From contig OZ252018.1 in assembly GCA_965247535.1 (NCBI GenBank), positions 1,783,813 to 1,847,812 on the forward strand: a stretch of DNA of 64,000 nt. Direction: 5' to 3'. Positions 1 through 64,000 of the stretch are shown piece after piece. The first letter of the stretch is position 1, and each line of letters opens with the position of its first letter. Made by a program: the position numbers and the translations under genes. Origin of the DNA: Dehalococcoidia bacterium (GTDB taxonomy: Bacteria; Chloroflexota; Dehalococcoidia; Lucifugimonadales; UBA2985). The notes under the pieces were generated by a model. That model was not told the origin of the DNA, made no database searches, and was given only the letters and a program-made list of their open reading frames with translations.

Positions 1-1569
1 GGCACCATCGCGCGAGAGTTCGCTCCCATGAAGAAGGGACACGTGACCACGCGTGAGAACATGCAGTTTCACTTTGTGCCCATTGCGGAGGTGCACCAGG
101 CGCTGAACGTGCTCGGGCAGACGGGCCTCTCGACCCGCGAGGCCTGCGGCAACACCGTGCGCAACGTCGCCGGCTGCCCTCTGTCCGGCGTCTGCAACGA
201 CGAGCCATTCGACGTGACGCCCTACGCCGGCGCCTACGCCCGCTACTTCCTGCGCCATCCCGTCACGCAGTCCATGCCCCGCAAGATCAAGTCGGCCTTC
301 TCCGGGTGCGAGAAGGACTGCGCCATCACCAGCATCCACGACGTCGGCTTCATTCCGCGAGTGCGCGAGGTGGACGGACAAGAGGAGCGAGGCTTCAAGA
401 TGGTGGTGGGCGGAGGCCTTTCGATCATGGCCCGCATTGCTCCCACGCTGTACGAGTTCGTGCCCGTAAGCGACTTCCTGCGCGTTAGCGAGGCGGTTCT
501 GCGGGTGTTCGATGCATCAGACGAGCTTCGCAAGAACAGGATGAAGGCGCGCATCAAGTTCCTCGTCGACCGCGTGGGCATCGACGAGTTCCGCGTGATG
601 GTCGAGCGCGAGCTGGAGATGCCGTGGGCGCAGCAGCCCAACGATCCCACGCCGCTGCTGTACCTGGACGACGAGGCGTCGGACGCACCGGAAGCAGAGG
701 CTGCGGCGCCGGAGACGCGCCAGTCGCCCAACGGTGACGCTGGTGAGTTCGACCTGTGGGCGGCAACCAACGTGGAGCCCCAGAAGCAGGACGGCTTCTT
801 CGTAGCGCTCATAAAGCTGCCCCAGGGAGACATACAGGAGGACCAGTTCCCGCTGCTGGCAGAGATCACTCGAAAGTACTCCAGTGGTCGTGCCCGCTTA
901 ACGCAGCAGCAGAACATGGCGCTCAGGTGGGTGAGCCGGGAGTCGCTGTACCCGCTGTGGCGAGACCTGAAGGAGGCCGGCTTGGCCGAGCCGGAAGTCA
1001 ACACGATCACCGACGTCACGTCCTGCCCTGGAACCGATAGCTGCAAGCTGGGCATCACGTCATCGATGGGTCTGGGCAGTGCGATTCGCGAGGAGCTTGC
1101 GGTGATGGACGTGTCCGACCCGCTGGTGAAGGGACTGCACATCAAGATGAGCGGCTGCCCCAACTCGTGCGGGCAGCACCACATAGCCAACATCGGGTTC
1201 CACGGGGCGTCCATGAAGGGCGACCGCGGGAACCAGGTGCCCGCGTACGAGATGTTCGTTGGCGGAAGCTACCAGGACCTGCGCGGGCAGGAGGAGTCTC
1301 GCATCGGGATGAGGCCCAAGGGCAAGATTCCGGCCAAGCGAGTGCCGGAGGTGATACGCACGGTCCTAGAGTACTACCAGGGCAACCGTGAAGAGTCGGA
1401 GACGTTCAACACCTTCGTGGACAGGGTAGGCATGGCTCCGTTCGAGGCCATTGCCGCCGAGTACCAGGATCTGGGCCCCCTGAACCGGGACAACATCGAC
1501 ACGTACATGGACTGGAACAAGACGGTGCTCTACAAGGTGGAGCGCGGCGAAGGGGAGTGCGCGATTTAG
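1..1569 (+). CDS. ferredoxin-type sulfite/nitrite reductase hemoprotein (NirA/Sir family), 5' end cut by window edge
   Basis: Frame is open from base 1 (GTIAREFAP precedes the first Met). Cys clusters TSCPGTDSCKLG and SGCPNSCGQHH are typical of siroheme-[4Fe-4S] sulfite/nitrite reductases. Confidence 0.85.
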   Translation, partial: GTIAREFAPMKKGHVTTRENMQFHFVPIAEVHQALNVLGQTGLSTREACGNTVRNVAGCPLSGVCNDEPFDVTPYAGAYARYFLRHPVTQSMPRKIKSAFSGCEKDCAITSIHDVGFIPRVREVDGQEERGFKMVVGGGLSIMARIAPTLYEFVPVSDFLRVSEAVLRVFDASDELRKNRMKARIKFLVDRVGIDEFRVMVERELEMPWAQQPNDPTPLLYLDDEASDAPEAEAAAPETRQSPNGDAGEFDLWAATNVEPQKQDGFFVALIKLPQGDIQEDQFPLLAEITRKYSSGRARLTQQQNMALRWVSRESLYPLWRDLKEAGLAEPEVNTITDVTSCPGTDSCKLGITSSMGLGSAIREELAVMDVSDPLVKGLHIKMSGCPNSCGQHHIANIGFHGASMKGDRGNQVPAYEMFVGGSYQDLRGQEESRIGMRPKGKIPAKRVPEVIRTVLEYYQGNREESETFNTFVDRVGMAPFEAIAAEYQDLGPLNRDNIDTYMDWNKTVLYKVERGEGECAI

Positions 1570-1603
1570 GGCGTTCTCACTAGGCGGTTCGTTCAGCCGG
1601 ACA

Positions 1604-1631
1604 CAATTGCAATGTAAGGGCGCTCTCCGAA
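1604..1631. terminator. perfect 11-bp stem hairpin between convergent genes (candidate bidirectional terminator)
   Basis: gtaagggcgct (1604-1614) pairs with agcgcccttac (1621-1631) around a 6-nt loop. It is followed by tgttg on the + strand; the U tract is weak. Confidence 0.5.
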
Positions 1632-1683
1632 GCGCCCTTACTGTTGTCCTGGCTGGAGTCTTGCGCTGAGCCGGCCGTTCAGT

Positions 1684-2124
1684 TCACCGACTCACATAGG
1701 CATGTGGGCATCTGCATCCGTCCTCGGCTTCCCCGGGCGAGAACTCTTCTAGCGCGTGCAGGAGCTCGCGTCCGGTTTGCAGGACTAGATTCAGAATCTC
1801 ATGCGGGGCCCGTGGTTGGCTTTTGAATCTGAGCGGCAGAACAAGCTCGTAGTCTGCTTCCCTCCGAAGCGCCATCATGTCATTCAATAGGTTGCCCACT
1901 GTCCGAGCTCGTGAATCATCACGAGCGTTGAATCTATCCCGGAGCTCGGTATGTCTGCGATTTGTGTCCAGTGGGACCGACACAGCGTTAGCCCTGAAGT
2001 ACCTGCAACAGGCTTCGTGATGAAGTCCGTAGTAGAGCCGGTTTACGACTGTGCGCTGTTCAGATTCAGTTCCAGCGGTCTGAGCGAGAGAGACCCCAAG
2101 CCGGTAGAAATCAAGCGGCCTCAT
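1684..2124 (-). CDS. HEPN-domain-like protein (hypothetical)
   Basis: 146 aa. It shows the helical HEPN-like pattern: NRLYYGLHHEACCRYF near the N-terminus, then RRHTELRDRF, then LNDMMALRREADYEL. Its start overlaps the stop of the upstream ORF by 4 nt (ATGA). Confidence 0.4.
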   Translation of the reverse strand: MRPLDFYRLGVSLAQTAGTESEQRTVVNRLYYGLHHEACCRYFRANAVSVPLDTNRRHTELRDRFNARDDSRARTVGNLLNDMMALRREADYELVLPLRFKSQPRAPHEILNLVLQTGRELLHALEEFSPGEAEDGCRCPHAYVSR

Positions 2125-2471
2125 AGGCTGGAAGGGATCAGGCTAAAGTAAATCCTTCGCCCGTAATCTTCTTGTTCGTCCTCCGACCACTCCCTTGACC
2201 ACTCGCCGACCTTGACCAGGATGTCATGTCGAAGCCCCCGGATGAATTCCCAATCTGCGTCGATGGCCATGGTCAAGTCCATGGTTTCGGAGTCTTCCTC
2301 ACCAAACACGTATTCGACCGTGACGTCCGCAGACTTCAACTGGTTACCCGCCAGGTCCAACGCGGTTTTGTATATGAAGTTGAGCGCCTTATCGCGCAGC
2401 GGCGTACGCATCCATTCGACGTCGGGCGGGAAGTGCAGACCCGCTCGGGCATCCTGGCGAATTGCGCTCAT
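2121..2471 (-). CDS. hypothetical acidic protein, translationally coupled to the HEPN-like ORF
   Basis: 116 aa ORF with a 4-nt overlap to the downstream gene. No recognisable motif, and no nucleotidyltransferase GSxxxG..DxD signature. Confidence 0.55.
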   Translation of the reverse strand: MSAIRQDARAGLHFPPDVEWMRTPLRDKALNFIYKTALDLAGNQLKSADVTVEYVFGEEDSETMDLTMAIDADWEFIRGLRHDILVKVGEWSREWSEDEQEDYGRRIYFSLIPSSL

Positions 2472-2519
2472 TGCTCCACTCCTCGCTTTGACTTCTGTCG
2501 TCTCGCAGCACTGCCCCGC

Positions 2520-2915
2520 CTAACGCTTGAGCCAGCGCTGGAATCGCGTCCACGCGCCGTCCTCATTGGGCGACTGCTCAATCGCCCGTCCTCGCCAGCG
2601 CCTCTCAGGACTGCCGCCGGGCCGCGCGAAGTAGAGCGCGTAGATCAATATGAACAGGATAAGCCCAAGCCACACGAACGGCCCAAGGAAGCCGGGCAGG
2701 ATCACGCTGACCAGTATGGCCAGCAGCAACAGCACGGCGCCGATAACCAGCAGGCGGCTTGAACTGCGGTAAACCAAGCCTGCCACGCCCCTGCCGATGC
2801 CCCCGAACACGGACGAAGGCGATCTCTTGCGGGGCATTTCGGGCTCTTTGGTGGGAGTGTGCTCCCCCGCCTGCCGGAGGATCTCCTCGATTTCTCTCTG
2901 ATACCGCTCGGACAT
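2520..2915 (-). CDS. small membrane protein, unknown function
   Basis: 131 aa. A charged N-terminus is followed by two hydrophobic segments (LLVIGAVLLLLAILVSVILPGFL and FVWLGLILFILIYALYF). Confidence 0.6.
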   Translation of the reverse strand: MSERYQREIEEILRQAGEHTPTKEPEMPRKRSPSSVFGGIGRGVAGLVYRSSSRLLVIGAVLLLLAILVSVILPGFLGPFVWLGLILFILIYALYFARPGGSPERRWRGRAIEQSPNEDGAWTRFQRWLKR

Positions 2916-3109
2916 GGCTCCCCCCCGGAGCGCCTATCATTATTCCTGATTATAGTCGAATATTCAGACTGGGGAAACCCCCGGCGCGCAATGCAGGATT
3001 CGTCGGCCCTTCAATTGGTCACGACGCAATCGTATGTTCCTTCAGGGATTGCGTACCCCTTGACACAGGGTTTACAATCTGTCTCCACTCACACTGTGGA
3101 GCGGCGCAC

Positions 3110-3958
3110 ATGATTCTGGATAGCGAAAGCAAGGCGCGCAAGAAGAGGGACAAGGCGAAGGAGGCAATTGCGCTTGCCCTTTCCAGCCGTTGGCAGGAAG
3201 CTGTCGAGTTCAACCGCGAGATAATCGACGAGTTTCCGCGGGACGTGGAGGCGCACAACCGGCTGGGTAAGGCGCTCTCTGAGCTCGGGCTCTACAGGGA
3301 GGCCAAGGCCGCCTTCGGACGCACCCTGGAGATCTCGCCCGCCAACAGCATCGCTCGCAAGAACCTGCGAAGGCTGGACCAGCTCAGCGAGGACGCGCCG
3401 GTGCCCCGGCAGGGTGCCAAGGCGACCCTCCAGCTGTTCATCGAGGAGCGCGGTAGGTCAGGCTCAATTTCGCTGACGCGGCTGCCTCCGGGCGGCGCCC
3501 ACCTCCACGTGGCTCCCGGCGACGCCGTGCAGCTGCGGGTGACCGGCGGAGGCCTCACCGTGGAGAGCCCGGAGGGGCTGTACCTGGGAGAGGTGGAGCT
3601 GAGACAGGGACAGCGCCTGGCGCGTCTCATGGAGGGCGGCAACCGCTATGAGGCCGCTGTTACCTCCGTGCAGGAGGACAGCCTGGTCATCATGATCAGA
3701 GAGACGTACCAGCACAGCAGCCAGCAGGGCATCATGTCGTTCCCGTACAAGCAGCCGATGGGAGGCGTCTACTCCTACCTTGGCAGCCTGCCACTGCCGG
3801 CCGAGATCGACCTGGAGGATGAGGAGATCGAGCTGGACCGGCCGCCCATCATCGACTGGGACGAAGAGGGCGAGATGACCATCGCCGCGCCGCCCTCGGA
3901 CGAAGAAGAGCCCGTGCCATCCTCCGCCGATGAACTGGAGGAGCAGCCCGGCTTCTAG
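3110..3958 (+). CDS. TPR-repeat protein with acidic C-terminus
   Basis: ATG at 3110 is in frame with ORF 2759..3958. TPR-like helices are present (WQEAVEFNREIIDEFPRDVEAHNRLGKALSELGLYREAKAAFGRTLEISPAN). The upstream part of the ORF is Arg/Cys/Pro-rich junk. Confidence 0.7.
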   Translation: MILDSESKARKKRDKAKEAIALALSSRWQEAVEFNREIIDEFPRDVEAHNRLGKALSELGLYREAKAAFGRTLEISPANSIARKNLRRLDQLSEDAPVPRQGAKATLQLFIEERGRSGSISLTRLPPGGAHLHVAPGDAVQLRVTGGGLTVESPEGLYLGEVELRQGQRLARLMEGGNRYEAAVTSVQEDSLVIMIRETYQHSSQQGIMSFPYKQPMGGVYSYLGSLPLPAEIDLEDEEIELDRPPIIDWDEEGEMTIAAPPSDEEEPVPSSADELEEQPGF

Positions 3959-4055
3959 CACGCCGGCCGCTTAGCGTCTCGGATCAGCCACCAGTCTCCT
4001 GCGCAAGTGTCTCTTTCGTACGCCCGCGTCCTGGTGTATCATCACACGCGCGAAC

Positions 4056-5435
4056 ATGGAGCTATCCAGGCGAATCTATCCACTTGACCCGCGCGAGCTG
4101 ACGGAAGAGCAGCTTGCAGTCGTGTTCGCCATGACGTCACGCAACCCCCAGCCCTTCGACGAGATCGCGCGGCTGGTGACCGAGGAGCGGGCCGCCGACT
4201 TCCACGAGCGTTGGGTGCTCAACTACGGGCACGCCTCCGTGGCAGAGCACGCCGTGCTGCACATGGCCGTGGAGAACATCTCTCGCCTGGCCTGCGACTC
4301 CTTGGAGGACAACCGGCTGGCTTCCTACACGGAAAAGTCCTCGCGCTACCAGGTGCTGGAACGGGGACACTACCACGTCCCCAGCGAGCTGGACGAAGAC
4401 GTTACCCTGCGCGAGGTCTACGTCGGCGCCTGCGACGCGCTGTTCGCGGCCTATGAGGCGTCGGTCGATGGGCTGCTGACCCACCTGCGTGACGTCACAC
4501 CGCGCAACGAGGGCGAGCGAGAGGCGGGCTACAACCTCCGGCTCAGGCGCGTTGCCACGGACGCGGCCCGCTTCCTGCTACCCGCAGCTACCCTGACAAA
4601 CGTGGGCGTCACGCTGAACGCCCGCTCCATGGAACACGCGGTCCGCAAGTTGCTATCGTCGCAGCTTGCTGAGGAGAGGGAGATTGGCGATGCGTTGAAG
4701 GAGCAGGGCAGGGAAATCACGCCCACGCTCATCAAGTACGCCGACCGCAACGAGTACATTGCGCTCACGCGCCAGGCTCAGGAGGCGCTGGCCCTGCCCG
4801 GCGACGAGGTCCGAGGCATGTACGACTGCCGCGCCGAACTGGTCCACTACGACGCGAAGGGGGAACAGAAGCTGGCCGCCGCGTTGCTGTACCGATTCTC
4901 GCCAATGCCGTATGCGGAGGTGTGGGAGCGCGTGCAACGCATGGACCGGTCGCAGTTGGAAGCCGTGGTCCACGAGGCGCTCGACCGGCTGGGCCCGCAC
5001 GACATACCGCTGAGGGAGCTGGAGGTGGTTGACTACACCTTCGACCTGGTGATGGACTACGGCGCCTTCCGCGAGTTCAAACGACACCGAATGCAGACGT
5101 ACCTGGCGCAGCCGGCCACCGTTGACCTCGGATACATCGTCCCGGACATCGTGCTGGAGGCCGGGCTTGAGAACCAGTTCAGGGATGCGATGGAGACGGC
5201 GGCGGAGGGCTACCATCGCGTCGCCGGGGCTTCGCCCGACGTGGCGGCGTACCTGGTGACTCACGCTCACCTGAGGCGCGTGCTCTCCAAGCTGAACCTG
5301 CGCGAGTGCTACCACCTGTTCAAGCTGCGCACAAGCCCGCAGGCGCACTTCACCCTGCGGAGGGTGATGCATCAGGCGCTTGACCTCGCAAGGGAACGCC
5401 ACCCGCTCCTGTTCAAATATCTGAGTCTGCGTTGA
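4056..5435 (+). CDS. two-domain ThyX (Thy1) family protein, FAD-dependent thymidylate synthase-like
   Basis: The N half has HASVAEH and LASYTEKSSRY (the SxxxxSxRY part of the ThyX motif), with DNR where RHR is expected. The C half has FKRHRMQT and NLRECYHLFKLRTSPQAH. At 459 aa it is about twice canonical ThyX length. Confidence 0.75.
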   Translation: MELSRRIYPLDPRELTEEQLAVVFAMTSRNPQPFDEIARLVTEERAADFHERWVLNYGHASVAEHAVLHMAVENISRLACDSLEDNRLASYTEKSSRYQVLERGHYHVPSELDEDVTLREVYVGACDALFAAYEASVDGLLTHLRDVTPRNEGEREAGYNLRLRRVATDAARFLLPAATLTNVGVTLNARSMEHAVRKLLSSQLAEEREIGDALKEQGREITPTLIKYADRNEYIALTRQAQEALALPGDEVRGMYDCRAELVHYDAKGEQKLAAALLYRFSPMPYAEVWERVQRMDRSQLEAVVHEALDRLGPHDIPLRELEVVDYTFDLVMDYGAFREFKRHRMQTYLAQPATVDLGYIVPDIVLEAGLENQFRDAMETAAEGYHRVAGASPDVAAYLVTHAHLRRVLSKLNLRECYHLFKLRTSPQAHFTLRRVMHQALDLARERHPLLFKYLSLR

Positions 5436-5453
5436 GAGCGGTCTTAGCGACGC

Positions 5454-7910
5454 CTACTTGGAAGGCCCGCCGCCGACGTTCATGCTGGTTGCCGTGATCA
5501 CGTAGTCGTCATCGTCGGGCTTCATGATCTTCACGCCCTGAGTAATGCGGCCAAGCGAGCGAATCTCTGCCAGCGGCGTGCGCATCATGACGCCCTTCGC
5601 CGAGATGATGATCACCTCCGTGGCGGCGTCCTGCACAAGGTGGGCCGTGGCCACGGGCCCGGTCTTATCCGTAATCCTCAGCGTGGTCACGCCCATGACG
5701 CCGCGGCCGGTGGTCTTGTAGGACGTGATGGCGGTCAGCTTGCCGTGGCCGTTGCGGCTTACCACAAGCAGCCTGGCGCCCGGAATCACCACGTCCATTG
5801 ACACCACCCTGTCACCGGGGCTGAGGCGCATACCGCGCACTCCGCCCGACTGGCGCTGCCTGACAGGCACCTTATCGATGGCAAACCTGGCCGCCTTGCC
5901 CATCTCGGACACCATCACCACCTCGTCGTCGTCCGCGGCCTGCCATGCCGAGATTACCTCGTCGCCGTCCTCGATGTCCATCGCAATCAGTCCGTTGCTG
6001 CGTATGCTCGCAAGCGCCTCGAACTTCATGCGCTTGATCTCGCCCATGCGGGTTGCCAGGAGGATGTTGCCACCCGTGTCGATGCCGGTCTGCACCACCA
6101 CGGCGTTGATGCGCTCTCCCTCTGACAGCGAGAGCAGATTGACGGCGGGAGTGCCGCGGGTGTTGCGCGAGCTGTCCTGTGGGATCTCGTAGCACCGCAT
6201 GGAGTAGGCCTTGCCTCGGTTGGTGAAGAAGAGGAGCGTGTCATGCGTGTCGCCCACAAGAAGGTGCTGCAGCGCGTCCGTCTCCCTTGTGGACATGCCC
6301 ACTACGCCCCTTCCGCCCCTGTGCTGGGCGCGGTACGTGCTGGTGGGCATGCACTTTACGTAGCCGCGCTGCGTGATGGTGATGACCACGTCCTGATGGG
6401 GTACCAGGTCCGCCCGCGTGGGTGCGTCCGGCTCCCGGTCCAGTACCTCTGTGCGGCGGTCGTCGCCGAAGTCCTTGCGGATTTGCCGTGTCTCCTTCTT
6501 GACCTCCGCCAGGATCTTCTGCGGGTCGGCGAGCAGCGTCTCCAGCTGGCCGATCGTCTTCTGCAGCTGCTGGTACTCCTGTTCGATGCGCTCACGCTCC
6601 AGCGCGGCGATGCGCCGTAGCTGCATGTCCAGGATGGCCTGGGCCTGCACCTGCGTCAGCGCAAACCACTCCATCAGGCCCTGCCGAGCGGTTTCCGCAT
6701 CGGCGGCCTGGCGTATGATGACAATGACTTGGTCCAAATTGAGCAGTGCCGCTCTGAGCCCCTCTACGATATGAATGCGCTCCTGCGCCCTCCGGAGGTC
6801 GTGCTGGGCGCGGCGTGTGACGACCAGGCGGCGGAAGTCGATGTAGTGGCGCAGCATGCGCTTGAGAGGAAGCACCTGCGGCTGACCGTCCACCAGCGCA
6901 AGCGTGTTTACGAAGAAGGCGGTCTGCATGGCCGTCTGCTTGTACAGGTTGTTCAGCACTATCTCCGGCTGGGCCTCCCTGCGCAGCTCCACAACCACGC
7001 GCAGGCCGTGACGGTCCGACTCGTCGCGCACCTCGCTGATGCCGTCTATCTTCTTGTCCTTGGCAAGCTGAGCTATCTTCTCCACCAGCGACGCCTTGTT
7101 GATTTGGAATGGAATCTCCGTCACCACGATCTGCGGGCGCTCAGTGCGTCTCTCGCTCTCCTCAATCGCGGCCTTGGCCCTGACTAGGATGCGTCCCCGG
7201 CCGGTGGAGTAGGCGTTGAGGATGGAGTCCTGTCCCATGATGATGCCGCCCGTGGGGAAGTCCGGGCCCTTGATGAACTTGACCAGGTCCTCCACCGTGG
7301 CGTCGGGGCGGTCTATGAGGTGGATGACGGCGTCGCACACCTCCCGCAGGTTGTGCGGCGGGATGCTCGTTGCCATGCCGACCGCGATGCCGGAGGCGCC
7401 ATTGAGCAGCAGGTTGGGCAGCAGGGCCGGCAGCACCTGCGGTTCGCGGAGGGACTCGTCGAAGTTGGCGGCAAAGTCCACGGTCTCCCGGTCTATGTCC
7501 GCGAGCAGCTGCTGCGCCATGACCGAGAGGCGGGCCTCCGTGTAACGCATGGCGGCGGGCGGGTCGTCGTCAATGCTGCCGAAGTTGCCCTGCCCGTCGA
7601 CCAGGGGATAGCGCATGGAAAAGTCCTGCGCCAATCGCACCATCGAGTCGTAGACGGGGCTGTCTCCGTGGGGGTGGTACTTTCCAAGCACCTCTCCGAC
7701 AAGGCGGGCGCTCTTCTTGTATGGGGTGTTGGCTCTCATCCCCAGCTCGTCCATGGCGTAGAGGATGCGCCTCTGCACTGGCTTCAGGCCGTCCCGCACG
7801 TCCGGCAGGGCGCGTGAGACGATTACGCTCATGGCGTAATCCAAGTAAGAGCTGCGCATCTCGTCTTCGATGCGAACGGGGCGTATGTTCTCGGCCGAAG
7901 GAGTTACCAT
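5454..7910 (-). CDS. gyrA: DNA gyrase subunit A
   Basis: 818 aa. Canonical N-terminus [31 protein letters not shown], the active-site region AAMRYTE, and C-terminal beta-pinwheel repeats. Confidence 0.97.
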
Positions 7911-7932
7911 TGATCCATCCTCTTTTCTGAGG

Positions 7933-8661
7933 TTATCTCGAGGCCGCTCCGTGGGCTGGCAGGGCGGCCCTCATCTGCGAGTACGTCTCTCCCCTGTCTG
8001 CCAGCGCGAGGAAGAGATTGCCGAAGTTGCGTGGAAGCTCGTCCAGGTTCTCGTTGTGCCACTGTACGCCTATGACCCAGTCGTGGTGCGGGCTCTCCAG
8101 CGCCTCTATGAGGCCGTCCTCAAGTGAGTAGGCGGAGGCCATCAAGGAATGGGCCTTCAGAGGTTCGCTCACTCCCTGGTGGTGCCGGCTGTTGACTCTC
8201 ACGAATCCCCCGGCGCCCATTATGGCGGCCAGCTTGCTTCCGGGAGATATGTACACCCTGTGGTACGCCGAGCCGGGGATGCCATCCTCCCTTCGATGGC
8301 TGGGCAGGTGCTGAATGAGCTGCCCGCCGCACACCACGTTGAGGAGCTGCATCCCGCGGCAAATGCCCAGGACGGGCATGTCTCGCTCCATTGCTGCTTG
8401 CAGCAGAGCGATTTCCCACTCATCCTGCGCGTGGGCAGGATCGTCCAGGCCTGCGCCGGGGTCCGGATCGCGGTTGTATCGAGGAGGGTGGATGTCCGCG
8501 CCCCCCGTGATCAACAGGCCGTCGATGGAGTCCAGGGTGACCGGGACCTGCTCCGGTGAGTCCGGCAGAAGGAGGAGCGTTTCGACGCCGCCCCACTCGG
8601 CGGCCTCCACGTAGGTGCGCGCCCAGTCTGCGTCCGAGGCTGCCACGCCAATCAGCGGCAT
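7933..8661 (-). CDS. class I glutamine amidotransferase / gamma-glutamyl hydrolase family (peptidase C26, PuuD-like)
   Basis: [11 protein letters not shown] nucleophile-Cys motif and a downstream HHQ/VQWH His region. 242 aa. Its stop lies 22 nt upstream of the gyrA start on the same strand. Confidence 0.85.
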
Positions 8662-8787
8662 AGCGCGGCCTCCTCATCGGTGCGTAGCACCGGCACTGCG
8701 TGCGCGCAGAGAACGCATGCCACCCGCGCGATGCGAGTCACTGCCAGGGAGTCTGGATTGAGGAAGGACACCACTGGGTTCTCCTGA

Positions 8788-11073
8788 CTAGCCTGGCTCT
8801 GAAATCCCCAGTGACGAGAGTGTCTCAAGGCAGTCGGGAGGTATCTGCAACCCCTCCTGCACGCCCTGCTGGCACTTCTTTGTGAGGGCCTTTAGTATGT
8901 GCTCGTCCGGGCGCTGTCCTTCGCCGGAATGCGCCGCCAGGTCCGAGAGTGAGCCGCAGGCCTGCTGCACGTGCCAGTAGAACGACAGCAGCCATGCAAG
9001 GTCGCGCTCGTTGGAGGGTGGCGGAATCTCGTCCAGGTCGAAGATCGCGTTGTTGACCCTGGTATAGCGCAGGATGCCGGCCTTGTCCTTCTCGTTGTCG
9101 CCGTAGAAGCGCTTGCGCTTCAGTTCCCGCACGCGCTTGCGGTACTCGTCCTCGCCGTAGATCTCGCGGGGCAGCCACTCGCTGCGAAGGTCCTGCACCT
9201 CGCGGCCATCGCGGTCCACTATGGCAACCGCAACCTTCACGCCAAGAACGGGATCGTGCTCGAACTTCACGGCGTTCCTGAGCACCGCTTCCTGCAGCAT
9301 GAGCGTGATATCCCGAGTGATCTTGCGATACAGCGGCCCGCTGGCTTCCTCGTTGCGCTCAGCGCCAAGCCCGCCGGTGTTGAACATGTAGAACTCCTGG
9401 GCCAGGCCGCCTTCCGAGATGCTGTTCAGGATGGAGTACATGTGGTTGGCGTTCTCGTCCTCCAGGCCGATGATGAACGGATCCGAGAAGTACTCCACGT
9501 ACGGCCTCCCGATTGCCCCGGTGGCCGCGCCGGTCTGGACGGCCTCTCCGTACATGAGAGCGCGGACGTATGTCTCGGCGGTGAGTTTCACCAGCGGAGG
9601 AACCACGGTGTTCTGGCGCATGACGCCCTGCCATAGCAGCCTGTCCGTGACCTCCATTGGCACATGCACCGAGTCGCTCAACCGGCCGTCCGTGAAGGCC
9701 TGGGGCAGGTGTGCCACGCCCTTGCGTGCCAGCAGCCTCGACCGGGACAGGATCATGCGCATGTTGCGGACCGGGTTGTGGAGGAAGTCCGGGACGCCTT
9801 CGTCGTGCTTGAACGGCACGTTCTCCAGGGTCTCCTGCGGGTTGGGCTCCTCGTTTGAGCCTCTCAACACGTCGTAGGTGATGGGGTCTTCTTCCGGGGT
9901 CAGCCCGAACGGGACGGCGTAGAGGTTGTTCTCCGTGCCGTCAATGCCGTAAGAGACGGTCACCTGGCGGCCTCCCCGCTCCACCTCAATCGGGTCATCC
10001 AGGGGCTGCAGCAGGATAATGTCGTCGTTCATCGGGTATATGCCCTCTTCACTGTCCTGCGCCAGATTTAGCAGGGAGGCGAGCCGGCTTTCGTGAAGCT
10101 CGATCATGATGGTGAGAGTGCTCTTGCCGTGGAGAGAGGGGCCGGTGGTGACGAGGGCCGAGTTGGTGATTTCGCCCTGGAGGGTTCGGACGCGGGCCAT
10201 GCTGAGGGCTGCCTGAAGGGCGAGACCGTTGGCCTGCTTCACCTTGAACATAGCGATGGATAGCGGGCCCATCTTGTGCTCGCCCATGTAGTCGAAGCCC
10301 AGGTGGAGCGAGAGTCCCCTGGTGGGCGCCTTGAATATGAGCTGCGTTAGCTCGGCCTCCTCCACGCGGCGCTTGAGGTCGCGCGGCAAGCCAAGGTGTT
10401 CCAGCCACTTGGGAATGGAGACCTCCATTATGTGAGGCTCCTCCTGGAGACCGGCGTCAGTCAGGTCGAAGGTGAGCTGGCGCCACATGTAGGGCAGCTG
10501 GGGGTAGTCGGTCCCGAACAGGAGCTGCCTGGCGTGGAAGGAGCGTCCGGGCGCGTCGCCTATCTGCCGGTCGGTCTGGACTATGGTATCGCCGGAGTCG
10601 AAGCACTCCTTCATGCGCGCCGTGATGTACGGTAGGATCTCGGCGAAGAGGGCCTGGTTTTCCTGGCTGAAGGCCAGGGCGTCACGGTTCCTGTGAAAGC
10701 CGTCGATGAAGTACTGGGTGAGGTCTGGCCGACGTGCCACGCCCAGCTGGCTGAAGAAGCCTACGCCTCCGCTGTCGAGACGTACGACCGTGTCCGGCCA
10801 CGCTCGGATGCCCGCCTTGCCCTCGCCATTGAGCCAGGCGCACTCCTGCGCTACCTGATCGGCCTCCAGGATGAGCTGCTCCTTTTGCTGAGCAGGAAGA
10901 TCCTGAAAGATGCGCATGTGGCTTTTGAGCCACTCGCTGTCTGGATTGAAGAACTGGCTGTCTCTGGAGTGGCCCTTCCTGGCTGTAGCTACCAGGTCGT
11001 CAAGGGCCTTTGAGAATTCGGGGTGCACTGGGGGGCCTTGGAGAGCCGTCCCTATCCCCTGGGTAATTGCCAT
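8788..11073 (-). CDS. PEPCK-fold nucleotide-binding protein of unknown function (resembles DUF4914-type proteins, from memory only)
   Basis: 761 aa. A P-loop-like GPSLHGKSTLT is followed by NDDIILL, GIDGTENNLYAV and TLENVPF..PDFLHNPVRNMRM. This mirrors the kinase-1a / GDDEH / EGGCYAK / ENV..TENTR order of ATP-dependent PEP carboxykinase. Confidence 0.55.
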   Translation of the reverse strand: MAITQGIGTALQGPPVHPEFSKALDDLVATARKGHSRDSQFFNPDSEWLKSHMRIFQDLPAQQKEQLILEADQVAQECAWLNGEGKAGIRAWPDTVVRLDSGGVGFFSQLGVARRPDLTQYFIDGFHRNRDALAFSQENQALFAEILPYITARMKECFDSGDTIVQTDRQIGDAPGRSFHARQLLFGTDYPQLPYMWRQLTFDLTDAGLQEEPHIMEVSIPKWLEHLGLPRDLKRRVEEAELTQLIFKAPTRGLSLHLGFDYMGEHKMGPLSIAMFKVKQANGLALQAALSMARVRTLQGEITNSALVTTGPSLHGKSTLTIMIELHESRLASLLNLAQDSEEGIYPMNDDIILLQPLDDPIEVERGGRQVTVSYGIDGTENNLYAVPFGLTPEEDPITYDVLRGSNEEPNPQETLENVPFKHDEGVPDFLHNPVRNMRMILSRSRLLARKGVAHLPQAFTDGRLSDSVHVPMEVTDRLLWQGVMRQNTVVPPLVKLTAETYVRALMYGEAVQTGAATGAIGRPYVEYFSDPFIIGLEDENANHMYSILNSISEGGLAQEFYMFNTGGLGAERNEEASGPLYRKITRDITLMLQEAVLRNAVKFEHDPVLGVKVAVAIVDRDGREVQDLRSEWLPREIYGEDEYRKRVRELKRKRFYGDNEKDKAGILRYTRVNNAIFDLDEIPPPSNERDLAWLLSFYWHVQQACGSLSDLAAHSGEGQRPDEHILKALTKKCQQGVQEGLQIPPDCLETLSSLGISEPG

Positions 11074-11323
11074 GTTGCCAATCTCTCCTGATCCAAGTGT
11101 GGTCCCATCAAGGGAGGGTATTCCTGGTCCTCAAGGAGGGGCTATCCACGATTGAACCGTGGCAAGGGGCGCGACACAGCCATTCTACACGTAGCGGGGC
11201 CGTTTGGCAACCCAAATGTCACCGCAGCGGCTGTCGGAGAGGGCGTCCGGCTGCACACTCCGGGCGGTGCGCGGCGGGGTACGCGAGTCCTGGGGCCCAC
11301 GCCTGCGAAACGAGAACAAAATT

Positions 11324-11352
11324 TTGACAATCACGCCTAGATTTGGTATGAT
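11324..11352 (+). promoter_or_regulatory. sigma70-type promoter candidate upstream of gyrB
   Basis: TTGACA (11324-11329), a 17-nt spacer ending in TGG, then TATGAT (11347-11352). This would give a leader of about 240 nt before the gyrB ATG. Confidence 0.4.
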
Positions 11353-11417
11353 TGAACACGCAATATTCCAAGGCCTGCGTCGTTTCGGATACCGCATTTA
11401 ACCAGCTCTTGATTTGA

Positions 11418-13526
<2,109 letters not shown>

Positions 13527-13544
13527 CCGCGCTTGGCAGGTCGC

Positions 13545-14336
13545 CTAGCCCCTCACGCCGACAAGCTTCGCCGTGACCATGAGCCGGTGGTCGTACACGT
13601 AGGCGGGCACGCATGCCACCATGGTGATGATGGCATCCGGCGACTCCGTGACGGCGAAGTCCTCCTGGTGTACCACCGAGGTCTGGGTAACCCGGTAAAG
13701 GAACTCCCTGTCCTCCTCGTTTCGCAACACCACGTACACCTTCTCTCCCTTGCGGAGAAGGTCCGGCACTCTCGCCAGGTTGCGGAACACGGAGCCCTCG
13801 CCTCGCACAGGGCTCTGGAGGTGGCCGAAGAGGAACACGTTGCCCATCGTGCCTGGATTGGGCGTCGTTGGTATGTGGCCCACAATGTCCTTGGGCGTCT
13901 CCCAGCCTCGTGCGTCGCCGTAGTTGACGACCCGCAACTCCTTGACCGTGGATGCCAGTCCAATCGATGGAATCTGGATCAGTACCGGCGGGCTGAGTTC
14001 GTCGGGCTGCGCGGGGAGTCCGCTGCCGGCCGGCGAGGTGAACCCTTCAAGCACCGAAGAGTACCCTTCGTAGTCCACGTCCGCCCACCGCGGGTCCGTC
14101 CATGCCAGCGCAGGGACGAAGTTGCCCGGGAATATCGACGAGTACTGCCCGGATCGGTCCGGGTCAACCTCGCCCGCGTAGTAGTTGAGGTTGACCAGCT
14201 GGGACCGCGCCACCTGCGAGTACACGAAGTACCCGGCTACGATGGCCAGAATCGCTGCACCCAGCGCTAACAGGGCCGTGGGGACCCATCGGCGCCTGAC
14301 CGCGACGCGGGGCGTCAGTGAAGCTGCGTCATCCAC
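13545..14336 (-). CDS. sortase family transpeptidase (class E-like)
   Basis: An N-terminal TM anchor, then NVFLFGHL..GSVFRNL, and the catalytic-Cys region IITMVACVP (TLxTC-like). Confidence 0.8.
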   Translation of the reverse strand: MDDAASLTPRVAVRRRWVPTALLALGAAILAIVAGYFVYSQVARSQLVNLNYYAGEVDPDRSGQYSSIFPGNFVPALAWTDPRWADVDYEGYSSVLEGFTSPAGSGLPAQPDELSPPVLIQIPSIGLASTVKELRVVNYGDARGWETPKDIVGHIPTTPNPGTMGNVFLFGHLQSPVRGEGSVFRNLARVPDLLRKGEKVYVVLRNEEDREFLYRVTQTSVVHQEDFAVTESPDAIITMVACVPAYVYDHRLMVTAKLVGVRG

Positions 14337-14365
14337 GGCTTATGCTCCCTAGCCCAGCCTGGCCC

Positions 14366-15823
14366 CTAACCGCCACGCTCCGCCTCCTCGATCGAGCGCA
14401 GCGACGACCGCGCCTTGTGCAGCGTTTCCTCGTATTCGCTGGCCGGCACGCTGTCCGCCACGACTCCGCCGCCTGCCTGTATATACGCCACGCCATCCTT
14501 GATCACCATCGTGCGAATGGTGATGGCCGTGTCCATGTTTCCGTTGAAGCTGAAGTAGCCCACGGCCCCGCCGTACGGGCCTCGCCGTTCGCCCTCCTGC
14601 TCCGATATAATCTCCATTGCGCGTATCTTGGGCGCGCCCGAGAGCGTTCCCGCCGGCAGGCAGGAGCGCAGCGCGTCGTAGATGGTGCGGTCGTCACGCA
14701 GCCTGCCGCGCACCTCCGACTCGAGGTGCATCACGTGCGAGTAGCGCACGACCCGCATGAGGTCCGTCACCTCGACCGTGCCCGGCTGCGACACGCGCCC
14801 GACGTCGTTGCGGCCCAGGTCCACGAGCATGATGTGCTCGGCGCGCTCCTTTTCGTCGGCGCGCAGCTCCGCGGCTAGCGCCTCGTCCTGCTCAGCAGAG
14901 GCGCCGCGAGGACGCGTGCCGGCCAGTGGGAAGTTGTAGACCAGCCCGTCCTCGACGCGAACCAGCAGCTCCGGCGAGGCGCCGACGATGGAGAAGCCGT
15001 CCAGCGAGAGGTAGTACATGTACGGCGATGGGTTTAGCGCCCGCAACGCCCTGTACACGTCCAGCGGCGCTGCCTGCGTGGGCCTGGCCAGGCGTTGAGA
15101 TGGCACCGCCTGTATGATGTCGCCGGCGAAGATGTACTCCTTGATTTGCTCCACCATTGCCTCGTATCGCTCGCGCGTCATGTTGGACGTGTACGATGGC
15201 GAGTCCCCCGGGGCCTCGTCCAGGCGGGCGCGCCGCTCCACCGTGAGGGGGCTGTCGAGCATAGCAGCTAGCTGCTCGATGCGTTCGACCGCGTCGGCGT
15301 AGGCCGTCTCCAAGCTGCCGCCGTCGAGACGCACGTGGCTGACCACCTTGATCTTGTGTCGCACGTGGTCGAACACCAGAAGCGTGTCGACGAACATGAA
15401 CACGGACTCCGGCAGGCCCAGAGGATCGTTTGGGGGAGGAGGCAGCGGCTCGTAGTAGCGGACCGCGTCGTACGCGACGTAGCCGACGGCGCCGCCGTGG
15501 AAGCGCGGCAGGCCCGGAATCGAGACCAGCGTGTGCCGCCCGAGCTCCTCTTCGACGAGCCTGAGGGGGTCTACCTCGCCGTGCGCCCGGCCCGGCCCGG
15601 TCGTCACAATCCTGTAGGGGCTCGCGCCAATGAAGCTGTATCGCGCTAGCTGCTCTCCGCCCTCGACGCTCTCCAGGAGGAATGCGTAGGGGCCCTGCGC
15701 GATCTTGAGGTACGCCGACACCGGCGTCTCCAGGTCCGCGTTGATCTCGCGATACACGGGGATCAGGTTGCCGTGCCTGGACAACTCTCGGACCTCTTCC
15801 AACGATGGATAACAAGTGCTCAT
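14366..15823 (-). CDS. trpE: anthranilate synthase component I
   Basis: 485 aa. TrpE motifs include LLESVEGGE, GDIIQAVPSQR, GTLSGAPKIRAMEII and GGAVGYF. Confidence 0.93.
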   Translation of the reverse strand: MSTCYPSLEEVRELSRHGNLIPVYREINADLETPVSAYLKIAQGPYAFLLESVEGGEQLARYSFIGASPYRIVTTGPGRAHGEVDPLRLVEEELGRHTLVSIPGLPRFHGGAVGYVAYDAVRYYEPLPPPPNDPLGLPESVFMFVDTLLVFDHVRHKIKVVSHVRLDGGSLETAYADAVERIEQLAAMLDSPLTVERRARLDEAPGDSPSYTSNMTRERYEAMVEQIKEYIFAGDIIQAVPSQRLARPTQAAPLDVYRALRALNPSPYMYYLSLDGFSIVGASPELLVRVEDGLVYNFPLAGTRPRGASAEQDEALAAELRADEKERAEHIMLVDLGRNDVGRVSQPGTVEVTDLMRVVRYSHVMHLESEVRGRLRDDRTIYDALRSCLPAGTLSGAPKIRAMEIISEQEGERRGPYGGAVGYFSFNGNMDTAITIRTMVIKDGVAYIQAGGGVVADSVPASEYEETLHKARSSLRSIEEAERGG

Positions 15824-15858
15824 GCTGATTTCACCTTGAAGATTTCGGCGCCCATTGA

Positions 15859-16863
15859 TTATACATATTGACTAATTCGCATTGAGTCGCGTACCTCGGT
15901 CATTGTGGACATTGCCAAGGCTCTAGCACGCTCGGTTCCCTCCAACAGGGCGTCCCTTACCACATTTGGATTCCTCTCATAATAATCGCGGTTCTCCCGA
16001 ATCGGCTCTAGGAATTCGTTGAGAGCACCTGCGAGCTTGCGCTTCACTTCCACGTCCCCAACCCTCCCGGCCAGATAGCGCTCCTTCAACTCTTCTACTT
16101 CATCGGCGTCTGGATTGAATGTGTCGTGATAGATGAATACGGGGTTACCTTCCACGTGACCTGGGTCCGAGGCGTGGATGCGAGTTGGGTCGGTGTACAT
16201 GTCCATGACCTTCCGGTTGACCATCTCCTCGTCGTCGCTCAGGTAGATGCAATTGCCTATGCTCTTGCTCATCTTTGCTTTGCCGTCAGTTCCAATCAGG
16301 CGAGACGCTTGGCCCACTAGCGATTGTGGCTCGGGAAACACCTGTCCGTAGTTCCGGTTGAACCTCCTGGCTATCTCCCGTGTTAACTCAATGTGAGGCA
16401 GTTGGTCGTCTCCCGTTGGCACAAGATGTGCCTTGGGCAATAGTATGTCAGCAACCTGGCTCACCGGGTAGTTGTAGAATCCCACCGACGGACCCCTGTT
16501 GCCCAGCTCCTGAAGCTCGTTCTTGAGTGTGGGGTTGCGCTGCAACATGCCCAGCGGCGTGATCATTGAAAGAAGCATCGTCAACTCGGCATGCTCCGGT
16601 ATGTAGCTCTGGATACAGAATGTGCTCCTTTGGGGATCCAGGCCTACTGCCAGCCAGTCCAACGTCACGTCGAGAACCGACCGCCGGATACCGTCGATGT
16701 CCTCAACGTGGTCTCCAAGGGCCTGATAGTCAGCTATCAGGAAGACGCAGTCGTACTCCTCTTGCAGGCGAACCCAGTTCTCCAGAGCTCCAGCGTAGTG
16801 GCCCAGATGCAGAGCTCCGGTAGGACGAATGCCCGTCAGAATCCGCCGACTTGGTGCGATCAT
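15859..16863 (-). CDS. trpS: tryptophan--tRNA ligase
   Basis: 334 aa. Class I HIGH-type motif TGALHLGHY and a KMSKS motif (KMSKS present verbatim). Confidence 0.95.
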
Positions 16864-16909
16864 CCCCGGAAATGGCTCCCTTCGTCTATGAATCTGAGGC
16901 CTTCGGATT

Positions 16910-17200
16910 GTCTCGAAAACGAAAAGCCCCGCCCTTCAAGGGGCGGGGCTGATCCGCGGTGCCACCCTTATTGCGAGAGTGGGGCACTCAGTACCCGCAT
17001 CTCTCGTATCTCGTCCGAGCCGTTCGAAGTCGGCTCGTGAGCCTGTAACGGGACTCTCCCGGCTCGGCCTACGACCCCTGCGATGGGGCCTTCGGCGTGC
17101 GGCTCCCGGGCCCATTCGACCTCTGCGCAGGCGCCGGCTCGCACCTTCCCCGGCTCTCTGAGCCCCGCTTGAGGCGTACTATTCCCGTTGCAGCCTTTGG
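16910..17200 (-). promoter_or_regulatory. T-box riboswitch leader, Trp (UGG) specifier, with intrinsic terminator
   Basis: On the minus strand: AG bulge CAGAGAG, distal loop GGTGCGA, and specifier loop GAA-UGG-G (UGG at 17114..17112). The T-box sequence is AAGGGTGGCACCGCGG (16970..16954). The terminator AGCCCCGCCC/GGGCGGGGCT (16950..16925) is followed by TTTTCGTTTTCG. Confidence 0.85.
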
Positions 17201-17325
17201 CTATGCGAAATGTCCGCGGAGTATAGGCGCGGCTGCGGCGGAGTGTCAAGCTGCTCCACCCCTACCCCGTGCTCCAGCGCCCTGATATAATGAGGCCAAT
17301 CAGCCGAGCAGACCCCTCGGCCGGC

Positions 17326-17400
17326 GCGGGAGTAGCTCAGCGGTAGAGCTCCGCCCTTCCAAGGCGGACGTCGTGGGTTCGAATCCCATCTCCCGCTCCA
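17326..17400 (+). tRNA. tRNA-Gly (anticodon UCC), CCA encoded
   Basis: Manual cloverleaf: acceptor GCGGGAG/CTCCCGC, anticodon stem CCGCC/GGCGG with loop CTTCCAA, T arm GTGGG-TTCGAAT-CCCAT, and a 3' TCCA. Confidence 0.95.
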
Positions 17401-17436
17401 CTCCCAACCAGCCTGCCCCTCCGCGCAAGGAGCCTC

Positions 17437-18150
17437 ATGCCGTCCCCCAAGCGAACCACACGCGCCGCGTCGCCCAGGAGCGACGGCGATCACACTCCAG
17501 CCATCACCTCCCGCGACGCGCTTCTGATGCTGGAGGCCGAGCAGGGCCCCGTCGAGTGGGAACCGCGGTTCGACGCAGTATCAGAGCTGGTCTTCACCAT
17601 CCTCTCGCAGCACAACTCGGACGTGAACGCGCTGCGGGCATACGACAGCCTCAGCGACGCGTTCGGCTCCTGGGAGCACGTGGCAGACGCTGACCCCGAC
17701 GACATCGCACGCATCATCTGGAACGGCGGCCTGTCCAGGATCAAGGCGCCGCGGATAAAGGCCGTGCTGCAGGACATTCGGGAGCGTCGCGGGTCGCTGG
17801 ACCTGGACTTCCTGGGCGATATGCCCCTGGAGGACGCCAAGCAGTGGCTGCGACAACTCCCGGGGGTCGGTCCCAAGACGGCGGCCATCGTGCTGTCGTT
17901 TGCGCTGGGGATGCCGGCGATGCCCGTGGACACGCACATCCACCGCGTGAGCCGCCGCCTCGGCCTGATCGGACCCAAGGTGACGGCCGATCAGGCCCAC
18001 GACATCCTGGAGTCGTCCGTTTCACCGGAGCAGGTGTTTGCGTTCCACGTGCACCTGATTGCCCACGGCCGTCAGGTGTGCCGGGCGCGCCGGCCGCTGT
18101 GCGAGAGGTGCGTGCTGAGCAAGGACTGTCCGTCTGCATTCAAGGTATGA
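17437..18150 (+). CDS. nth: endonuclease III (HhH-GPD DNA glycosylase with 4Fe-4S cluster)
   Basis: HhH region LPGVGPKTAAIVLSFALG, a downstream catalytic VDTH, and the C-terminal Cys cluster CRARRPLCERCVLSKDC. Confidence 0.9.
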   Translation: MPSPKRTTRAASPRSDGDHTPAITSRDALLMLEAEQGPVEWEPRFDAVSELVFTILSQHNSDVNALRAYDSLSDAFGSWEHVADADPDDIARIIWNGGLSRIKAPRIKAVLQDIRERRGSLDLDFLGDMPLEDAKQWLRQLPGVGPKTAAIVLSFALGMPAMPVDTHIHRVSRRLGLIGPKVTADQAHDILESSVSPEQVFAFHVHLIAHGRQVCRARRPLCERCVLSKDCPSAFKV

Positions 18151-18226
18151 TGTCGGGCGGCGCAGCGGCCGTACCTGGGCACGCCAGGGGCATTCTCTAT
18201 GGGTATTGGTTATGCCGCACGCCATC

Positions 18227-18317
18227 GCTCATACTGAGCTTGTCGAAGTAACTGAGTGGTGGCAGTTACGCCCACAGTCTTTCCGCTCAAATGGTTCGAC
18301 GTGCTCACCATGAGCGG
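18227..18317. repeat. REP-like palindromic units (two copies)
   Basis: cgctcatactgagcttgtcgaag (18227-18249) and ccgctcaaatggttcgacgtgctcaccatgagcgg (18283-18317). The latter has 7-bp terminal inverted repeats ccgctca/tgagcgg. Related units occur near 31.1, 33.2 and 35.4 kb. Confidence 0.6.
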
Positions 18318-18445
18318 GATGGAAGTGTTGCTACAACCTCCGCTGCATTGCCGATACATGTTGAGAATACCTCGCCCGTCTCGTCCGCTTGCCCCGGAGT
18401 CGCACAAGGCCTTATACTGTACCTCTGCGACCGAACGGAGGAGAC

Positions 18446-19483
18446 ATGAAGAAAGCTGCAATCATCAACGTAACGGGCTACTCCGGCATAGAACTGGCCC
18501 GCATTCTGCACCGCCACCCGGAGGTGGAGCTTACGCAGGTGACGGGTCGGAGCGCCGTGGGCCAGAAGCTCGGCGAGGCATTTCCTCACCTGTCGGACAT
18601 CGACCTTGAGATAGAGCCGGAGGTCAGCGAGAGCGTGGACGTTGTGTTCTCCGCCCTGCCGCAGACGGCCAGCGCGGAGGCGCTCATTCCGCTGGTGGAG
18701 CAGGGCGTGAAGTCGATCGACATCAGCGCCGACTTCCGCCTGAAGGACGCCTCCGAGTACGAGGAGTGGTACGGCGTGGCCCACGCCCGGCCGCAGCTCC
18801 TCGAGGAGTCCGTGTACGGCCTGACGGAGCTCAACCGCAGCGACGTTCGCTCGGCCACGCTTGTGGCCAATCCCGGCTGCTATCCCACCGGCGCGATCCT
18901 AGCACTCGCGCCCGCCGTTCGCGAGGGTCTCATACACGAGGACATCATCATCGACGCCAAGTCCGGAGTGTCGGGAGCGGGCCGCGGCCTGAGCCTGACC
19001 ACCCACTTCTCCGAGGTGAACGAGAACGTCTCCGCCTATGCGGTGAGCGGGCATCGTCACATGCCCGAGATAACGCAGGAGTTGCGACGCTACGGTGGCG
19101 GCTTCCAGCCCAGGATCACATTCCTGCCGCACCTGATTCCAATGACACGCGGCATCCTGGACTCCTGCTACGCAACTCTGAAGGACGGCGCCATCGCACC
19201 CGGGCCGGAGGGCATCAAGGAGCTGAGGGCGCTCTACGAGAGCTTCTACCGCGACGAGCCGTTCGTTCAGGTGGTCGGGTCGTCGCCCATGACCAAGCAC
19301 ACGCTGGGCAACAACAACTGCGTGATCTACCCCACCGTGGACATCCGCACAAACCGGCTCATGGTAATCAGCTGCCTGGACAACCTGGTGAAGGGAGCCG
19401 CCGGGCAGGCCATCCAGAACATGAACCTGATGCTGGGGCTGAAGGAAACCGAGGGGCTGGCGCAGCTGGCGCTCTATCCCTAG
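18446..19483 (+). CDS. argC: N-acetyl-gamma-glutamyl-phosphate reductase
   Basis: ATG at 18446 gives MKKAAIINVTGYSGIELARIL. Active-site region VANPGCYPTG. 345 aa. Confidence 0.95.
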   Translation: MKKAAIINVTGYSGIELARILHRHPEVELTQVTGRSAVGQKLGEAFPHLSDIDLEIEPEVSESVDVVFSALPQTASAEALIPLVEQGVKSIDISADFRLKDASEYEEWYGVAHARPQLLEESVYGLTELNRSDVRSATLVANPGCYPTGAILALAPAVREGLIHEDIIIDAKSGVSGAGRGLSLTTHFSEVNENVSAYAVSGHRHMPEITQELRRYGGGFQPRITFLPHLIPMTRGILDSCYATLKDGAIAPGPEGIKELRALYESFYRDEPFVQVVGSSPMTKHTLGNNNCVIYPTVDIRTNRLMVISCLDNLVKGAAGQAIQNMNLMLGLKETEGLAQLALYP

Positions 19484-19544
19484 CCTCACATTGCGGCCGC
19501 CGCCACGCACCGGCCCAGCGGGCAGCCGAGTCGAAGCCTACCGT

Positions 19545-19620
19545 GCCCTCATCGTCTAGCCCGGCCTAGGACGCCACCCTTTCAAGGTGGAGATCAGGGG
19601 TTCGAATCCCCTTGAGGGCA
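19545..19620 (+). tRNA. tRNA-Glu (anticodon UUC), no encoded CCA
   Basis: Acceptor GCCCTCA/TGAGGGC, D arm GTCT..AGGAC, anticodon stem CCACC/GGTGG with loop CTTTCAA, and T arm AGGGG-TTCGAAT-CCCCT. Confidence 0.93.
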
Positions 19621-19645
19621 CTTTCAATCAACGCATTGGCCCCGT

Positions 19646-20623
19646 CTAGTCGTCCGGCGGGACCAGGGACTCCGGCTCCTCACCGCTCGCCACCCTGGAC
19701 GTGTTGTACACGGCGAAAGCCCGGCTCCGCTCGTTCGACTCTATTGCGAAGGCGGCCAGGTGCGGCGTGATGAGCACGTTGTCGAACTGGAACAGCGGAT
19801 TGTCCGGCGGCGTGGGCTCCTCCTCCGTGACGTCCAGCGCGGCAACGGCAATCTTCTTGTCGCGGATTGCGCGGAACAGCGCCTCCTCGTCCACCACGGG
19901 ACCGCGGCAGGCGTTGACGAGCAGCGCGGTCGGCTTCATCATGTCGAACTCACGGTCGCTGATCATGTGGCGCGTGTTGCGGTTTAGGGGCACGTGCAGG
20001 GAGACGATGTCCGAGGTGGCGAGCAGGTCGTCCAGTGAGATGCGCGTGAGATGAAGCTCCTCCTCCAGCGCGGGGTCGATCTCGATGATGTCGCTGTAGA
20101 CGAGTTCGACCTCCCAGCCCTGGAGGCGCCGCGCGAGCCGTGCGCCGATCCGGCCGAGTCCCACGATGCCCACGGTCTTGCCGGCTATCTCGTACGCCTG
20201 CGACATCCAGTTGGCGCGGACGTCGCCGGCCCACCTGCCCTCCTTCGCGGAGTTGAACTGGAGCTGGAACTTTCGGAAGGCGCTCACCATCAGGGCTATG
20301 GTGTGCTCCGCCACGGCGATGGCGTTGCCGCCGCCGTTGTTGGCGACTCGAATGCCCAGCTCGCCCAAAGCCACCTTGTCGATCATATTGGTGCCAGCGC
20401 TGACGGTCTGCACCAGGCGGACGGAGGGGGTCAGCTGCGCAAGCTCGACGGGGTAGCGCGAGGGCGTGGGTATCACGGCGACAATGCCGCGAAGGTCCTC
20501 GGCCTGCTTCTCCACAGGCTGGCTGGAGTCGACCCACACGATCTCCTCTCCACCGGCGCTTAATCTTTCGAAGTGCTCCATCTGGTCCTGATTGGGAGCG
20601 AGATATGCGATCCTGGCGGTCAT
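19646..20623 (-). CDS. D-isomer-specific 2-hydroxyacid dehydrogenase family protein
   Basis: ATG at 20623 is preceded by GGAGGTGGAC. NAD-binding GIVGLGRIGARLARRL, plus the NACRGPVVDE and PHLAA motifs of this family. Confidence 0.85.
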   Translation of the reverse strand: MTARIAYLAPNQDQMEHFERLSAGGEEIVWVDSSQPVEKQAEDLRGIVAVIPTPSRYPVELAQLTPSVRLVQTVSAGTNMIDKVALGELGIRVANNGGGNAIAVAEHTIALMVSAFRKFQLQFNSAKEGRWAGDVRANWMSQAYEIAGKTVGIVGLGRIGARLARRLQGWEVELVYSDIIEIDPALEEELHLTRISLDDLLATSDIVSLHVPLNRNTRHMISDREFDMMKPTALLVNACRGPVVDEEALFRAIRDKKIAVAALDVTEEEPTPPDNPLFQFDNVLITPHLAAFAIESNERSRAFAVYNTSRVASGEEPESLVPPDD

Positions 20624-20811
20624 GTCCACCTCCTTGAGTCGATGCGGTGTGCTGCTGGGATCGGGCAGCATGATTATATGTTGCGAGTGTGCATTGGGGC
20701 AAGGAATGGGGGAGGAAGCGTTTGGGCCGATGAATTCCGCACTCGACAGGAGTATACTGGCGCGAAGGCCGCCCACGGCTTGATGGCCGGGCCAGTCTGA
20801 ATCGATTCCAC

Positions 20812-22161
20812 TTGGAGGGCGTCATCAGCGCCGACGGAGACCAGACTGCGGTTGATGCGAGCCGCTCTTCACCACGCCTGGGACCTCTGCGCGCCTTCTC
20901 CTATCCTCAGTTCCGCATCTTCTGGGCCGCCTCCCTGGTCTCTATCACCTCCTTCTTCATGACCATGATCGCCCGCGGGTGGCTGATCTTGGAGATGACC
21001 GACTCTTCCTTCATGGTGACGGCGATCAACGCCATTGGCATGGCGCCCATGCTGGCGTTCTCGGTGTTCGGCGGCGCCATCGCCGACCGGGCGAACCGCA
21101 AGGTCGTGCTGATCGTGAGCGACGTATTCAACTTCGTCATCGTCCTTGCGCTGGCCGTCCTCATCCTGGCGGACGTTGTCGAGGTGTGGCACGTGTTTGC
21201 GCTCACCGCGCTTCACGGCGTAGGCTTCTCGCTTGGGATGCCGGCCAGGGCGGCGTCCGTGGGAAACCTTGTGGAGCGGCAGGACCTGGCGAGCGGCGTA
21301 GCGCTCTTCACCACGATATTCAGCTCAGCCCAGTTGGTTGGTCCGGCGCTGGCCGGCTACCTTCTGGCGGAGTTCAGCATGGGATTCCCGTTTGCGGTGG
21401 CCTGTGTGGTGCTGGCGCCCGCGCTGGTGCTGCTACTCATGCTCAGGATGCCAGGACTGCCGAGAGTGGAGGGCGCCCCACCGCAGCGTGCTTCCGTGCT
21501 CGGAAGCATCGGCCAGGGGCTGGGCTTTGTGAGGAACAGCAAGGTTCTCATGGGGCTGATGTTGATGGGAACGGTCACGACGGTGTTCGCAATGCCGTAC
21601 CAGACCCTGCTACCGGTGTTTGCCAGGGACATTCTCCAAGCGGGGGAGAGCGGTCTGGGCTGGCTTGGCGCGATGGGCGGACTTGGAGCCATTGCGGGGT
21701 CCTTTTCCGTTGCAGCGTTCAGCAGCCCCAGGCAGATGAAGCTGCTGATGCTCGTAGGAGGCGTGGGGCTGGGCGTCTTCCTGGCCATGTTCGCCCTGTC
21801 CAAGATATTCCTGCTTTCGCTTGTGCTTGTGCTGGTGGTTGGCTACCTATTCCAGATCTTCATGACCAGCAACTTCACTCTGGTGCAGATTATCTCGCCC
21901 GACTACATAAGGGGTCGGGTGCTGAGCATACGCATGATAGCCGTGGGGATCGGCCCCGCAGGGATGGTGATGCTCGGGGCGGCCGCCGAGAGGTGGGGCG
22001 CCGACAAGGCTACCGCTGTGATGGGCCTGGCCTCGACGGTGCTGCTGCTGATAGTCCTGTTGTCGATTTCGTCGGTGCGGCGCGTGGAACGGGAGTTGGG
22101 GGTTGAGCCGGCGGCCACGGCACAGGCACAGGCTGGCGTCGCCGCGGAGGCCGCGGAGTGA
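20812..22161 (+). CDS. MFS transporter
   Basis: 449 aa with about 12 hydrophobic segments and an MFS loop motif GGAIADRANRK. The start codon (TTG at 20812) is uncertain. Confidence 0.8.
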   Translation: MEGVISADGDQTAVDASRSSPRLGPLRAFSYPQFRIFWAASLVSITSFFMTMIARGWLILEMTDSSFMVTAINAIGMAPMLAFSVFGGAIADRANRKVVLIVSDVFNFVIVLALAVLILADVVEVWHVFALTALHGVGFSLGMPARAASVGNLVERQDLASGVALFTTIFSSAQLVGPALAGYLLAEFSMGFPFAVACVVLAPALVLLLMLRMPGLPRVEGAPPQRASVLGSIGQGLGFVRNSKVLMGLMLMGTVTTVFAMPYQTLLPVFARDILQAGESGLGWLGAMGGLGAIAGSFSVAAFSSPRQMKLLMLVGGVGLGVFLAMFALSKIFLLSLVLVLVVGYLFQIFMTSNFTLVQIISPDYIRGRVLSIRMIAVGIGPAGMVMLGAAAERWGADKATAVMGLASTVLLLIVLLSISSVRRVERELGVEPAATAQAQAGVAAEAAE

Positions 22162-22195
22162 CGCCTGTGCGGCGTCCGCGTCCTGAGGCGCGGCG

Positions 22196-23179
22196 CTAGC
22201 CCGCAAACGTCTTGCGGTAGAGCGGATCGTAGAAGACCGCCTCGAAGCCGCAGGACTGGTACAGGCCCATTGCCGGCACGTTGAGCGGATGGGTGCTCAC
22301 CACCGCTGCCTCGGCGCCAAGTGACCTCAAACGCCGCATCCCCTCGAGCATGGCCGCGCGAGTGAGACCACGCTGTCGAAAGTCCGGGTGGCATCCCACC
22401 GGCTCGAACTCGCCCACGCGGTTCTCCGAGTCCAGCCAGCAGGTGCAACACGCTGCGAGGTCGCCGTTCGCCGCCTCCACCACGATGTCAAGCTCGCGGC
22501 GGTATCCCGGCAGCCTCATTATGTTCCTGTAGATCCGCGTCCGCCGCTCGATTTCGGCGGTTTCTGCAGCCGGCGCTCTGCGGCCCGCCGGTCGGCCGGG
22601 CATGTCGAAGTCCAGGTTGGCGAACGCCTCGCGCTGCACCATCGTGCGGGCGGTGGCCTCGTGCTCACCGGCCACCTCGCGCACCACGAACCCGTCCGGC
22701 GGAGCGCTCGGCTCCAGCGCGTCGAGTGACCGCCAGAAGAGAGGCACGCCTTTTACGCTGTCGTCGTGCCGGAATCCCCTCGCCTCCAGAAGCGCCTGCC
22801 AGTGCGGGTTCTCGTAGCTGCCCGTCTCCAGCGTGGACGCGCCTCCCTCAGGAGCGGCCTGTAGCTGGTGCGTCTCCTCGAGCCACGCCAGCATCTCCTC
22901 CTCGATGCCCCGGCGGCGGTGGTTCGGGTGTACTAGCACGTCGCCGGAGTCCGGTCCGTCCAGCCACGCGAATCCCACGCCGCCGCCGTCGTCGCCGGTC
23001 CACAGCCTGATCGAGGGATTCGGTACGTCCGGAGTCTCTTCGCGGCCGAGGCCCAGGAACCACCACACGTCACCCACGTGGAAGCGGTTGCGAGGCCAGT
23101 CGTGAATCCAGGAAATGGAGACCAGGCCGAGCATGGCGGCCAAGTCTGAAAGCCCTGAGTATTCGTGAGATGTGTACAT
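22196..23179 (-). CDS. GNAT family N-acetyltransferase (two acetyltransferase-like halves)
   Basis: Two acetyl-CoA-binding-type motifs: VHPNHRRRGIEEEM and CHPDFRQRGLTRAAM..GMYQSCGF-like. Confidence 0.75.
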   Translation of the reverse strand: MYTSHEYSGLSDLAAMLGLVSISWIHDWPRNRFHVGDVWWFLGLGREETPDVPNPSIRLWTGDDGGGVGFAWLDGPDSGDVLVHPNHRRRGIEEEMLAWLEETHQLQAAPEGGASTLETGSYENPHWQALLEARGFRHDDSVKGVPLFWRSLDALEPSAPPDGFVVREVAGEHEATARTMVQREAFANLDFDMPGRPAGRRAPAAETAEIERRTRIYRNIMRLPGYRRELDIVVEAANGDLAACCTCWLDSENRVGEFEPVGCHPDFRQRGLTRAAMLEGMRRLRSLGAEAAVVSTHPLNVPAMGLYQSCGFEAVFYDPLYRKTFAG

Positions 23180-23196
23180 AACTTGTGCCAGCCTCG

Positions 23197-23754
23197 CTAG
23201 TTGTAGTGGTTCATCGCCCGCTCCAGGCCGTGGGAGATGACGTCAAGCGCAGCGTCCTCGGCCGCGGACAGGGCGTCCCGGAGGGCAGGTTGCTCATCCT
23301 TGTCGAAACTGCCGAGCACGTGCTCCACGCCACCTTCGTCCGGCGACGGGCGGCCGATACCGATCCGCATCCGGGGCACGTCCTGGCTGCCAAGCGCATC
23401 GATTATCGACTGCATTCCGCGATGGCCCCCTGCGCTGCCTGCCGCTCGTATGCGCAGCTTCCCCAAAGGCAGGTCCATGTCGTCGTAGACGATGAGCATG
23501 TCGGGCAGGGCCACGCCGAAACGGGCCACTAGGTAGGCCAGGGCATCGCCGCTGCGATTCATGTAGGTTCGCGGCTTGGCCAGCACGACGGACTCACGCT
23601 CGACTTGGCCTCGCCCCAGCACGACACTGCTGCGCCGCTCCGTTAGCGGGATGCCGGAGCGGCTGCTCAGGCCGTCCACGCACATGAACCCCACGTTGTG
23701 CCTGGACCGCGCGTAGCCGCGGCCGGGGTTGCCCAGCCCGACTATGAGCTTCAT
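23197..23754 (-). CDS. pth: peptidyl-tRNA hydrolase
   Basis: MKLIVGLGNPGRGYARSRHNVGF from the ATG at 23754. An upstream in-frame ATG at 23772 is also possible. Confidence 0.93.
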   Translation of the reverse strand: MKLIVGLGNPGRGYARSRHNVGFMCVDGLSSRSGIPLTERRSSVVLGRGQVERESVVLAKPRTYMNRSGDALAYLVARFGVALPDMLIVYDDMDLPLGKLRIRAAGSAGGHRGMQSIIDALGSQDVPRMRIGIGRPSPDEGGVEHVLGSFDKDEQPALRDALSAAEDAALDVISHGLERAMNHYN

Positions 23755-23797
23755 GGAGTGACGTGCCTCCATGGGCGAGGGCTGACGCGCACGGTAG

Positions 23798-27173
<3,376 letters not shown>

Positions 27174-27312
27174 CTCGCAGCCGGATGGAATTGGGCACGG
27201 TGCAAGTATAGCGTTAGCGATTCGGGCCGTCTACCGACCCTGGAGACCGCTCGTGTGCGGTACGGCAGTTGCAGATATTCGCCGGCGGAGCTCGTTCGAC
27301 CCGCGGGCCGGC

Positions 27313-28557
27313 TCATCGTGGGCGACCGCTCTCGCCACTGACTGTCAGCCCTTTCGAGCCGAGCGGGCGCGTCGCCGCTCGCCCGGCCGCGGCAACCGGC
27401 GGAACGCACAGGAGCACAAGCGCGGCAGCCGCAAGGAAGGGATAGCCGGCAAAGTCACTGGGAAGCTCGGCCAGTCTGCCGCTGCCGGTTGCTCCCACAA
27501 CCACGCCCAGGGAGTAGACCGCGTAGAAGATGCCGAACGCCGTCCCGCGCCGCTCCGACCCGGTCGCAGCAGTGGCCATGGCGGCGGAGGCCGGGAACAC
27601 CAGGCCATACCCCAGGCCGAAGAGCGCCATGCCGACCAGTATGGCTGTGTAACCCTCCGAGACGCCGAGCGCAACAAGCCCTCCGGCAACCACGACCAGG
27701 CCGATGGACAGCGGCAGTACCCGGCCGTATCTGTCTCCGGCGCGGCTGGTGGGGCTTGCCATCACAATCATGGCGACCAGCGCATATACGGCGAAACCGT
27801 AGCCGGTCCTGGCCGCGGACTCGCCCAGGTCCTCGATGAGCATGGGCAGGTGGGTGACCAGTGCCCCCACGCCCACGGCAATGGCGAAGCCTGCGCCGCA
27901 CGCCGACCACATGGCGGCCTTCTGCCACGGAGCGCCACCCCCTGCCGCTGGACGCGCCGAATCAGTGGGGGCAGCATCCAGCGTCTCGCCGCGGGTAGCC
28001 AGGATGAATACGGACAGGGTTGTGAGAAGTATCGCAGCGTCCACCATGAAGACCGCATCGGCGCCGAAGGCATCGCGCAGGATGCCGGCGGCGGGAGGGC
28101 CGGTCAGGGCCGCCAGGGCAATGAGCGCGCCGGTGAAGCCCATCGCCTGCCCGCGCCTGTCGTTGGGCGCCCGGTCGCCGACGATGGAGAATGCGCCTGG
28201 GGCAAGAACGGCCGCGCCAAGGCCGTGAATCGCTCTCACGGCCATGAGCTGCCCTGGGGATTGGACCAGCGAGTAGGACAGCACGGCCGCGACGGAGATT
28301 GCCATGCCCGCAATCATGGGGCCGCGCCTGCCCAACCTGTCGAGCAGGGGGCCGGCGCCCAGGTTGCCAAACAGGTTCGTGAAGGAGTAGGCGGCTACGG
28401 CGATGCCGGCAATCGCAGCGGACGCGCCGAGAGACTCGGCGTAGGGCGCAATGGTGGGGAACTGCATGAACAGGTCGAGGAACACGGCCAGGACGACGAG
28501 CCGCGCCACCCACGTTGTCCGCCGCGTACCGCTCGAAGTGTGGGTTGTGGCTGACAT
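27313..28557 (-). CDS. MFS transporter
   Basis: 414 aa with about 12 TM segments and an MFS loop motif GPLLDRLGRRGP. Confidence 0.8.
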   Translation of the reverse strand: MSATTHTSSGTRRTTWVARLVVLAVFLDLFMQFPTIAPYAESLGASAAIAGIAVAAYSFTNLFGNLGAGPLLDRLGRRGPMIAGMAISVAAVLSYSLVQSPGQLMAVRAIHGLGAAVLAPGAFSIVGDRAPNDRRGQAMGFTGALIALAALTGPPAAGILRDAFGADAVFMVDAAILLTTLSVFILATRGETLDAAPTDSARPAAGGGAPWQKAAMWSACGAGFAIAVGVGALVTHLPMLIEDLGESAARTGYGFAVYALVAMIVMASPTSRAGDRYGRVLPLSIGLVVVAGGLVALGVSEGYTAILVGMALFGLGYGLVFPASAAMATAATGSERRGTAFGIFYAVYSLGVVVGATGSGRLAELPSDFAGYPFLAAAALVLLCVPPVAAAGRAATRPLGSKGLTVSGESGRPR

Positions 28558-28773
28558 GATTGCTACCCGCTCGTTTTCCGGTGCCTGTCCTGGGTCCTGC
28601 AGCGCAAGTCAATGACGCTCCAGACCGTAGCGTCCATTGTAGCACGGCGCCCAGCGCGGGCGCATACGGCGAGAGAGAGCGCGGTCTGCGGAGCCGCGGT
28701 TGGAGGATGCGAAGCGCGCTGGATTGAACATCGCGAAGAGGCCTGGGTGTGAGGGCGAAATCCGCCACGGCAC

Positions 28774-28803
28774 TTGACAGTTGGCTCCTGAATTTCCTAT
28801 ACT
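28774..28803 (+). promoter_or_regulatory. sigma70-type promoter of groES-groEL
   Basis: TTGACA (28774-28779), an 18-nt spacer, then TATACT (28798-28803), immediately upstream of the CIRCE element. Confidence 0.6.
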
Positions 28804-28813
28804 TCGCCAGGAA

Positions 28814-28840
28814 TTAGCAGTCTATCCATGAGACTGCTAG
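28814..28840. promoter_or_regulatory. CIRCE-like operator (HrcA binding-site type)
   Basis: TTAGCAGTC-N9-GACTGCTAG, compared with the CIRCE consensus TTAGCACTC-N9-GAGTGCTAA. It sits between the promoter and groES. Confidence 0.7.
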
Positions 28841-28887
28841 TTTGCGCGAAATTCGCCAGGAGCATAGAGCACAAGGAGGTACTGAAG

Positions 28888-29181
28888 GTGGCGCGTACGT
28901 TTCAACCACTCGGAGACCGGGTGATCGTCAAGCCTGTTGAGCGGGAAGAGGTCTCCGCCGGCGGCATCGTCCTACCTGATTCGGCCCAGGAAAAGCCTCA
29001 GGAAGGCGAAGTCGTGGCCGTGGGACCGGGCCGCGCCGGCGACGACGGCAACCGCATAGCAATGGAAGCCCAGGTCGGCGACATAGTAGTCTATTCGAAG
29101 TATGCCGGCAGCGAGCTCAAGGAAGAAGGGCAGGACTATCTGGTCCTGCGCGAGAGCGATATTCTGGCCAAGGTATCCTAG
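28888..29181 (+). CDS. groES: co-chaperonin GroES
   Basis: GTG at 28888 lies 7 nt after AAGGAGGT. The protein begins [28 protein letters not shown]. 97 aa. Confidence 0.93.
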
Positions 29182-29210
29182 CCACAACCTGTCTAACCCG
29201 GGAGGTATAA

Positions 29211-30824
<1,614 letters not shown>

Positions 30825-30868
30825 GGAGCGCTTCGGAAGAAAGCTTCGGCTTGGCAGAGAAGCACAAA

Positions 30869-30907
30869 GGAGAGGGACGCTCGCTTGAGCGTCCCTCTCC
30901 TGTTTTT
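30869..30907 (+). terminator. rho-independent terminator after groEL
   Basis: ggagagggacgc (30869-30880) pairs with gcgtccctctcc (30889-30900) and is followed by tgttttt. Confidence 0.7.
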
Positions 30908-30933
30908 GGGGGGCCGCCGCCACTGTCTTTCCG

Positions 30934-31201
30934 AGCCCTTCGGCGACACTCAGGGTAAACTCCGCGCAGCGGAGTCGAGGAATCCATGACGCCCCGGGTA
31001 GGTACACGCTCTGCACAACGTCACCTCCTCTCACCCTCCTCTCCCGCGGAGCTTGTCCCGCACGTGATGCGGGAACATGAGTCCAGAGGCTCGGGCGGGT
31101 CGCAAACTGTACCGCTCATCCTGAGCTTGTCGAAGGGCATGAGCGGACTGCGTTCTCGGTCGTCGGCACGCTCATGGTGAGCCTGTCGAACCATTTGAGC
31201 G
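30934..31201. repeat. cluster of REP-like palindromic units
   Basis: Units at 31112-31145 (ccgctcatcctgagcttgtcgaagggcatgagcgg) and 31169-31201 (cgctcatggtgagcctgtcgaaccatttgagcg, the reverse orientation of the 18283 unit). Related hairpins lie at about 30934-30975 and about 31043-31075. Confidence 0.6.
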
Positions 31202-31232
31202 TGCCGGAGGCGTCAGGGGTGGTGGCCCGCCC

Positions 31233-32189
31233 TCACTCCGACGTAATGCGGGCCGAGGCCATCCTTCGGGCACGTATCGCCTGCCGCAGCAGGAACACCA
31301 CGCCGCCCAGTACCACGATGCTCAGGTAGCTTATCGAGCGGTCCAGCAGCGCCACGGACACCGCCTCGCTGCGGGCAAGGCTCAGCGTCAGCAGCCCAAC
31401 TATGCCGGGCTCCACGATGCCCAAACCGCCGGGGGTGATGGGCACCGTGGTCAATATGGCGTTGGCCAGCGTAACGAACACCACCAGCGAGAAACTGGCT
31501 GTGCTGGTCAGGTCCAGGGACTGGATCACGAAGTACAGCCTCCCCACCTCCGTGAGCCACGTCAGCAAGCTGATGAACAGCAGCAACGGCAGCTGGCGGA
31601 AGCTCCCCATTGCACCCTCGTGGAAGCGCACGTACGCCTCCCGGAAGCGGTTCGGGAGCAGGCGGGCCAGTCGCATACCGAATCGCTTCATCACCAGTAT
31701 TCCGGCCACCCCCACCAGCACCAGCAGCGAGGCGATTCCGAGAAACAGCGCTGTGCCGCTCAGGTCTCCCACCCACGAGAGGGCCAGTGCGGCCACAACC
31801 AGCAGCACGAAGATCGTCACCACGTCCAGTACTCGCTCCGCTAGGATCGTTCCCATTGTTCGCGGGAAGCTGTGTCCGGTGTCCTCGGTGAATACGTATG
31901 CCCGGTAGGCGTCTCCCAGGCGGAACCACGTTATGGCGTTGGCGAACCAGCCCAGGAAGATGTACTGCGAACAGGCCAGGACGGACGGAAGCTCTGCGGG
32001 TGATTCCTCGTCCGTTTGCGAGCTGCGAAGCATGATGCGCCATCGCAGTCCCCTGAGTATGAAGCCTACGTAGTACGAGGCGAAGGCGGCCCCGTACAGC
32101 AGGAGGTCGCTGGCCCTCAGCTTGTCCCACGTGTCCGTCCAGCTCACGTCGAAGCGAATGGCGAGGAATGCCAGGAAGAACGCCGCCAC
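31233..32189 (-). CDS. UPF0104 / lysylphosphatidylglycerol-synthase-TM-like (flippase-like) membrane protein
   Basis: 318 aa polytopic membrane protein. The early LRGLRWRIML motif is typical of this family. Confidence 0.65.
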   Translation of the reverse strand: MAAFFLAFLAIRFDVSWTDTWDKLRASDLLLYGAAFASYYVGFILRGLRWRIMLRSSQTDEESPAELPSVLACSQYIFLGWFANAITWFRLGDAYRAYVFTEDTGHSFPRTMGTILAERVLDVVTIFVLLVVAALALSWVGDLSGTALFLGIASLLVLVGVAGILVMKRFGMRLARLLPNRFREAYVRFHEGAMGSFRQLPLLLFISLLTWLTEVGRLYFVIQSLDLTSTASFSLVVFVTLANAILTTVPITPGGLGIVEPGIVGLLTLSLARSEAVSVALLDRSISYLSIVVLGGVVFLLRQAIRARRMASARITSE

Positions 32190-32311
32190 GCCGAACGATA
32201 CCAGCGTCGGCAGCGACAGGACGCGTCGCTTCAGCGATATGGACCGGCCCCCGTTTTCGGGTGGCCGCTTCGCTTCAGGAATGGTCTCGTCTCCTCATCT
32301 CGACGTGTACG

Positions 32312-33064
32312 TTAGAGCGGGCGCTTGGCCGGCATGCCCGGTCGCCGCGGGTAGGCCGGCGGCGTCGGAGAGACCTTCGTCAGCACCACCAGGCACCGCG
32401 GCTCGCCCAGCTCGTCAAGGTCCACCGGCACTACGGCCTCGAGACGGCCGCCAAGGACCTCGATCGCCCGCTCCGCGCGGCTGAGCTCGTCACCCACGTC
32501 CAGCTTCTTCTGCGCGATCACCCTGCCGCCGACCCGGCACAGCGGCAGCGCCAGCTCGGCCAGCGTGTCCATCTCAGCCACGGCGCGGGCCGTCACCACG
32601 TCGAACGCCTCTCGCAGGTGTGGCCGACGTGCCAGCGTCTCGGCTCGCTCCGCCAGAACGTCCACGTCCTCCAGGCCCAGCGAGCATGTCGCGTGGCGAA
32701 GGAAGGCGGCCTTCTTCCCGATCGACTCCACGAGCGAAACGCGCAGGCCTGGACTCGCGATCTTCAGGGGCAGTCCAGGGAATCCGGCGCCGCTCCCCGC
32801 GTCCGCCAGCGCGCCGCCGTCAAGGGCGTCTTCGGGGATGGCCTGCAGCACCGATAGGGAGTCCAGGAAGTGCTTCGACTGAACGTCCTGGCAACCGGAG
32901 ATTCTCGTGAGGTTGATGCGCGAGTTCCACTCCACCAGATTTCGGTAGTAGCGACGGAACTGCGCCAGCTGCGCCTCATCGAGGCGAAGGCCAAGGCGCG
33001 CCGCGCCTGCGATGAGCGCCTCCACGTGGGCTGGGCCTCCTTCCGTGCTCCGGTGTGCCTGCAA
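32312..33064 (-). CDS. rsmG: 16S rRNA (guanine527-N7)-methyltransferase
   Basis: NLTRI..SKHFLDSL and the SAM motif DAGSGAGFPGLPLKI. Confidence 0.88.
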   Translation of the reverse strand: MQAHRSTEGGPAHVEALIAGAARLGLRLDEAQLAQFRRYYRNLVEWNSRINLTRISGCQDVQSKHFLDSLSVLQAIPEDALDGGALADAGSGAGFPGLPLKIASPGLRVSLVESIGKKAAFLRHATCSLGLEDVDVLAERAETLARRPHLREAFDVVTARAVAEMDTLAELALPLCRVGGRVIAQKKLDVGDELSRAERAIEVLGGRLEAVVPVDLDELGEPRCLVVLTKVSPTPPAYPRRPGMPAKRPL

Positions 33065-33156
33065 GCTGCGGCATTATAGCATTGCATGGCGCGGAAGTCA
33101 TTTGCGGTGAGTTACCGCCGCGCAGCCCGCTCCTTGTGGGGGTAAACGCCACCTGG

Positions 33157-33193
33157 CCCGCTCACGCCCTTCGACAGGCTCAGGGTGAGCGGG
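33157..33193. repeat. REP-like palindromic unit
   Basis: cccgctcacgcccttcgacaggctcagggtgagcggg with terminal inverted repeats cccgctca/tgagcggg. Confidence 0.6.
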
Positions 33194-33228
33194 CCGGAAC
33201 GGCCGCAGTACCGCCTCGCGAGGACCAC

Positions 33229-34653
33229 TTACATCCTGCGCCGCCTCGCTCGGAACACGAGCGCCAGCGCGCCGGCCACACCGAAGAATGCGAGTAACCC
33301 ACTGGCCACCAAGACGCCGGACGAACGCCACAGATCTGATTCCCGGTAGGTATGAAGCTGCACCGTAACGCTCGCCTGTAAGTCGTTGGCCTGCTCGCCT
33401 TGGCGCAGACGGCCGTCGCTCTCTACCTCGCGGTGCAGGACAACGCCGTCTCTCGCCATGGACGTGAGTGTCCCATCGAGGGCGGATGCGGGCACCAGGA
33501 AGCTGAGGAACGCTTCCTGGCTGTCTTGTCGAATCGTCATGATGACGCGACCCATAGTCCCACCGGACCCGTGCACCAACTCCTGGACGCGGTTCACCGA
33601 ACGCTCGACATCGTCCACTTCCATCTGCAGAGACGCTGAGGGAGAAACGGGCACGGAGCCGGGAGGCAGAACAAAGCTCACGGTAATGGTCGCTAGCGCC
33701 ACGCTGCGCTGTATGAATTCGAGTTGCCCCTGTAATCGCTCGATGTCCGCGCGCACACGACTGAGTTCACGCTCGACTGTGAGCACATCGCTGACGGACA
33801 CTGCCCTGTCGAGCAATTTCAGCAGGCTCTCCTCAGTGCTTCGCTCGCTCCTGAGGCGGGCCTCAAGGTCGATGGCCTCTCCCGTAACGTCCCGCTGGCC
33901 GAGGCTCTGCCCCAAGGGCTTCCCCAGCCGTTCGATGCCGTCGAGCGCATCGAGGAATCGGTCGCTGGGGACACGCACTACGGCAGAGCCGTACTCGGGG
34001 TTGGGGCCTCCCGAGGTGGAGATGTGCTCGACGTAGCCCCCAACAGACTGAACCAGCCCGCGAAGTCGGACGGAGGCCGCGTTAACGTCGATCACCTCAA
34101 GGTCAATCGACGCCTGAGAGATGATCTGTCGCTCGCTAGCCAATTCTTGAGGATTCCCACCGCTGGGTTGGCTGGTCGTGAGAGCGGACTTGGGCCTTTC
34201 CAATGTTGTCGAAGCCTTAGGTGCCGGCGTTGGCTCTGCATGGTTCATTGGATCCATGGCGAGCGATCCGCTGACCGAGACACCACTCGCAAACTGGTTC
34301 CCATCAGGGTCCTCCAGGTAAGAATCGGTGTCGTCGAGGGTTATCGCTTCGAGTGACTCGCCATTGGCCCTCATCCATCGTCCATCCGCCAGAGAGGCCC
34401 CATCCTCACCGCCCGAGAACTGGCCGGTAGCGATTAGTGCTGTGCCTGCTCCCCCCAAGGTCAGCACAACAGCAGCCGCAGCGCCTGCCGCCACTAATCT
34501 CCATCGCCTCAGCCAACCGTCGGAGGACGTGGACGGCGGCTCCAATCTCGGCTCAACGCGTGCCCACAAGTTCTGTGACGCCGGCGCTTCGCTCGCCTCT
34601 GCGAGGAGTGCCTCCCGGATACGGAGTTTGGTGTTGTCATGCTGTTCGCTCAT
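33229..34653 (-). CDS. DUF4349-domain membrane protein, probable anti-sigma factor partner
   Basis: It starts 18 nt after the ECF sigma gene. A TM segment follows the cytoplasmic N-terminus. The C-terminal part (ASIDLEV..VVRVPSDRF..DLEARLRSERSTEESLLKLL..ELSRVRADIERLQG) matches the DUF4349 pattern and is followed by a terminal TM. Confidence 0.7.
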   Translation of the reverse strand: MSEQHDNTKLRIREALLAEASEAPASQNLWARVEPRLEPPSTSSDGWLRRWRLVAAGAAAAVVLTLGGAGTALIATGQFSGGEDGASLADGRWMRANGESLEAITLDDTDSYLEDPDGNQFASGVSVSGSLAMDPMNHAEPTPAPKASTTLERPKSALTTSQPSGGNPQELASERQIISQASIDLEVIDVNAASVRLRGLVQSVGGYVEHISTSGGPNPEYGSAVVRVPSDRFLDALDGIERLGKPLGQSLGQRDVTGEAIDLEARLRSERSTEESLLKLLDRAVSVSDVLTVERELSRVRADIERLQGQLEFIQRSVALATITVSFVLPPGSVPVSPSASLQMEVDDVERSVNRVQELVHGSGGTMGRVIMTIRQDSQEAFLSFLVPASALDGTLTSMARDGVVLHREVESDGRLRQGEQANDLQASVTVQLHTYRESDLWRSSGVLVASGLLAFFGVAGALALVFRARRRRM

Positions 34654-34670
34654 CTCTCAGCCCCTAGTTC

Positions 34671-35189
34671 TCAACTGCCCAGTATCTCTCGCAGTTGCTC
34701 AAGCGCCCTCGCTAGCCGCGACTTGACCGTTCCCTCACGTGTACCCAGGGCGTCTGCCGCTTCTCTCGTGGAGAGGTCCGCGAAGTAGCGGAGCACAACG
34801 ACTCGACGGTGATCGGCGGACAGTTGGCTGAGCGCCCGCCGGACCTCGTTCCGATCATCCGACCGTCCGAACTCCGGATCCGTGCCGCCACCTTCATTGG
34901 CCGCCGATAACGGTTCGACCGGCGCATGGTGGCGAGCCCTCGCGTTGAGCGCCTGGTTGACTGCGACCCGAACCAGCCAGGGCTTCAGTGGCTGGCCGAG
35001 GCGGAACGTCGCGATGCCCTTCCAAGCACGCACGAATGTCTCCTGCACCAGCTCTTCGCTGACCGCCCTGTCGCGCATCATCAGGTAGATTGTGCCCATG
35101 AGCACGTTGCCGTAACGCTCAACAATCGGACGAAACGCTTCACGGTCGCCCAACTGGCAACGCCGGATGGCATCCTGTTCGTCAATCAA
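34671..35189 (-). CDS. ECF-type RNA polymerase sigma factor
   Basis: 172 aa. Region 2 (DRAVSEELVQETFVRAW) and region 4 HTH (VVVLRYFADLSTREAADALGTREGTVKSRLARAL). Confidence 0.9.
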   Translation of the reverse strand: MIDEQDAIRRCQLGDREAFRPIVERYGNVLMGTIYLMMRDRAVSEELVQETFVRAWKGIATFRLGQPLKPWLVRVAVNQALNARARHHAPVEPLSAANEGGGTDPEFGRSDDRNEVRRALSQLSADHRRVVVLRYFADLSTREAADALGTREGTVKSRLARALEQLREILGS

Positions 35190-35403
35190 GCTGTTTTCTC
35201 TCCCGGCTGCCGGAGTCCTTCACTATGATAATACAGGCCATGAGGGTGATCGGTTCCCAAGGAATTGTGGCGCGCGCCGGTGTGGGCAAAAGAGCCGATC
35301 AATTCACTAGCCCGAGTTGGCGAGGCCAGCCAACCTGGGAAGGCTAGCATCGATGGCCCAGCCGTCGCAAGGCAGATGGTCTTGTACTCCCGATTCACCT
35401 GCC

Positions 35404-35420
35404 CCGCTCAAATGGTTCGA
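35404..35420. repeat. truncated REP-like unit (left half only) at the recombinase 3' end
   Basis: ccgctcaaatggttcga is identical (17/17) to 18283-18299 and to the reverse complement of the 31.2-kb unit. Similarity ends abruptly at 35421. Confidence 0.6.
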
Positions 35421-36988
35421 GAACCCTCTTTCTCTATTGGCACAAACTCTTGGGTTGGGATACCCAATGTGATAGTAACGTTGTTGTCACGGTCGATTGC
35501 GATCTGGTCCACGATCAGCCGCAGGACTTCTCGACGCTCCTCGGGGGGCAGGCCATCCAACCCATCGCCAACCTTGACGGCCCAATCGGCGACGTTCGAC
35601 ATAAGTACCTGCTTCTCGATAGCCATTGTCTCCTGGGCTCGGTAGTCATCAAGCTTCGCCCGTGCGTCCTTCAAGCGTTCGTGTATTGGCTTGCGCTGTT
35701 GGTCTAGCTGGCCCTCGGTGATCTTGCCGGATACGAACAACGAAATGGCCCTGTCCTCTTCTGTCTGGACTTTCCGTAGATCACGCTCTGCACCTGCAAT
35801 CCGCTTCGGGAGCCCGCCGTCTCCCCGCTCCCCAAGGGATTCCAGGCCCTCCACGATGAGGTCGGGATTCTGGACCACCGTCTTGACCTCTCTCCAGACC
35901 AGCTCTTCCAACCTGTCGGCTCGGATGTACGGCCGTTGCCTGCACTTGAGGTCCTCCCTCTGCATCCCATAGAAGTGATAGTGCCGTTGGGGAGTCTTGA
36001 AGTTGTAACTGTACGTCTTGTCCTTGCGCTTCACCGTCGCCCGAGTCTTCGACCGGCAGGCGAAGAGCAGCCCGCACTCGGCGCACCTGAGGAGGCGCTG
36101 CAACAGGTAGAAGACCTTGGTGTTCCTCTTGGAGAGCGAGGTCCGGTCCTTCTTGACAGCCTGCGCCCGGTCCCACGTCTGCTCGTCCACAAGGGGCGGG
36201 AAGGGCACCCCTATCCACGTATCCTCCGGCTGTCTGATGACCCTGTCCCTGCCCTCCGTGGCGATCCAGCGGGCCTTGCCGTACCACCAGCTGCCCTTGT
36301 AGACCTCCTTGCCGAGGAGGGTGTGGACGTACGAGTTCTGCCACCGCGAGCCCGGTCTCCAAGTTGGCGCGTTGTCGCGGGCCAGCTGACGGGCAATCTC
36401 CAGACCCACCATCCCTTCGTGGACGTACAGGTGGAATATGCGCTGCACGATCTCGGCCTCAGGCTCGTACACCACCGGCCTGCCATCCTCCCCGATCCGG
36501 TATCCGTAGGGGACCGAACCATTGGGCATCCGGCCTTGCTTGGCCTTCCCGCGCCTGCCCATGGACGTTCTCTCTCGGATGTTGTCCAGCTCAATCTTCC
36601 CGATTGCCGCCATGATTCCGAACATCTTCATGTCGATGGGGTCCATGACCGACTCCAAGCGTATCTGGTGCGCCTCGACCACCTCCATGAGGGCTGCAGC
36701 GGGGTACATCCCACGGCTGAGCCTGTCCATCTTCCAGCAGACGATGACGTCGAACCGGGCATCACTCGCATCTGCCAGCATGCGCTGGAACTCGGGACGC
36801 TTCTTGGACCAGCTTCTGCCCACCTCCTGGTAGCGCGCTACTATGATCAGCCCCATGCGCTCGCAGTAGGCCTCCATATCGGCGATCTGCTCGGATAGAG
36901 AGGTCTTGTCTTCCGTGTCCTGGCTCTTGTCCGAGACGCGGGCGTAGATGGCCGCCCTGTTGCCTTTAATCTTCCCGTCGATGGTCAT
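35408..36988 (-). CDS. large serine recombinase (resolvase/invertase N-domain + recombinase + zinc-ribbon/coiled-coil)
   Basis: AAIYARVSDKSQ catalytic Ser region, then DRLSRG. The recombinase domain carries the CxxC-type ribbon CAECG, followed by a long C-terminal helical region. The start is placed at ATG 36988 (AGGAGG lies 12 nt upstream; GTG at 36994 is an alternative) rather than the ORF-track start at 37030, which overlaps a terminator. Confidence 0.9.
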   Translation of the reverse strand: MTIDGKIKGNRAAIYARVSDKSQDTEDKTSLSEQIADMEAYCERMGLIIVARYQEVGRSWSKKRPEFQRMLADASDARFDVIVCWKMDRLSRGMYPAAALMEVVEAHQIRLESVMDPIDMKMFGIMAAIGKIELDNIRERTSMGRRGKAKQGRMPNGSVPYGYRIGEDGRPVVYEPEAEIVQRIFHLYVHEGMVGLEIARQLARDNAPTWRPGSRWQNSYVHTLLGKEVYKGSWWYGKARWIATEGRDRVIRQPEDTWIGVPFPPLVDEQTWDRAQAVKKDRTSLSKRNTKVFYLLQRLLRCAECGLLFACRSKTRATVKRKDKTYSYNFKTPQRHYHFYGMQREDLKCRQRPYIRADRLEELVWREVKTVVQNPDLIVEGLESLGERGDGGLPKRIAGAERDLRKVQTEEDRAISLFVSGKITEGQLDQQRKPIHERLKDARAKLDDYRAQETMAIEKQVLMSNVADWAVKVGDGLDGLPPEERREVLRLIVDQIAIDRDNNVTITLGIPTQEFVPIEKEGSRTI

Positions 36989-37025
36989 CACCACTGCTTG
37001 CCTCCTTTCACCCGTTGCCTCTGAA

Positions 37026-37059
37026 ACCAAAAAGACCCGCCTCCTGTCGGGAGCGGGTC
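37026..37059 (-). terminator. rho-independent terminator just upstream of the recombinase gene
   Basis: The minus strand reads GACCCGCTCC-CGACA-GGAGGCGGGTC followed by TTTTTGGTTTC. Confidence 0.55.
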
Positions 37060-37156
37060 CGCGAGTAGTACAATGCTATTCGCATCACCTGCTCTATCAG
37101 GTGGCGCCACGGCCCGGGGTGTTTGCAGCATCGCCGGGCCAACTTCTACTTGGGAT

Positions 37157-37224
37157 GCTACCATGATCAGTCTTCGATGAGAAGGCATCAGTCCTGTTCC
37201 TCGCTCCCGTCACTATGAGGCGGG
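37157..37224. repeat. degenerate REP-like sequences flanking the recombinase 5' side
   Basis: gctaccatgatcag (37157-37170) and cgtcactatgaggcggg (37208-37224) resemble the missing right half (gtgctcaccatgagcgg) of the unit truncated at 35420. The intervening gaaggcatcag resembles gaagggcatgag. Confidence 0.35.
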
Positions 37225-37415
37225 TCCGCTGCGGCTGGCGGTCCTTCGCGGTGCGCCAGCTTCAAGAGGATGGCAGTGAGGCGGCGCAGACGGTCCTCGG
37301 CGTCGGGTCCGGGGTCGCAGACAATGCCGGCGATCCTCACCTGAGCGCCATACCCGTCCCACCTGTCCGGTCCGTTCTGTCTCTTCGATCTTCCCATTTC
37401 GCCTGCTCGGAGCAC
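37188..37415 (-). CDS. hypothetical small protein (doubtful)
   Basis: 75-aa ORF with no motif. Its 3' end overlaps the degenerate REP-like sequence. Confidence 0.25.
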   Translation of the reverse strand: MLRAGEMGRSKRQNGPDRWDGYGAQVRIAGIVCDPGPDAEDRLRRLTAILLKLAHREGPPAAADPPHSDGSEEQD

Positions 37416-37468
37416 CCTCTAGTCGGCCCGCCGAACTCTCGTCACTGATGCGGCTCTCGAGTTAAAGT

Positions 37469-38586
37469 GTACTCGTTCAGGACATATGAGACAGAGGGGT
37501 CTCCGGGTGGCACTGAAGAATATACTCCATGGGAGAGTGATAGCCAAGGGACTGATGTGGGCGGTGTGTGTTGTAGTAGAGTTCGTGGTCTCTGAGAGCT
37601 GGGGTGATGTCCTGGACGGTCCAGTCGCCGTCGTAGAAGGCGTAGAACTCCTCCTTGTGGGTGCGGTGAGCTCGTTCGGCGAAGGCGTTGAGCTTGGGAG
37701 AATGAGGAGGAGTGGTGAAGAGCCGGATGCCTCGGTCTCGGCAAGCGGTCTCGAAGTCGGCCTGGAACTCTGATCCATTGTCCACCTGGATGGCGCGTAC
37801 AGGGAAGGGGCATCGTGTCTGGAGGGCGTCCAGGATGCGGGTGGCGGTGTTGGCGGTAGCACGTGAGGCTATGAGTAGGGTGTCCCATCGAGAGACGACA
37901 TCCCGTGCGCTGAAGTGTTTGAGGACTACGCCTGGGAGAGGGCGGAGGTCGGTGGTGTCCAGGTGGAGGAGGTCACCGGGGGCCTTGGGGCGGTAGTCCC
38001 TTGGGGTGCGGCGTAGGGACGGCGGACGCGGCGTTTAGCGCTGGCTACACCGGGGCGTGGTGGTTCCTTCAGGACCCCGCGACGCTTGAGGTCGGCGAGT
38101 ATGCGGCCGATGGTGGAGGTGGAGACCATCCATCCACGCTGTCGCAACAGGGGAGCCAGCTTGTCCTTGCCGAACCATGGCGGCTGCCGGCGCAGGTCCT
38201 CAATCGCTGTCACCAGCTGCGGGTCCCACTGGGGCGTCCGCCTGCGGTGGGGTGCACGCGACCTCGGCTCCAGACCCGGGATGCCAACCTCCCTGCGACG
38301 CCGGGCCCAGCGGTACAGAGTGGAGCGGGGTATGCCTATCACCTCAGCAGCGACTTGACCCCGCAGACCCAGCGCCTGGAATTCCCGCCACAGGCGCAGT
38401 GCCCTCTCCCTTGCTCTCGCTTCGTCACTGACCGGCTCCGCAGTGGTTCTCGCCAGCCGGTCCGCTTGGTACAATACCCTGGGTAGCCCAACTACCCGCA
38501 TGGGGGGCCCCCTTTAGTGTTTACTCACCTCAAGGATGGCCCCTCCTTTTCGTCTTGACTAGTCTCACATGTTTCTGAACGAGAAT
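37469..38586 (-). mobile_element. IS481-like insertion sequence (about 1.1 kb)
   Basis: Imperfect terminal inverted repeats: CTCGTTCAGGACATATGAGAC (37472-37492) versus the reverse complement of 38562-38583 (CTCGTTCAGAAACATGTGAGAC). They enclose a single HTH + DDE (rve) transposase gene whose stop lies inside the left IR. Confidence 0.7.
37477..38501 (-). pseudogene. IS481-family transposase, one frameshift near 38,000
   Basis: The N-terminal HTH part (38501 down to about 38000) is in one frame. The integrase core (..DLLHLDTTDLRPLPGVVLKHFSARDVVSRW..IQVDNGSEFQ..NTHRPHQSLG) is in another. The shift lies at a CCCC run (gcaccccaaggg). Confidence 0.75.
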
Positions 38587-38801
38587 AAAAGTCTATGGGG
38601 AGGCTCGGATTCGCAGTAGGGCAATAACTCCCGGGCTGGCACGTGCCCCTTGGTAGAAGTTGGTGCACGAGACCGACATCCATGCCATCTGCTCTTCGAC
38701 TCCGAAGGCCGACGACCAATGGGAACAGGCATCCAAGACCTGGAGACGTAGGGAGCAGGCCTTCCCCTAGGCTGTAGGAGAAAGAGAGGGCGGGTGCAGA
38801 C

Positions 38802-40071
38802 TCACCGCTTGGCGGTGTGGAAGGGCCCGTGGCGTTTTGCGATGGCTCGCTGGTACCCAGGGACGACCTTCGGAGATTTTCCCCCGAGACGCTGATGCCA
38901 GATGCGCCTCAGGGATTCGTAGGTAAGGCGAAGTGCCGGGTCTTCGGAGGCTTTCAGTACCTTTTCTAGGATGCGAATTCCGGACACGCCATCTGCCTCG
39001 GGCTTTATTCCCGTCCTGCGCATGATCTCGATGATGAACTGAATGTCGAGGTCACTCAGGAGCTTGGTCGACGTGGCGGGGCGATGGCCCGAGATCGGCC
39101 TCATGCCGGATTGACGCCGTGTACCGGCGTCAACCTCATTCTTCCACCCAGAGAGCTTGCTGGGTATGGTATTGCCCCGCAGCTTCAACTCGTCCCAGAT
39201 GAGCCCGAGGGCGTTGAAGTAGTTCGGGTTGGACTCGGATAGTTTGATGTACTTTTGCAGGGTCTTGCAGGTGCCTTCGCGCAGCCACTGGTCTGCCAGA
39301 ACCCGGCACTTCTGCTGACTCCCACTCCAGGCCGAAATAGTCCTCGCCTTGGGCGTCGGCCCTGAGTGACCTGCCGGGTATGTCGGCCACCAGTGCCCTG
39401 GCAAGCCGGAGCGCCTCCCTGCAGGAAGGAGGGTCTGTGCCGCCGGGAGAGGAGCAGCCCACCTCGCGGAGCGCGGCCCGGCGAAGGAGCTCCCCTAGCA
39501 GCGTCAGTTCCCGGAAGTCCTGCCACAGCTCTCGCACCTCCACTCGCATACGGGCCAGAATGGACTCATCCTCGGCCTTCCTGTCCTTCCTCACTACGGC
39601 CAGCCGAATGAGTTCAACCGCGTCTTCTAGGCCCGGCCCGCTGCTCCCGAAGCCATCGGGGTCGCAGGCGAATTGCTCGATGAGTTCCAGGTACTTCTCG
39701 AAGACCCACCGGTTGTTCAAGTTCAGCTCGGTATTTCCCGTCGGAACCAATCTCATTCGCCCGACCTTCCTTCCAACGTGGTTATCCCAGCCGAGGGCAG
39801 TTGCACGAGATCTGAGAGGCATTCTCCGACAATGTCTCTCAACTCGCGTGTCTCTGGGTGCAAGTGAGCATGGCACACACACTCCCGCCCCAGCCGCCCC
39901 TTGCCACCGATTGAGGCCGGACATGACGGCGCGCATCCTTGCTGCACCTGCGGTGTCGCAGATCGCTCCGGACCAACCCACAAGGTCAGAGGTCGCATAG
40001 AACCATTGTGCGCAATCCCTGCCCCAACTGCAAGAGGCGCCGGCGGGAGTATGGTCCTGATGGCATTCCAC
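38802..40071 (-). pseudogene. module A: unknown-function protein, paralog of 41546..42247 plus 42276..42617, fused and frameshifted
   Basis: Residues from the Met at 39756 (MRLVPTGNTELNLNNRW..LELIEQFACDP..RELWQDF..GGTDPP..GRSLRA..LEWES) align with the 41546..42247 protein. The alignment continues in another frame (..YFNALGLIW..WKNEVDAGTRR..HRP) after a shift near 39,309-39,316. The upstream 105 codons (CAQW..NRWQG) are homologous to 42276..42617 and fused in frame. Confidence 0.5.
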
Positions 40072-40730
40072 CGATTCGTCCTTGCTACTCCATGCCGTGC
40101 CATTGCAGGGCGCATCCGGCCGACTCTCGGCCGACGTCGTCTCAAACTGTCCGCACCTCAGCCTGTTATGTCGCTGCGAAGCAAATGAAGGGTGACTCCG
40201 ATGTCGTCCCCCAAAATGCGTTTATCGATCGAGAGGGCCACTTAGGATAAGCCGGAGTGACTAGTCAGGCAGGGGATGCTGCCGCTTGAGAGCCTTGGAT
40301 GGCAACCCGGGGTTGAAGTAGCCTGCAGGCATCGGAGACGGCAGGTCGCGGAACGGGCCCTCCGGCCATGACGCGAACGCCCGCCGCTGGCGCAAGGATG
40401 GCACGGAGGCCGTGAATGGGGCCCTGAGTAGTACGATGGGGTCTGGATTACACCCTCAGATGGGCTGTGCGGGCGCTATTGATGCCCTTCGCTCAGGGCG
40501 CAGCAGCCCCAGACGGGGTCTCAGCAACGGGGACGGCCAACGTCCCGATACCCCCCTGGATGTATCGCCAGCTGTCTAGCACGGCCTGGAAGCCCGCGAG
40601 GGCCACCGGCTCCAGACGATGGAGGACCAAGATGCGGAGTGCGGGCGACCTGACGAGGTGCCGTCGGGCTATACGACGACGTCGAGCAAGAGCTCGCGAC
40701 CCCTTCAGCAGCTTGGAGGCGGTGGCCATA

Positions 40731-40871
40731 CTAATACCAGCCACGAGGGTCGCCCGTGGCCTGCCTGATCTTCTCGGAAGTCACGGGCTGCCCTGGCCAC
40801 TTCTCTATAGGAGCGTCGCCCCTTGCAGAGTAGTGCGCCAGCTCAGGCGGATCAACGTGCCATCCAGGCAT
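40731..40871 (-). CDS. small conserved protein (46 aa), module-associated, unknown function
   Basis: MPGWHVDPPELAHYSARGDAPIEKWPGQPVTSEKIRQATGDPRGWY. A paralog lies at 43296..43048 (PPxL..GDxxIEK.PxxPVT..GD.R.W). It was too short for the ORF track on its own. Confidence 0.4.
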   Translation of the reverse strand: MPGWHVDPPELAHYSARGDAPIEKWPGQPVTSEKIRQATGDPRGWY

Positions 40872-40936
40872 GACCACCTGCCATACCTTCAATGGGTCTA
40901 GGCCGATTCCCCAGAGAAGGGGGGGGTCAGAGTTTT

Positions 40937-40968
40937 GAATCTCTCTAATATAATATACCCGCGTGAAG
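40937..40968. promoter_or_regulatory. conserved AT-rich 32-bp element, copy 1
   Basis: GAATCTCTCTAATATAATATACcCGCGTGAAG is 31/32 identical to 43347-43378, while the flanking DNA has diverged strongly. It contains a TATAAT hexamer (40949-40954). Confidence 0.6.
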
Positions 40969-41113
40969 AGGCGTTGATTCCTATCTTTCACTCTTGTGCC
41001 TGTATGTTGTTGCTGTGTTTGCAGTCTATTAGCAGCCAGGTTCATGGTATCTTCGCTTATGTTCATGGTAGGTTCGTGGTATGTTCGCCAAGGTTCACGG
41101 TATCTTTGTGCGC

Positions 41114-41371
41114 TTAAATGCGCCGCCCGCGGAGGGCTAATCGCGTCCTCTCGCGTCGGGCCGCCACCTGTTCTGGTGTTAGCAGCGGCGGTATGTCCGC
41201 GGCCTCTAGCGGGACCTCCTTGTGAGTCTTGCCGTTGACCACTTTGCTCACCGTGACTGTCGAAAAACCGAAGTGCGCCGCGATGTCCACGATTGTGTAG
41301 CCGAGCCCAAAGTACTTCCGCATCAAGGCAACTTCCTGGGGCTTCACATGTCTACGCTGCTTCTTTGTCAT
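41114..41371 (-). CDS. helix-turn-helix DNA-binding protein
   Basis: 85 aa. HTH-like GYTIVDIAAHFGFSTVTVSKVVNGK. Last gene of a tightly packed four-ORF string. Confidence 0.6.
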   Translation of the reverse strand: MTKKQRRHVKPQEVALMRKYFGLGYTIVDIAAHFGFSTVTVSKVVNGKTHKEVPLEAADIPPLLTPEQVAARRERTRLALRGRRI

Positions 41372-41386
41372 GGTGGCTAATACCCC

Positions 41387-41536
41387 CTATATCCTAGTTC
41401 GCCGGCATGAACCGCCACCGCCGATGTCTATGGCGACGACTAGCTCCGGCAGCTTGTAGCCGCCCTTCTTTTCGTCCGGGCGAGCCCGCCCGCGCCTGCG
41501 CTTGGACGCCTTCTGCGCGCGTTGGTTGTCCTGCAT
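41387..41536 (-). CDS. small basic protein (49 aa), not in ORF track
   Basis: MQDNQRAQKASKRRRGRARPDEKKGGYKLPELVVAIDIGGGGSCRRTRI. It starts 10 nt after the upstream stop and ends 16 nt before the HTH gene. I translated it by hand. Confidence 0.35.
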   Translation of the reverse strand: MQDNQRAQKASKRRRGRARPDEKKGGYKLPELVVAIDIGGGGSCRRTRI

Positions 41537-41545
41537 TGTAGATTG

Positions 41546-42247
41546 TCAGCGATAGTGGGTCAGGTGAATGGGACGGTGTTTCGGCATCGGCTTCACGGGT
41601 AGCCGCCCCAGGCGCCCGGCATCAGTATCACTGTGCCACTTCTTCAGGGGGCCTGGAATAGACTCGTCACAGTGCTCCATCTCCTCGCTTAGGAACCGAA
41701 GGGCGTTGAAATAGACCCTTATTCCAGAGTGCTTGACGAACTCTCGCAGCAGGAGATTGGAACGGTTTAGTAACAAGTGGTATGCCAAATGCATGGAAAT
41801 GAATTCGGACTCCCAGTCCAGGTTCAACCAGTCCGCGCCTGGGATCCGGGCCTCTAGTGACCTGCCCGGCAGGCGAGCCACAACTGCCCTTGCAAGCTGG
41901 AGACCCTCTTCTTCGGTAGGAGGGTCTGTGGTGCCCGGAAAGCCGCGTGCCGTATTGCGGAGGGCGGCCCGCCTGAAGTGGTTCCCGAGGAGCTCAAGCT
42001 CGGGAAAGTCCTGCCAAAGCTCCCTAGTCTGAACTCTCATGGCGTCCAGAATGGCTTCCTCCTCAACCTGCTTGTTCATCATTTCGACAGCAAGGCCAAT
42101 GCGCCCGTTGATTTGCTCTGCACTAGGTCCTGCAGTCCCGAAGGCACTCGGATCACAGGCAAACTCCTCAATGGTCTTCAGGTAGCCATCAATGACCAAA
42201 CGGACGTTGTCATCCAGCTCCCCAACGCTTGTCGGCCATGATCTCAT
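41546..42247 (-). CDS. module B: unknown-function protein (233 aa)
   Basis: Intact ORF and paralog of the module A protein. I recognise no enzymatic or DNA-binding motif. Confidence 0.6.
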   Translation of the reverse strand: MRSWPTSVGELDDNVRLVIDGYLKTIEEFACDPSAFGTAGPSAEQINGRIGLAVEMMNKQVEEEAILDAMRVQTRELWQDFPELELLGNHFRRAALRNTARGFPGTTDPPTEEEGLQLARAVVARLPGRSLEARIPGADWLNLDWESEFISMHLAYHLLLNRSNLLLREFVKHSGIRVYFNALRFLSEEMEHCDESIPGPLKKWHSDTDAGRLGRLPVKPMPKHRPIHLTHYR

Positions 42248-42275
42248 CCGGCTCCTGCCTCCCTCCGCAATGGCA

Positions 42276-42617
42276 CTACTCTATACCCTGGCGCACCGGG
42301 AGATTCTCAAGGTCACCTCCTGCAAACACCGTCCCGCCGGTCGGACTCACGGCACTCGTAAGTATGGACTGGGAAATGGGGCGGTATGGCAAGCAGCGGA
42401 CCGCGTACTGCGCCATCCCGTTCCAGCGGTCAATAGCCCTCCAATAAAGACCGAGCATTGTGCCGACCCAGACGTACGGCGCATCCGGTTTCCGGTGCAA
42501 CCCTAAGTCTTCCTCTGGAAGTTCGATCGCATTTAACCATTGTGCACAGAGTCCCGTCCCGCCATCAAGGCCCGCGCTGCGCAGGTCAGTCTGTCCGGGC
42601 ACCGGGAAAGCTACCAT
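42276..42617 (-). CDS. module B: unknown-function protein (113 aa)
   Basis: It ends 28 nt upstream of 42247. It shares CAQW and DRWNG/NRWQG blocks and the DNA block aaccattgtgc(a/g)ca with the 5' part of module A. Confidence 0.45.
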   Translation of the reverse strand: MVAFPVPGQTDLRSAGLDGGTGLCAQWLNAIELPEEDLGLHRKPDAPYVWVGTMLGLYWRAIDRWNGMAQYAVRCLPYRPISQSILTSAVSPTGGTVFAGGDLENLPVRQGIE

Positions 42618-43047
42618 GTTGACAATGTAACCTGCTTTCGCGCCGTGGTTCTCGCTCGTTGATGGTCTTATGCCAACCTAGACTCATCGTGTCTGAGCCC
42701 CTTGCAATTTGAGGTAAAGAAAGATTGCAGATGTACCTATGGCAAGTCCTATGCAGATGTGCTCAACTTACTGGGAGCACTTCGAACTGTGGTCCTCGCG
42801 TGCCGGTTGCAGTGGGAGATTCGCTGACCTGAACGCATTGGTGGTCGGCAGCAGGGGTGATAGAGTAGGCGGCAAGCACCGATGGCCAAAGTCCACGAAT
42901 TCGGCGCTCAGGCTAAACCGCGACGGCCCGCCGCTGGCCCGGAGAGCGATGGTGGGACGCGGAGCAATGCACTGGTATAGAGTTGCACACTAAGAGTCGG
43001 CTGTACGGACACCCCTGAAGCCCTTCGCTCAGAGCGCCAATTGCCTT

Positions 43048-43296
43048 CTAGAAGGTGGCAGATGTGAAGGCAGTCAACATTCGAATTTCCCTTGAGGTCT
43101 CGCGAGGCGCTGAGAGCCCAGGGTAGCTGATCAAGAACACCAGCTCGAGACACCAGCGGGACCAGTCACGTTCATCGCCGCTCGCCGCCGTGATGTCGCC
43201 CGGAGTGACGGGGCGCCTGGGTCACTTCTCTATCCGCGGGTCGCCATGTGAGGCGAACCGCTCTAGATCTGGTGGGGACTCCAACCTCGCGGGCAT
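43048..43296 (-). pseudogene. small conserved protein paralog with in-frame TGA at the conserved Trp position
   Basis: MPARLESPPDLERFASHGDPRIEK-TGA-PRRPVTPGDITAASGDERDWSRW... Protein-level similarity to the 40731..40871 product continues beyond the stop (stop codon at 43222-43224). Confidence 0.35.
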
Positions 43297-43346
43297 GCGC
43301 GCCTTCCTTATGTCAAGGAATGGGAGGGTGCGGCGAGTCGGAGTTG

Positions 43347-43378
43347 GAATCTCTCTAATATAATATACGCGCGTGAAG
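43347..43378. promoter_or_regulatory. conserved AT-rich 32-bp element, copy 2
   Basis: GAATCTCTCTAATATAATATACgCGCGTGAAG, in the same orientation as copy 1, 2,410 bp away. Confidence 0.6.
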
Positions 43379-43622
43379 TACCATTTTGCTCTTACACACA
43401 CACAAGAGCATTCCCACGCGGTGGCCGACACCCGGTCTGTCGAAGACCTTCATATCGAGCGACGGCGTCTTGAGGGCTGACTCTTGTCTATGCCTTTGCG
43501 CCGTTAGCGTCTTCGCTGACGACTTACAATTCAGGTAGCTCGCCAAAGGTCAGGCATCTGGTTGAAGTCCAGCTAGGTGGACGACGAAGGCGGTTTCATC
43601 ATCTACCTGGGGCCGCGGGAGC

Positions 43623-43871
43623 TTGGGGAAGCCTACGAAGCCCACAGGGAAGTCCACTACGCGCCGGACCTGTACCCTCCAGCACGGAGCGCAGTATGAA
43701 GAGGCCCACGCAAATGCCCGACTTCTGGCGGCCTCGCGGGACTTGCTGGAGGCAGTGGAGGCAATGCTTTTCGAGCACTGCGGGGCAAAGTGGACTCTGA
43801 CGGCATACACGCAGGGAACTTCGACTGCGAGATGGGCCGCCAGATGCGCTTCCGTCTCGCAGTCGCGATAG
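43623..43871 (+). CDS. small phage-like hypothetical protein
   Basis: Contains EEAHANARLLAASRDLLEAVEAML. This pattern (ANARLIAAAP.LLEAL) is one I recall from small phage/prophage proteins. The competing antisense ORF 43550..43882 looks less protein-like. Confidence 0.35.
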   Translation: MGKPTKPTGKSTTRRTCTLQHGAQYEEAHANARLLAASRDLLEAVEAMLFEHCGAKWTLTAYTQGTSTARWAARCASVSQSR

Positions 43872-44262
43872 CGCGGGGCCACATCGACGCTTAGGGATAA
43901 AAGGGTCCTAAAATTCCAGCCCGATTTCAGGCACGGAATTGACCTCTAAGCACGGGAGATAAAAGGGAACCCCTTTAACTCAGCGCTTGGGGGCACTATT
44001 GGCGAATGCCTCCAATAGCAATGGTTAGGCGCTAAGAGAGTTCGCTGAATCTATGGCGGGACTCTACTGGCCAGTGATACTAATTCCGGGGTAAGGTCAT
44101 CGGCTACGTTACTTGCGGAGCGTCTCTCCCCCAAGGAGTCTAGCTCGAACTTTCTCACTACCCGTAGACACCAAGAACTGCGGTCCTCGTGGGCGGTGGG
44201 ATTGGGGCGCGGTGGAGGGTGACGACACTGGGCAACTAGTCATCCTTCTCCCACCACCGCTT

Positions 44263-44431
44263 ACGGTAGATACCACTATCTTTGAGATGTGGCTCGGTAG
44301 CCTTTCTACGCATGAGGGTCTCTCGATTCCTGTAGTGTGACACGTCGGAGCAGAGGGGTGCAGGACGGCCACGTTGGGCCTATTTTGACGGTAGACAGAA
44401 CCATCTTCGAGATGTGGCTGGGAAGCCTGTG
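44263..44431. repeat. two imperfect 44-bp direct repeats 125 bp apart
   Basis: acggtagataccactatctttgagatgtggctcggtagcctttc (44263-44306) versus acggtagacagaaccatcttcgagatgtggctgggaagcctgtg (44388-44431), about 34/44 identical. Confidence 0.5.
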
Positions 44432-44571
44432 AGACTCACCAAGGGTTGCTGCAGCATGATTGTGACAGGATGGCAGCGCGGGCGGCCAATGTCGCCCGTT
44501 CCTATGCCGTTGCAACCAGCCTGAGTCAGGGGTTGACCTTCTCTTCAGAGGTCGTCTGGAGGAGCATGACC

Positions 44572-45306
44572 TTAGAATTTCTCGGCCTCGGACCCGAACC
44601 ACTTCTCGATGAGGGCGTTCAGAGAGCCGTCCTCCTTCATGCCGGCGATGGCCTTGTCCAGCTTGTCCTTCAAATCGCCATCGTCCTCCCTGACGCCCAC
44701 GCCGATTCCGGAATCCAGTTCGACACGCGGCCCCACCAGGGCCAGCTTTCCTTCATGCTCCGCCATACGCTCCCGGGCGAACTCCAGGTCTACCAACGCC
44801 GCATCCGCCTCTCCGCTCAAGACGGCCGAGACCACCGCAGGGGCCAGCTCGTACTCCAGGAGGGTCGCGCCTGACTGCGACAGGTGGTCCGCCTGGACGG
44901 TAGCCACCTGGGCAGCCACCTTGCCGTCTACCACATGGCCGCCAGCCCCGGCCAGTGCCAGGTAGACTGACTGGCCGGGAGGGAAGTACGGATGCGTGAA
45001 ATCGATGACCTCGTCCCGCTCGTCGGTGATGCTCATCCCGGCGAGGATGGTGTCATAGTCCCCAGCCACCAGGTTGGGTATGATGCTGTCCCAGTCGTTG
45101 GTCACCCAGGTGCATTCGAGGTCGGCCCGGCGGCACAGCTCGTCACCCAACTCCCGCTCGAATCCGTCGACTTCTCCCTCGTCGTCGATGAAGTTGTAGG
45201 GAGGATACGCCCCCTCGGTACCCATCCTGACGGCTTCGGGGCCGCCGCACGACAAGCAGGCGAAGATTAGTATGGCAATTGCGAAGATAGTCCAGCGAGT
45301 ATCCAT
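44572..45306 (-). CDS. amino-acid-type periplasmic substrate-binding lipoprotein (SBP family 3)
   Basis: Lipobox-like FACLSCGG. Also YPPYNF, DGFERELGDELC, WDSIIPNLVAGDYD and ISGMSITDER-type blocks typical of HisJ/ArgT-like binding proteins. Confidence 0.85.
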   Translation of the reverse strand: MDTRWTIFAIAILIFACLSCGGPEAVRMGTEGAYPPYNFIDDEGEVDGFERELGDELCRRADLECTWVTNDWDSIIPNLVAGDYDTILAGMSITDERDEVIDFTHPYFPPGQSVYLALAGAGGHVVDGKVAAQVATVQADHLSQSGATLLEYELAPAVVSAVLSGEADAALVDLEFARERMAEHEGKLALVGPRVELDSGIGVGVREDDGDLKDKLDKAIAGMKEDGSLNALIEKWFGSEAEKF

Positions 45307-45414
45307 AGAAATACCTCCATGTAGCCTGTCGGCTCACGGCTCCAAGCGCCCGATCCGACGTCCAGACCTGGCAGAGCGCGGGGAGACGATTCTTTTTGAA
45401 AGCGGTCCGTGCCG

Positions 45415-46068
45415 CTAGTCACCCAGCAGTCCGTTCCGTGCGGACCAGAGCACCAACTCCTGCAATGACCCGACACCCAACTTCTGCCGGATGCCATAGA
45501 TGGCGTTCCGAGCGGACACCGGCTTGATCCCCCTCGCCTCCGCTATCCGGGCGTAGGACATACCCTTGGAGAACGAGACGAGAATCTCCCGCTCCCTCGG
45601 AGTCAGCCCGGCGGCGGCATCTCCTGCCCTTCCGCTGCCGCGTATCTCCTCGAACGCCCTTCTAACAACTTCAACAGGCACCCTAAGCTCGCCCGAGACC
45701 GCGTCCCGCACGGTTGACAGCAGCCGCTCCCTGTCCGTCTCCTTCTGGAGGTATCCGGTGGCGCCGGCGGCCACGGCCTCCACTATGGCGTCAACCTCCG
45801 TCGAGGCCGTCAGCATGACCACGCGGGTCTCGGGGGCGGACACCATGATCTCCCGGCACGCTTCCACGCCATCCTTCCTCGGCATAATCACATCCATCAC
45901 CACCACGTCCGGCGACACCTCGGCGGCCACCCTTACCGCCTCCTCGCCGTCCGCCGCCTGTCCCACCACCTCGAACTCGCCGGACTGTTCCAGGACCTGC
46001 TTCAGGCCGACCCTTACGATTGAATGGTCGTCAACGATCATCACCCTTATGCGCTCGTCCGCCGACAT
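45415..46068 (-). CDS. NarL/FixJ-family response regulator (REC + LuxR HTH)
   Basis: ATG at 46068 lies 7 nt after AGGAGG. IRVMIVDDHSIVRVGL, the phospho-acceptor region VVVMDVIMP, and the C-terminal LTPREREILVSFSKGMSYARIAE. Confidence 0.9.
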   Translation of the reverse strand: MSADERIRVMIVDDHSIVRVGLKQVLEQSGEFEVVGQAADGEEAVRVAAEVSPDVVVMDVIMPRKDGVEACREIMVSAPETRVVMLTASTEVDAIVEAVAAGATGYLQKETDRERLLSTVRDAVSGELRVPVEVVRRAFEEIRGSGRAGDAAAGLTPREREILVSFSKGMSYARIAEARGIKPVSARNAIYGIRQKLGVGSLQELVLWSARNGLLGD

Positions 46069-46084
46069 TTCGGACCTCCTATCT

Positions 46085-47437
46085 CTATTGTTCCAGCGGT
46101 ACAACGCAGGTCACGGCCGCGCCGCCCATGGCGCCTCTCTGCTCCACCGCGAGACGCCCGCCCAGCCGTTCGGCGGCCCTGCTCATGTTCGCGAAGCCGT
46201 TGCCGCGCTCCGCGTAATCATCGGGAAGCCCGACCCCGTCGTCTGCTACCGAGAGACGGCTATGATTCTCAGCAAACTCCAGGTCGATGGCCACCCTGTT
46301 CGCTTTCGCATGGCGGTATGCGTTGGTGAGCGCGTTGTGCGCTATCGAGAAGAGCAGGCTCCTGGCCTCTATCGACAGCGGCGGCTCCACCCCCGTGTGA
46401 GTCATCTCGACGGGCACCGAGGTGACGTTCGTAAAGCTGGTCGCGTGGGTCCTGAGAGCCCGGCTCAACTCCCTGCCCTCGTAGATGCCGCCCACATTTA
46501 TGGGATGCCGCAGCTCCAATATGACGGACCGGGACAGCCGGGACGCCGCCTCAAGCGTGTCGGTCAGCTCCGGGTTCGCGTCTCCGGCCAGCGCCTTCGC
46601 CGTGTCGATGCCCAACCCAACCATGTACGCAGACTGGGCCGCGGTGTCGTGAATGGCCTGGGACAGTTCGACCCGCTCACGCTGAAGCGCCCGCTCGCGC
46701 TCCACCGCCTGCCTCCATCTCATCCGCTCGAACCTCGTTGCCAGGTTGACTGCCGCCACGACCGCATACATGACCGCTATCCTGGCCAGGAGCGCCTTCT
46801 CGTCCCTTGCCTCGGTGTCTATTCCATCCCCCACGGTCAGACTGATCGCCACGTAGACGACGGACGCCATCGTCACCCAGACCATGTTGAGCCTGAAGGA
46901 ATTGAATAGCACCGCCAACCCGGCCAGTGCGGGATAGTAGAACAGGTGGTGGAAGGAGTGACTGAAGCCGTCGCTTAACGCCACCACCGCCGAAATCAGG
47001 AACACGTCCAACGCGTAAAGAGCCACAAGCCAGTGCCATGTAATCGGCCTGCTGGACAGGAGACGGTATTGAAGGTACCCGATAAACCCAGTCAACACCA
47101 GAAGGATCAGCGGAAAGGGGGCATACCTGGCAACCCCGAAGTACAAATAGGGGCGATAGACCAGTTCGAACAGTAGTACGGCGATCATGAACCAGTGCGC
47201 CCTGACAGAAATGATGGCCACGAACCTCAGTCCGTCCGGGTCGATCTGGTTGAGCACCCAGTCGTTTACCCGGAAGGTGGCGGCTGCTCTCTTCACTAGC
47301 TGCCGTACCCGGACGTTGTGGAACCCGTGAGGCATCTCGTATCCCCGGCCGTGGATGTATAAGGCGCTTTGATAGTTGTGGGCGGGCGTACCCGGCGCAT
47401 CTCCAATCAATCTAACCATCATGGGCCATGTGCACAA
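46085..47437 (-). CDS. membrane sensor histidine kinase (HisKA_3 / NarX-LiaS type)
   Basis: Five or six N-terminal TM segments, H-box LSQAIHDTAAQS, and HATPase blocks NALTNAYRHA, DDGVGLP and GNGFANM. Start choice is uncertain. Confidence 0.85.
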   Translation of the reverse strand: MCTWPMMVRLIGDAPGTPAHNYQSALYIHGRGYEMPHGFHNVRVRQLVKRAAATFRVNDWVLNQIDPDGLRFVAIISVRAHWFMIAVLLFELVYRPYLYFGVARYAPFPLILLVLTGFIGYLQYRLLSSRPITWHWLVALYALDVFLISAVVALSDGFSHSFHHLFYYPALAGLAVLFNSFRLNMVWVTMASVVYVAISLTVGDGIDTEARDEKALLARIAVMYAVVAAVNLATRFERMRWRQAVERERALQRERVELSQAIHDTAAQSAYMVGLGIDTAKALAGDANPELTDTLEAASRLSRSVILELRHPINVGGIYEGRELSRALRTHATSFTNVTSVPVEMTHTGVEPPLSIEARSLLFSIAHNALTNAYRHAKANRVAIDLEFAENHSRLSVADDGVGLPDDYAERGNGFANMSRAAERLGGRLAVEQRGAMGGAAVTCVVPLEQ

Positions 47438-47790
47438 GAAGCATATGCCCTAGCGGCTATAGCGATAGTACCTGTGGTTAGGTCACTACAGCTGTTTGTA
47501 GATAGGCGTAACTAGTCGAGAGCTGTGTGCGGCCCTGAATGACTCTCTCCAAGTCAGGCTGGAACCAAGGTCGTCCAGTGTGTGCATGAGAGGGTTCACG
47601 GTTCCATTCAGCTTCCATCCAGAAGGGCATTCGACTGTCTCGCGGCAGGGCACACGCCCCAATGCCTTAGGGCATTTGCTACTTGCGCCGGTATGGAGAA
47701 TTCCGGTAATCTTCGGCAGCTTTCAGACGTCGCGATAACGCCCATCCTGTGGCACTCCCGACCTGATAAACAGCAGGAGGTTTCGTAGAA

Positions 47791-49167
47791 TTGTTCATCA
47801 ACTCCGCCATCAGCCGCCGGAATGCACTCACCGGCTCGATCATGCTCATCGCAGCCCTCCTCATCGCAGCCCTCGGGTTGATGTTCACCCTGCCCTTCCA
47901 GGTGGAGGCGGCGAGTCCCTGTCCCGCGGTCAACGACTGGTGCACGACGATGACGGTGGCAGACGCCGAGGGTGACGGATTATTACACGGGTATGAATTT
48001 GACAAGTACGGCTCGATCGTCGACGACACGATCCAACCCGGCGGCGCAAACATCAACGTCTGGACCGTGCACGCCCTTGCGCACCCGCTCCCGCAACTGC
48101 CCGATTACATTTACTTCGGCTCTATCCCGAGGGTGCCGCGCGGCACGCAGGTCACCATTGAAGGGCACACGTTCATAGCGGACGCGGAGTCGGACGACGG
48201 CGAGTTCGGCGATCGATGGGATATTCCCTCTGGCGAGTTGCCCGCCAGCCTGGTCTGGTCGCCAGGCCAGGAGGTCACGGTAAGCGTGAAGCTTGCCTCC
48301 CCGTGCGACAACCTGGACAACCTGGTCAACGCCATCGTCGTCAAGAACCTGACCGGTGAGATCACCCAAGCGGGAGACACCAACCTCCACAAGATCAGGC
48401 TCGACCCCTACAAGAGCTACCTCATCGAGGCCATCGGAGTGGACGGCAGCGACATGCTCGGCGTCGAGGAACACCCCAACCTCACCCTGGAGGACCCTGA
48501 AATCCCCGCCATCTGGAACGCCAGAGGCAGATCCGAGTTGATTACCTACGGTTCCAAGAGTGACGGCAACGCCATCAGGCGCATCTTGCGAACCGACCAC
48601 CGCACCTACAAGATCGAGGTTTCCTCAGGCAACAACGGCACCGGCACCTACCAACTCAAGGTCCGGGTCAACAACATCTGCCGGATCAACGACGACGACG
48701 ACGCACAGTACCAGTGGGCAGGAGGCCCAGAGGGATACCCCGCCGACTCCGACCTGCTGGCTGGAACCGGAGGACGCCAGGTCCTCCGGGCCGGCACCGA
48801 CTGGGGGAACAACAACGTGACCCGACCGGAACTCCACCACGTTCTCGGCGACAACTGGGACTCCAACCCCGACGAGGACTGGTTCGGGGTAGACCTCGAG
48901 CAGGGTGAGGAGTACACCGTCAGACTAAGGACCAAGACCAGCCTGCCGGAGAGGCTGCAAGCCACCCAGCTCAAGATCCTGGGCATCAAAGACGCCGACG
49001 GGAACGCCATCAGCGGCACCGCCAGCGCGGGAGACGCCGGAAAGAAGGTCTTCGTCGAAGACTGGACAGCCCCCAGCACGGGCCGTTACTATATCGCAGT
49101 GGGTTCTGAGGGCACAGACCGCACCGGAACCTATTGGATCAGCATCACCAGGAAGGTCTCGAACTGA
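47791..49167 (+). CDS. secreted protein with two PPC (pre-peptidase C-terminal)-like domains
   Basis: Signal/TM segment IMLIAALLIAALGLMF..VEAAS. Two beta-sandwich signatures end in GTGTYQLKVRV and DEDWFGVDLEQGEEYTV..TGRYYIAVGSEG..TGTYWISITR. The start is TTG at 47791, 10 nt after AGGAGG. Confidence 0.7.
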   Translation: MFINSAISRRNALTGSIMLIAALLIAALGLMFTLPFQVEAASPCPAVNDWCTTMTVADAEGDGLLHGYEFDKYGSIVDDTIQPGGANINVWTVHALAHPLPQLPDYIYFGSIPRVPRGTQVTIEGHTFIADAESDDGEFGDRWDIPSGELPASLVWSPGQEVTVSVKLASPCDNLDNLVNAIVVKNLTGEITQAGDTNLHKIRLDPYKSYLIEAIGVDGSDMLGVEEHPNLTLEDPEIPAIWNARGRSELITYGSKSDGNAIRRILRTDHRTYKIEVSSGNNGTGTYQLKVRVNNICRINDDDDAQYQWAGGPEGYPADSDLLAGTGGRQVLRAGTDWGNNNVTRPELHHVLGDNWDSNPDEDWFGVDLEQGEEYTVRLRTKTSLPERLQATQLKILGIKDADGNAISGTASAGDAGKKVFVEDWTAPSTGRYYIAVGSEGTDRTGTYWISITRKVSN

Positions 49168-49288
49168 CGACAACCCGCGACAGCAGCGTCTCCGCCACCT
49201 TGGACACGACATCCGCAGTCGCCGTTATGACGGCCCTCATCAGGGGCATGTCGTCCTCAACTCCAGGGAAGAATCGCGGGACACGCGG

Positions 49289-49535
49289 ACGTATCTCATC
49301 TTCGAGGTGACCCCGAACCGGGAAGCGAACAAGGAAGTGCGCGTGGACTACGTCACCGTGGACGGTACTGCGGTGGCGGGCCGGGACTACGAGCCGAAGT
49401 CAGGGACGCTGGTGTTTGGCAGGCGCGATCTTACGAAGACGATATGGATGCCGGTAGAGTTCGACGCGGCGTACGAGGACACCGAGACTATGACGCTGCG
49501 GCTGTCGAACCCACGTGGCGGAGTCTGGTTGGCAA
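49289..49535 (+). pseudogene. orphan Calx-beta domain fragment
   Basis: TYLIFEVTPNREANKEVRVDYVTVDGTAVAGRDYEPKSGTLVFGRRDLTKTIWMPVEFDAAYEDTETMTLRLSNPRGG is the C-terminal two-thirds of a Calx-beta domain. There is no signal peptide or proper start, and the upstream in-frame sequence is non-homologous. Confidence 0.5.
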
Positions 49536-49618
49536 ATGATAACTCGCCAACCCGCATTGCCCGGCGCCTCCAAGGCCATCAGGGCGATAGTCGCCGGTCC
49601 ACTCCTCGTTGCGGCGCT

Positions 49619-50323
49619 ATGCCTCGCCGGAGCGATGACGACCCGCAGGCAAGGAGGTATATTCGCAACACCCTCTCGGAGGCAGGGTTCACGCCGGTTC
49701 TAACCGGCAATCCCGACGAGGTGGAACGCCTCGTGGAGGCGGAAAAGCCACATCTTGTCCTGGTGGACCTGATGTCGCCCTGGGCCGATGGATTCGAGCT
49801 GATGGAACGCATCGACAGGATATCCGATGCCCCGGTCATCTTCCTGTCCAGGCAAGGCATCGGCCAAGACATGGACCGGGGCTTCGAGCTTGGTGCCGCC
49901 GACTACGTCGTCAAGCCCTTCACGCCAACAGAGCTGGTGGCGAGAATCAGAGCGGCCTTGCGGAAGCGGGCGGCGCCCGGCCAGACAGGGCAGCTGGAGC
50001 CTTTCCTGCTTGGCGACCTGGCTATCGACTACGCCGAGCGCTTCGTGACCGTTGCCGGCCGCAAGGTGCATTTGACAGCGACCGAGTACAAGCTGCTCTT
50101 CGAGCTTTCCACGGCTGCCGAGCGCGTGTTGACGCACGAACAGCTGTTGAGAAAGGTCTGGGGACCGATATACTCAGGCGATGCGCAGATCGTGTATACC
50201 TACGTCAAGCAGCTACGCAACAAACTGGAGGACAACGCCAGGCGGCCCACGTACATATTTACCGAACCTAGGGTGGGCTACCGCATGGCAATGCCGGCAA
50301 CGGTGTGGCCATTCCCAGAGTGA
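49619..50323 (+). CDS. OmpR/PhoB-family response regulator with atypical N-terminus
   Basis: The winged-helix C-terminus (TATEYKLLFEL..VYTYVKQLRNKLE..IFTEPRVGYRM) and the REC core (LVLVDLMSPWADGFEL, YVVKPF) are present. From ATG 49619 the protein is 234 aa, but it begins MPRRSDDDP and so lacks the usual hydrophobic beta-1 strand. The reading frame stays open upstream into the Calx-beta fragment. Confidence 0.65.
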   Translation: MPRRSDDDPQARRYIRNTLSEAGFTPVLTGNPDEVERLVEAEKPHLVLVDLMSPWADGFELMERIDRISDAPVIFLSRQGIGQDMDRGFELGAADYVVKPFTPTELVARIRAALRKRAAPGQTGQLEPFLLGDLAIDYAERFVTVAGRKVHLTATEYKLLFELSTAAERVLTHEQLLRKVWGPIYSGDAQIVYTYVKQLRNKLEDNARRPTYIFTEPRVGYRMAMPATVWPFPE

Positions 50324-50327
50324 TGTC

Positions 50328-51266
50328 GTGACCGTCAGGATCGGCACCGACAGCACTTCCGATATCGCCAGCTCTGTAGCCCGGAAGCTAGGCAATACCG
50401 TGGTTGCCCAGAATGTCCACTTCGGTACCCGCGCCTTCGAGGACAACGTTACCATTACACCGGACGAGTTTTACTCGATGCTGTCCGCCAGCCCGGAATA
50501 GCCCAAGACTTCACAGGCGTCACCCGGGCGACTCAAGAACGTCTATGACGAGCTGAGCCAGGACGCCGACGGGATCGTGTACATCCACATCTCGTCTAAG
50601 ATCAGCGGCACATACAACTCGGCCCTTCAGGCAGCCGCTGCGACCTCCGCAGGGTGTTCGGTCGAGGTAATCGACTCGGGGCAGGCCTCGATGGGCCTCG
50701 GTTTGGTCGTCCTGGCGGCGGCGGCGGCCGCCAGAATGGGGGCAGGACTGGATGAGGTCATCTCGGCAGCCCGAAACGCGGTGGGCAGAGCTCAGTGTCT
50801 CTGCCTGTTTGAGACGCTGGAATACCTTCAGAAGGGCGGTCGGCTCGGCAGGGCCCAAGCGCTCGTCGGCTCGGTACTGAAGATCAAGCCGATGATGATC
50901 GTACGGGACGGTGAAGTGCATCCTCTGGGCAAGGCCCGGACGTTCCCGAGGGCCCTGGCCAAGATGAAGCAGACTGCGCGTGAGTTCGCGCCGATCGAGT
51001 CCCTGGCTGTGATGCATAGCACCACGCCCCAATTTGCAGAAGAGATCGCTGACGAACTCGCTGACATGCTGCCTGGGGACACGGAGCCTCACGTCACCCG
51101 CTTCGGTCCTGCGCTGGGGGTCTATGCCGGCCCCGGTGCCATTGGAATAGCACTCCTTCAGGCCGGGGGGGGGGGGGGGGTAGGTGTTGCCTCGGCGGGA
51201 TCTCTGCGCTTCTTAACCGCGCTGCCGTCGCGCTCCACCACCGCCAGCAGGCCTTCCTCACCCTAG
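50328..51266 (+). pseudogene. DegV-family fatty-acid-binding protein with in-frame TAG
   Basis: GTG at 50328 gives VTVRIGTDSTSDI.. (DegV N-terminus). TAG at 50499-50501 interrupts ..SASPE*PKTSQASPG.. where homologs have Leu-Pro-(T/K)-TSQP. The same frame continues with IHISSKISGTYNSA..LQKGGRLG..KIKP. The 3' end runs through a G16 tract. Confidence 0.8.
51165..51180. repeat. G16 homopolymer
   Basis: Sixteen consecutive G, counted directly, immediately followed by tag. With 15 G the DegV frame would stop right after the tract. Confidence 0.95.
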
Positions 51267-51484
51267 CTGGGCGTCTACCGCAAGGTGCGGCAGACGCTGG
51301 CCAAGTCTTCACTGATAGGGTCTTTGGGTAACGCCGCGTCTCCTGGACCTGTCGACTCTTCCAGCAAAACCGACCCCGACGCTGTCGGCACGAGAAGAAA
51401 CTCGGAATACTCTCAGAGCAATTTACCCCGTTTCTTCAGACCAGATTCAGACTCGCCTGCGAAGATTGTTTACCAGAGAAACAT

Positions 51485-51988
51485 TTGAGAGGAGCGCATG
51501 TCGCCGTGAATTTGAATCAGACTCGACAACATGCCGCCATTGCGGAAAGGCAACCCGCCGATCTGGGGGAATGCGTGGCTGGCCTGGTAAACGTAGCCTA
51601 CAGGGGGATGGCGGAACAGGTTGCGTCCCACGATATCAACCCCTTGGAGTTCGCTCTCCTCAGAGCCTTCCTGGTTAAAGAAGAGTGGACCACCTCTCGA
51701 TTGGCGCAATTCTTGCCGGTCAAGGTTCCCCGCATAAGCCTTATGGTGACCAAGATGGTGGACAGGGGCCTGGTTCGGAGGCGGCGCCCCCGCGACGACC
51801 GGCGCGTCGTGCTACTGACCCTGACCGAGGAGGGCAAGTCGCTGACGCTGGAGCTTCACCGGCGCGTGCAGGCGTACGACGCAACGCTCTCCAAGGGCAT
51901 CTGTGAAGAGGAGATGGCGGTTTTTATTTCCGTCACCTCCAAGGTCATGACCAACTACGCTGCCTTGGTGCAGTCGAAGTCACTGTAG
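51485..51988 (+). CDS. MarR-family transcriptional regulator
   Basis: The winged-HTH pattern is TTSRLAQFLPVKVPRISLMVTKMVDRGLVRRRRPRDDRRVVLLTLTEEG. The exact start is uncertain (TTG at 51485 or a downstream GTG/ATG). Confidence 0.85.
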   Translation: MRGAHVAVNLNQTRQHAAIAERQPADLGECVAGLVNVAYRGMAEQVASHDINPLEFALLRAFLVKEEWTTSRLAQFLPVKVPRISLMVTKMVDRGLVRRRRPRDDRRVVLLTLTEEGKSLTLELHRRVQAYDATLSKGICEEEMAVFISVTSKVMTNYAALVQSKSL

Positions 51989-52000
51989 GTGCCCACGTAA

Positions 52001-52436
52001 ATGAAAAGGCTTGTGGTTAAACCGGTCTGGCTTATTCTCGTCATTTCTGCGCTGGCTTCTAGCCTGACCATTCTCCTCGCCGCACCGGCCTATGCCCCGA
52101 CCTTGATCCCCGAGTTCAAAATCCAGGTGGTTCATGCCGGACCTGACGCTCAGGTTCACGAGGGCGCTCAGGCCGAGTTCCTGGTGACCAAGAAACGAGT
52201 ATGTCCGTGTACAGCGTGACCGTGGACTTTGAAACATGGGAGCCCGGCCTGGAGACAGCAACGGAGACAACCCGAGCCTCCAGACGCACCGGATCACTTT
52301 CTTTAGAAACGGAAGCACGGCTAAGACGATCAAGTGCCAGAAGACAATTCCCACTCCTTCCTCGCCGCAACCACACATCATGCGTCACCGCAGCCTCAAA
52401 CCAGGCCACCCTGGGACCCCCAACCCAAAATGATTC
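52001..52436 (+). pseudogene. small secreted single-domain paralog of the giant gene's first domain, two frameshifts
   Basis: A signal peptide (MKRLVVKPVWLILVISALASSLTILLAAPAYA) precedes VHEGAQAEFLVTKKR (frame 2). The sequence continues SVYSVTVDFETWEPGLETA (frame 1) and NGDNPSLQTHRITFFRNGSTAKTIK (frame 0). It parallels VHEGGLATFTLKRTGG..VKTWETNH..ATEQFHDVTF of the next gene. Confidence 0.55.
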
Positions 52437-52454
52437 ATAGGCAATAACCCGACC

Positions 52455-53054
52455 TTGAAGAATCGCTACTGCAACGCACCCGCGCTGGCGGTCATTGCCG
52501 CCGCAATGGCCCTGGGCCTGTTCTCAATCTTCCACATTGCCCGGCCCCTCACGTCCCACGCCCAAGCCAACCCCACTTACGTCTCCATCCACACTGTCCA
52601 GACCGCCGTGCATGAGGGCGGGCTGGCGACCTTCACGCTAAAGCGCACCGGCGGCAGCTATAACAACTCCCTCACCGTCCGGGTGAAGACCTGGGAGACG
52701 AACCACCTGCTCCCCAACAACGCCACCGAACAGTTTCACGACGTCACCTTTCCCGCCCGCGACAAGGTGGCCACCCTTGAAGTCCTGGTCTACAAGGACC
52801 AATTGGTGGACGCCGGCGCCCCCGAACTCAAAGCCCAGGTACAAGCCCCCAAGCGACAGCAGCTACACCGTCGGCACCCCGGATACGGCCGCAGTGGGTG
52901 TCATCCACGTCGCCTATCCTCTCCCCGCCGGCGTGACCAACATTGGGATCACAGTGTACGACCCGCAAATCGACGAGGGCACTTCCGTAACCTTCACGGT
53001 GACCCGCTCAGGCGTGACCACCCAACCCGTCACCGTAGACCTGAAGGTGGATGA
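52455..53054 (+). CDS. giant gene fragment 1 (signal peptide + WEPN-type domain); real coding about 52455-52848
   Basis: MKNRYCNAPALAVIAAAMALGLFSIF..HAQA, then VHEGGLATFTLKRTGG..VKTWETNH. The tail after the C5 run (52846-52850) is out-of-frame junk. Confidence 0.6.
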   Translation: MKNRYCNAPALAVIAAAMALGLFSIFHIARPLTSHAQANPTYVSIHTVQTAVHEGGLATFTLKRTGGSYNNSLTVRVKTWETNHLLPNNATEQFHDVTFPARDKVATLEVLVYKDQLVDAGAPELKAQVQAPKRQQLHRRHPGYGRSGCHPRRLSSPRRRDQHWDHSVRPANRRGHFRNLHGDPLRRDHPTRHRRPEGG

Positions 53055-54063
53055 CCCCTCGGGCGTTCTCCGCGGCAACCACTGGGACCCGCCTCCGGAC
53101 CTTCCGACCCAAGTCGAATTCGGGGCCAATGAGACCTCCCATACGCTTGTGATCACAGCACCGGAAGACCAGCACGACTCTCCCAGAGATTCATTCAAAT
53201 TGACGGTCCTGCCCTCCCACGATTACGTCATCGTGGGGCTCTTGGACATAGACGCGGGTTACGAGTTGTCGCGGTCGGTAGAGGTCATAGTCAACGACAC
53301 GCCGCAGGAGCTGGAGCTGCACTTCGGCAAGGACAGCGTCAATGACGCCGACGTAAGCGAGGGCGACACCCTGGGGGTCGTCGTCAAGCGCCGCCAGCAG
53401 GACGCCGACAACGGCACGAACGCAACCTTCACCGTCAGGCTGGAGACCGACCGCGCCGGGGACGACAACATCGTGGACGACTGGACCCACGACGACGCCA
53501 CCGGACGGCTCTACAAGGACTACCCTCTCGAAATCACCGGCTCCGCCCTGGAGGTTAGCGAGACATTCACAGTCCCCGAGAACGGAGAGTCCGAAGCCGA
53601 CTGGAACTACTGGACCGCCATCAGACCCCTGGTCGACCACCAGGGAACGGCCCTGGACGCCGCCGTAGAGGCCAAGTACTGGACGGTCAAGTCCGGTTTC
53701 CGGGAGACAACGGTCGAGGCCACCGACAGCGGGGCCAGCGACGGCACGGTCCAGATGACGGCTGACCGGGCCACCGTTACCGAAGGCAGCGAGGTCGTAT
53801 ACACCGTCACCCGGCTGCAAGGCCCGATCAGCCAGGCCCTCACGGTGACGGTCAGGACCCGGGAACCCAACCGATCGCCCGGGGACGGCAGCGGCAACCC
53901 TAGCCGAAGGGACCACCTAGTGGACTTCGAGCCATGGGGAAAGCGTCGTCAAGCTCAGCGTCCACCCCTACGTGGACGGAGTGGCCGAACCAGGCACGGA
54001 CGAACTGGAAGCGTCGATCCGGCCGATCAGCAACAGCCGCTACAGCCGGGGCACTCCCTATGA
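52777..54063 (+). CDS. giant gene fragment 2; real coding about 52849-53938
   Basis: IDEGTSVTFTVTRSG..VDLKVDDPSGVLRGNHWDPPPDLPTQVEF.., further beta-sandwich domains, and TVRTREPNRS. Both the head and the tail of the ORF are out of frame. Confidence 0.6.
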   Translation: MKSWSTRTNWWTPAPPNSKPRYKPPSDSSYTVGTPDTAAVGVIHVAYPLPAGVTNIGITVYDPQIDEGTSVTFTVTRSGVTTQPVTVDLKVDDPSGVLRGNHWDPPPDLPTQVEFGANETSHTLVITAPEDQHDSPRDSFKLTVLPSHDYVIVGLLDIDAGYELSRSVEVIVNDTPQELELHFGKDSVNDADVSEGDTLGVVVKRRQQDADNGTNATFTVRLETDRAGDDNIVDDWTHDDATGRLYKDYPLEITGSALEVSETFTVPENGESEADWNYWTAIRPLVDHQGTALDAAVEAKYWTVKSGFRETTVEATDSGASDGTVQMTADRATVTEGSEVVYTVTRLQGPISQALTVTVRTREPNRSPGDGSGNPSRRDHLVDFEPWGKRRQAQRPPLRGRSGRTRHGRTGSVDPADQQQPLQPGHSL

Positions 54064-55012
54064 GGCCACGGTCGAGATAGACGACCCGCCCAGCGGCAGC
54101 GCCCTGGTCAGCCTCACCGCCACCCCGTCATCCATAGCCGAGGGGGAGAGCGCCACCTTCACCCTCACCCGCACCGGCGGCGATACGGCCCAGCCGCTGA
54201 CCGTGGACATACGCGTGGACGACCCCCAGGACTTCCTGCGCGGCAACCACTGGGACCCGGCGCCGGACATCCCCACCCAGGTGGAGTTCGCCGCCAACGC
54301 CCTCACCCAGACCTTGACTCTAACCACACCGGACGACCAGCGCGACCTCACCGACGGCGACGCCAAGGTATGGGTACTTCCCGGCGCCGGCTACCTGCTG
54401 GCCCACACCGGCTTGGAAACCTCCGCCACCGTGTCGGTGACCGACAACGACACCCCGCAGGTCCTGAGCTTGGAATGGGGTTTCCTAGATTACACAGATA
54501 GTTCCTGGGAAGAGGGCGAGAGCTGGCTTGACTGCACTCCCAGACCCTGCACATACGGTCCGGCGGAAGGGATTTTCTACTACGAGGACAACCGGACCTT
54601 CCGGTTCTTCCACAACGGGTTGGACGAGTATTTCTCGGCTCACTTCGAGGTCAGGAGACGACCCACAGACACCGGGAAGACGGCCACCTTCATCCTGAGG
54701 CTGGAACACGACCGGGGCCGGACGACTCCCCGCCACTCCGATTGGCCGGTCGACCCCGTCACGGGAAACCACTACCAGGATTTTCCCCTGACCCTGACGG
54801 GCAACCAGACCAACGTGGTGGGCAGGGTGGAAATCCTCGACAACGGGCTGGTTGACCCCAATCGCTGGGAGTACTCTGCGACGATAAGGAACATTGAGGA
54901 TGCCGGAGGCAACGCCCTCACCCCCACCGAAGAGGCGGAGTACTGGACGGTGACCAGCCCCAGGAAGCGCACCGGGCGGCCCTTCGACAGAGGACCGGTG
55001 CAGGTCGCATGA
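53972..55012 (+). CDS. giant gene fragment 3; real coding about 53939-55007
   Basis: Second copy of the super-repeat: AEGESATFTLTRTGG..VDIRVDDPQDFLRGNHWDPAPDIPTQVEF.. ..AEYWTVTSP. Confidence 0.6.
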   Translation: MDGVAEPGTDELEASIRPISNSRYSRGTPYEATVEIDDPPSGSALVSLTATPSSIAEGESATFTLTRTGGDTAQPLTVDIRVDDPQDFLRGNHWDPAPDIPTQVEFAANALTQTLTLTTPDDQRDLTDGDAKVWVLPGAGYLLAHTGLETSATVSVTDNDTPQVLSLEWGFLDYTDSSWEEGESWLDCTPRPCTYGPAEGIFYYEDNRTFRFFHNGLDEYFSAHFEVRRRPTDTGKTATFILRLEHDRGRTTPRHSDWPVDPVTGNHYQDFPLTLTGNQTNVVGRVEILDNGLVDPNRWEYSATIRNIEDAGGNALTPTEEAEYWTVTSPRKRTGRPFDRGPVQVA

Positions 55013-56748
55013 CCTCAAGCACCCCCAGCCCCGTCTCAGAAGGTCAGCAGGTCACATTCCAAATCGAGAGAGAAAGAGGCAATCCCCTCGAGCCTTTGAC
55101 CGTCCAGCTCCGCACCTGGGAGCCCAACCGCGAACAACTGGATGGCACCAATCCCACCGAGCAGATCCATGACATAGTCTTTCCTGCGGTCCCGATGACC
55201 GACAGCTTTGTCGACTACGTCACCCAGACCGCGACGGTCTCCGTCACCGCCGAGGACGACTCGGTCTACGAACCGCGGAAAAGCCTCAGGGCCAAGCTCT
55301 TCCGAAAAAACGGAGGGCTCTACGATGTTTACTCTGGTCTACACCCTCCAACCGCTCATAACAGAGAAATATCCATCATTGACGACGACCAGCCCACCAT
55401 CACCCTTTCGACAAACTCAACCTCTATAACCGAGGGTGAAACCCTCACCTTCACGCTGACCCGGGGCAACACCACCACAGAGAGGGTAATAGTCGGCGTC
55501 TCCGTCGACGACCCTGGCGGGTTCCTCCAGGGCGACATTCCCACCGACGTCGTTGCCGTCCCTTCCAGCATCGTCTTCGAGCCCGGAGACGTCACCAAGA
55601 CCGTCGACCTGACGCCGCCCGACAATGCTCGGGACATACCGGACAGCACCCTGACGTTCACGGTGGCGGCGGAACCGGACTACGGGATTCTGGGGTCACC
55701 CTCGGCCACCGTGGCGGTCGCGGACAACGACACGGCCCCCCAGGTCCAGATCAGCTTCAACCAGGCAGAGGTGGATGAGGGCAATGACCTCATCCTCACC
55801 ATCACACGCACAGGCGAGCTCAAGAATGACCTGGACGTGCACGTCACCGCCGGGCCAGTGGGCAAACAGGAACACATCTACGCCGGCATTGACCCCGGCC
55901 AGTCCGAGATACCCCTCCGTTTCCACAGGGTGGACAACAACCGGAAGACCCCCGACGTGCAATACGAGGCCACACTGCACCCGGAGCCACCCGAATTCTG
56001 GATAACAACGGGGCCGACCACCATCAACGCCACCTTCGTGGACGACGATCCCTACAACGTCGGAGTCGAAATCCTCACACCCGTCGTGAACGAAGGACAG
56101 GCAATGCCGTTCAGGCTGCTCCGCGACGGGCACACCAGCGAGAACCTGACGATCAACGTGCGCCAGTCCGAGGACGGCAACGCCGTCGGGGACACGTTGC
56201 TGGGAGACCGCATCTGGTCCATCTACCGGAATTCATCCTACAACAACCTCCTGCTCTTCTCCGAAGCCCGGGACGGCAACGACGGCGACGCAACTTTCAC
56301 CATCGAGATCCTGCCGGGCGACGGCTACGCCATTGACCCGGCCCACGCCGCCGCAACGGTCGTCGTGCGGGACAGGGACCCCCTGCCGGTGCTGGGATTC
56401 CGGGACGTGGGCGCCACGGGAAGCGAGGGCGACGCCACCATAGACTTCTGGGTGGACTGCTCAGCCCGCTGCCGTCCCTCCGGACGGTGTCCGTGGACTA
56501 CGAGGTTCGGGAGTCGGACACCCTGGACGGCGACGACATCGTTGACGCCACCGGGACCCTCACTTCGCCCCCGGCGAGACCAGCGCCGTCATCCAGGCCC
56601 AGGTGCTGCAGGACCTGATCGTCGAGACCAACGAAACCTTCACCGTAATACTGACCAACCCCGTCCATGCAAGGCTCCAGGACCGGCAGGCGTCCCTGAC
56701 GGCCCGGGGGGATCGTCGAAGACGACGAGCCCAGGGTCACCGTCGTAG
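55009..56748 (+). CDS. giant gene fragment 4; real coding 55009 to about 56455
   Basis: Third super-repeat copy: VSEGQQVTFQIERERG..LRTWEPNREQ..VDDPGGFLQGDIP.. The ATGA junction at 55009 interrupts a conserved domain (GPVQV-MTSSTPSPVSEG versus GTVQMTADRATVTEG). Confidence 0.6.
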   Translation: MTSSTPSPVSEGQQVTFQIERERGNPLEPLTVQLRTWEPNREQLDGTNPTEQIHDIVFPAVPMTDSFVDYVTQTATVSVTAEDDSVYEPRKSLRAKLFRKNGGLYDVYSGLHPPTAHNREISIIDDDQPTITLSTNSTSITEGETLTFTLTRGNTTTERVIVGVSVDDPGGFLQGDIPTDVVAVPSSIVFEPGDVTKTVDLTPPDNARDIPDSTLTFTVAAEPDYGILGSPSATVAVADNDTAPQVQISFNQAEVDEGNDLILTITRTGELKNDLDVHVTAGPVGKQEHIYAGIDPGQSEIPLRFHRVDNNRKTPDVQYEATLHPEPPEFWITTGPTTINATFVDDDPYNVGVEILTPVVNEGQAMPFRLLRDGHTSENLTINVRQSEDGNAVGDTLLGDRIWSIYRNSSYNNLLLFSEARDGNDGDATFTIEILPGDGYAIDPAHAAATVVVRDRDPLPVLGFRDVGATGSEGDATIDFWVDCSARCRPSGRCPWTTRFGSRTPWTATTSLTPPGPSLRPRRDQRRHPGPGAAGPDRRDQRNLHRNTDQPRPCKAPGPAGVPDGPGGSSKTTSPGSPS

Positions 56749-56762
56749 CTGGGCAGACCGCG

Positions 56763-57788
56763 GTGGACGAGGGCAGCAGCATCACAATGGACCTTACCCG
56801 CACCGGCGACACCACCGGCGAACTCACGGTGTGGCTGCAGGTGCTCCAGACCGCTCCAAAGGAGCTCACCCGCCAGGATTCCGTCGTGTTCGCCGCGGGC
56901 AACGCCACGGCGCAGCACACAATAACCACCGAGAGCGACGATGCCAGCCTGGGCAACTACACCGTAACCGTCTACGTACTGAACCCGGTCACCATCGACG
57001 AACCCTCGACGTATCTGAGCGCATATCCGTCCTCCGCCACAACCACGGTCCGGGAAACCCGCGTCCCGGCGGTGAACCTGGGAGCCGGCAACCTGCGGGT
57101 CATTGAGGGAGAGGCCATAACCCTCACGCTGTCCAGGCTCGGTACCGGACGACCCCTCACAGTGAACCTGGACATTACCGAAACGGGCCAGTTCACCACC
57201 GGGACCCTGCCCACCACCGTGACCTTCGGCAGCATGGATTCCGTGGCAAACGCGACAATCACAACTGAAGACGACAGCGTCGTCGAGGACGTCGGCAAGC
57301 TCACCGTTACGTTACAGGACGGCACGGACTACCGGGCCGGTTGGCCCAACACCCACACCTTCGAAATCCACGACAATGACGGCGTCAAGCCTCTGGTGTC
57401 CGTCAGCGGCGACCAGGACTGGGTGAACGAAGGCGACCCGGTTTCGTTCACGGTGACCCACAACGGTTCCACCACCAGCAGCCTGGAAGTCAGGCTCAAG
57501 CTGACGCGGGTCAGGTACCGGGTGACTGCCGATGACCTGAACGACCCCACCCGAGGCATCACCACTCCGCCGAACCACATCCACTTCGGCGTGGAGGAGA
57601 TCACCCTCACAATCCCAGCAGGAACCAACACGCTGACCGTAACCCGCCCGACCACCGACGACAGCCTGCCACACAGCAACAGCACCTACCACCCCCTGGT
57701 CCTCAACGACCCGGACGACGAGTACGTAGCCCCCTTTAGCCAGAGTCCGACAAGGTGTGGGTCCAGGACAACGACATCCCTACGGTGA
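56763..57788 (+). CDS. giant gene fragment 5; real coding about 56712-57740
   Basis: VDEGSSITMDLTRTGDTTGELTVWLQV.. plus further TRxG-type beta-sandwich domains. The stretch 56457-56711 upstream holds a Calx-beta domain split over two more frames. Confidence 0.6.
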   Translation: MDEGSSITMDLTRTGDTTGELTVWLQVLQTAPKELTRQDSVVFAAGNATAQHTITTESDDASLGNYTVTVYVLNPVTIDEPSTYLSAYPSSATTTVRETRVPAVNLGAGNLRVIEGEAITLTLSRLGTGRPLTVNLDITETGQFTTGTLPTTVTFGSMDSVANATITTEDDSVVEDVGKLTVTLQDGTDYRAGWPNTHTFEIHDNDGVKPLVSVSGDQDWVNEGDPVSFTVTHNGSTTSSLEVRLKLTRVRYRVTADDLNDPTRGITTPPNHIHFGVEEITLTIPAGTNTLTVTRPTTDDSLPHSNSTYHPLVLNDPDDEYVAPFSQSPTRCGSRTTTSLR

Positions 57789-59446
57789 CCGGGTTGGACA
57801 CCCTCAGCGAGCACTACGGGGGTCCCGACCCCGTCCTGCTGCCCTTCACCCGCACTGGTGACACTTCCGGCCTCCTGGAGCTCGTGTCGAACACCGAACA
57901 AGTTTCATACCGGCCCCGTCCGCTCCGCGACGTGGAAAAGAACTATTACAACGTTAAGCGTGGGGGCTTTTCACCAGGGGCATCCAGCGGCGTCCAAATA
58001 GGAACCTTTAGACCGAAAGCCCTGGGCGACGGCGGGAGCATGGAGATACTGCCCTACCACTGCCCGGACGATCCCGAGGCCTGCGGATACTACCCTCAGT
58101 ACCAACTGGGCACTCCCGCCACCATCACGTTCCGGGTATACAGCAACACCATGGGGGTCCGCGTCGCAGCGGACCAGACCACTGTGGAGGAGGGAACCGC
58201 CGCGACCTTCACCTTCCACCGCCACGGGGGCAAGTCCGACTCACTGACCAGGCCGCTCCACGTGATGGTCCAGGTAACCCAGGACGGCGACTACATCTCC
58301 GGCGCTGCCCCGCAGACAGTGACCTTTGCCGGGGGCGAGGCCACCGCTACTCTCACCCCTCCCCACGCTGGACGATGCCATCGACGAGGCCGACGGCTCC
58401 ATCACCGTCGAGATCCTGAGAGCCCCCGTCCATACCCAGGGGCCAACCGAAACGGTCGACGACCAGTACGGCTACAGGCACTACGACTACCCAGGCTCCC
58501 GGTGGGAAGATTACACCGCCACCACCGGCGTCACCGACAACGAACTGCCCGCCATATCGGTGGAAGACGCCAGCGCCTACGAGAACGGGGGCACCATCGA
58601 GTTCTCGGTGTCCCTGGAGCGTCCCAACACCGAGAACGCCTCCTCAGTGGACTGGGCCACATCCGACGACGGCTCGACAGCCGCCGCCACCAGCGGCGTG
58701 GACTACACCGCCGCCAGCGGTACCCTGAATTTCGCCATCGGGGAAACGGAAAAGACGGTCACCGTAACCCTGCTGGACGACGAACTGGACGAGGACGACG
58801 AGACCTTCAACCTGGTCCTCAGCAACCCATCGGAGTTAACGCTGGGAGACGATACCGGCACCGGCGCCATCAAGGACAACGATCTGGCCTTCGGAGTGGT
58901 CTTCTGGGCCCCCGCCATCATCCACTACGAGGAAGGCGACACCGTGAGAGTGCCGTTCCGGTGCCTGGTGCCCCTGGACCCGGACGGGGTCGTCACCACC
59001 GAGGACGACTGCTTTTATGCGGGGGGAACCGAGTGCTTCCATCCAGATATCAACCCCGACCCCGGAATCGGTCCTCTCACCGTCAACCTGGAAATCACCC
59101 AGGAAGGGGACTTCATCTTCGGGGCCATACCGAATTCAGTTACTTCCCCGGCCGGAGAAGGCAGAACGTTCCTAGAGCTGACCACGGTGGACGACAGCAC
59201 GGTGGAGGCCGACGGCGCGGTCATTGTCCGGATACTCCAGGGCTCAGGTTACGCACCCCTTCTTCTCGGGTCCATCGGCGGCCGGCCCACAACCAACCCC
59301 ATCCGGACTCACAATGTTTACGACAACGACCTGACCTTCTCCATCGACGACGCCCAGGCCGGCGAGTCCGCCGGACAGTTGGATTTCACGGTGAGCCTGA
59401 ACGTCCCCGCCACCAAACAGGTGACAATAGACGCGGCCACCGTTGA
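57755..59446 (+). CDS. giant gene fragment 6; real coding about 57743-58362 only
   Basis: VWVQDNDIPTVTGLD..FTRTGDTSG..VEEGTAATFTFHRHGG.. After 58362 this ORF is Arg-rich out-of-frame sequence overlapping fragment 7. Confidence 0.5.
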   Translation: MWVQDNDIPTVTGLDTLSEHYGGPDPVLLPFTRTGDTSGLLELVSNTEQVSYRPRPLRDVEKNYYNVKRGGFSPGASSGVQIGTFRPKALGDGGSMEILPYHCPDDPEACGYYPQYQLGTPATITFRVYSNTMGVRVAADQTTVEEGTAATFTFHRHGGKSDSLTRPLHVMVQVTQDGDYISGAAPQTVTFAGGEATATLTPPHAGRCHRRGRRLHHRRDPESPRPYPGANRNGRRPVRLQALRLPRLPVGRLHRHHRRHRQRTARHIGGRRQRLRERGHHRVLGVPGASQHRERLLSGLGHIRRRLDSRRHQRRGLHRRQRYPEFRHRGNGKDGHRNPAGRRTGRGRRDLQPGPQQPIGVNAGRRYRHRRHQGQRSGLRSGLLGPRHHPLRGRRHRESAVPVPGAPGPGRGRHHRGRLLLCGGNRVLPSRYQPRPRNRSSHRQPGNHPGRGLHLRGHTEFSYFPGRRRQNVPRADHGGRQHGGGRRRGHCPDTPGLRLRTPSSRVHRRPAHNQPHPDSQCLRQRPDLLHRRRPGRRVRRTVGFHGEPERPRHQTGDNRRGHR

Positions 59447-61637
59447 CGGCGACGCCACGTCCCACGCCTACGTGACCGCCACCAGCCTGGGCAAGGACTT
59501 CGATGCCAGGACCGAAACGATCAACTTCGAGGTTGGGGAGCAGCAGAAGACCTTCTCGGTGATTCTGGAGAATGACCGAATCCATGATAGGGACGAGACC
59601 TTCACAGTCCAGCTCAGCAACCCCTCCCAGTACACCACCCTGGCGGATGACACTGCCGTGGGGACCATCCAGGATGACGAAGCAGCGATGGTCGCCAGTG
59701 TCAGCCGCACCTACTCCATAGTCAACGAGAACCAAGCCGGCCCGGTCAGGTTCAACGTCGAGCTGGCCCACGCGAATACCATCGCCAGCGAGCGGAACCC
59801 GGCAGTGGCCTGGCAGGTCGTCGCCGGAACCGCCACAGAGGGCCTGGACTACCAAGAGACCGGAGGCAAGGTCACATTCCCCTTGGGAACCACCAGCGGA
59901 ATTATCGAGGTCAACCTGGTTGACGACAACCTGCTCGAGCAGGAACTGGAAACCTTTACCGTCAAACTGATAGCGACCGGCACCCGGCTGGTCGAAATCT
60001 CTCCCGCGGGCAACTCTTTCGAGACCAGCATCAGGGACAACGAATCACTGATCGCGGCCATCGTCGCCAACGCGGAATCAGTGGCGGAGGGCGACGAAAC
60101 GACCTTCACCGTGACCCTGAACGGCGCCGTCACCGAGGAGCCGGTGAGCGTGGAATTCGAGGCAGCAGGGACAGCCTCCGCAGCCCTCGACTACGGCACG
60201 CCCACCGGAAACCTGGAGTTCCCGCCGGGCAACATCACAGGCAATGAGGGAACGCTCCTGATACCGGCCGGACAGTATCAGGGAACCATCACATACCCGA
60301 TACGGACCGACTCCGTCCAGGACGGAGACGAAACCCTTGAGGTGGGCCTGTTCGCCGTCACCTCCGGGGCGAGGAGCCTTTCAATCTCCCAGACACAGTC
60401 GGAGGCCACCACAACGATCCTCGACCAGGACTCGTTGACGGTATCCATTGAGGGATCTCCCTCAGTGCTAGAGGGCGGGGTAGCTACCTTCACCATCAGA
60501 ATGTCCACAACCGACGACGAAGCCGTGTCCGTGGGATGGTCGACCAGGCAGGCCGGGGATACCCGGGGCCCGGAGGAGACCGCAACGCCGGGCATGGACT
60601 TCACGGCGCAGTCCGGCACAGTCGCAATCCCCACGGGAAGCACCAGTGCAACCTTCACCGTCCAAACCACCCAGGACACCCTCGTGGAGGGGGATGAGAC
60701 ATTCCTGGTGGAGTTGGATGAGGCAATGTTCGCCAGCACCAATCCGCCTGAAATGATCCCGCTTGGAGTGACCAGCACCCACGGTACCATCGTGGACAAC
60801 GACACCGCGCCAACGGGGCTCACCATCACAGTGGATCCCAACAACGTCGCGGAGGACGCGGGAGCCACCGACCTCAGCGTCACGGTGGCACTGGACGGGA
60901 CGACCCAGTTCCCCACGGACACCCCTGTGACCGTGGAAATGGTCAACCGTCCCGGTGTTGCCAACAACGCGGAACTGGGGGTGGACTACACCGCCACCAC
61001 CTCCAGCACGGTGATACCTGCCGGCGATTCCAGCGTTACCACGACCGTCACCATCACCCCGGTAGACGATACTTACTCCGAGGCAACCGAGATAGCCCGG
61101 CTTTCCGCCAAGTCCCTGGCGCTGGCGGTATCAGCAGCCACCAGGGTGAATATCACCGACAACGATGTGGAACCCATCGAGGTGTCCCTCGCGGTGTCCC
61201 CGGACACTATCAATGAATCGGCCACCAGCGTATCCCTGTCTGTTACGGCAACCCTCGTCGGCCAGTCGTCCCGGCAGATTGACACCGTGGTCAGCTTGGA
61301 ACTGACGGCAGGTACCGCGGTCCTGGGAGACGACTTCCAAGCCGCCACGGGGACACTCACCATCCCCGCCGGGCAGACGTCCGCCGCCGGTACTTTAATC
61401 CTCACCGTACTGGACGACAACATCGCCGAGGGCAGCGAGACCCTGAAGGTCGCAGGCGAGGCGCCGGGAAGCATCCAGGTGACTCCTGTGGCGGTGACCA
61501 TTCTGGACAATGACACGGAGCCGAACGGGATAGGGCTTTCAGCAATCACCGGCGCCCTGGATGAGGCGGGGGCGCCGTCACCATCCCGGTGCAGGCAACA
61601 CTGCTGGGAGGCGGGACCCGGAGCTAGGATACGCTGA
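58326..61637 (+). CDS. giant gene fragment 7: about 8 canonical Calx-beta domains; real coding about 58363-61570
   Basis: Repeated signatures such as SVEDASAYENGGTIEFSVSLERP..VDWATSDDGSTAAATSGVDYTAASGTLNFAIGETEKTVTVTLLDDELDEDDETFNLVLSNP. Confidence 0.7.
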   Translation: MPGARPPLLSPLPTLDDAIDEADGSITVEILRAPVHTQGPTETVDDQYGYRHYDYPGSRWEDYTATTGVTDNELPAISVEDASAYENGGTIEFSVSLERPNTENASSVDWATSDDGSTAAATSGVDYTAASGTLNFAIGETEKTVTVTLLDDELDEDDETFNLVLSNPSELTLGDDTGTGAIKDNDLAFGVVFWAPAIIHYEEGDTVRVPFRCLVPLDPDGVVTTEDDCFYAGGTECFHPDINPDPGIGPLTVNLEITQEGDFIFGAIPNSVTSPAGEGRTFLELTTVDDSTVEADGAVIVRILQGSGYAPLLLGSIGGRPTTNPIRTHNVYDNDLTFSIDDAQAGESAGQLDFTVSLNVPATKQVTIDAATVDGDATSHAYVTATSLGKDFDARTETINFEVGEQQKTFSVILENDRIHDRDETFTVQLSNPSQYTTLADDTAVGTIQDDEAAMVASVSRTYSIVNENQAGPVRFNVELAHANTIASERNPAVAWQVVAGTATEGLDYQETGGKVTFPLGTTSGIIEVNLVDDNLLEQELETFTVKLIATGTRLVEISPAGNSFETSIRDNESLIAAIVANAESVAEGDETTFTVTLNGAVTEEPVSVEFEAAGTASAALDYGTPTGNLEFPPGNITGNEGTLLIPAGQYQGTITYPIRTDSVQDGDETLEVGLFAVTSGARSLSISQTQSEATTTILDQDSLTVSIEGSPSVLEGGVATFTIRMSTTDDEAVSVGWSTRQAGDTRGPEETATPGMDFTAQSGTVAIPTGSTSATFTVQTTQDTLVEGDETFLVELDEAMFASTNPPEMIPLGVTSTHGTIVDNDTAPTGLTITVDPNNVAEDAGATDLSVTVALDGTTQFPTDTPVTVEMVNRPGVANNAELGVDYTATTSSTVIPAGDSSVTTTVTITPVDDTYSEATEIARLSAKSLALAVSAATRVNITDNDVEPIEVSLAVSPDTINESATSVSLSVTATLVGQSSRQIDTVVSLELTAGTAVLGDDFQAATGTLTIPAGQTSAAGTLILTVLDDNIAEGSETLKVAGEAPGSIQVTPVAVTILDNDTEPNGIGLSAITGALDEAGAPSPSRCRQHCWEAGPGARIR

Positions 61638-61708
61638 TAGCGCTAAGCGTCGCGGGCATCACGGCGACGGCTACCGACGACTACACGGCGTCCTGGAACC
61701 CCGCGGTC

Positions 61709-62170
61709 TTGACCATACCCGCGGGCGATTTCGATGCCACCGCGACCCTGACCCTGATCCTGGTTGACGACACCATTCACGAGGACCCGGAGCAACTGGC
61801 CGTGCGCGGCGACAACTCCGACCCCGGACTGCCGTTGAATGGGGTCCGGCTCATCATAGTGGACAATGACCCCGCACCAACGGCAGTCATCCTCTCGCTG
61901 AGCGACGACACCCTGCCGGAGTCCGGCAACCACCTGCCGGACATCTACGCGACCCTCGTTGGGGACAGCACGCTGACCTACGATATCGAGATCAGCATCA
62001 CCATTGGGAACTCAGCCCTCCGGGCCCAACCGTACGGCGGAGGACTGCTGGCCCCGTTGACCATAGCCGCAGAGGAGTCCACTGGCGAATCATTCATGTC
62101 CCTGAGAGATACCGATGACGATGTTGAGGATGCAGACGAAACCATAGAAATCCACGGCACCACCAACTAA
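61709..62170 (+). CDS. giant gene fragment 8 (Calx-beta domains); same frame continues upstream to about 61571 across TAG 61625
   Basis: LTIPAGDFDATATLTLILVDDTIHEDPEQLAVRG.. ..DVEDADETIEIHGTTN, then TAA. Confidence 0.6.
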   Translation: MTIPAGDFDATATLTLILVDDTIHEDPEQLAVRGDNSDPGLPLNGVRLIIVDNDPAPTAVILSLSDDTLPESGNHLPDIYATLVGDSTLTYDIEISITIGNSALRAQPYGGGLLAPLTIAAEESTGESFMSLRDTDDDVEDADETIEIHGTTN

Positions 62171-64000
62171 CCCGGGCTGATCGTGAACCCCGCCCGTGTA
62201 ACGATAGTAAACGACGACACCTCCGGCATATCCCTCTCCAAGGACTCCCTCACCGTCCGGGAGGGAAGGACAAGCCCATACGCGGTCTGGCTGGACTCGG
62301 AGCCCACCGGGACCGTCACGGTAACCGTTGACGTCCCGGCGAACGCCGGGTTCACCGTGAACCCCGGAACCCTCACATTCACCCCCCAGAGTTGGGGAAC
62401 ACAGCAGGTATTCGTCAGGGGCACTCTGGACCTGGACGGCGACGACGAACCGCCGGCGGTGATCACCCATTCCATCAGTAGCCCCGACCTCAAGTACGAC
62501 GGCGCCGCCGCCGGCAGCGTGACGGTAACGGTGCGGGACATCTCCGCCGCCCAGGTAACGGTATCCCCCACCGAACTGACCATCAACGAGGGCGGGACCG
62601 GTACCTACACGGTCTCTCTGGACACCGAGCCGCCCGGTGACGTGACCGTGACCATCGGCGGCGCCGGAACGGCCCTCACTCTGGACAGCGACACCCTCAC
62701 CTTCACCACAATCAACTGGGGCACAGCCCAGAACGTGACGGTCACCGCGAACGAGGACGACAACGCCGCCCAGGACTCCCACACCCTCACCCACACGGTG
62801 AGCGGAGGGGGATACGACGGGATAACGGTCGATGATGTCGTGGCAACCGTCACCGACAACGACACCGCCGGCGTCACCATCGAGCCCACGGCGATCACGG
62901 TCGTCGCCGGCAGGAGCAACGAATACACAATTGTGCTGGACACGGAACCGACGGGCAACGTGGTGGTGTTCGCCCAAGGCTATGCGGGCACGGGCCTGGA
63001 TGCGGACGATCCAGTGCCGGTCTTCAACGACACGAACTGGAGCACCCCACAGACGGTGGAGCTGACGGCGCTCCCGGACGCCGCCAGGGCCACGGTGAGT
63101 ATCAACCACATTGCGGCCAATGGGGGCTACGACGGCGTCCTGGTGGACGACGTGATGTTGACCCTGCTCGCTGCGCCAAACGGGGCGCTGGTGCAGATCG
63201 GAGTCACGACATCGGACCAGGACCTGACGGTGGGAGAAGGCCAGAGCGAGACCTACACCGTGGTGCTGGGCCACAGGCCAGCCGGCGACGTAACCGTCAC
63301 CCTGGGAGGCGTCAGCAACACCGACCTAACGTTGAGCGACAGCACGCTGACCTTCACCCAGACCAACTGGAATGCTGCGCAGACAGTAACGGTGACGGCG
63401 GCCCACGACGGCGATGCCCTGGACGACACGGTGACGATCACGCACACCGTGGCCTCGGCCGACGACACCGCAGGCGTCACTATCTCCGAGACCTCGCTGA
63501 CCATCCTGGAAGGAAACACCGGCACCTATACCGTGGTACTTCGTACCCAGCCGGCAGGAAACGTCACCGTGGCCATCGGCGGCGGCGGAACCGACGTGTC
63601 GCTCGACAAGACCACGCTGACCTTCACGGACCAGAACTGGAGCACGGCCCAGACGGTAACGGTCACAGCGACCGACGACGCAATCGACGAAGAGAGCGAG
63701 AGTTTCACCCTCACGCACACCGTGAGCAGCACTGCCGACACGGACTACAACGGGATCACCACCGGGAGCGTTACCGTCTCGATCACCGACAACGACACCG
63801 CGGGGGTGACCATCAACCCCACCACGCTGACCGTAACCGAGGGAGGGACTAACACCTACACCATCGTGTTGGCCAGCCAGCCCGCCGGGGACGTCACGGT
63901 AATGGTCAATGACCCCACGGACAACACCGACGTGACCACCGACCCAGCCAGCATCACCTTCACGACTACCGATTGGAACACGGCCCGGACGGTCACGGTA
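62171..64000 (+). CDS. giant gene fragment 9: tandem ~105-aa beta-sandwich repeats, open to window end (not in ORF track)
   Basis: Hand translation in the same frame as 61709..62170: PGLIVNPARVTIVNDDTSGISLSKDSLTVREG.., then about 6 repeats of the pattern DNDTAGVTI.PT.LTV.EG.T.TYT.VL...P.GDVTV....LTFT..NW..AQTVTVTA..D.D. No stop codon appears before base 64000. Confidence 0.7.

Follow-up and report, generated by a model that had tools for sequence, protein, structure and literature searches.

Phage and ICE integrases of the large serine recombinase (LSR) type act on a unique attB site, usually inside a gene, that spans about 40 bp and has imperfect dyad symmetry and a central crossover, and their attP site normally lies outside the integrase ORF. 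Such serine integrases are valued because they place large DNA at a single defined site. RAYTs (REP-associated tyrosine transposases) belong to the HUH/Y1 single-strand transposases; they lie between intact REPs (repetitive extragenic palindromes) and are thought to spread these repeats. Insertion sequences that target REPs have also been described, namely IS1397 and ISKpn1 of the IS3 family and ISPpu9, ISPpu10 and IS621 of the IS110 family; these encode DDE or DEDD transposases, and IS110 elements pick the REP by a bridge/seek RNA (PMC1525189, PMC11208160). In Dehalococcoides, ssrA-specific genomic islands carry the serine recombinase DsiB (McMurdie et al. 2011, PMC3146451), a CcrB-like LSR of about 540 aa encoded at the edge of the integrative island. 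The 3′ end of its gene overlaps the att site, the stop codon lies outside the island and the C-terminal tail differs between copies; the six-gene integration module of the islands includes the small serine recombinase DsiA, a RecF-like protein, ParB and Mom (PMC3146451). Our literature search found no paper that pairs a serine recombinase with REP targets.

Here we describe an LSR gene of a Dehalococcoidia bacterium that ends inside one half of a REP-like palindrome. The window, that is, the whole stretch of 64,000 nucleotides analysed, contains the features collected in Table 1. Judged by its domains, the encoded enzyme is a complete LSR with its catalytic motif: an N-terminal catalytic domain (Resolvase, PF00239, 1.8e-28) is followed by a C-terminal recombinase domain (Recombinase, PF07508, 2.7e-14) and a zinc ribbon (Zn_ribbon_recom, PF13408, 1.1e-7), and its 526 aa lie within the length of ~450-700 aa taken for the class. 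The YxRVSxxxQ motif, which holds the nucleophilic serine, is unchanged across 33 homologs, with R19, V20, S21 and Q25 invariant. The protein also matches the PHROG 95 integrase (3e-100) and NCBIfam CcrB (1e-30) profiles, and its best solved relative is SprA/YokA of SPbeta (8e-19, PDB). Alternative starts chosen by gene callers are a GTG at 36994 or a TTG at 37030.

Table 1. Positions of the recombinase gene, the REP-like units and the associated element features in the window
Feature	Position	Strand	Basis
Intact REP-like unit	18225-18260		
Intact REP-like unit; left half is the 17-mer	18283-18317	+	
Intact REP-like unit; empty site of the second LSR copy in sister strain L019	31112-31146	+	
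Intact REP-like unit	31168-31204		
Intact REP-like unit	33158-33192		
Retained half of the split REP-like unit (presumed attB-derived half)	35404..35420	+	Unsplit with the same flank in L031 and L088
TTCGA, 5 bp containing the crossover	35416..35420	+	L019 compared with window 31112-31146; junction alignment of all copies
LSR gene, 526 aa from ATG	35408..36988	-	Pfam domains
Last 8 conserved LSR codons, V-P-I-E-K-E-G-S, putative P arm	35420..35443	-	Codon entropy
Nearly invariant block directly upstream of the LSR	37012..37146	-	Comparison of LSR copies
Small ORF, 69-75 aa, accompanying the LSR	37188..37415	-	94% aa identity to L001 9619-9828
IS481-like insertion within the element, HTH_32 and rve_3 fragments, ends CTCGTTCAG / CTGAACGAG	37469..38587	-	Pfam
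Element gene, two frames here (318 aa, intact in L001)	38802..40071	-	85-93% aa identity to L001 8381-9337
Element-encoded small HTH protein	41114..41371	-	56% aa identity to L001 7739-7945; weak HTH matches
Paralog of the 318-aa element gene, 47% aa identity	41546..42247	-	
Two direct partial copies of a second palindromic repeat family, GACGGTAGACAGAACCATCTTCGAGATGTGGCTGGGA	44263-44303, 44388-44447	+	

The five intact REP-like units of the window are 35 nt long and intergenic, with two in pairs; the palindrome has the form CCGCTCA-N3-TGAGC-N2-G^TCGAA-N5-TGAGCGG (here and below, ^ marks the breakpoint). The units resemble REPs in being short, imperfectly palindromic, multi-copy, intergenic and often arrayed; similar units occur at other Dehalococcoidia loci, with arrays in the relatives L031 and L088. 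The 17-mer at the end of the LSR gene, CCGCTCAAATGGTTCGA (35404-35420), recurs at 18283-18299 with 0 mismatches and as its reverse complement at 31186-31202 with 1 mismatch, against a chance expectation of 0.02. The sequence-only reading had called both copies identical, which is true of the left half of 18283-18317 and not of the reverse complement at 31.2 kb. Its abrupt limit of REP similarity at 35420/35421 was seen again on comparison with the intact units, and its statement that the half unit encodes the terminal R-T-I-stop agrees with the 3′ end of the ORF, TCT CGA ACC ATT TGA.

How did a recombinase gene come to end within a split REP? An empty site in relatives, which the sequence-only reading looked to as a sign of integration, does exist: both L031 and L088 have an unsplit REP at the orthologous point upstream of the sigma gene and lack the LSR. 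The gene order there is thiolase, REP array, sigma factor, DUF4349, GidB, LPG synthase and GroEL, and the site itself reads ...TGAGCTTG^TCGAACCATGCGTGCGGGGCA(A/G)GTGAATCGG. In L031, a circular genome of 2.15 Mb, the flank shows 90-94% nucleotide identity to the window, and the homology of the window with both relatives ends at 35423. A second case is provided by L019, the same locus as the window at 97-99% identity, which carries a second LSR copy, known from a 1x long-read contig, inside a REP that is intact in the window. The empty unit reads CCGCTCATGCCCTTCGA^CAAGCTCAGGATGAGCGG and the occupied one CCGCTCATGCCCTTCGA^GAACCCTCTTTCTCAATTG; the break follows the same TTCGA as at the window junction, and TTCGA is common to the intact REP and the element junction. 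The two LSR copies on the L019 contig are 96.35% identical to each other, and the second insertion is absent from eight contigs found via a GroEL look-up.

The same breakpoint recurs throughout the clade. All 16 independent junctions (the window, L001-L011, L017, L018, L084 and the second L019 copy) read ...GAG(A/C)AAGA(G/C)nnnTC^TCGAA + N5 + (T/C/A)GAGCGG, with the N5 variants CCATT, CCATA, CCACA, GGCAG, GGAAA and GGGCA. The flanks downstream of these junctions are unrelated to one another, and insertion occurs in one orientation only. In L001, the N5 and stem variant of the junction match an intact REP 0.9 kb away. One of the two hybrid junctions that an attP x attB event would leave was mapped, with matching empty sites, to within TTCGA. 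At the protein level, 27 of the 28 closest homologs share a conserved sequence as far as ...E-x-S-R, beyond which they diverge into variable tails (RTI, RRQ, RRK, RTT, RRE, RRT, RRN, RTQ), each of which is a translation of TCGAA-N5-TGA. By comparison of sequences, then, the junction, the host origin of the retained half, the empty sites and the one-orientation recurrence in the clade are demonstrated. The proposal that 35420/35421 is an att junction, formed when a mobile element entered a REP unit, is supported by the empty sites of L031 and L088, the polymorphism of L019 and the 16 shared-breakpoint junctions.

On the element side, the LSR gene reads ...GAGGGTTC-TC before the crossover core. 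Third-codon-position entropy is ~0.33 in the last eight conserved codons and 0.8-0.95 over the preceding 100 codons (14 loci), which suggests that the final ~24 nt of the gene double as coding sequence and as the element-side P arm of att. We consider it likely that this LSR is the integrase of a Dehalococcoidia integrative element whose chromosomal attachment site, attB, is the 35-nt REP-like palindrome of the form given above and whose own att site coincides in part with the final codons of the LSR gene. Recombination would take place within the central TCGAA of the palindrome, beside the dyad centre. The element would start at 35421, and the leftover REP half at 35404-35420 would close the open reading frame by adding two or three codons of host origin and a TGA that lies in the REP stem. 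The LSR itself presumably catalysed the event as a standard attP x attB recombination with a 2-bp staggered cut.

Could the 17-mer instead be part of the element, such as a REP-like terminator at the end of the gene? The REP half does trail the gene throughout the clade, across unrelated genomes, and a 17-mer lying in a conserved recombinase 3′ end had been named as a point against integration. This held only for the presence of the half: the variable 5-mer and the DNA beyond it are host DNA, and for this reason the REP half at LSR ends confirms target specificity and does not refute integration. L031 and L088 have the same half and downstream flank in an intact REP without the element, the half retained in L019 keeps the local variant of its empty site, TGCCC, and N5 differs between copies in step with local REP variants; an element origin of the 17-mer is extremely improbable. 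We also judge it very improbable that the gene forms a recombinase-only unit of ~1.8 kb between both REP halves, analogous to a RAYT/REPtron or a small IS. Most pairwise comparisons among 18 loci do share a core of ~1.75 kb, from ~155 bp upstream of the LSR start to the REP half, but no REP left half abuts this -155 boundary in any locus. The degenerate right halves reported at 37157-37170 and 37208-37224 are background matches: aligned locally to six variants of the REP right half, they score 9 at best, a value that 40% of 311 background windows of 200 nt equal or exceed. They lie in a stretch (37149-37458) that is 96% identical to LSR-adjacent DNA of L001 at a different chromosomal site; this stretch is accordingly element DNA and no leftover of a REP. 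The core is preceded by a promoter and by further element genes, which are conserved within sub-groups for 4 to >10 kb, and the protein is a serine recombinase beside a broken REP, unlike in a RAYT/REPtron. The LSR is found at varied chromosomal sites, with two or three copies in single genomes, and the identity between same-genome copies is no higher than 81-95%, which hardly resembles an IS-type burst.

A third explanation, which we regard as unlikely, is that the LSR reads REPs but acts mainly as an invertase or rearrangement enzyme, or that a later rearrangement intervened, without a simple two-junction insertion. Part of its appeal lies at the far end of the element. A far junction would read CCGCTCA-N3-TGAGC-N2-G, then TC(GAA), then element DNA. 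Exact, regex and fuzzy patterns detected no complementary REP half standing alone between window positions 35421 and 64000 or in the 10 kb upstream of each of 14 related copies; the matches were intact units and background. Thiolase, ChsH2 and LVIVD genes, which border the empty site of L031 and L088, are nowhere in the window; either the element therefore extends beyond 28.6 kb or rearrangement has altered its far side. The far flank of the window differs from the ancestral one. Recognisably element-like DNA stops at ~44.45 kb beside a different repeat family, not a REP half; the partial repeats at 44263..44447 are the last DNA common to other LSR loci, and an SBP gene adjoins them. The island is also partly duplicated (the module around 41546..42247 includes the block copies 40926-40968 and 43337-43378), and in L019 a 4.3-kb segment of the chromosome lies between two LSR copies that face inward. 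Searches for an excised circular form (attP), for a putative far arm that mirrors the gene-side arm (GAACCCTCTTTCTC) and for an LSR remnant in 37-47.5 kb found none, and a JGI metagenome scan with the LSR 3′ end gave three matches, all by chance. Several candidates for the far junction were rejected: an apparently solitary left half in L017 (6630) marks where a duplicated gene begins, solitary REP halves in L007 and L015 are unconnected to any element, the left limits of pairwise homology in L003, L004, L008 and L011 have no REP half (one is an IS insertion), and SBP homologs have unrelated contexts. Against a primarily rearranging enzyme, however, whole LSR modules are present or absent at REP sites, the domain set is typical of integrases, and the flanks examined reach 10 kb only, whereas at least one element type exceeds 10.4 kb. 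The upstream cargo, moreover, is mosaic in gene content, as in integrative elements.

This cargo is represented in the window by the genes listed in Table 1. Neither the small ORF at 37188..37415 nor the gene at 38802..40071 matched a family in profile searches (for the latter, Pfam and other profiles). The IS481-like insertion is polymorphic, being missing at the corresponding point in L019, L020, L021 and L001. In L011, the LSR neighbours are DUF1016, HTH_3 and TPR genes. Giant fn3/Calx-beta genes upstream of the LSR in L001, L002 and L011 were considered as shared cargo and dismissed, as they are not homologous to window genes.

The block directly upstream of the LSR, ~115 nt from promoter to terminator, is near-invariant in 26 of 27 LSR copies compared, and it is 88-92% identical even between loci whose LSR genes are ~71% identical. 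It comprises a hairpin GGCCCGG-N16-CCGGGCC, a palindrome GTGGCGCCAC, a hairpin CACCTG-N6-CAGGTG and a single-stranded ATTGTACTACTCGC stretch; its 3′ part is a GC hairpin followed by a T-run and an RBS, and a TTGAC-N17-TAnAAT promoter precedes it in most relatives. Searches of the block gave no Rfam match and no covariation. An RNA-guided system of the IS110 type was considered and rejected: the enzyme is an LSR, and the variable loops of the block do not track the REP N5. Loops are identical between the window and L001, whose N5 are CCATT and CCACA, and L003 and L010 have a common loop but CCATA and GGAAA. It is a long shot, in our estimation, that the following all hold together: REPs serve as a genome-wide multi-copy landing site for this LSR clade, sister clades (~60-66% identical) have been retargeted with the att core kept in the last codons, and the ~115-nt unit is the dedicated RNA partner of the recombinase. 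In that case the RNA would be regulatory or act in site choice and would not be a mere leader.

If integration into REPs is true, a natural clade whose site is a short palindrome present in many copies would show how LSRs read a symmetric repeat, and any genome with a REP-like repeat would offer many ready-made landing pads. REP targeting would also account for multiple island copies per Dehalococcoidia genome. To our knowledge, the enzymes known so far to exploit REPs are DDE and DEDD transposases and HUH enzymes, which serine recombinases would join, and the DsiB arrangement, with the att core in the integrase 3′ end, would extend beyond ssrA. For annotation, such integration would explain variable integrase C-termini and half REPs at gene ends.

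How does this locus compare with known systems? It shares the three-domain architecture and catalytic motif with phage and ICE integrases (Bxb1, phiC31, A118, TP901-1 and SprA of SPbeta), but a PHROG search found no phage genes near the window LSR, and among viral contigs no close relative was found, the only ones being <30% identical. As in RAYT/REPtron systems, REP sequences and a recombination gene lie side by side; here, in contrast, a serine recombinase abuts one broken REP, which would be a target and not a product. REP-targeting insertion sequences likewise use a multi-copy extragenic palindrome as a specific site, in one orientation and near the palindrome centre, whereas the window enzyme is an LSR and its elements hold kilobases of mosaic cargo. 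With DsiB, compared by description only, the LSR shares the bacterial class, the placement of the integrase at the element edge, the att site in the gene 3′ end, the stop codon beyond the island and a C-terminal tail that varies from copy to copy; both are CcrB-like. No tmRNA was found in the window, nor did a DsiA-like small serine recombinase, ParB or Mom module turn up beside the LSR, whose neighbours are instead the 69-aa ORF, the 318-aa gene and the HTH gene. Unlike the ssrA target of DsiB, the target here is a multi-copy REP-like palindrome of 35 nt, which in the window precedes an ECF sigma gene, and single genomes hold several copies. We conclude that DsiB of the Dehalococcoides ssrA islands is the closest precedent and that the new feature here is the use of a multi-copy REP as the target.

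A complete large serine recombinase (LSR) is encoded at 35408-36988 on the minus strand, with Resolvase, Recombinase and Zn_ribbon_recom domains. It matches the PHROG 95 integrase (3e-100), its top NCBIfam model is CcrB with a score far under that model's cut-off, and its closest solved relative is SPbeta SprA/YokA. The window (63% G+C), which its closest relatives place in a Dehalococcoidia (Chloroflexota) genome, also contains five intact, intergenic REP-like units, 35-nt imperfect palindromes with the consensus CCGCTCA-N3-TGAGC-N2-GTCGAA-N5-TGAGCGG (see table). At 35404-35420, the 17-mer CCGCTCAAATGGTTCGA, for which 0.02 matches are expected by chance, reproduces half of the 18283 unit exactly and matches the reverse complement of the 31186 unit with one mismatch; the resemblance ends at 35420, and there is none from 35421 on. 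The final LSR codons, TCT CGA ACC ATT TGA, enter this half unit, so that R-T-I and the stop come from the repeat, just as the sequence-only reading had claimed.

How might the gene have come to end in half a repeat? The earlier proposal that an element integrated into a REP unit, with 35420/35421 as the att junction, is supported by three independent comparisons, which establish that the junction is real and that the half repeat is host DNA. First, two related Dehalococcoidia genomes without the LSR, L031 (a circular genome of 2.15 Mb with 90-94% identity to the window in the flank) and L088, keep the gene order thiolase - REP array - ECF sigma - DUF4349 - GidB - LPG synthase - GroEL and have an unsplit REP unit at the orthologous point (CCGCTCATGGTGAGCTTG / TCGAACCATGCGTGCGGGGCAGGTGAATCGG in L088); their homology with the window stops at 35423. 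Second, the sister contig L019, which carries the window locus at 97-99% identity, has another LSR copy, 96.35% identical to its first, whose 3′ end adjoins the unit that the window keeps intact at 31112-31146. The empty site reads CCGCTCATGCCCTTCGA / CAAGCTCAGGATGAGCGG and the occupied site CCGCTCATGCCCTTCGA / GAACCCTCTTTCTCAATTG, with the same breakpoint as at 35420/35421; the window thus holds the empty target site for the sister insertion. Third, the pattern recurs. Scanning a single genome for each species yielded 16 LSR loci, further contigs being added by exact-protein look-ups. All 16 loci are in Dehalococcoidia MAGs, single genomes having two or three copies, and copies within a genome are only 81-95% identical. 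In the 74-97% clade, every independent junction (16 in all) reads ...GAGAAAGAGGnnTC / TCGAA, then five variable bases (CCATT, CCATA, CCACA, GGCAG, GGAAA or GGGCA) and (T/C/A)GAGCGG, and the flanks past the half repeat are unrelated. The half retained at L001, a locus at another chromosomal site, is the unusual variant CCACACGAGCGG, the same as in an intact unit 0.9 kb off. It is the same palindrome half that adjoins the element every time, so insertion is orientation-specific.

To the left of TCGAA the element has ..TC and the intact repeat ..nG, and to the right the five variable bases match the local repeat, which places the exchange inside TCGAA (35416-35420). The 35-nt unit has its dyad centre 1-5 nt away from this point, which agrees with an attB site occupied by a recombinase dimer; that the orientation is uniform speaks against the palindromic CG as the cut dinucleotide. 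Among the 28 closest homologs, 27 are conserved through ...E-x-S-R and then end in RTI, RRQ, RRK, RTT, RRE, RRT, RRN or RTQ; TCGAA-N5-TGA encodes every one of these tails. Where the repeat TGA is mutated, in L001 and L008, the ORF extends past it, to 554 and 538 aa. Third-position entropy is ~0.33 in the last eight LSR codons versus 0.8-0.95 in the hundred codons before, and this low synonymous variation fits a probable DNA-level role of these codons as the element-side att arm.

Coordinates of repeats, genes and regulatory features (window positions unless a related locus is named)
Feature	Location	Remarks
Intact REP unit	18225-18260	
Intact REP unit	18283-18317	
Intact REP unit	31112-31146	empty target site for sister insertion in L019
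Intact REP unit	31168-31204	
Intact REP unit	33158-33192	
Conserved block	37012-37146 (-)	same position in L001-L016, L018, L084
Hairpin GGCCCGG-N16-CCGGGCC	in conserved block	
Palindrome GTGGCGCCAC	in conserved block	
Hairpin CACCTG-N6-CAGGTG	in conserved block	
Invariant stretch ATTGTACTACTCGC	in conserved block	
Terminator-like GC-rich hairpin, then T-run	in conserved block	
69-aa ORF	upstream of LSR (higher coordinates)	common to window and L001
Small HTH gene	upstream of LSR	common to window and L001
Short AT-rich block	upstream of LSR	common to window and L001
IS481-like element	37469-38587	HTH_32 and rve_3 fragment; inverted ends CTCGTTCAG / CTGAACGAG
318-aa gene, function unknown	38802-40071; L001 8381-9337	frameshifted in window
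Second palindromic repeat family	44263-44303, 44388-44447; L012 11631-11722; L005 2651-2711; L083 ~10890-10934	
Giant surface-protein genes	52.4-64 kb; L001 1-7487, L002 1-7236, L003 1386-4655, L011 26-2377, L012 2-4174, L018 1745-4918	

The sequence-only reading had also raised a ~1.8-kb recombinase-only unit between REP halves, which is not supported. Although the core in nearly all pairwise comparisons begins ~155 bp upstream of the LSR start codon, as would suit such a unit, a promoter and then a conserved block are found at this boundary, not a repeat half; the proposed right-half matches (37157-37170 and 37208-37224) reach scores that 40% of background windows equal or exceed, and they sit in DNA that moves with the LSR. 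For integration into a REP unit, the second junction is expected to join the complementary half, of sequence CCGCTCA-N3-TGAGC-N2-G, to element DNA. This half was found neither in window 35421-64000 nor within 10 kb upstream of any related LSR copy, and none of the genes that flank the empty site of L031 and L088 is present in the window; the inserted DNA either exceeds 28.6 kb or has undergone later rearrangement on its far side. A rearrangement-type account in place of a simple two-junction insertion retains some weight because the second junction is missing, and we consider it unlikely. The integration junction itself is real: here an LSR-bearing island sits in a REP-like repeat, with one end not found.

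These elements look like integrative islands with a common integrase module, not like an insertion sequence. The LSR genes of the window and L001 are ~96% identical. The IS481-like element inside the island is not present in L019, L020, L021 or L001, and its lack in the sister contigs L019-L021 marks it as a recent, polymorphic insertion. At 41.5-44.4 kb, part of the module is duplicated (a 233-aa paralog and a second copy of the AT-rich block), and the final stretch common to other LSR loci, at 44.16-44.45 kb, has partial copies of a second palindromic family. Other genomes have mosaic DNA upstream of the LSR (DUF1016/YhcG nuclease, HTH_3 regulators, TPR proteins, unknowns), with homology of >10 kb between some pairs of loci. 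No phage genes were found, and no close relatives in viral contigs.

The family of the 318-aa gene, which has no match in Pfam, NCBIfam or PHROG, travels with the LSR and recurs in the window as a 47%-identical paralog at 41546-42247. The second palindromic family has the core GGTTCTGTCTACCGTCAA..TTGACGGTAGACAG with flanking GAGATGTGGCTGGGA; its partial window copies mark the far end of the island, and a full copy lies ~100 nt past the distant-clade LSR of L012. Many LSR copies have giant repeat-domain surface-protein genes (fn3, Calx-beta, cadherin-like) within 3-15 kb on the upstream side, which are not homologous between loci; none >1000 aa lies downstream. A ~110-nt motif just past these genes is common to the otherwise unrelated loci L002 (7376-7483) and L011 (2436-2543). 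An SBP_bac_3 gene with ~170 bp on each side (44375-45478) has a 97%-identical counterpart between IS3-type transposases in another genome (L083 9828-10934), and a 90% homolog (L089/L090) lies in different surroundings again; the gene seems to be mobile as a small cassette.

In front of the LSR, ~115 nt from promoter to ribosome-binding site are 88-92% identical in every LSR copy but that of L017, which has a frameshift and alone lacks the block. This identity holds even in a clade with the protein at 64-66% and the gene at ~71%, so the block varies less than the gene it precedes. A promoter stands ahead of it in most loci (TTGACT-N17-TAGAAT in L003), and the block is found in front of LSR genes only. 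In three hairpins, variation is confined to the loops; their stems are invariant, so covariation offers no proof of an RNA structure, and Rfam gave no match. The terminator-like hairpin, CCCGCTCC-CGACAGG-AGGCGGG, looks like a shortened REP unit, CGACAGG being the REP-unit centre. The loop variants do not track the REP variant hit, which argues against a guide function. Most simply, the block would be read as a transcribed leader/attenuator or as clustered protein-binding sites, in either case controlling integrase expression.

The REP-bearing groEL-LPG synthase spacer (window 30824-31233) measures 409 bp here and in most sister contigs, against only 116 bp in L023 (11608-11724), which suggests that array length may differ between strains. 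Mechanical ORFs over REP units (33055-33331) give motifs such as LRQAQGER and PEPVEGRER, and in L031 a called 163-aa 'gene' lies wholly over a REP array; peptides translated from these repeats can be mistaken for small proteins.

Distant homologs (the 64-66% clade; L012-L016, ~11520-11570) break after GGAATCAC, not at a REP, and go on into a different repeat family; the LSR 3′ end of L012 has the dyad GGAATC-AC-GATTCC. These breaks suggest that sister clades may have switched targets while keeping the same overlap of gene and att site. Tails such as ESRFRCPTTAPYPGETSRRWR, common to many homologs, represent a different repeated target, and other tails, with ..SCWW.., may stem from the complement of a CCACCA 3′ end (tRNA or tmRNA). 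L014 has a second, unrelated LSR (11697-13178, minus strand, 26% identity) tail-to-tail with the first, with ~150 bp between the 3′ ends, and L016 has a degraded second LSR and upstream block (2086-4669, minus strand) head-to-head with the intact copy (8600-11548, plus strand), ~4 kb apart.

Elements of the IS3 and IS110 families are known to target REPs (PMC1525189, PMC11208160), and our literature search found no serine recombinase that does so. The enzyme described here belongs to the large serine recombinases and resembles DsiB, the ~540-aa CcrB-like integrase of Dehalococcoides ssrA islands, whose gene overlaps the att site at its 3′ end and has its stop outside the island (PMC3146451); the LSR gene shares both properties. 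In contrast to DsiB, the LSR family has different neighbouring genes, and it targets a multi-copy REP, not the single-copy ssrA.
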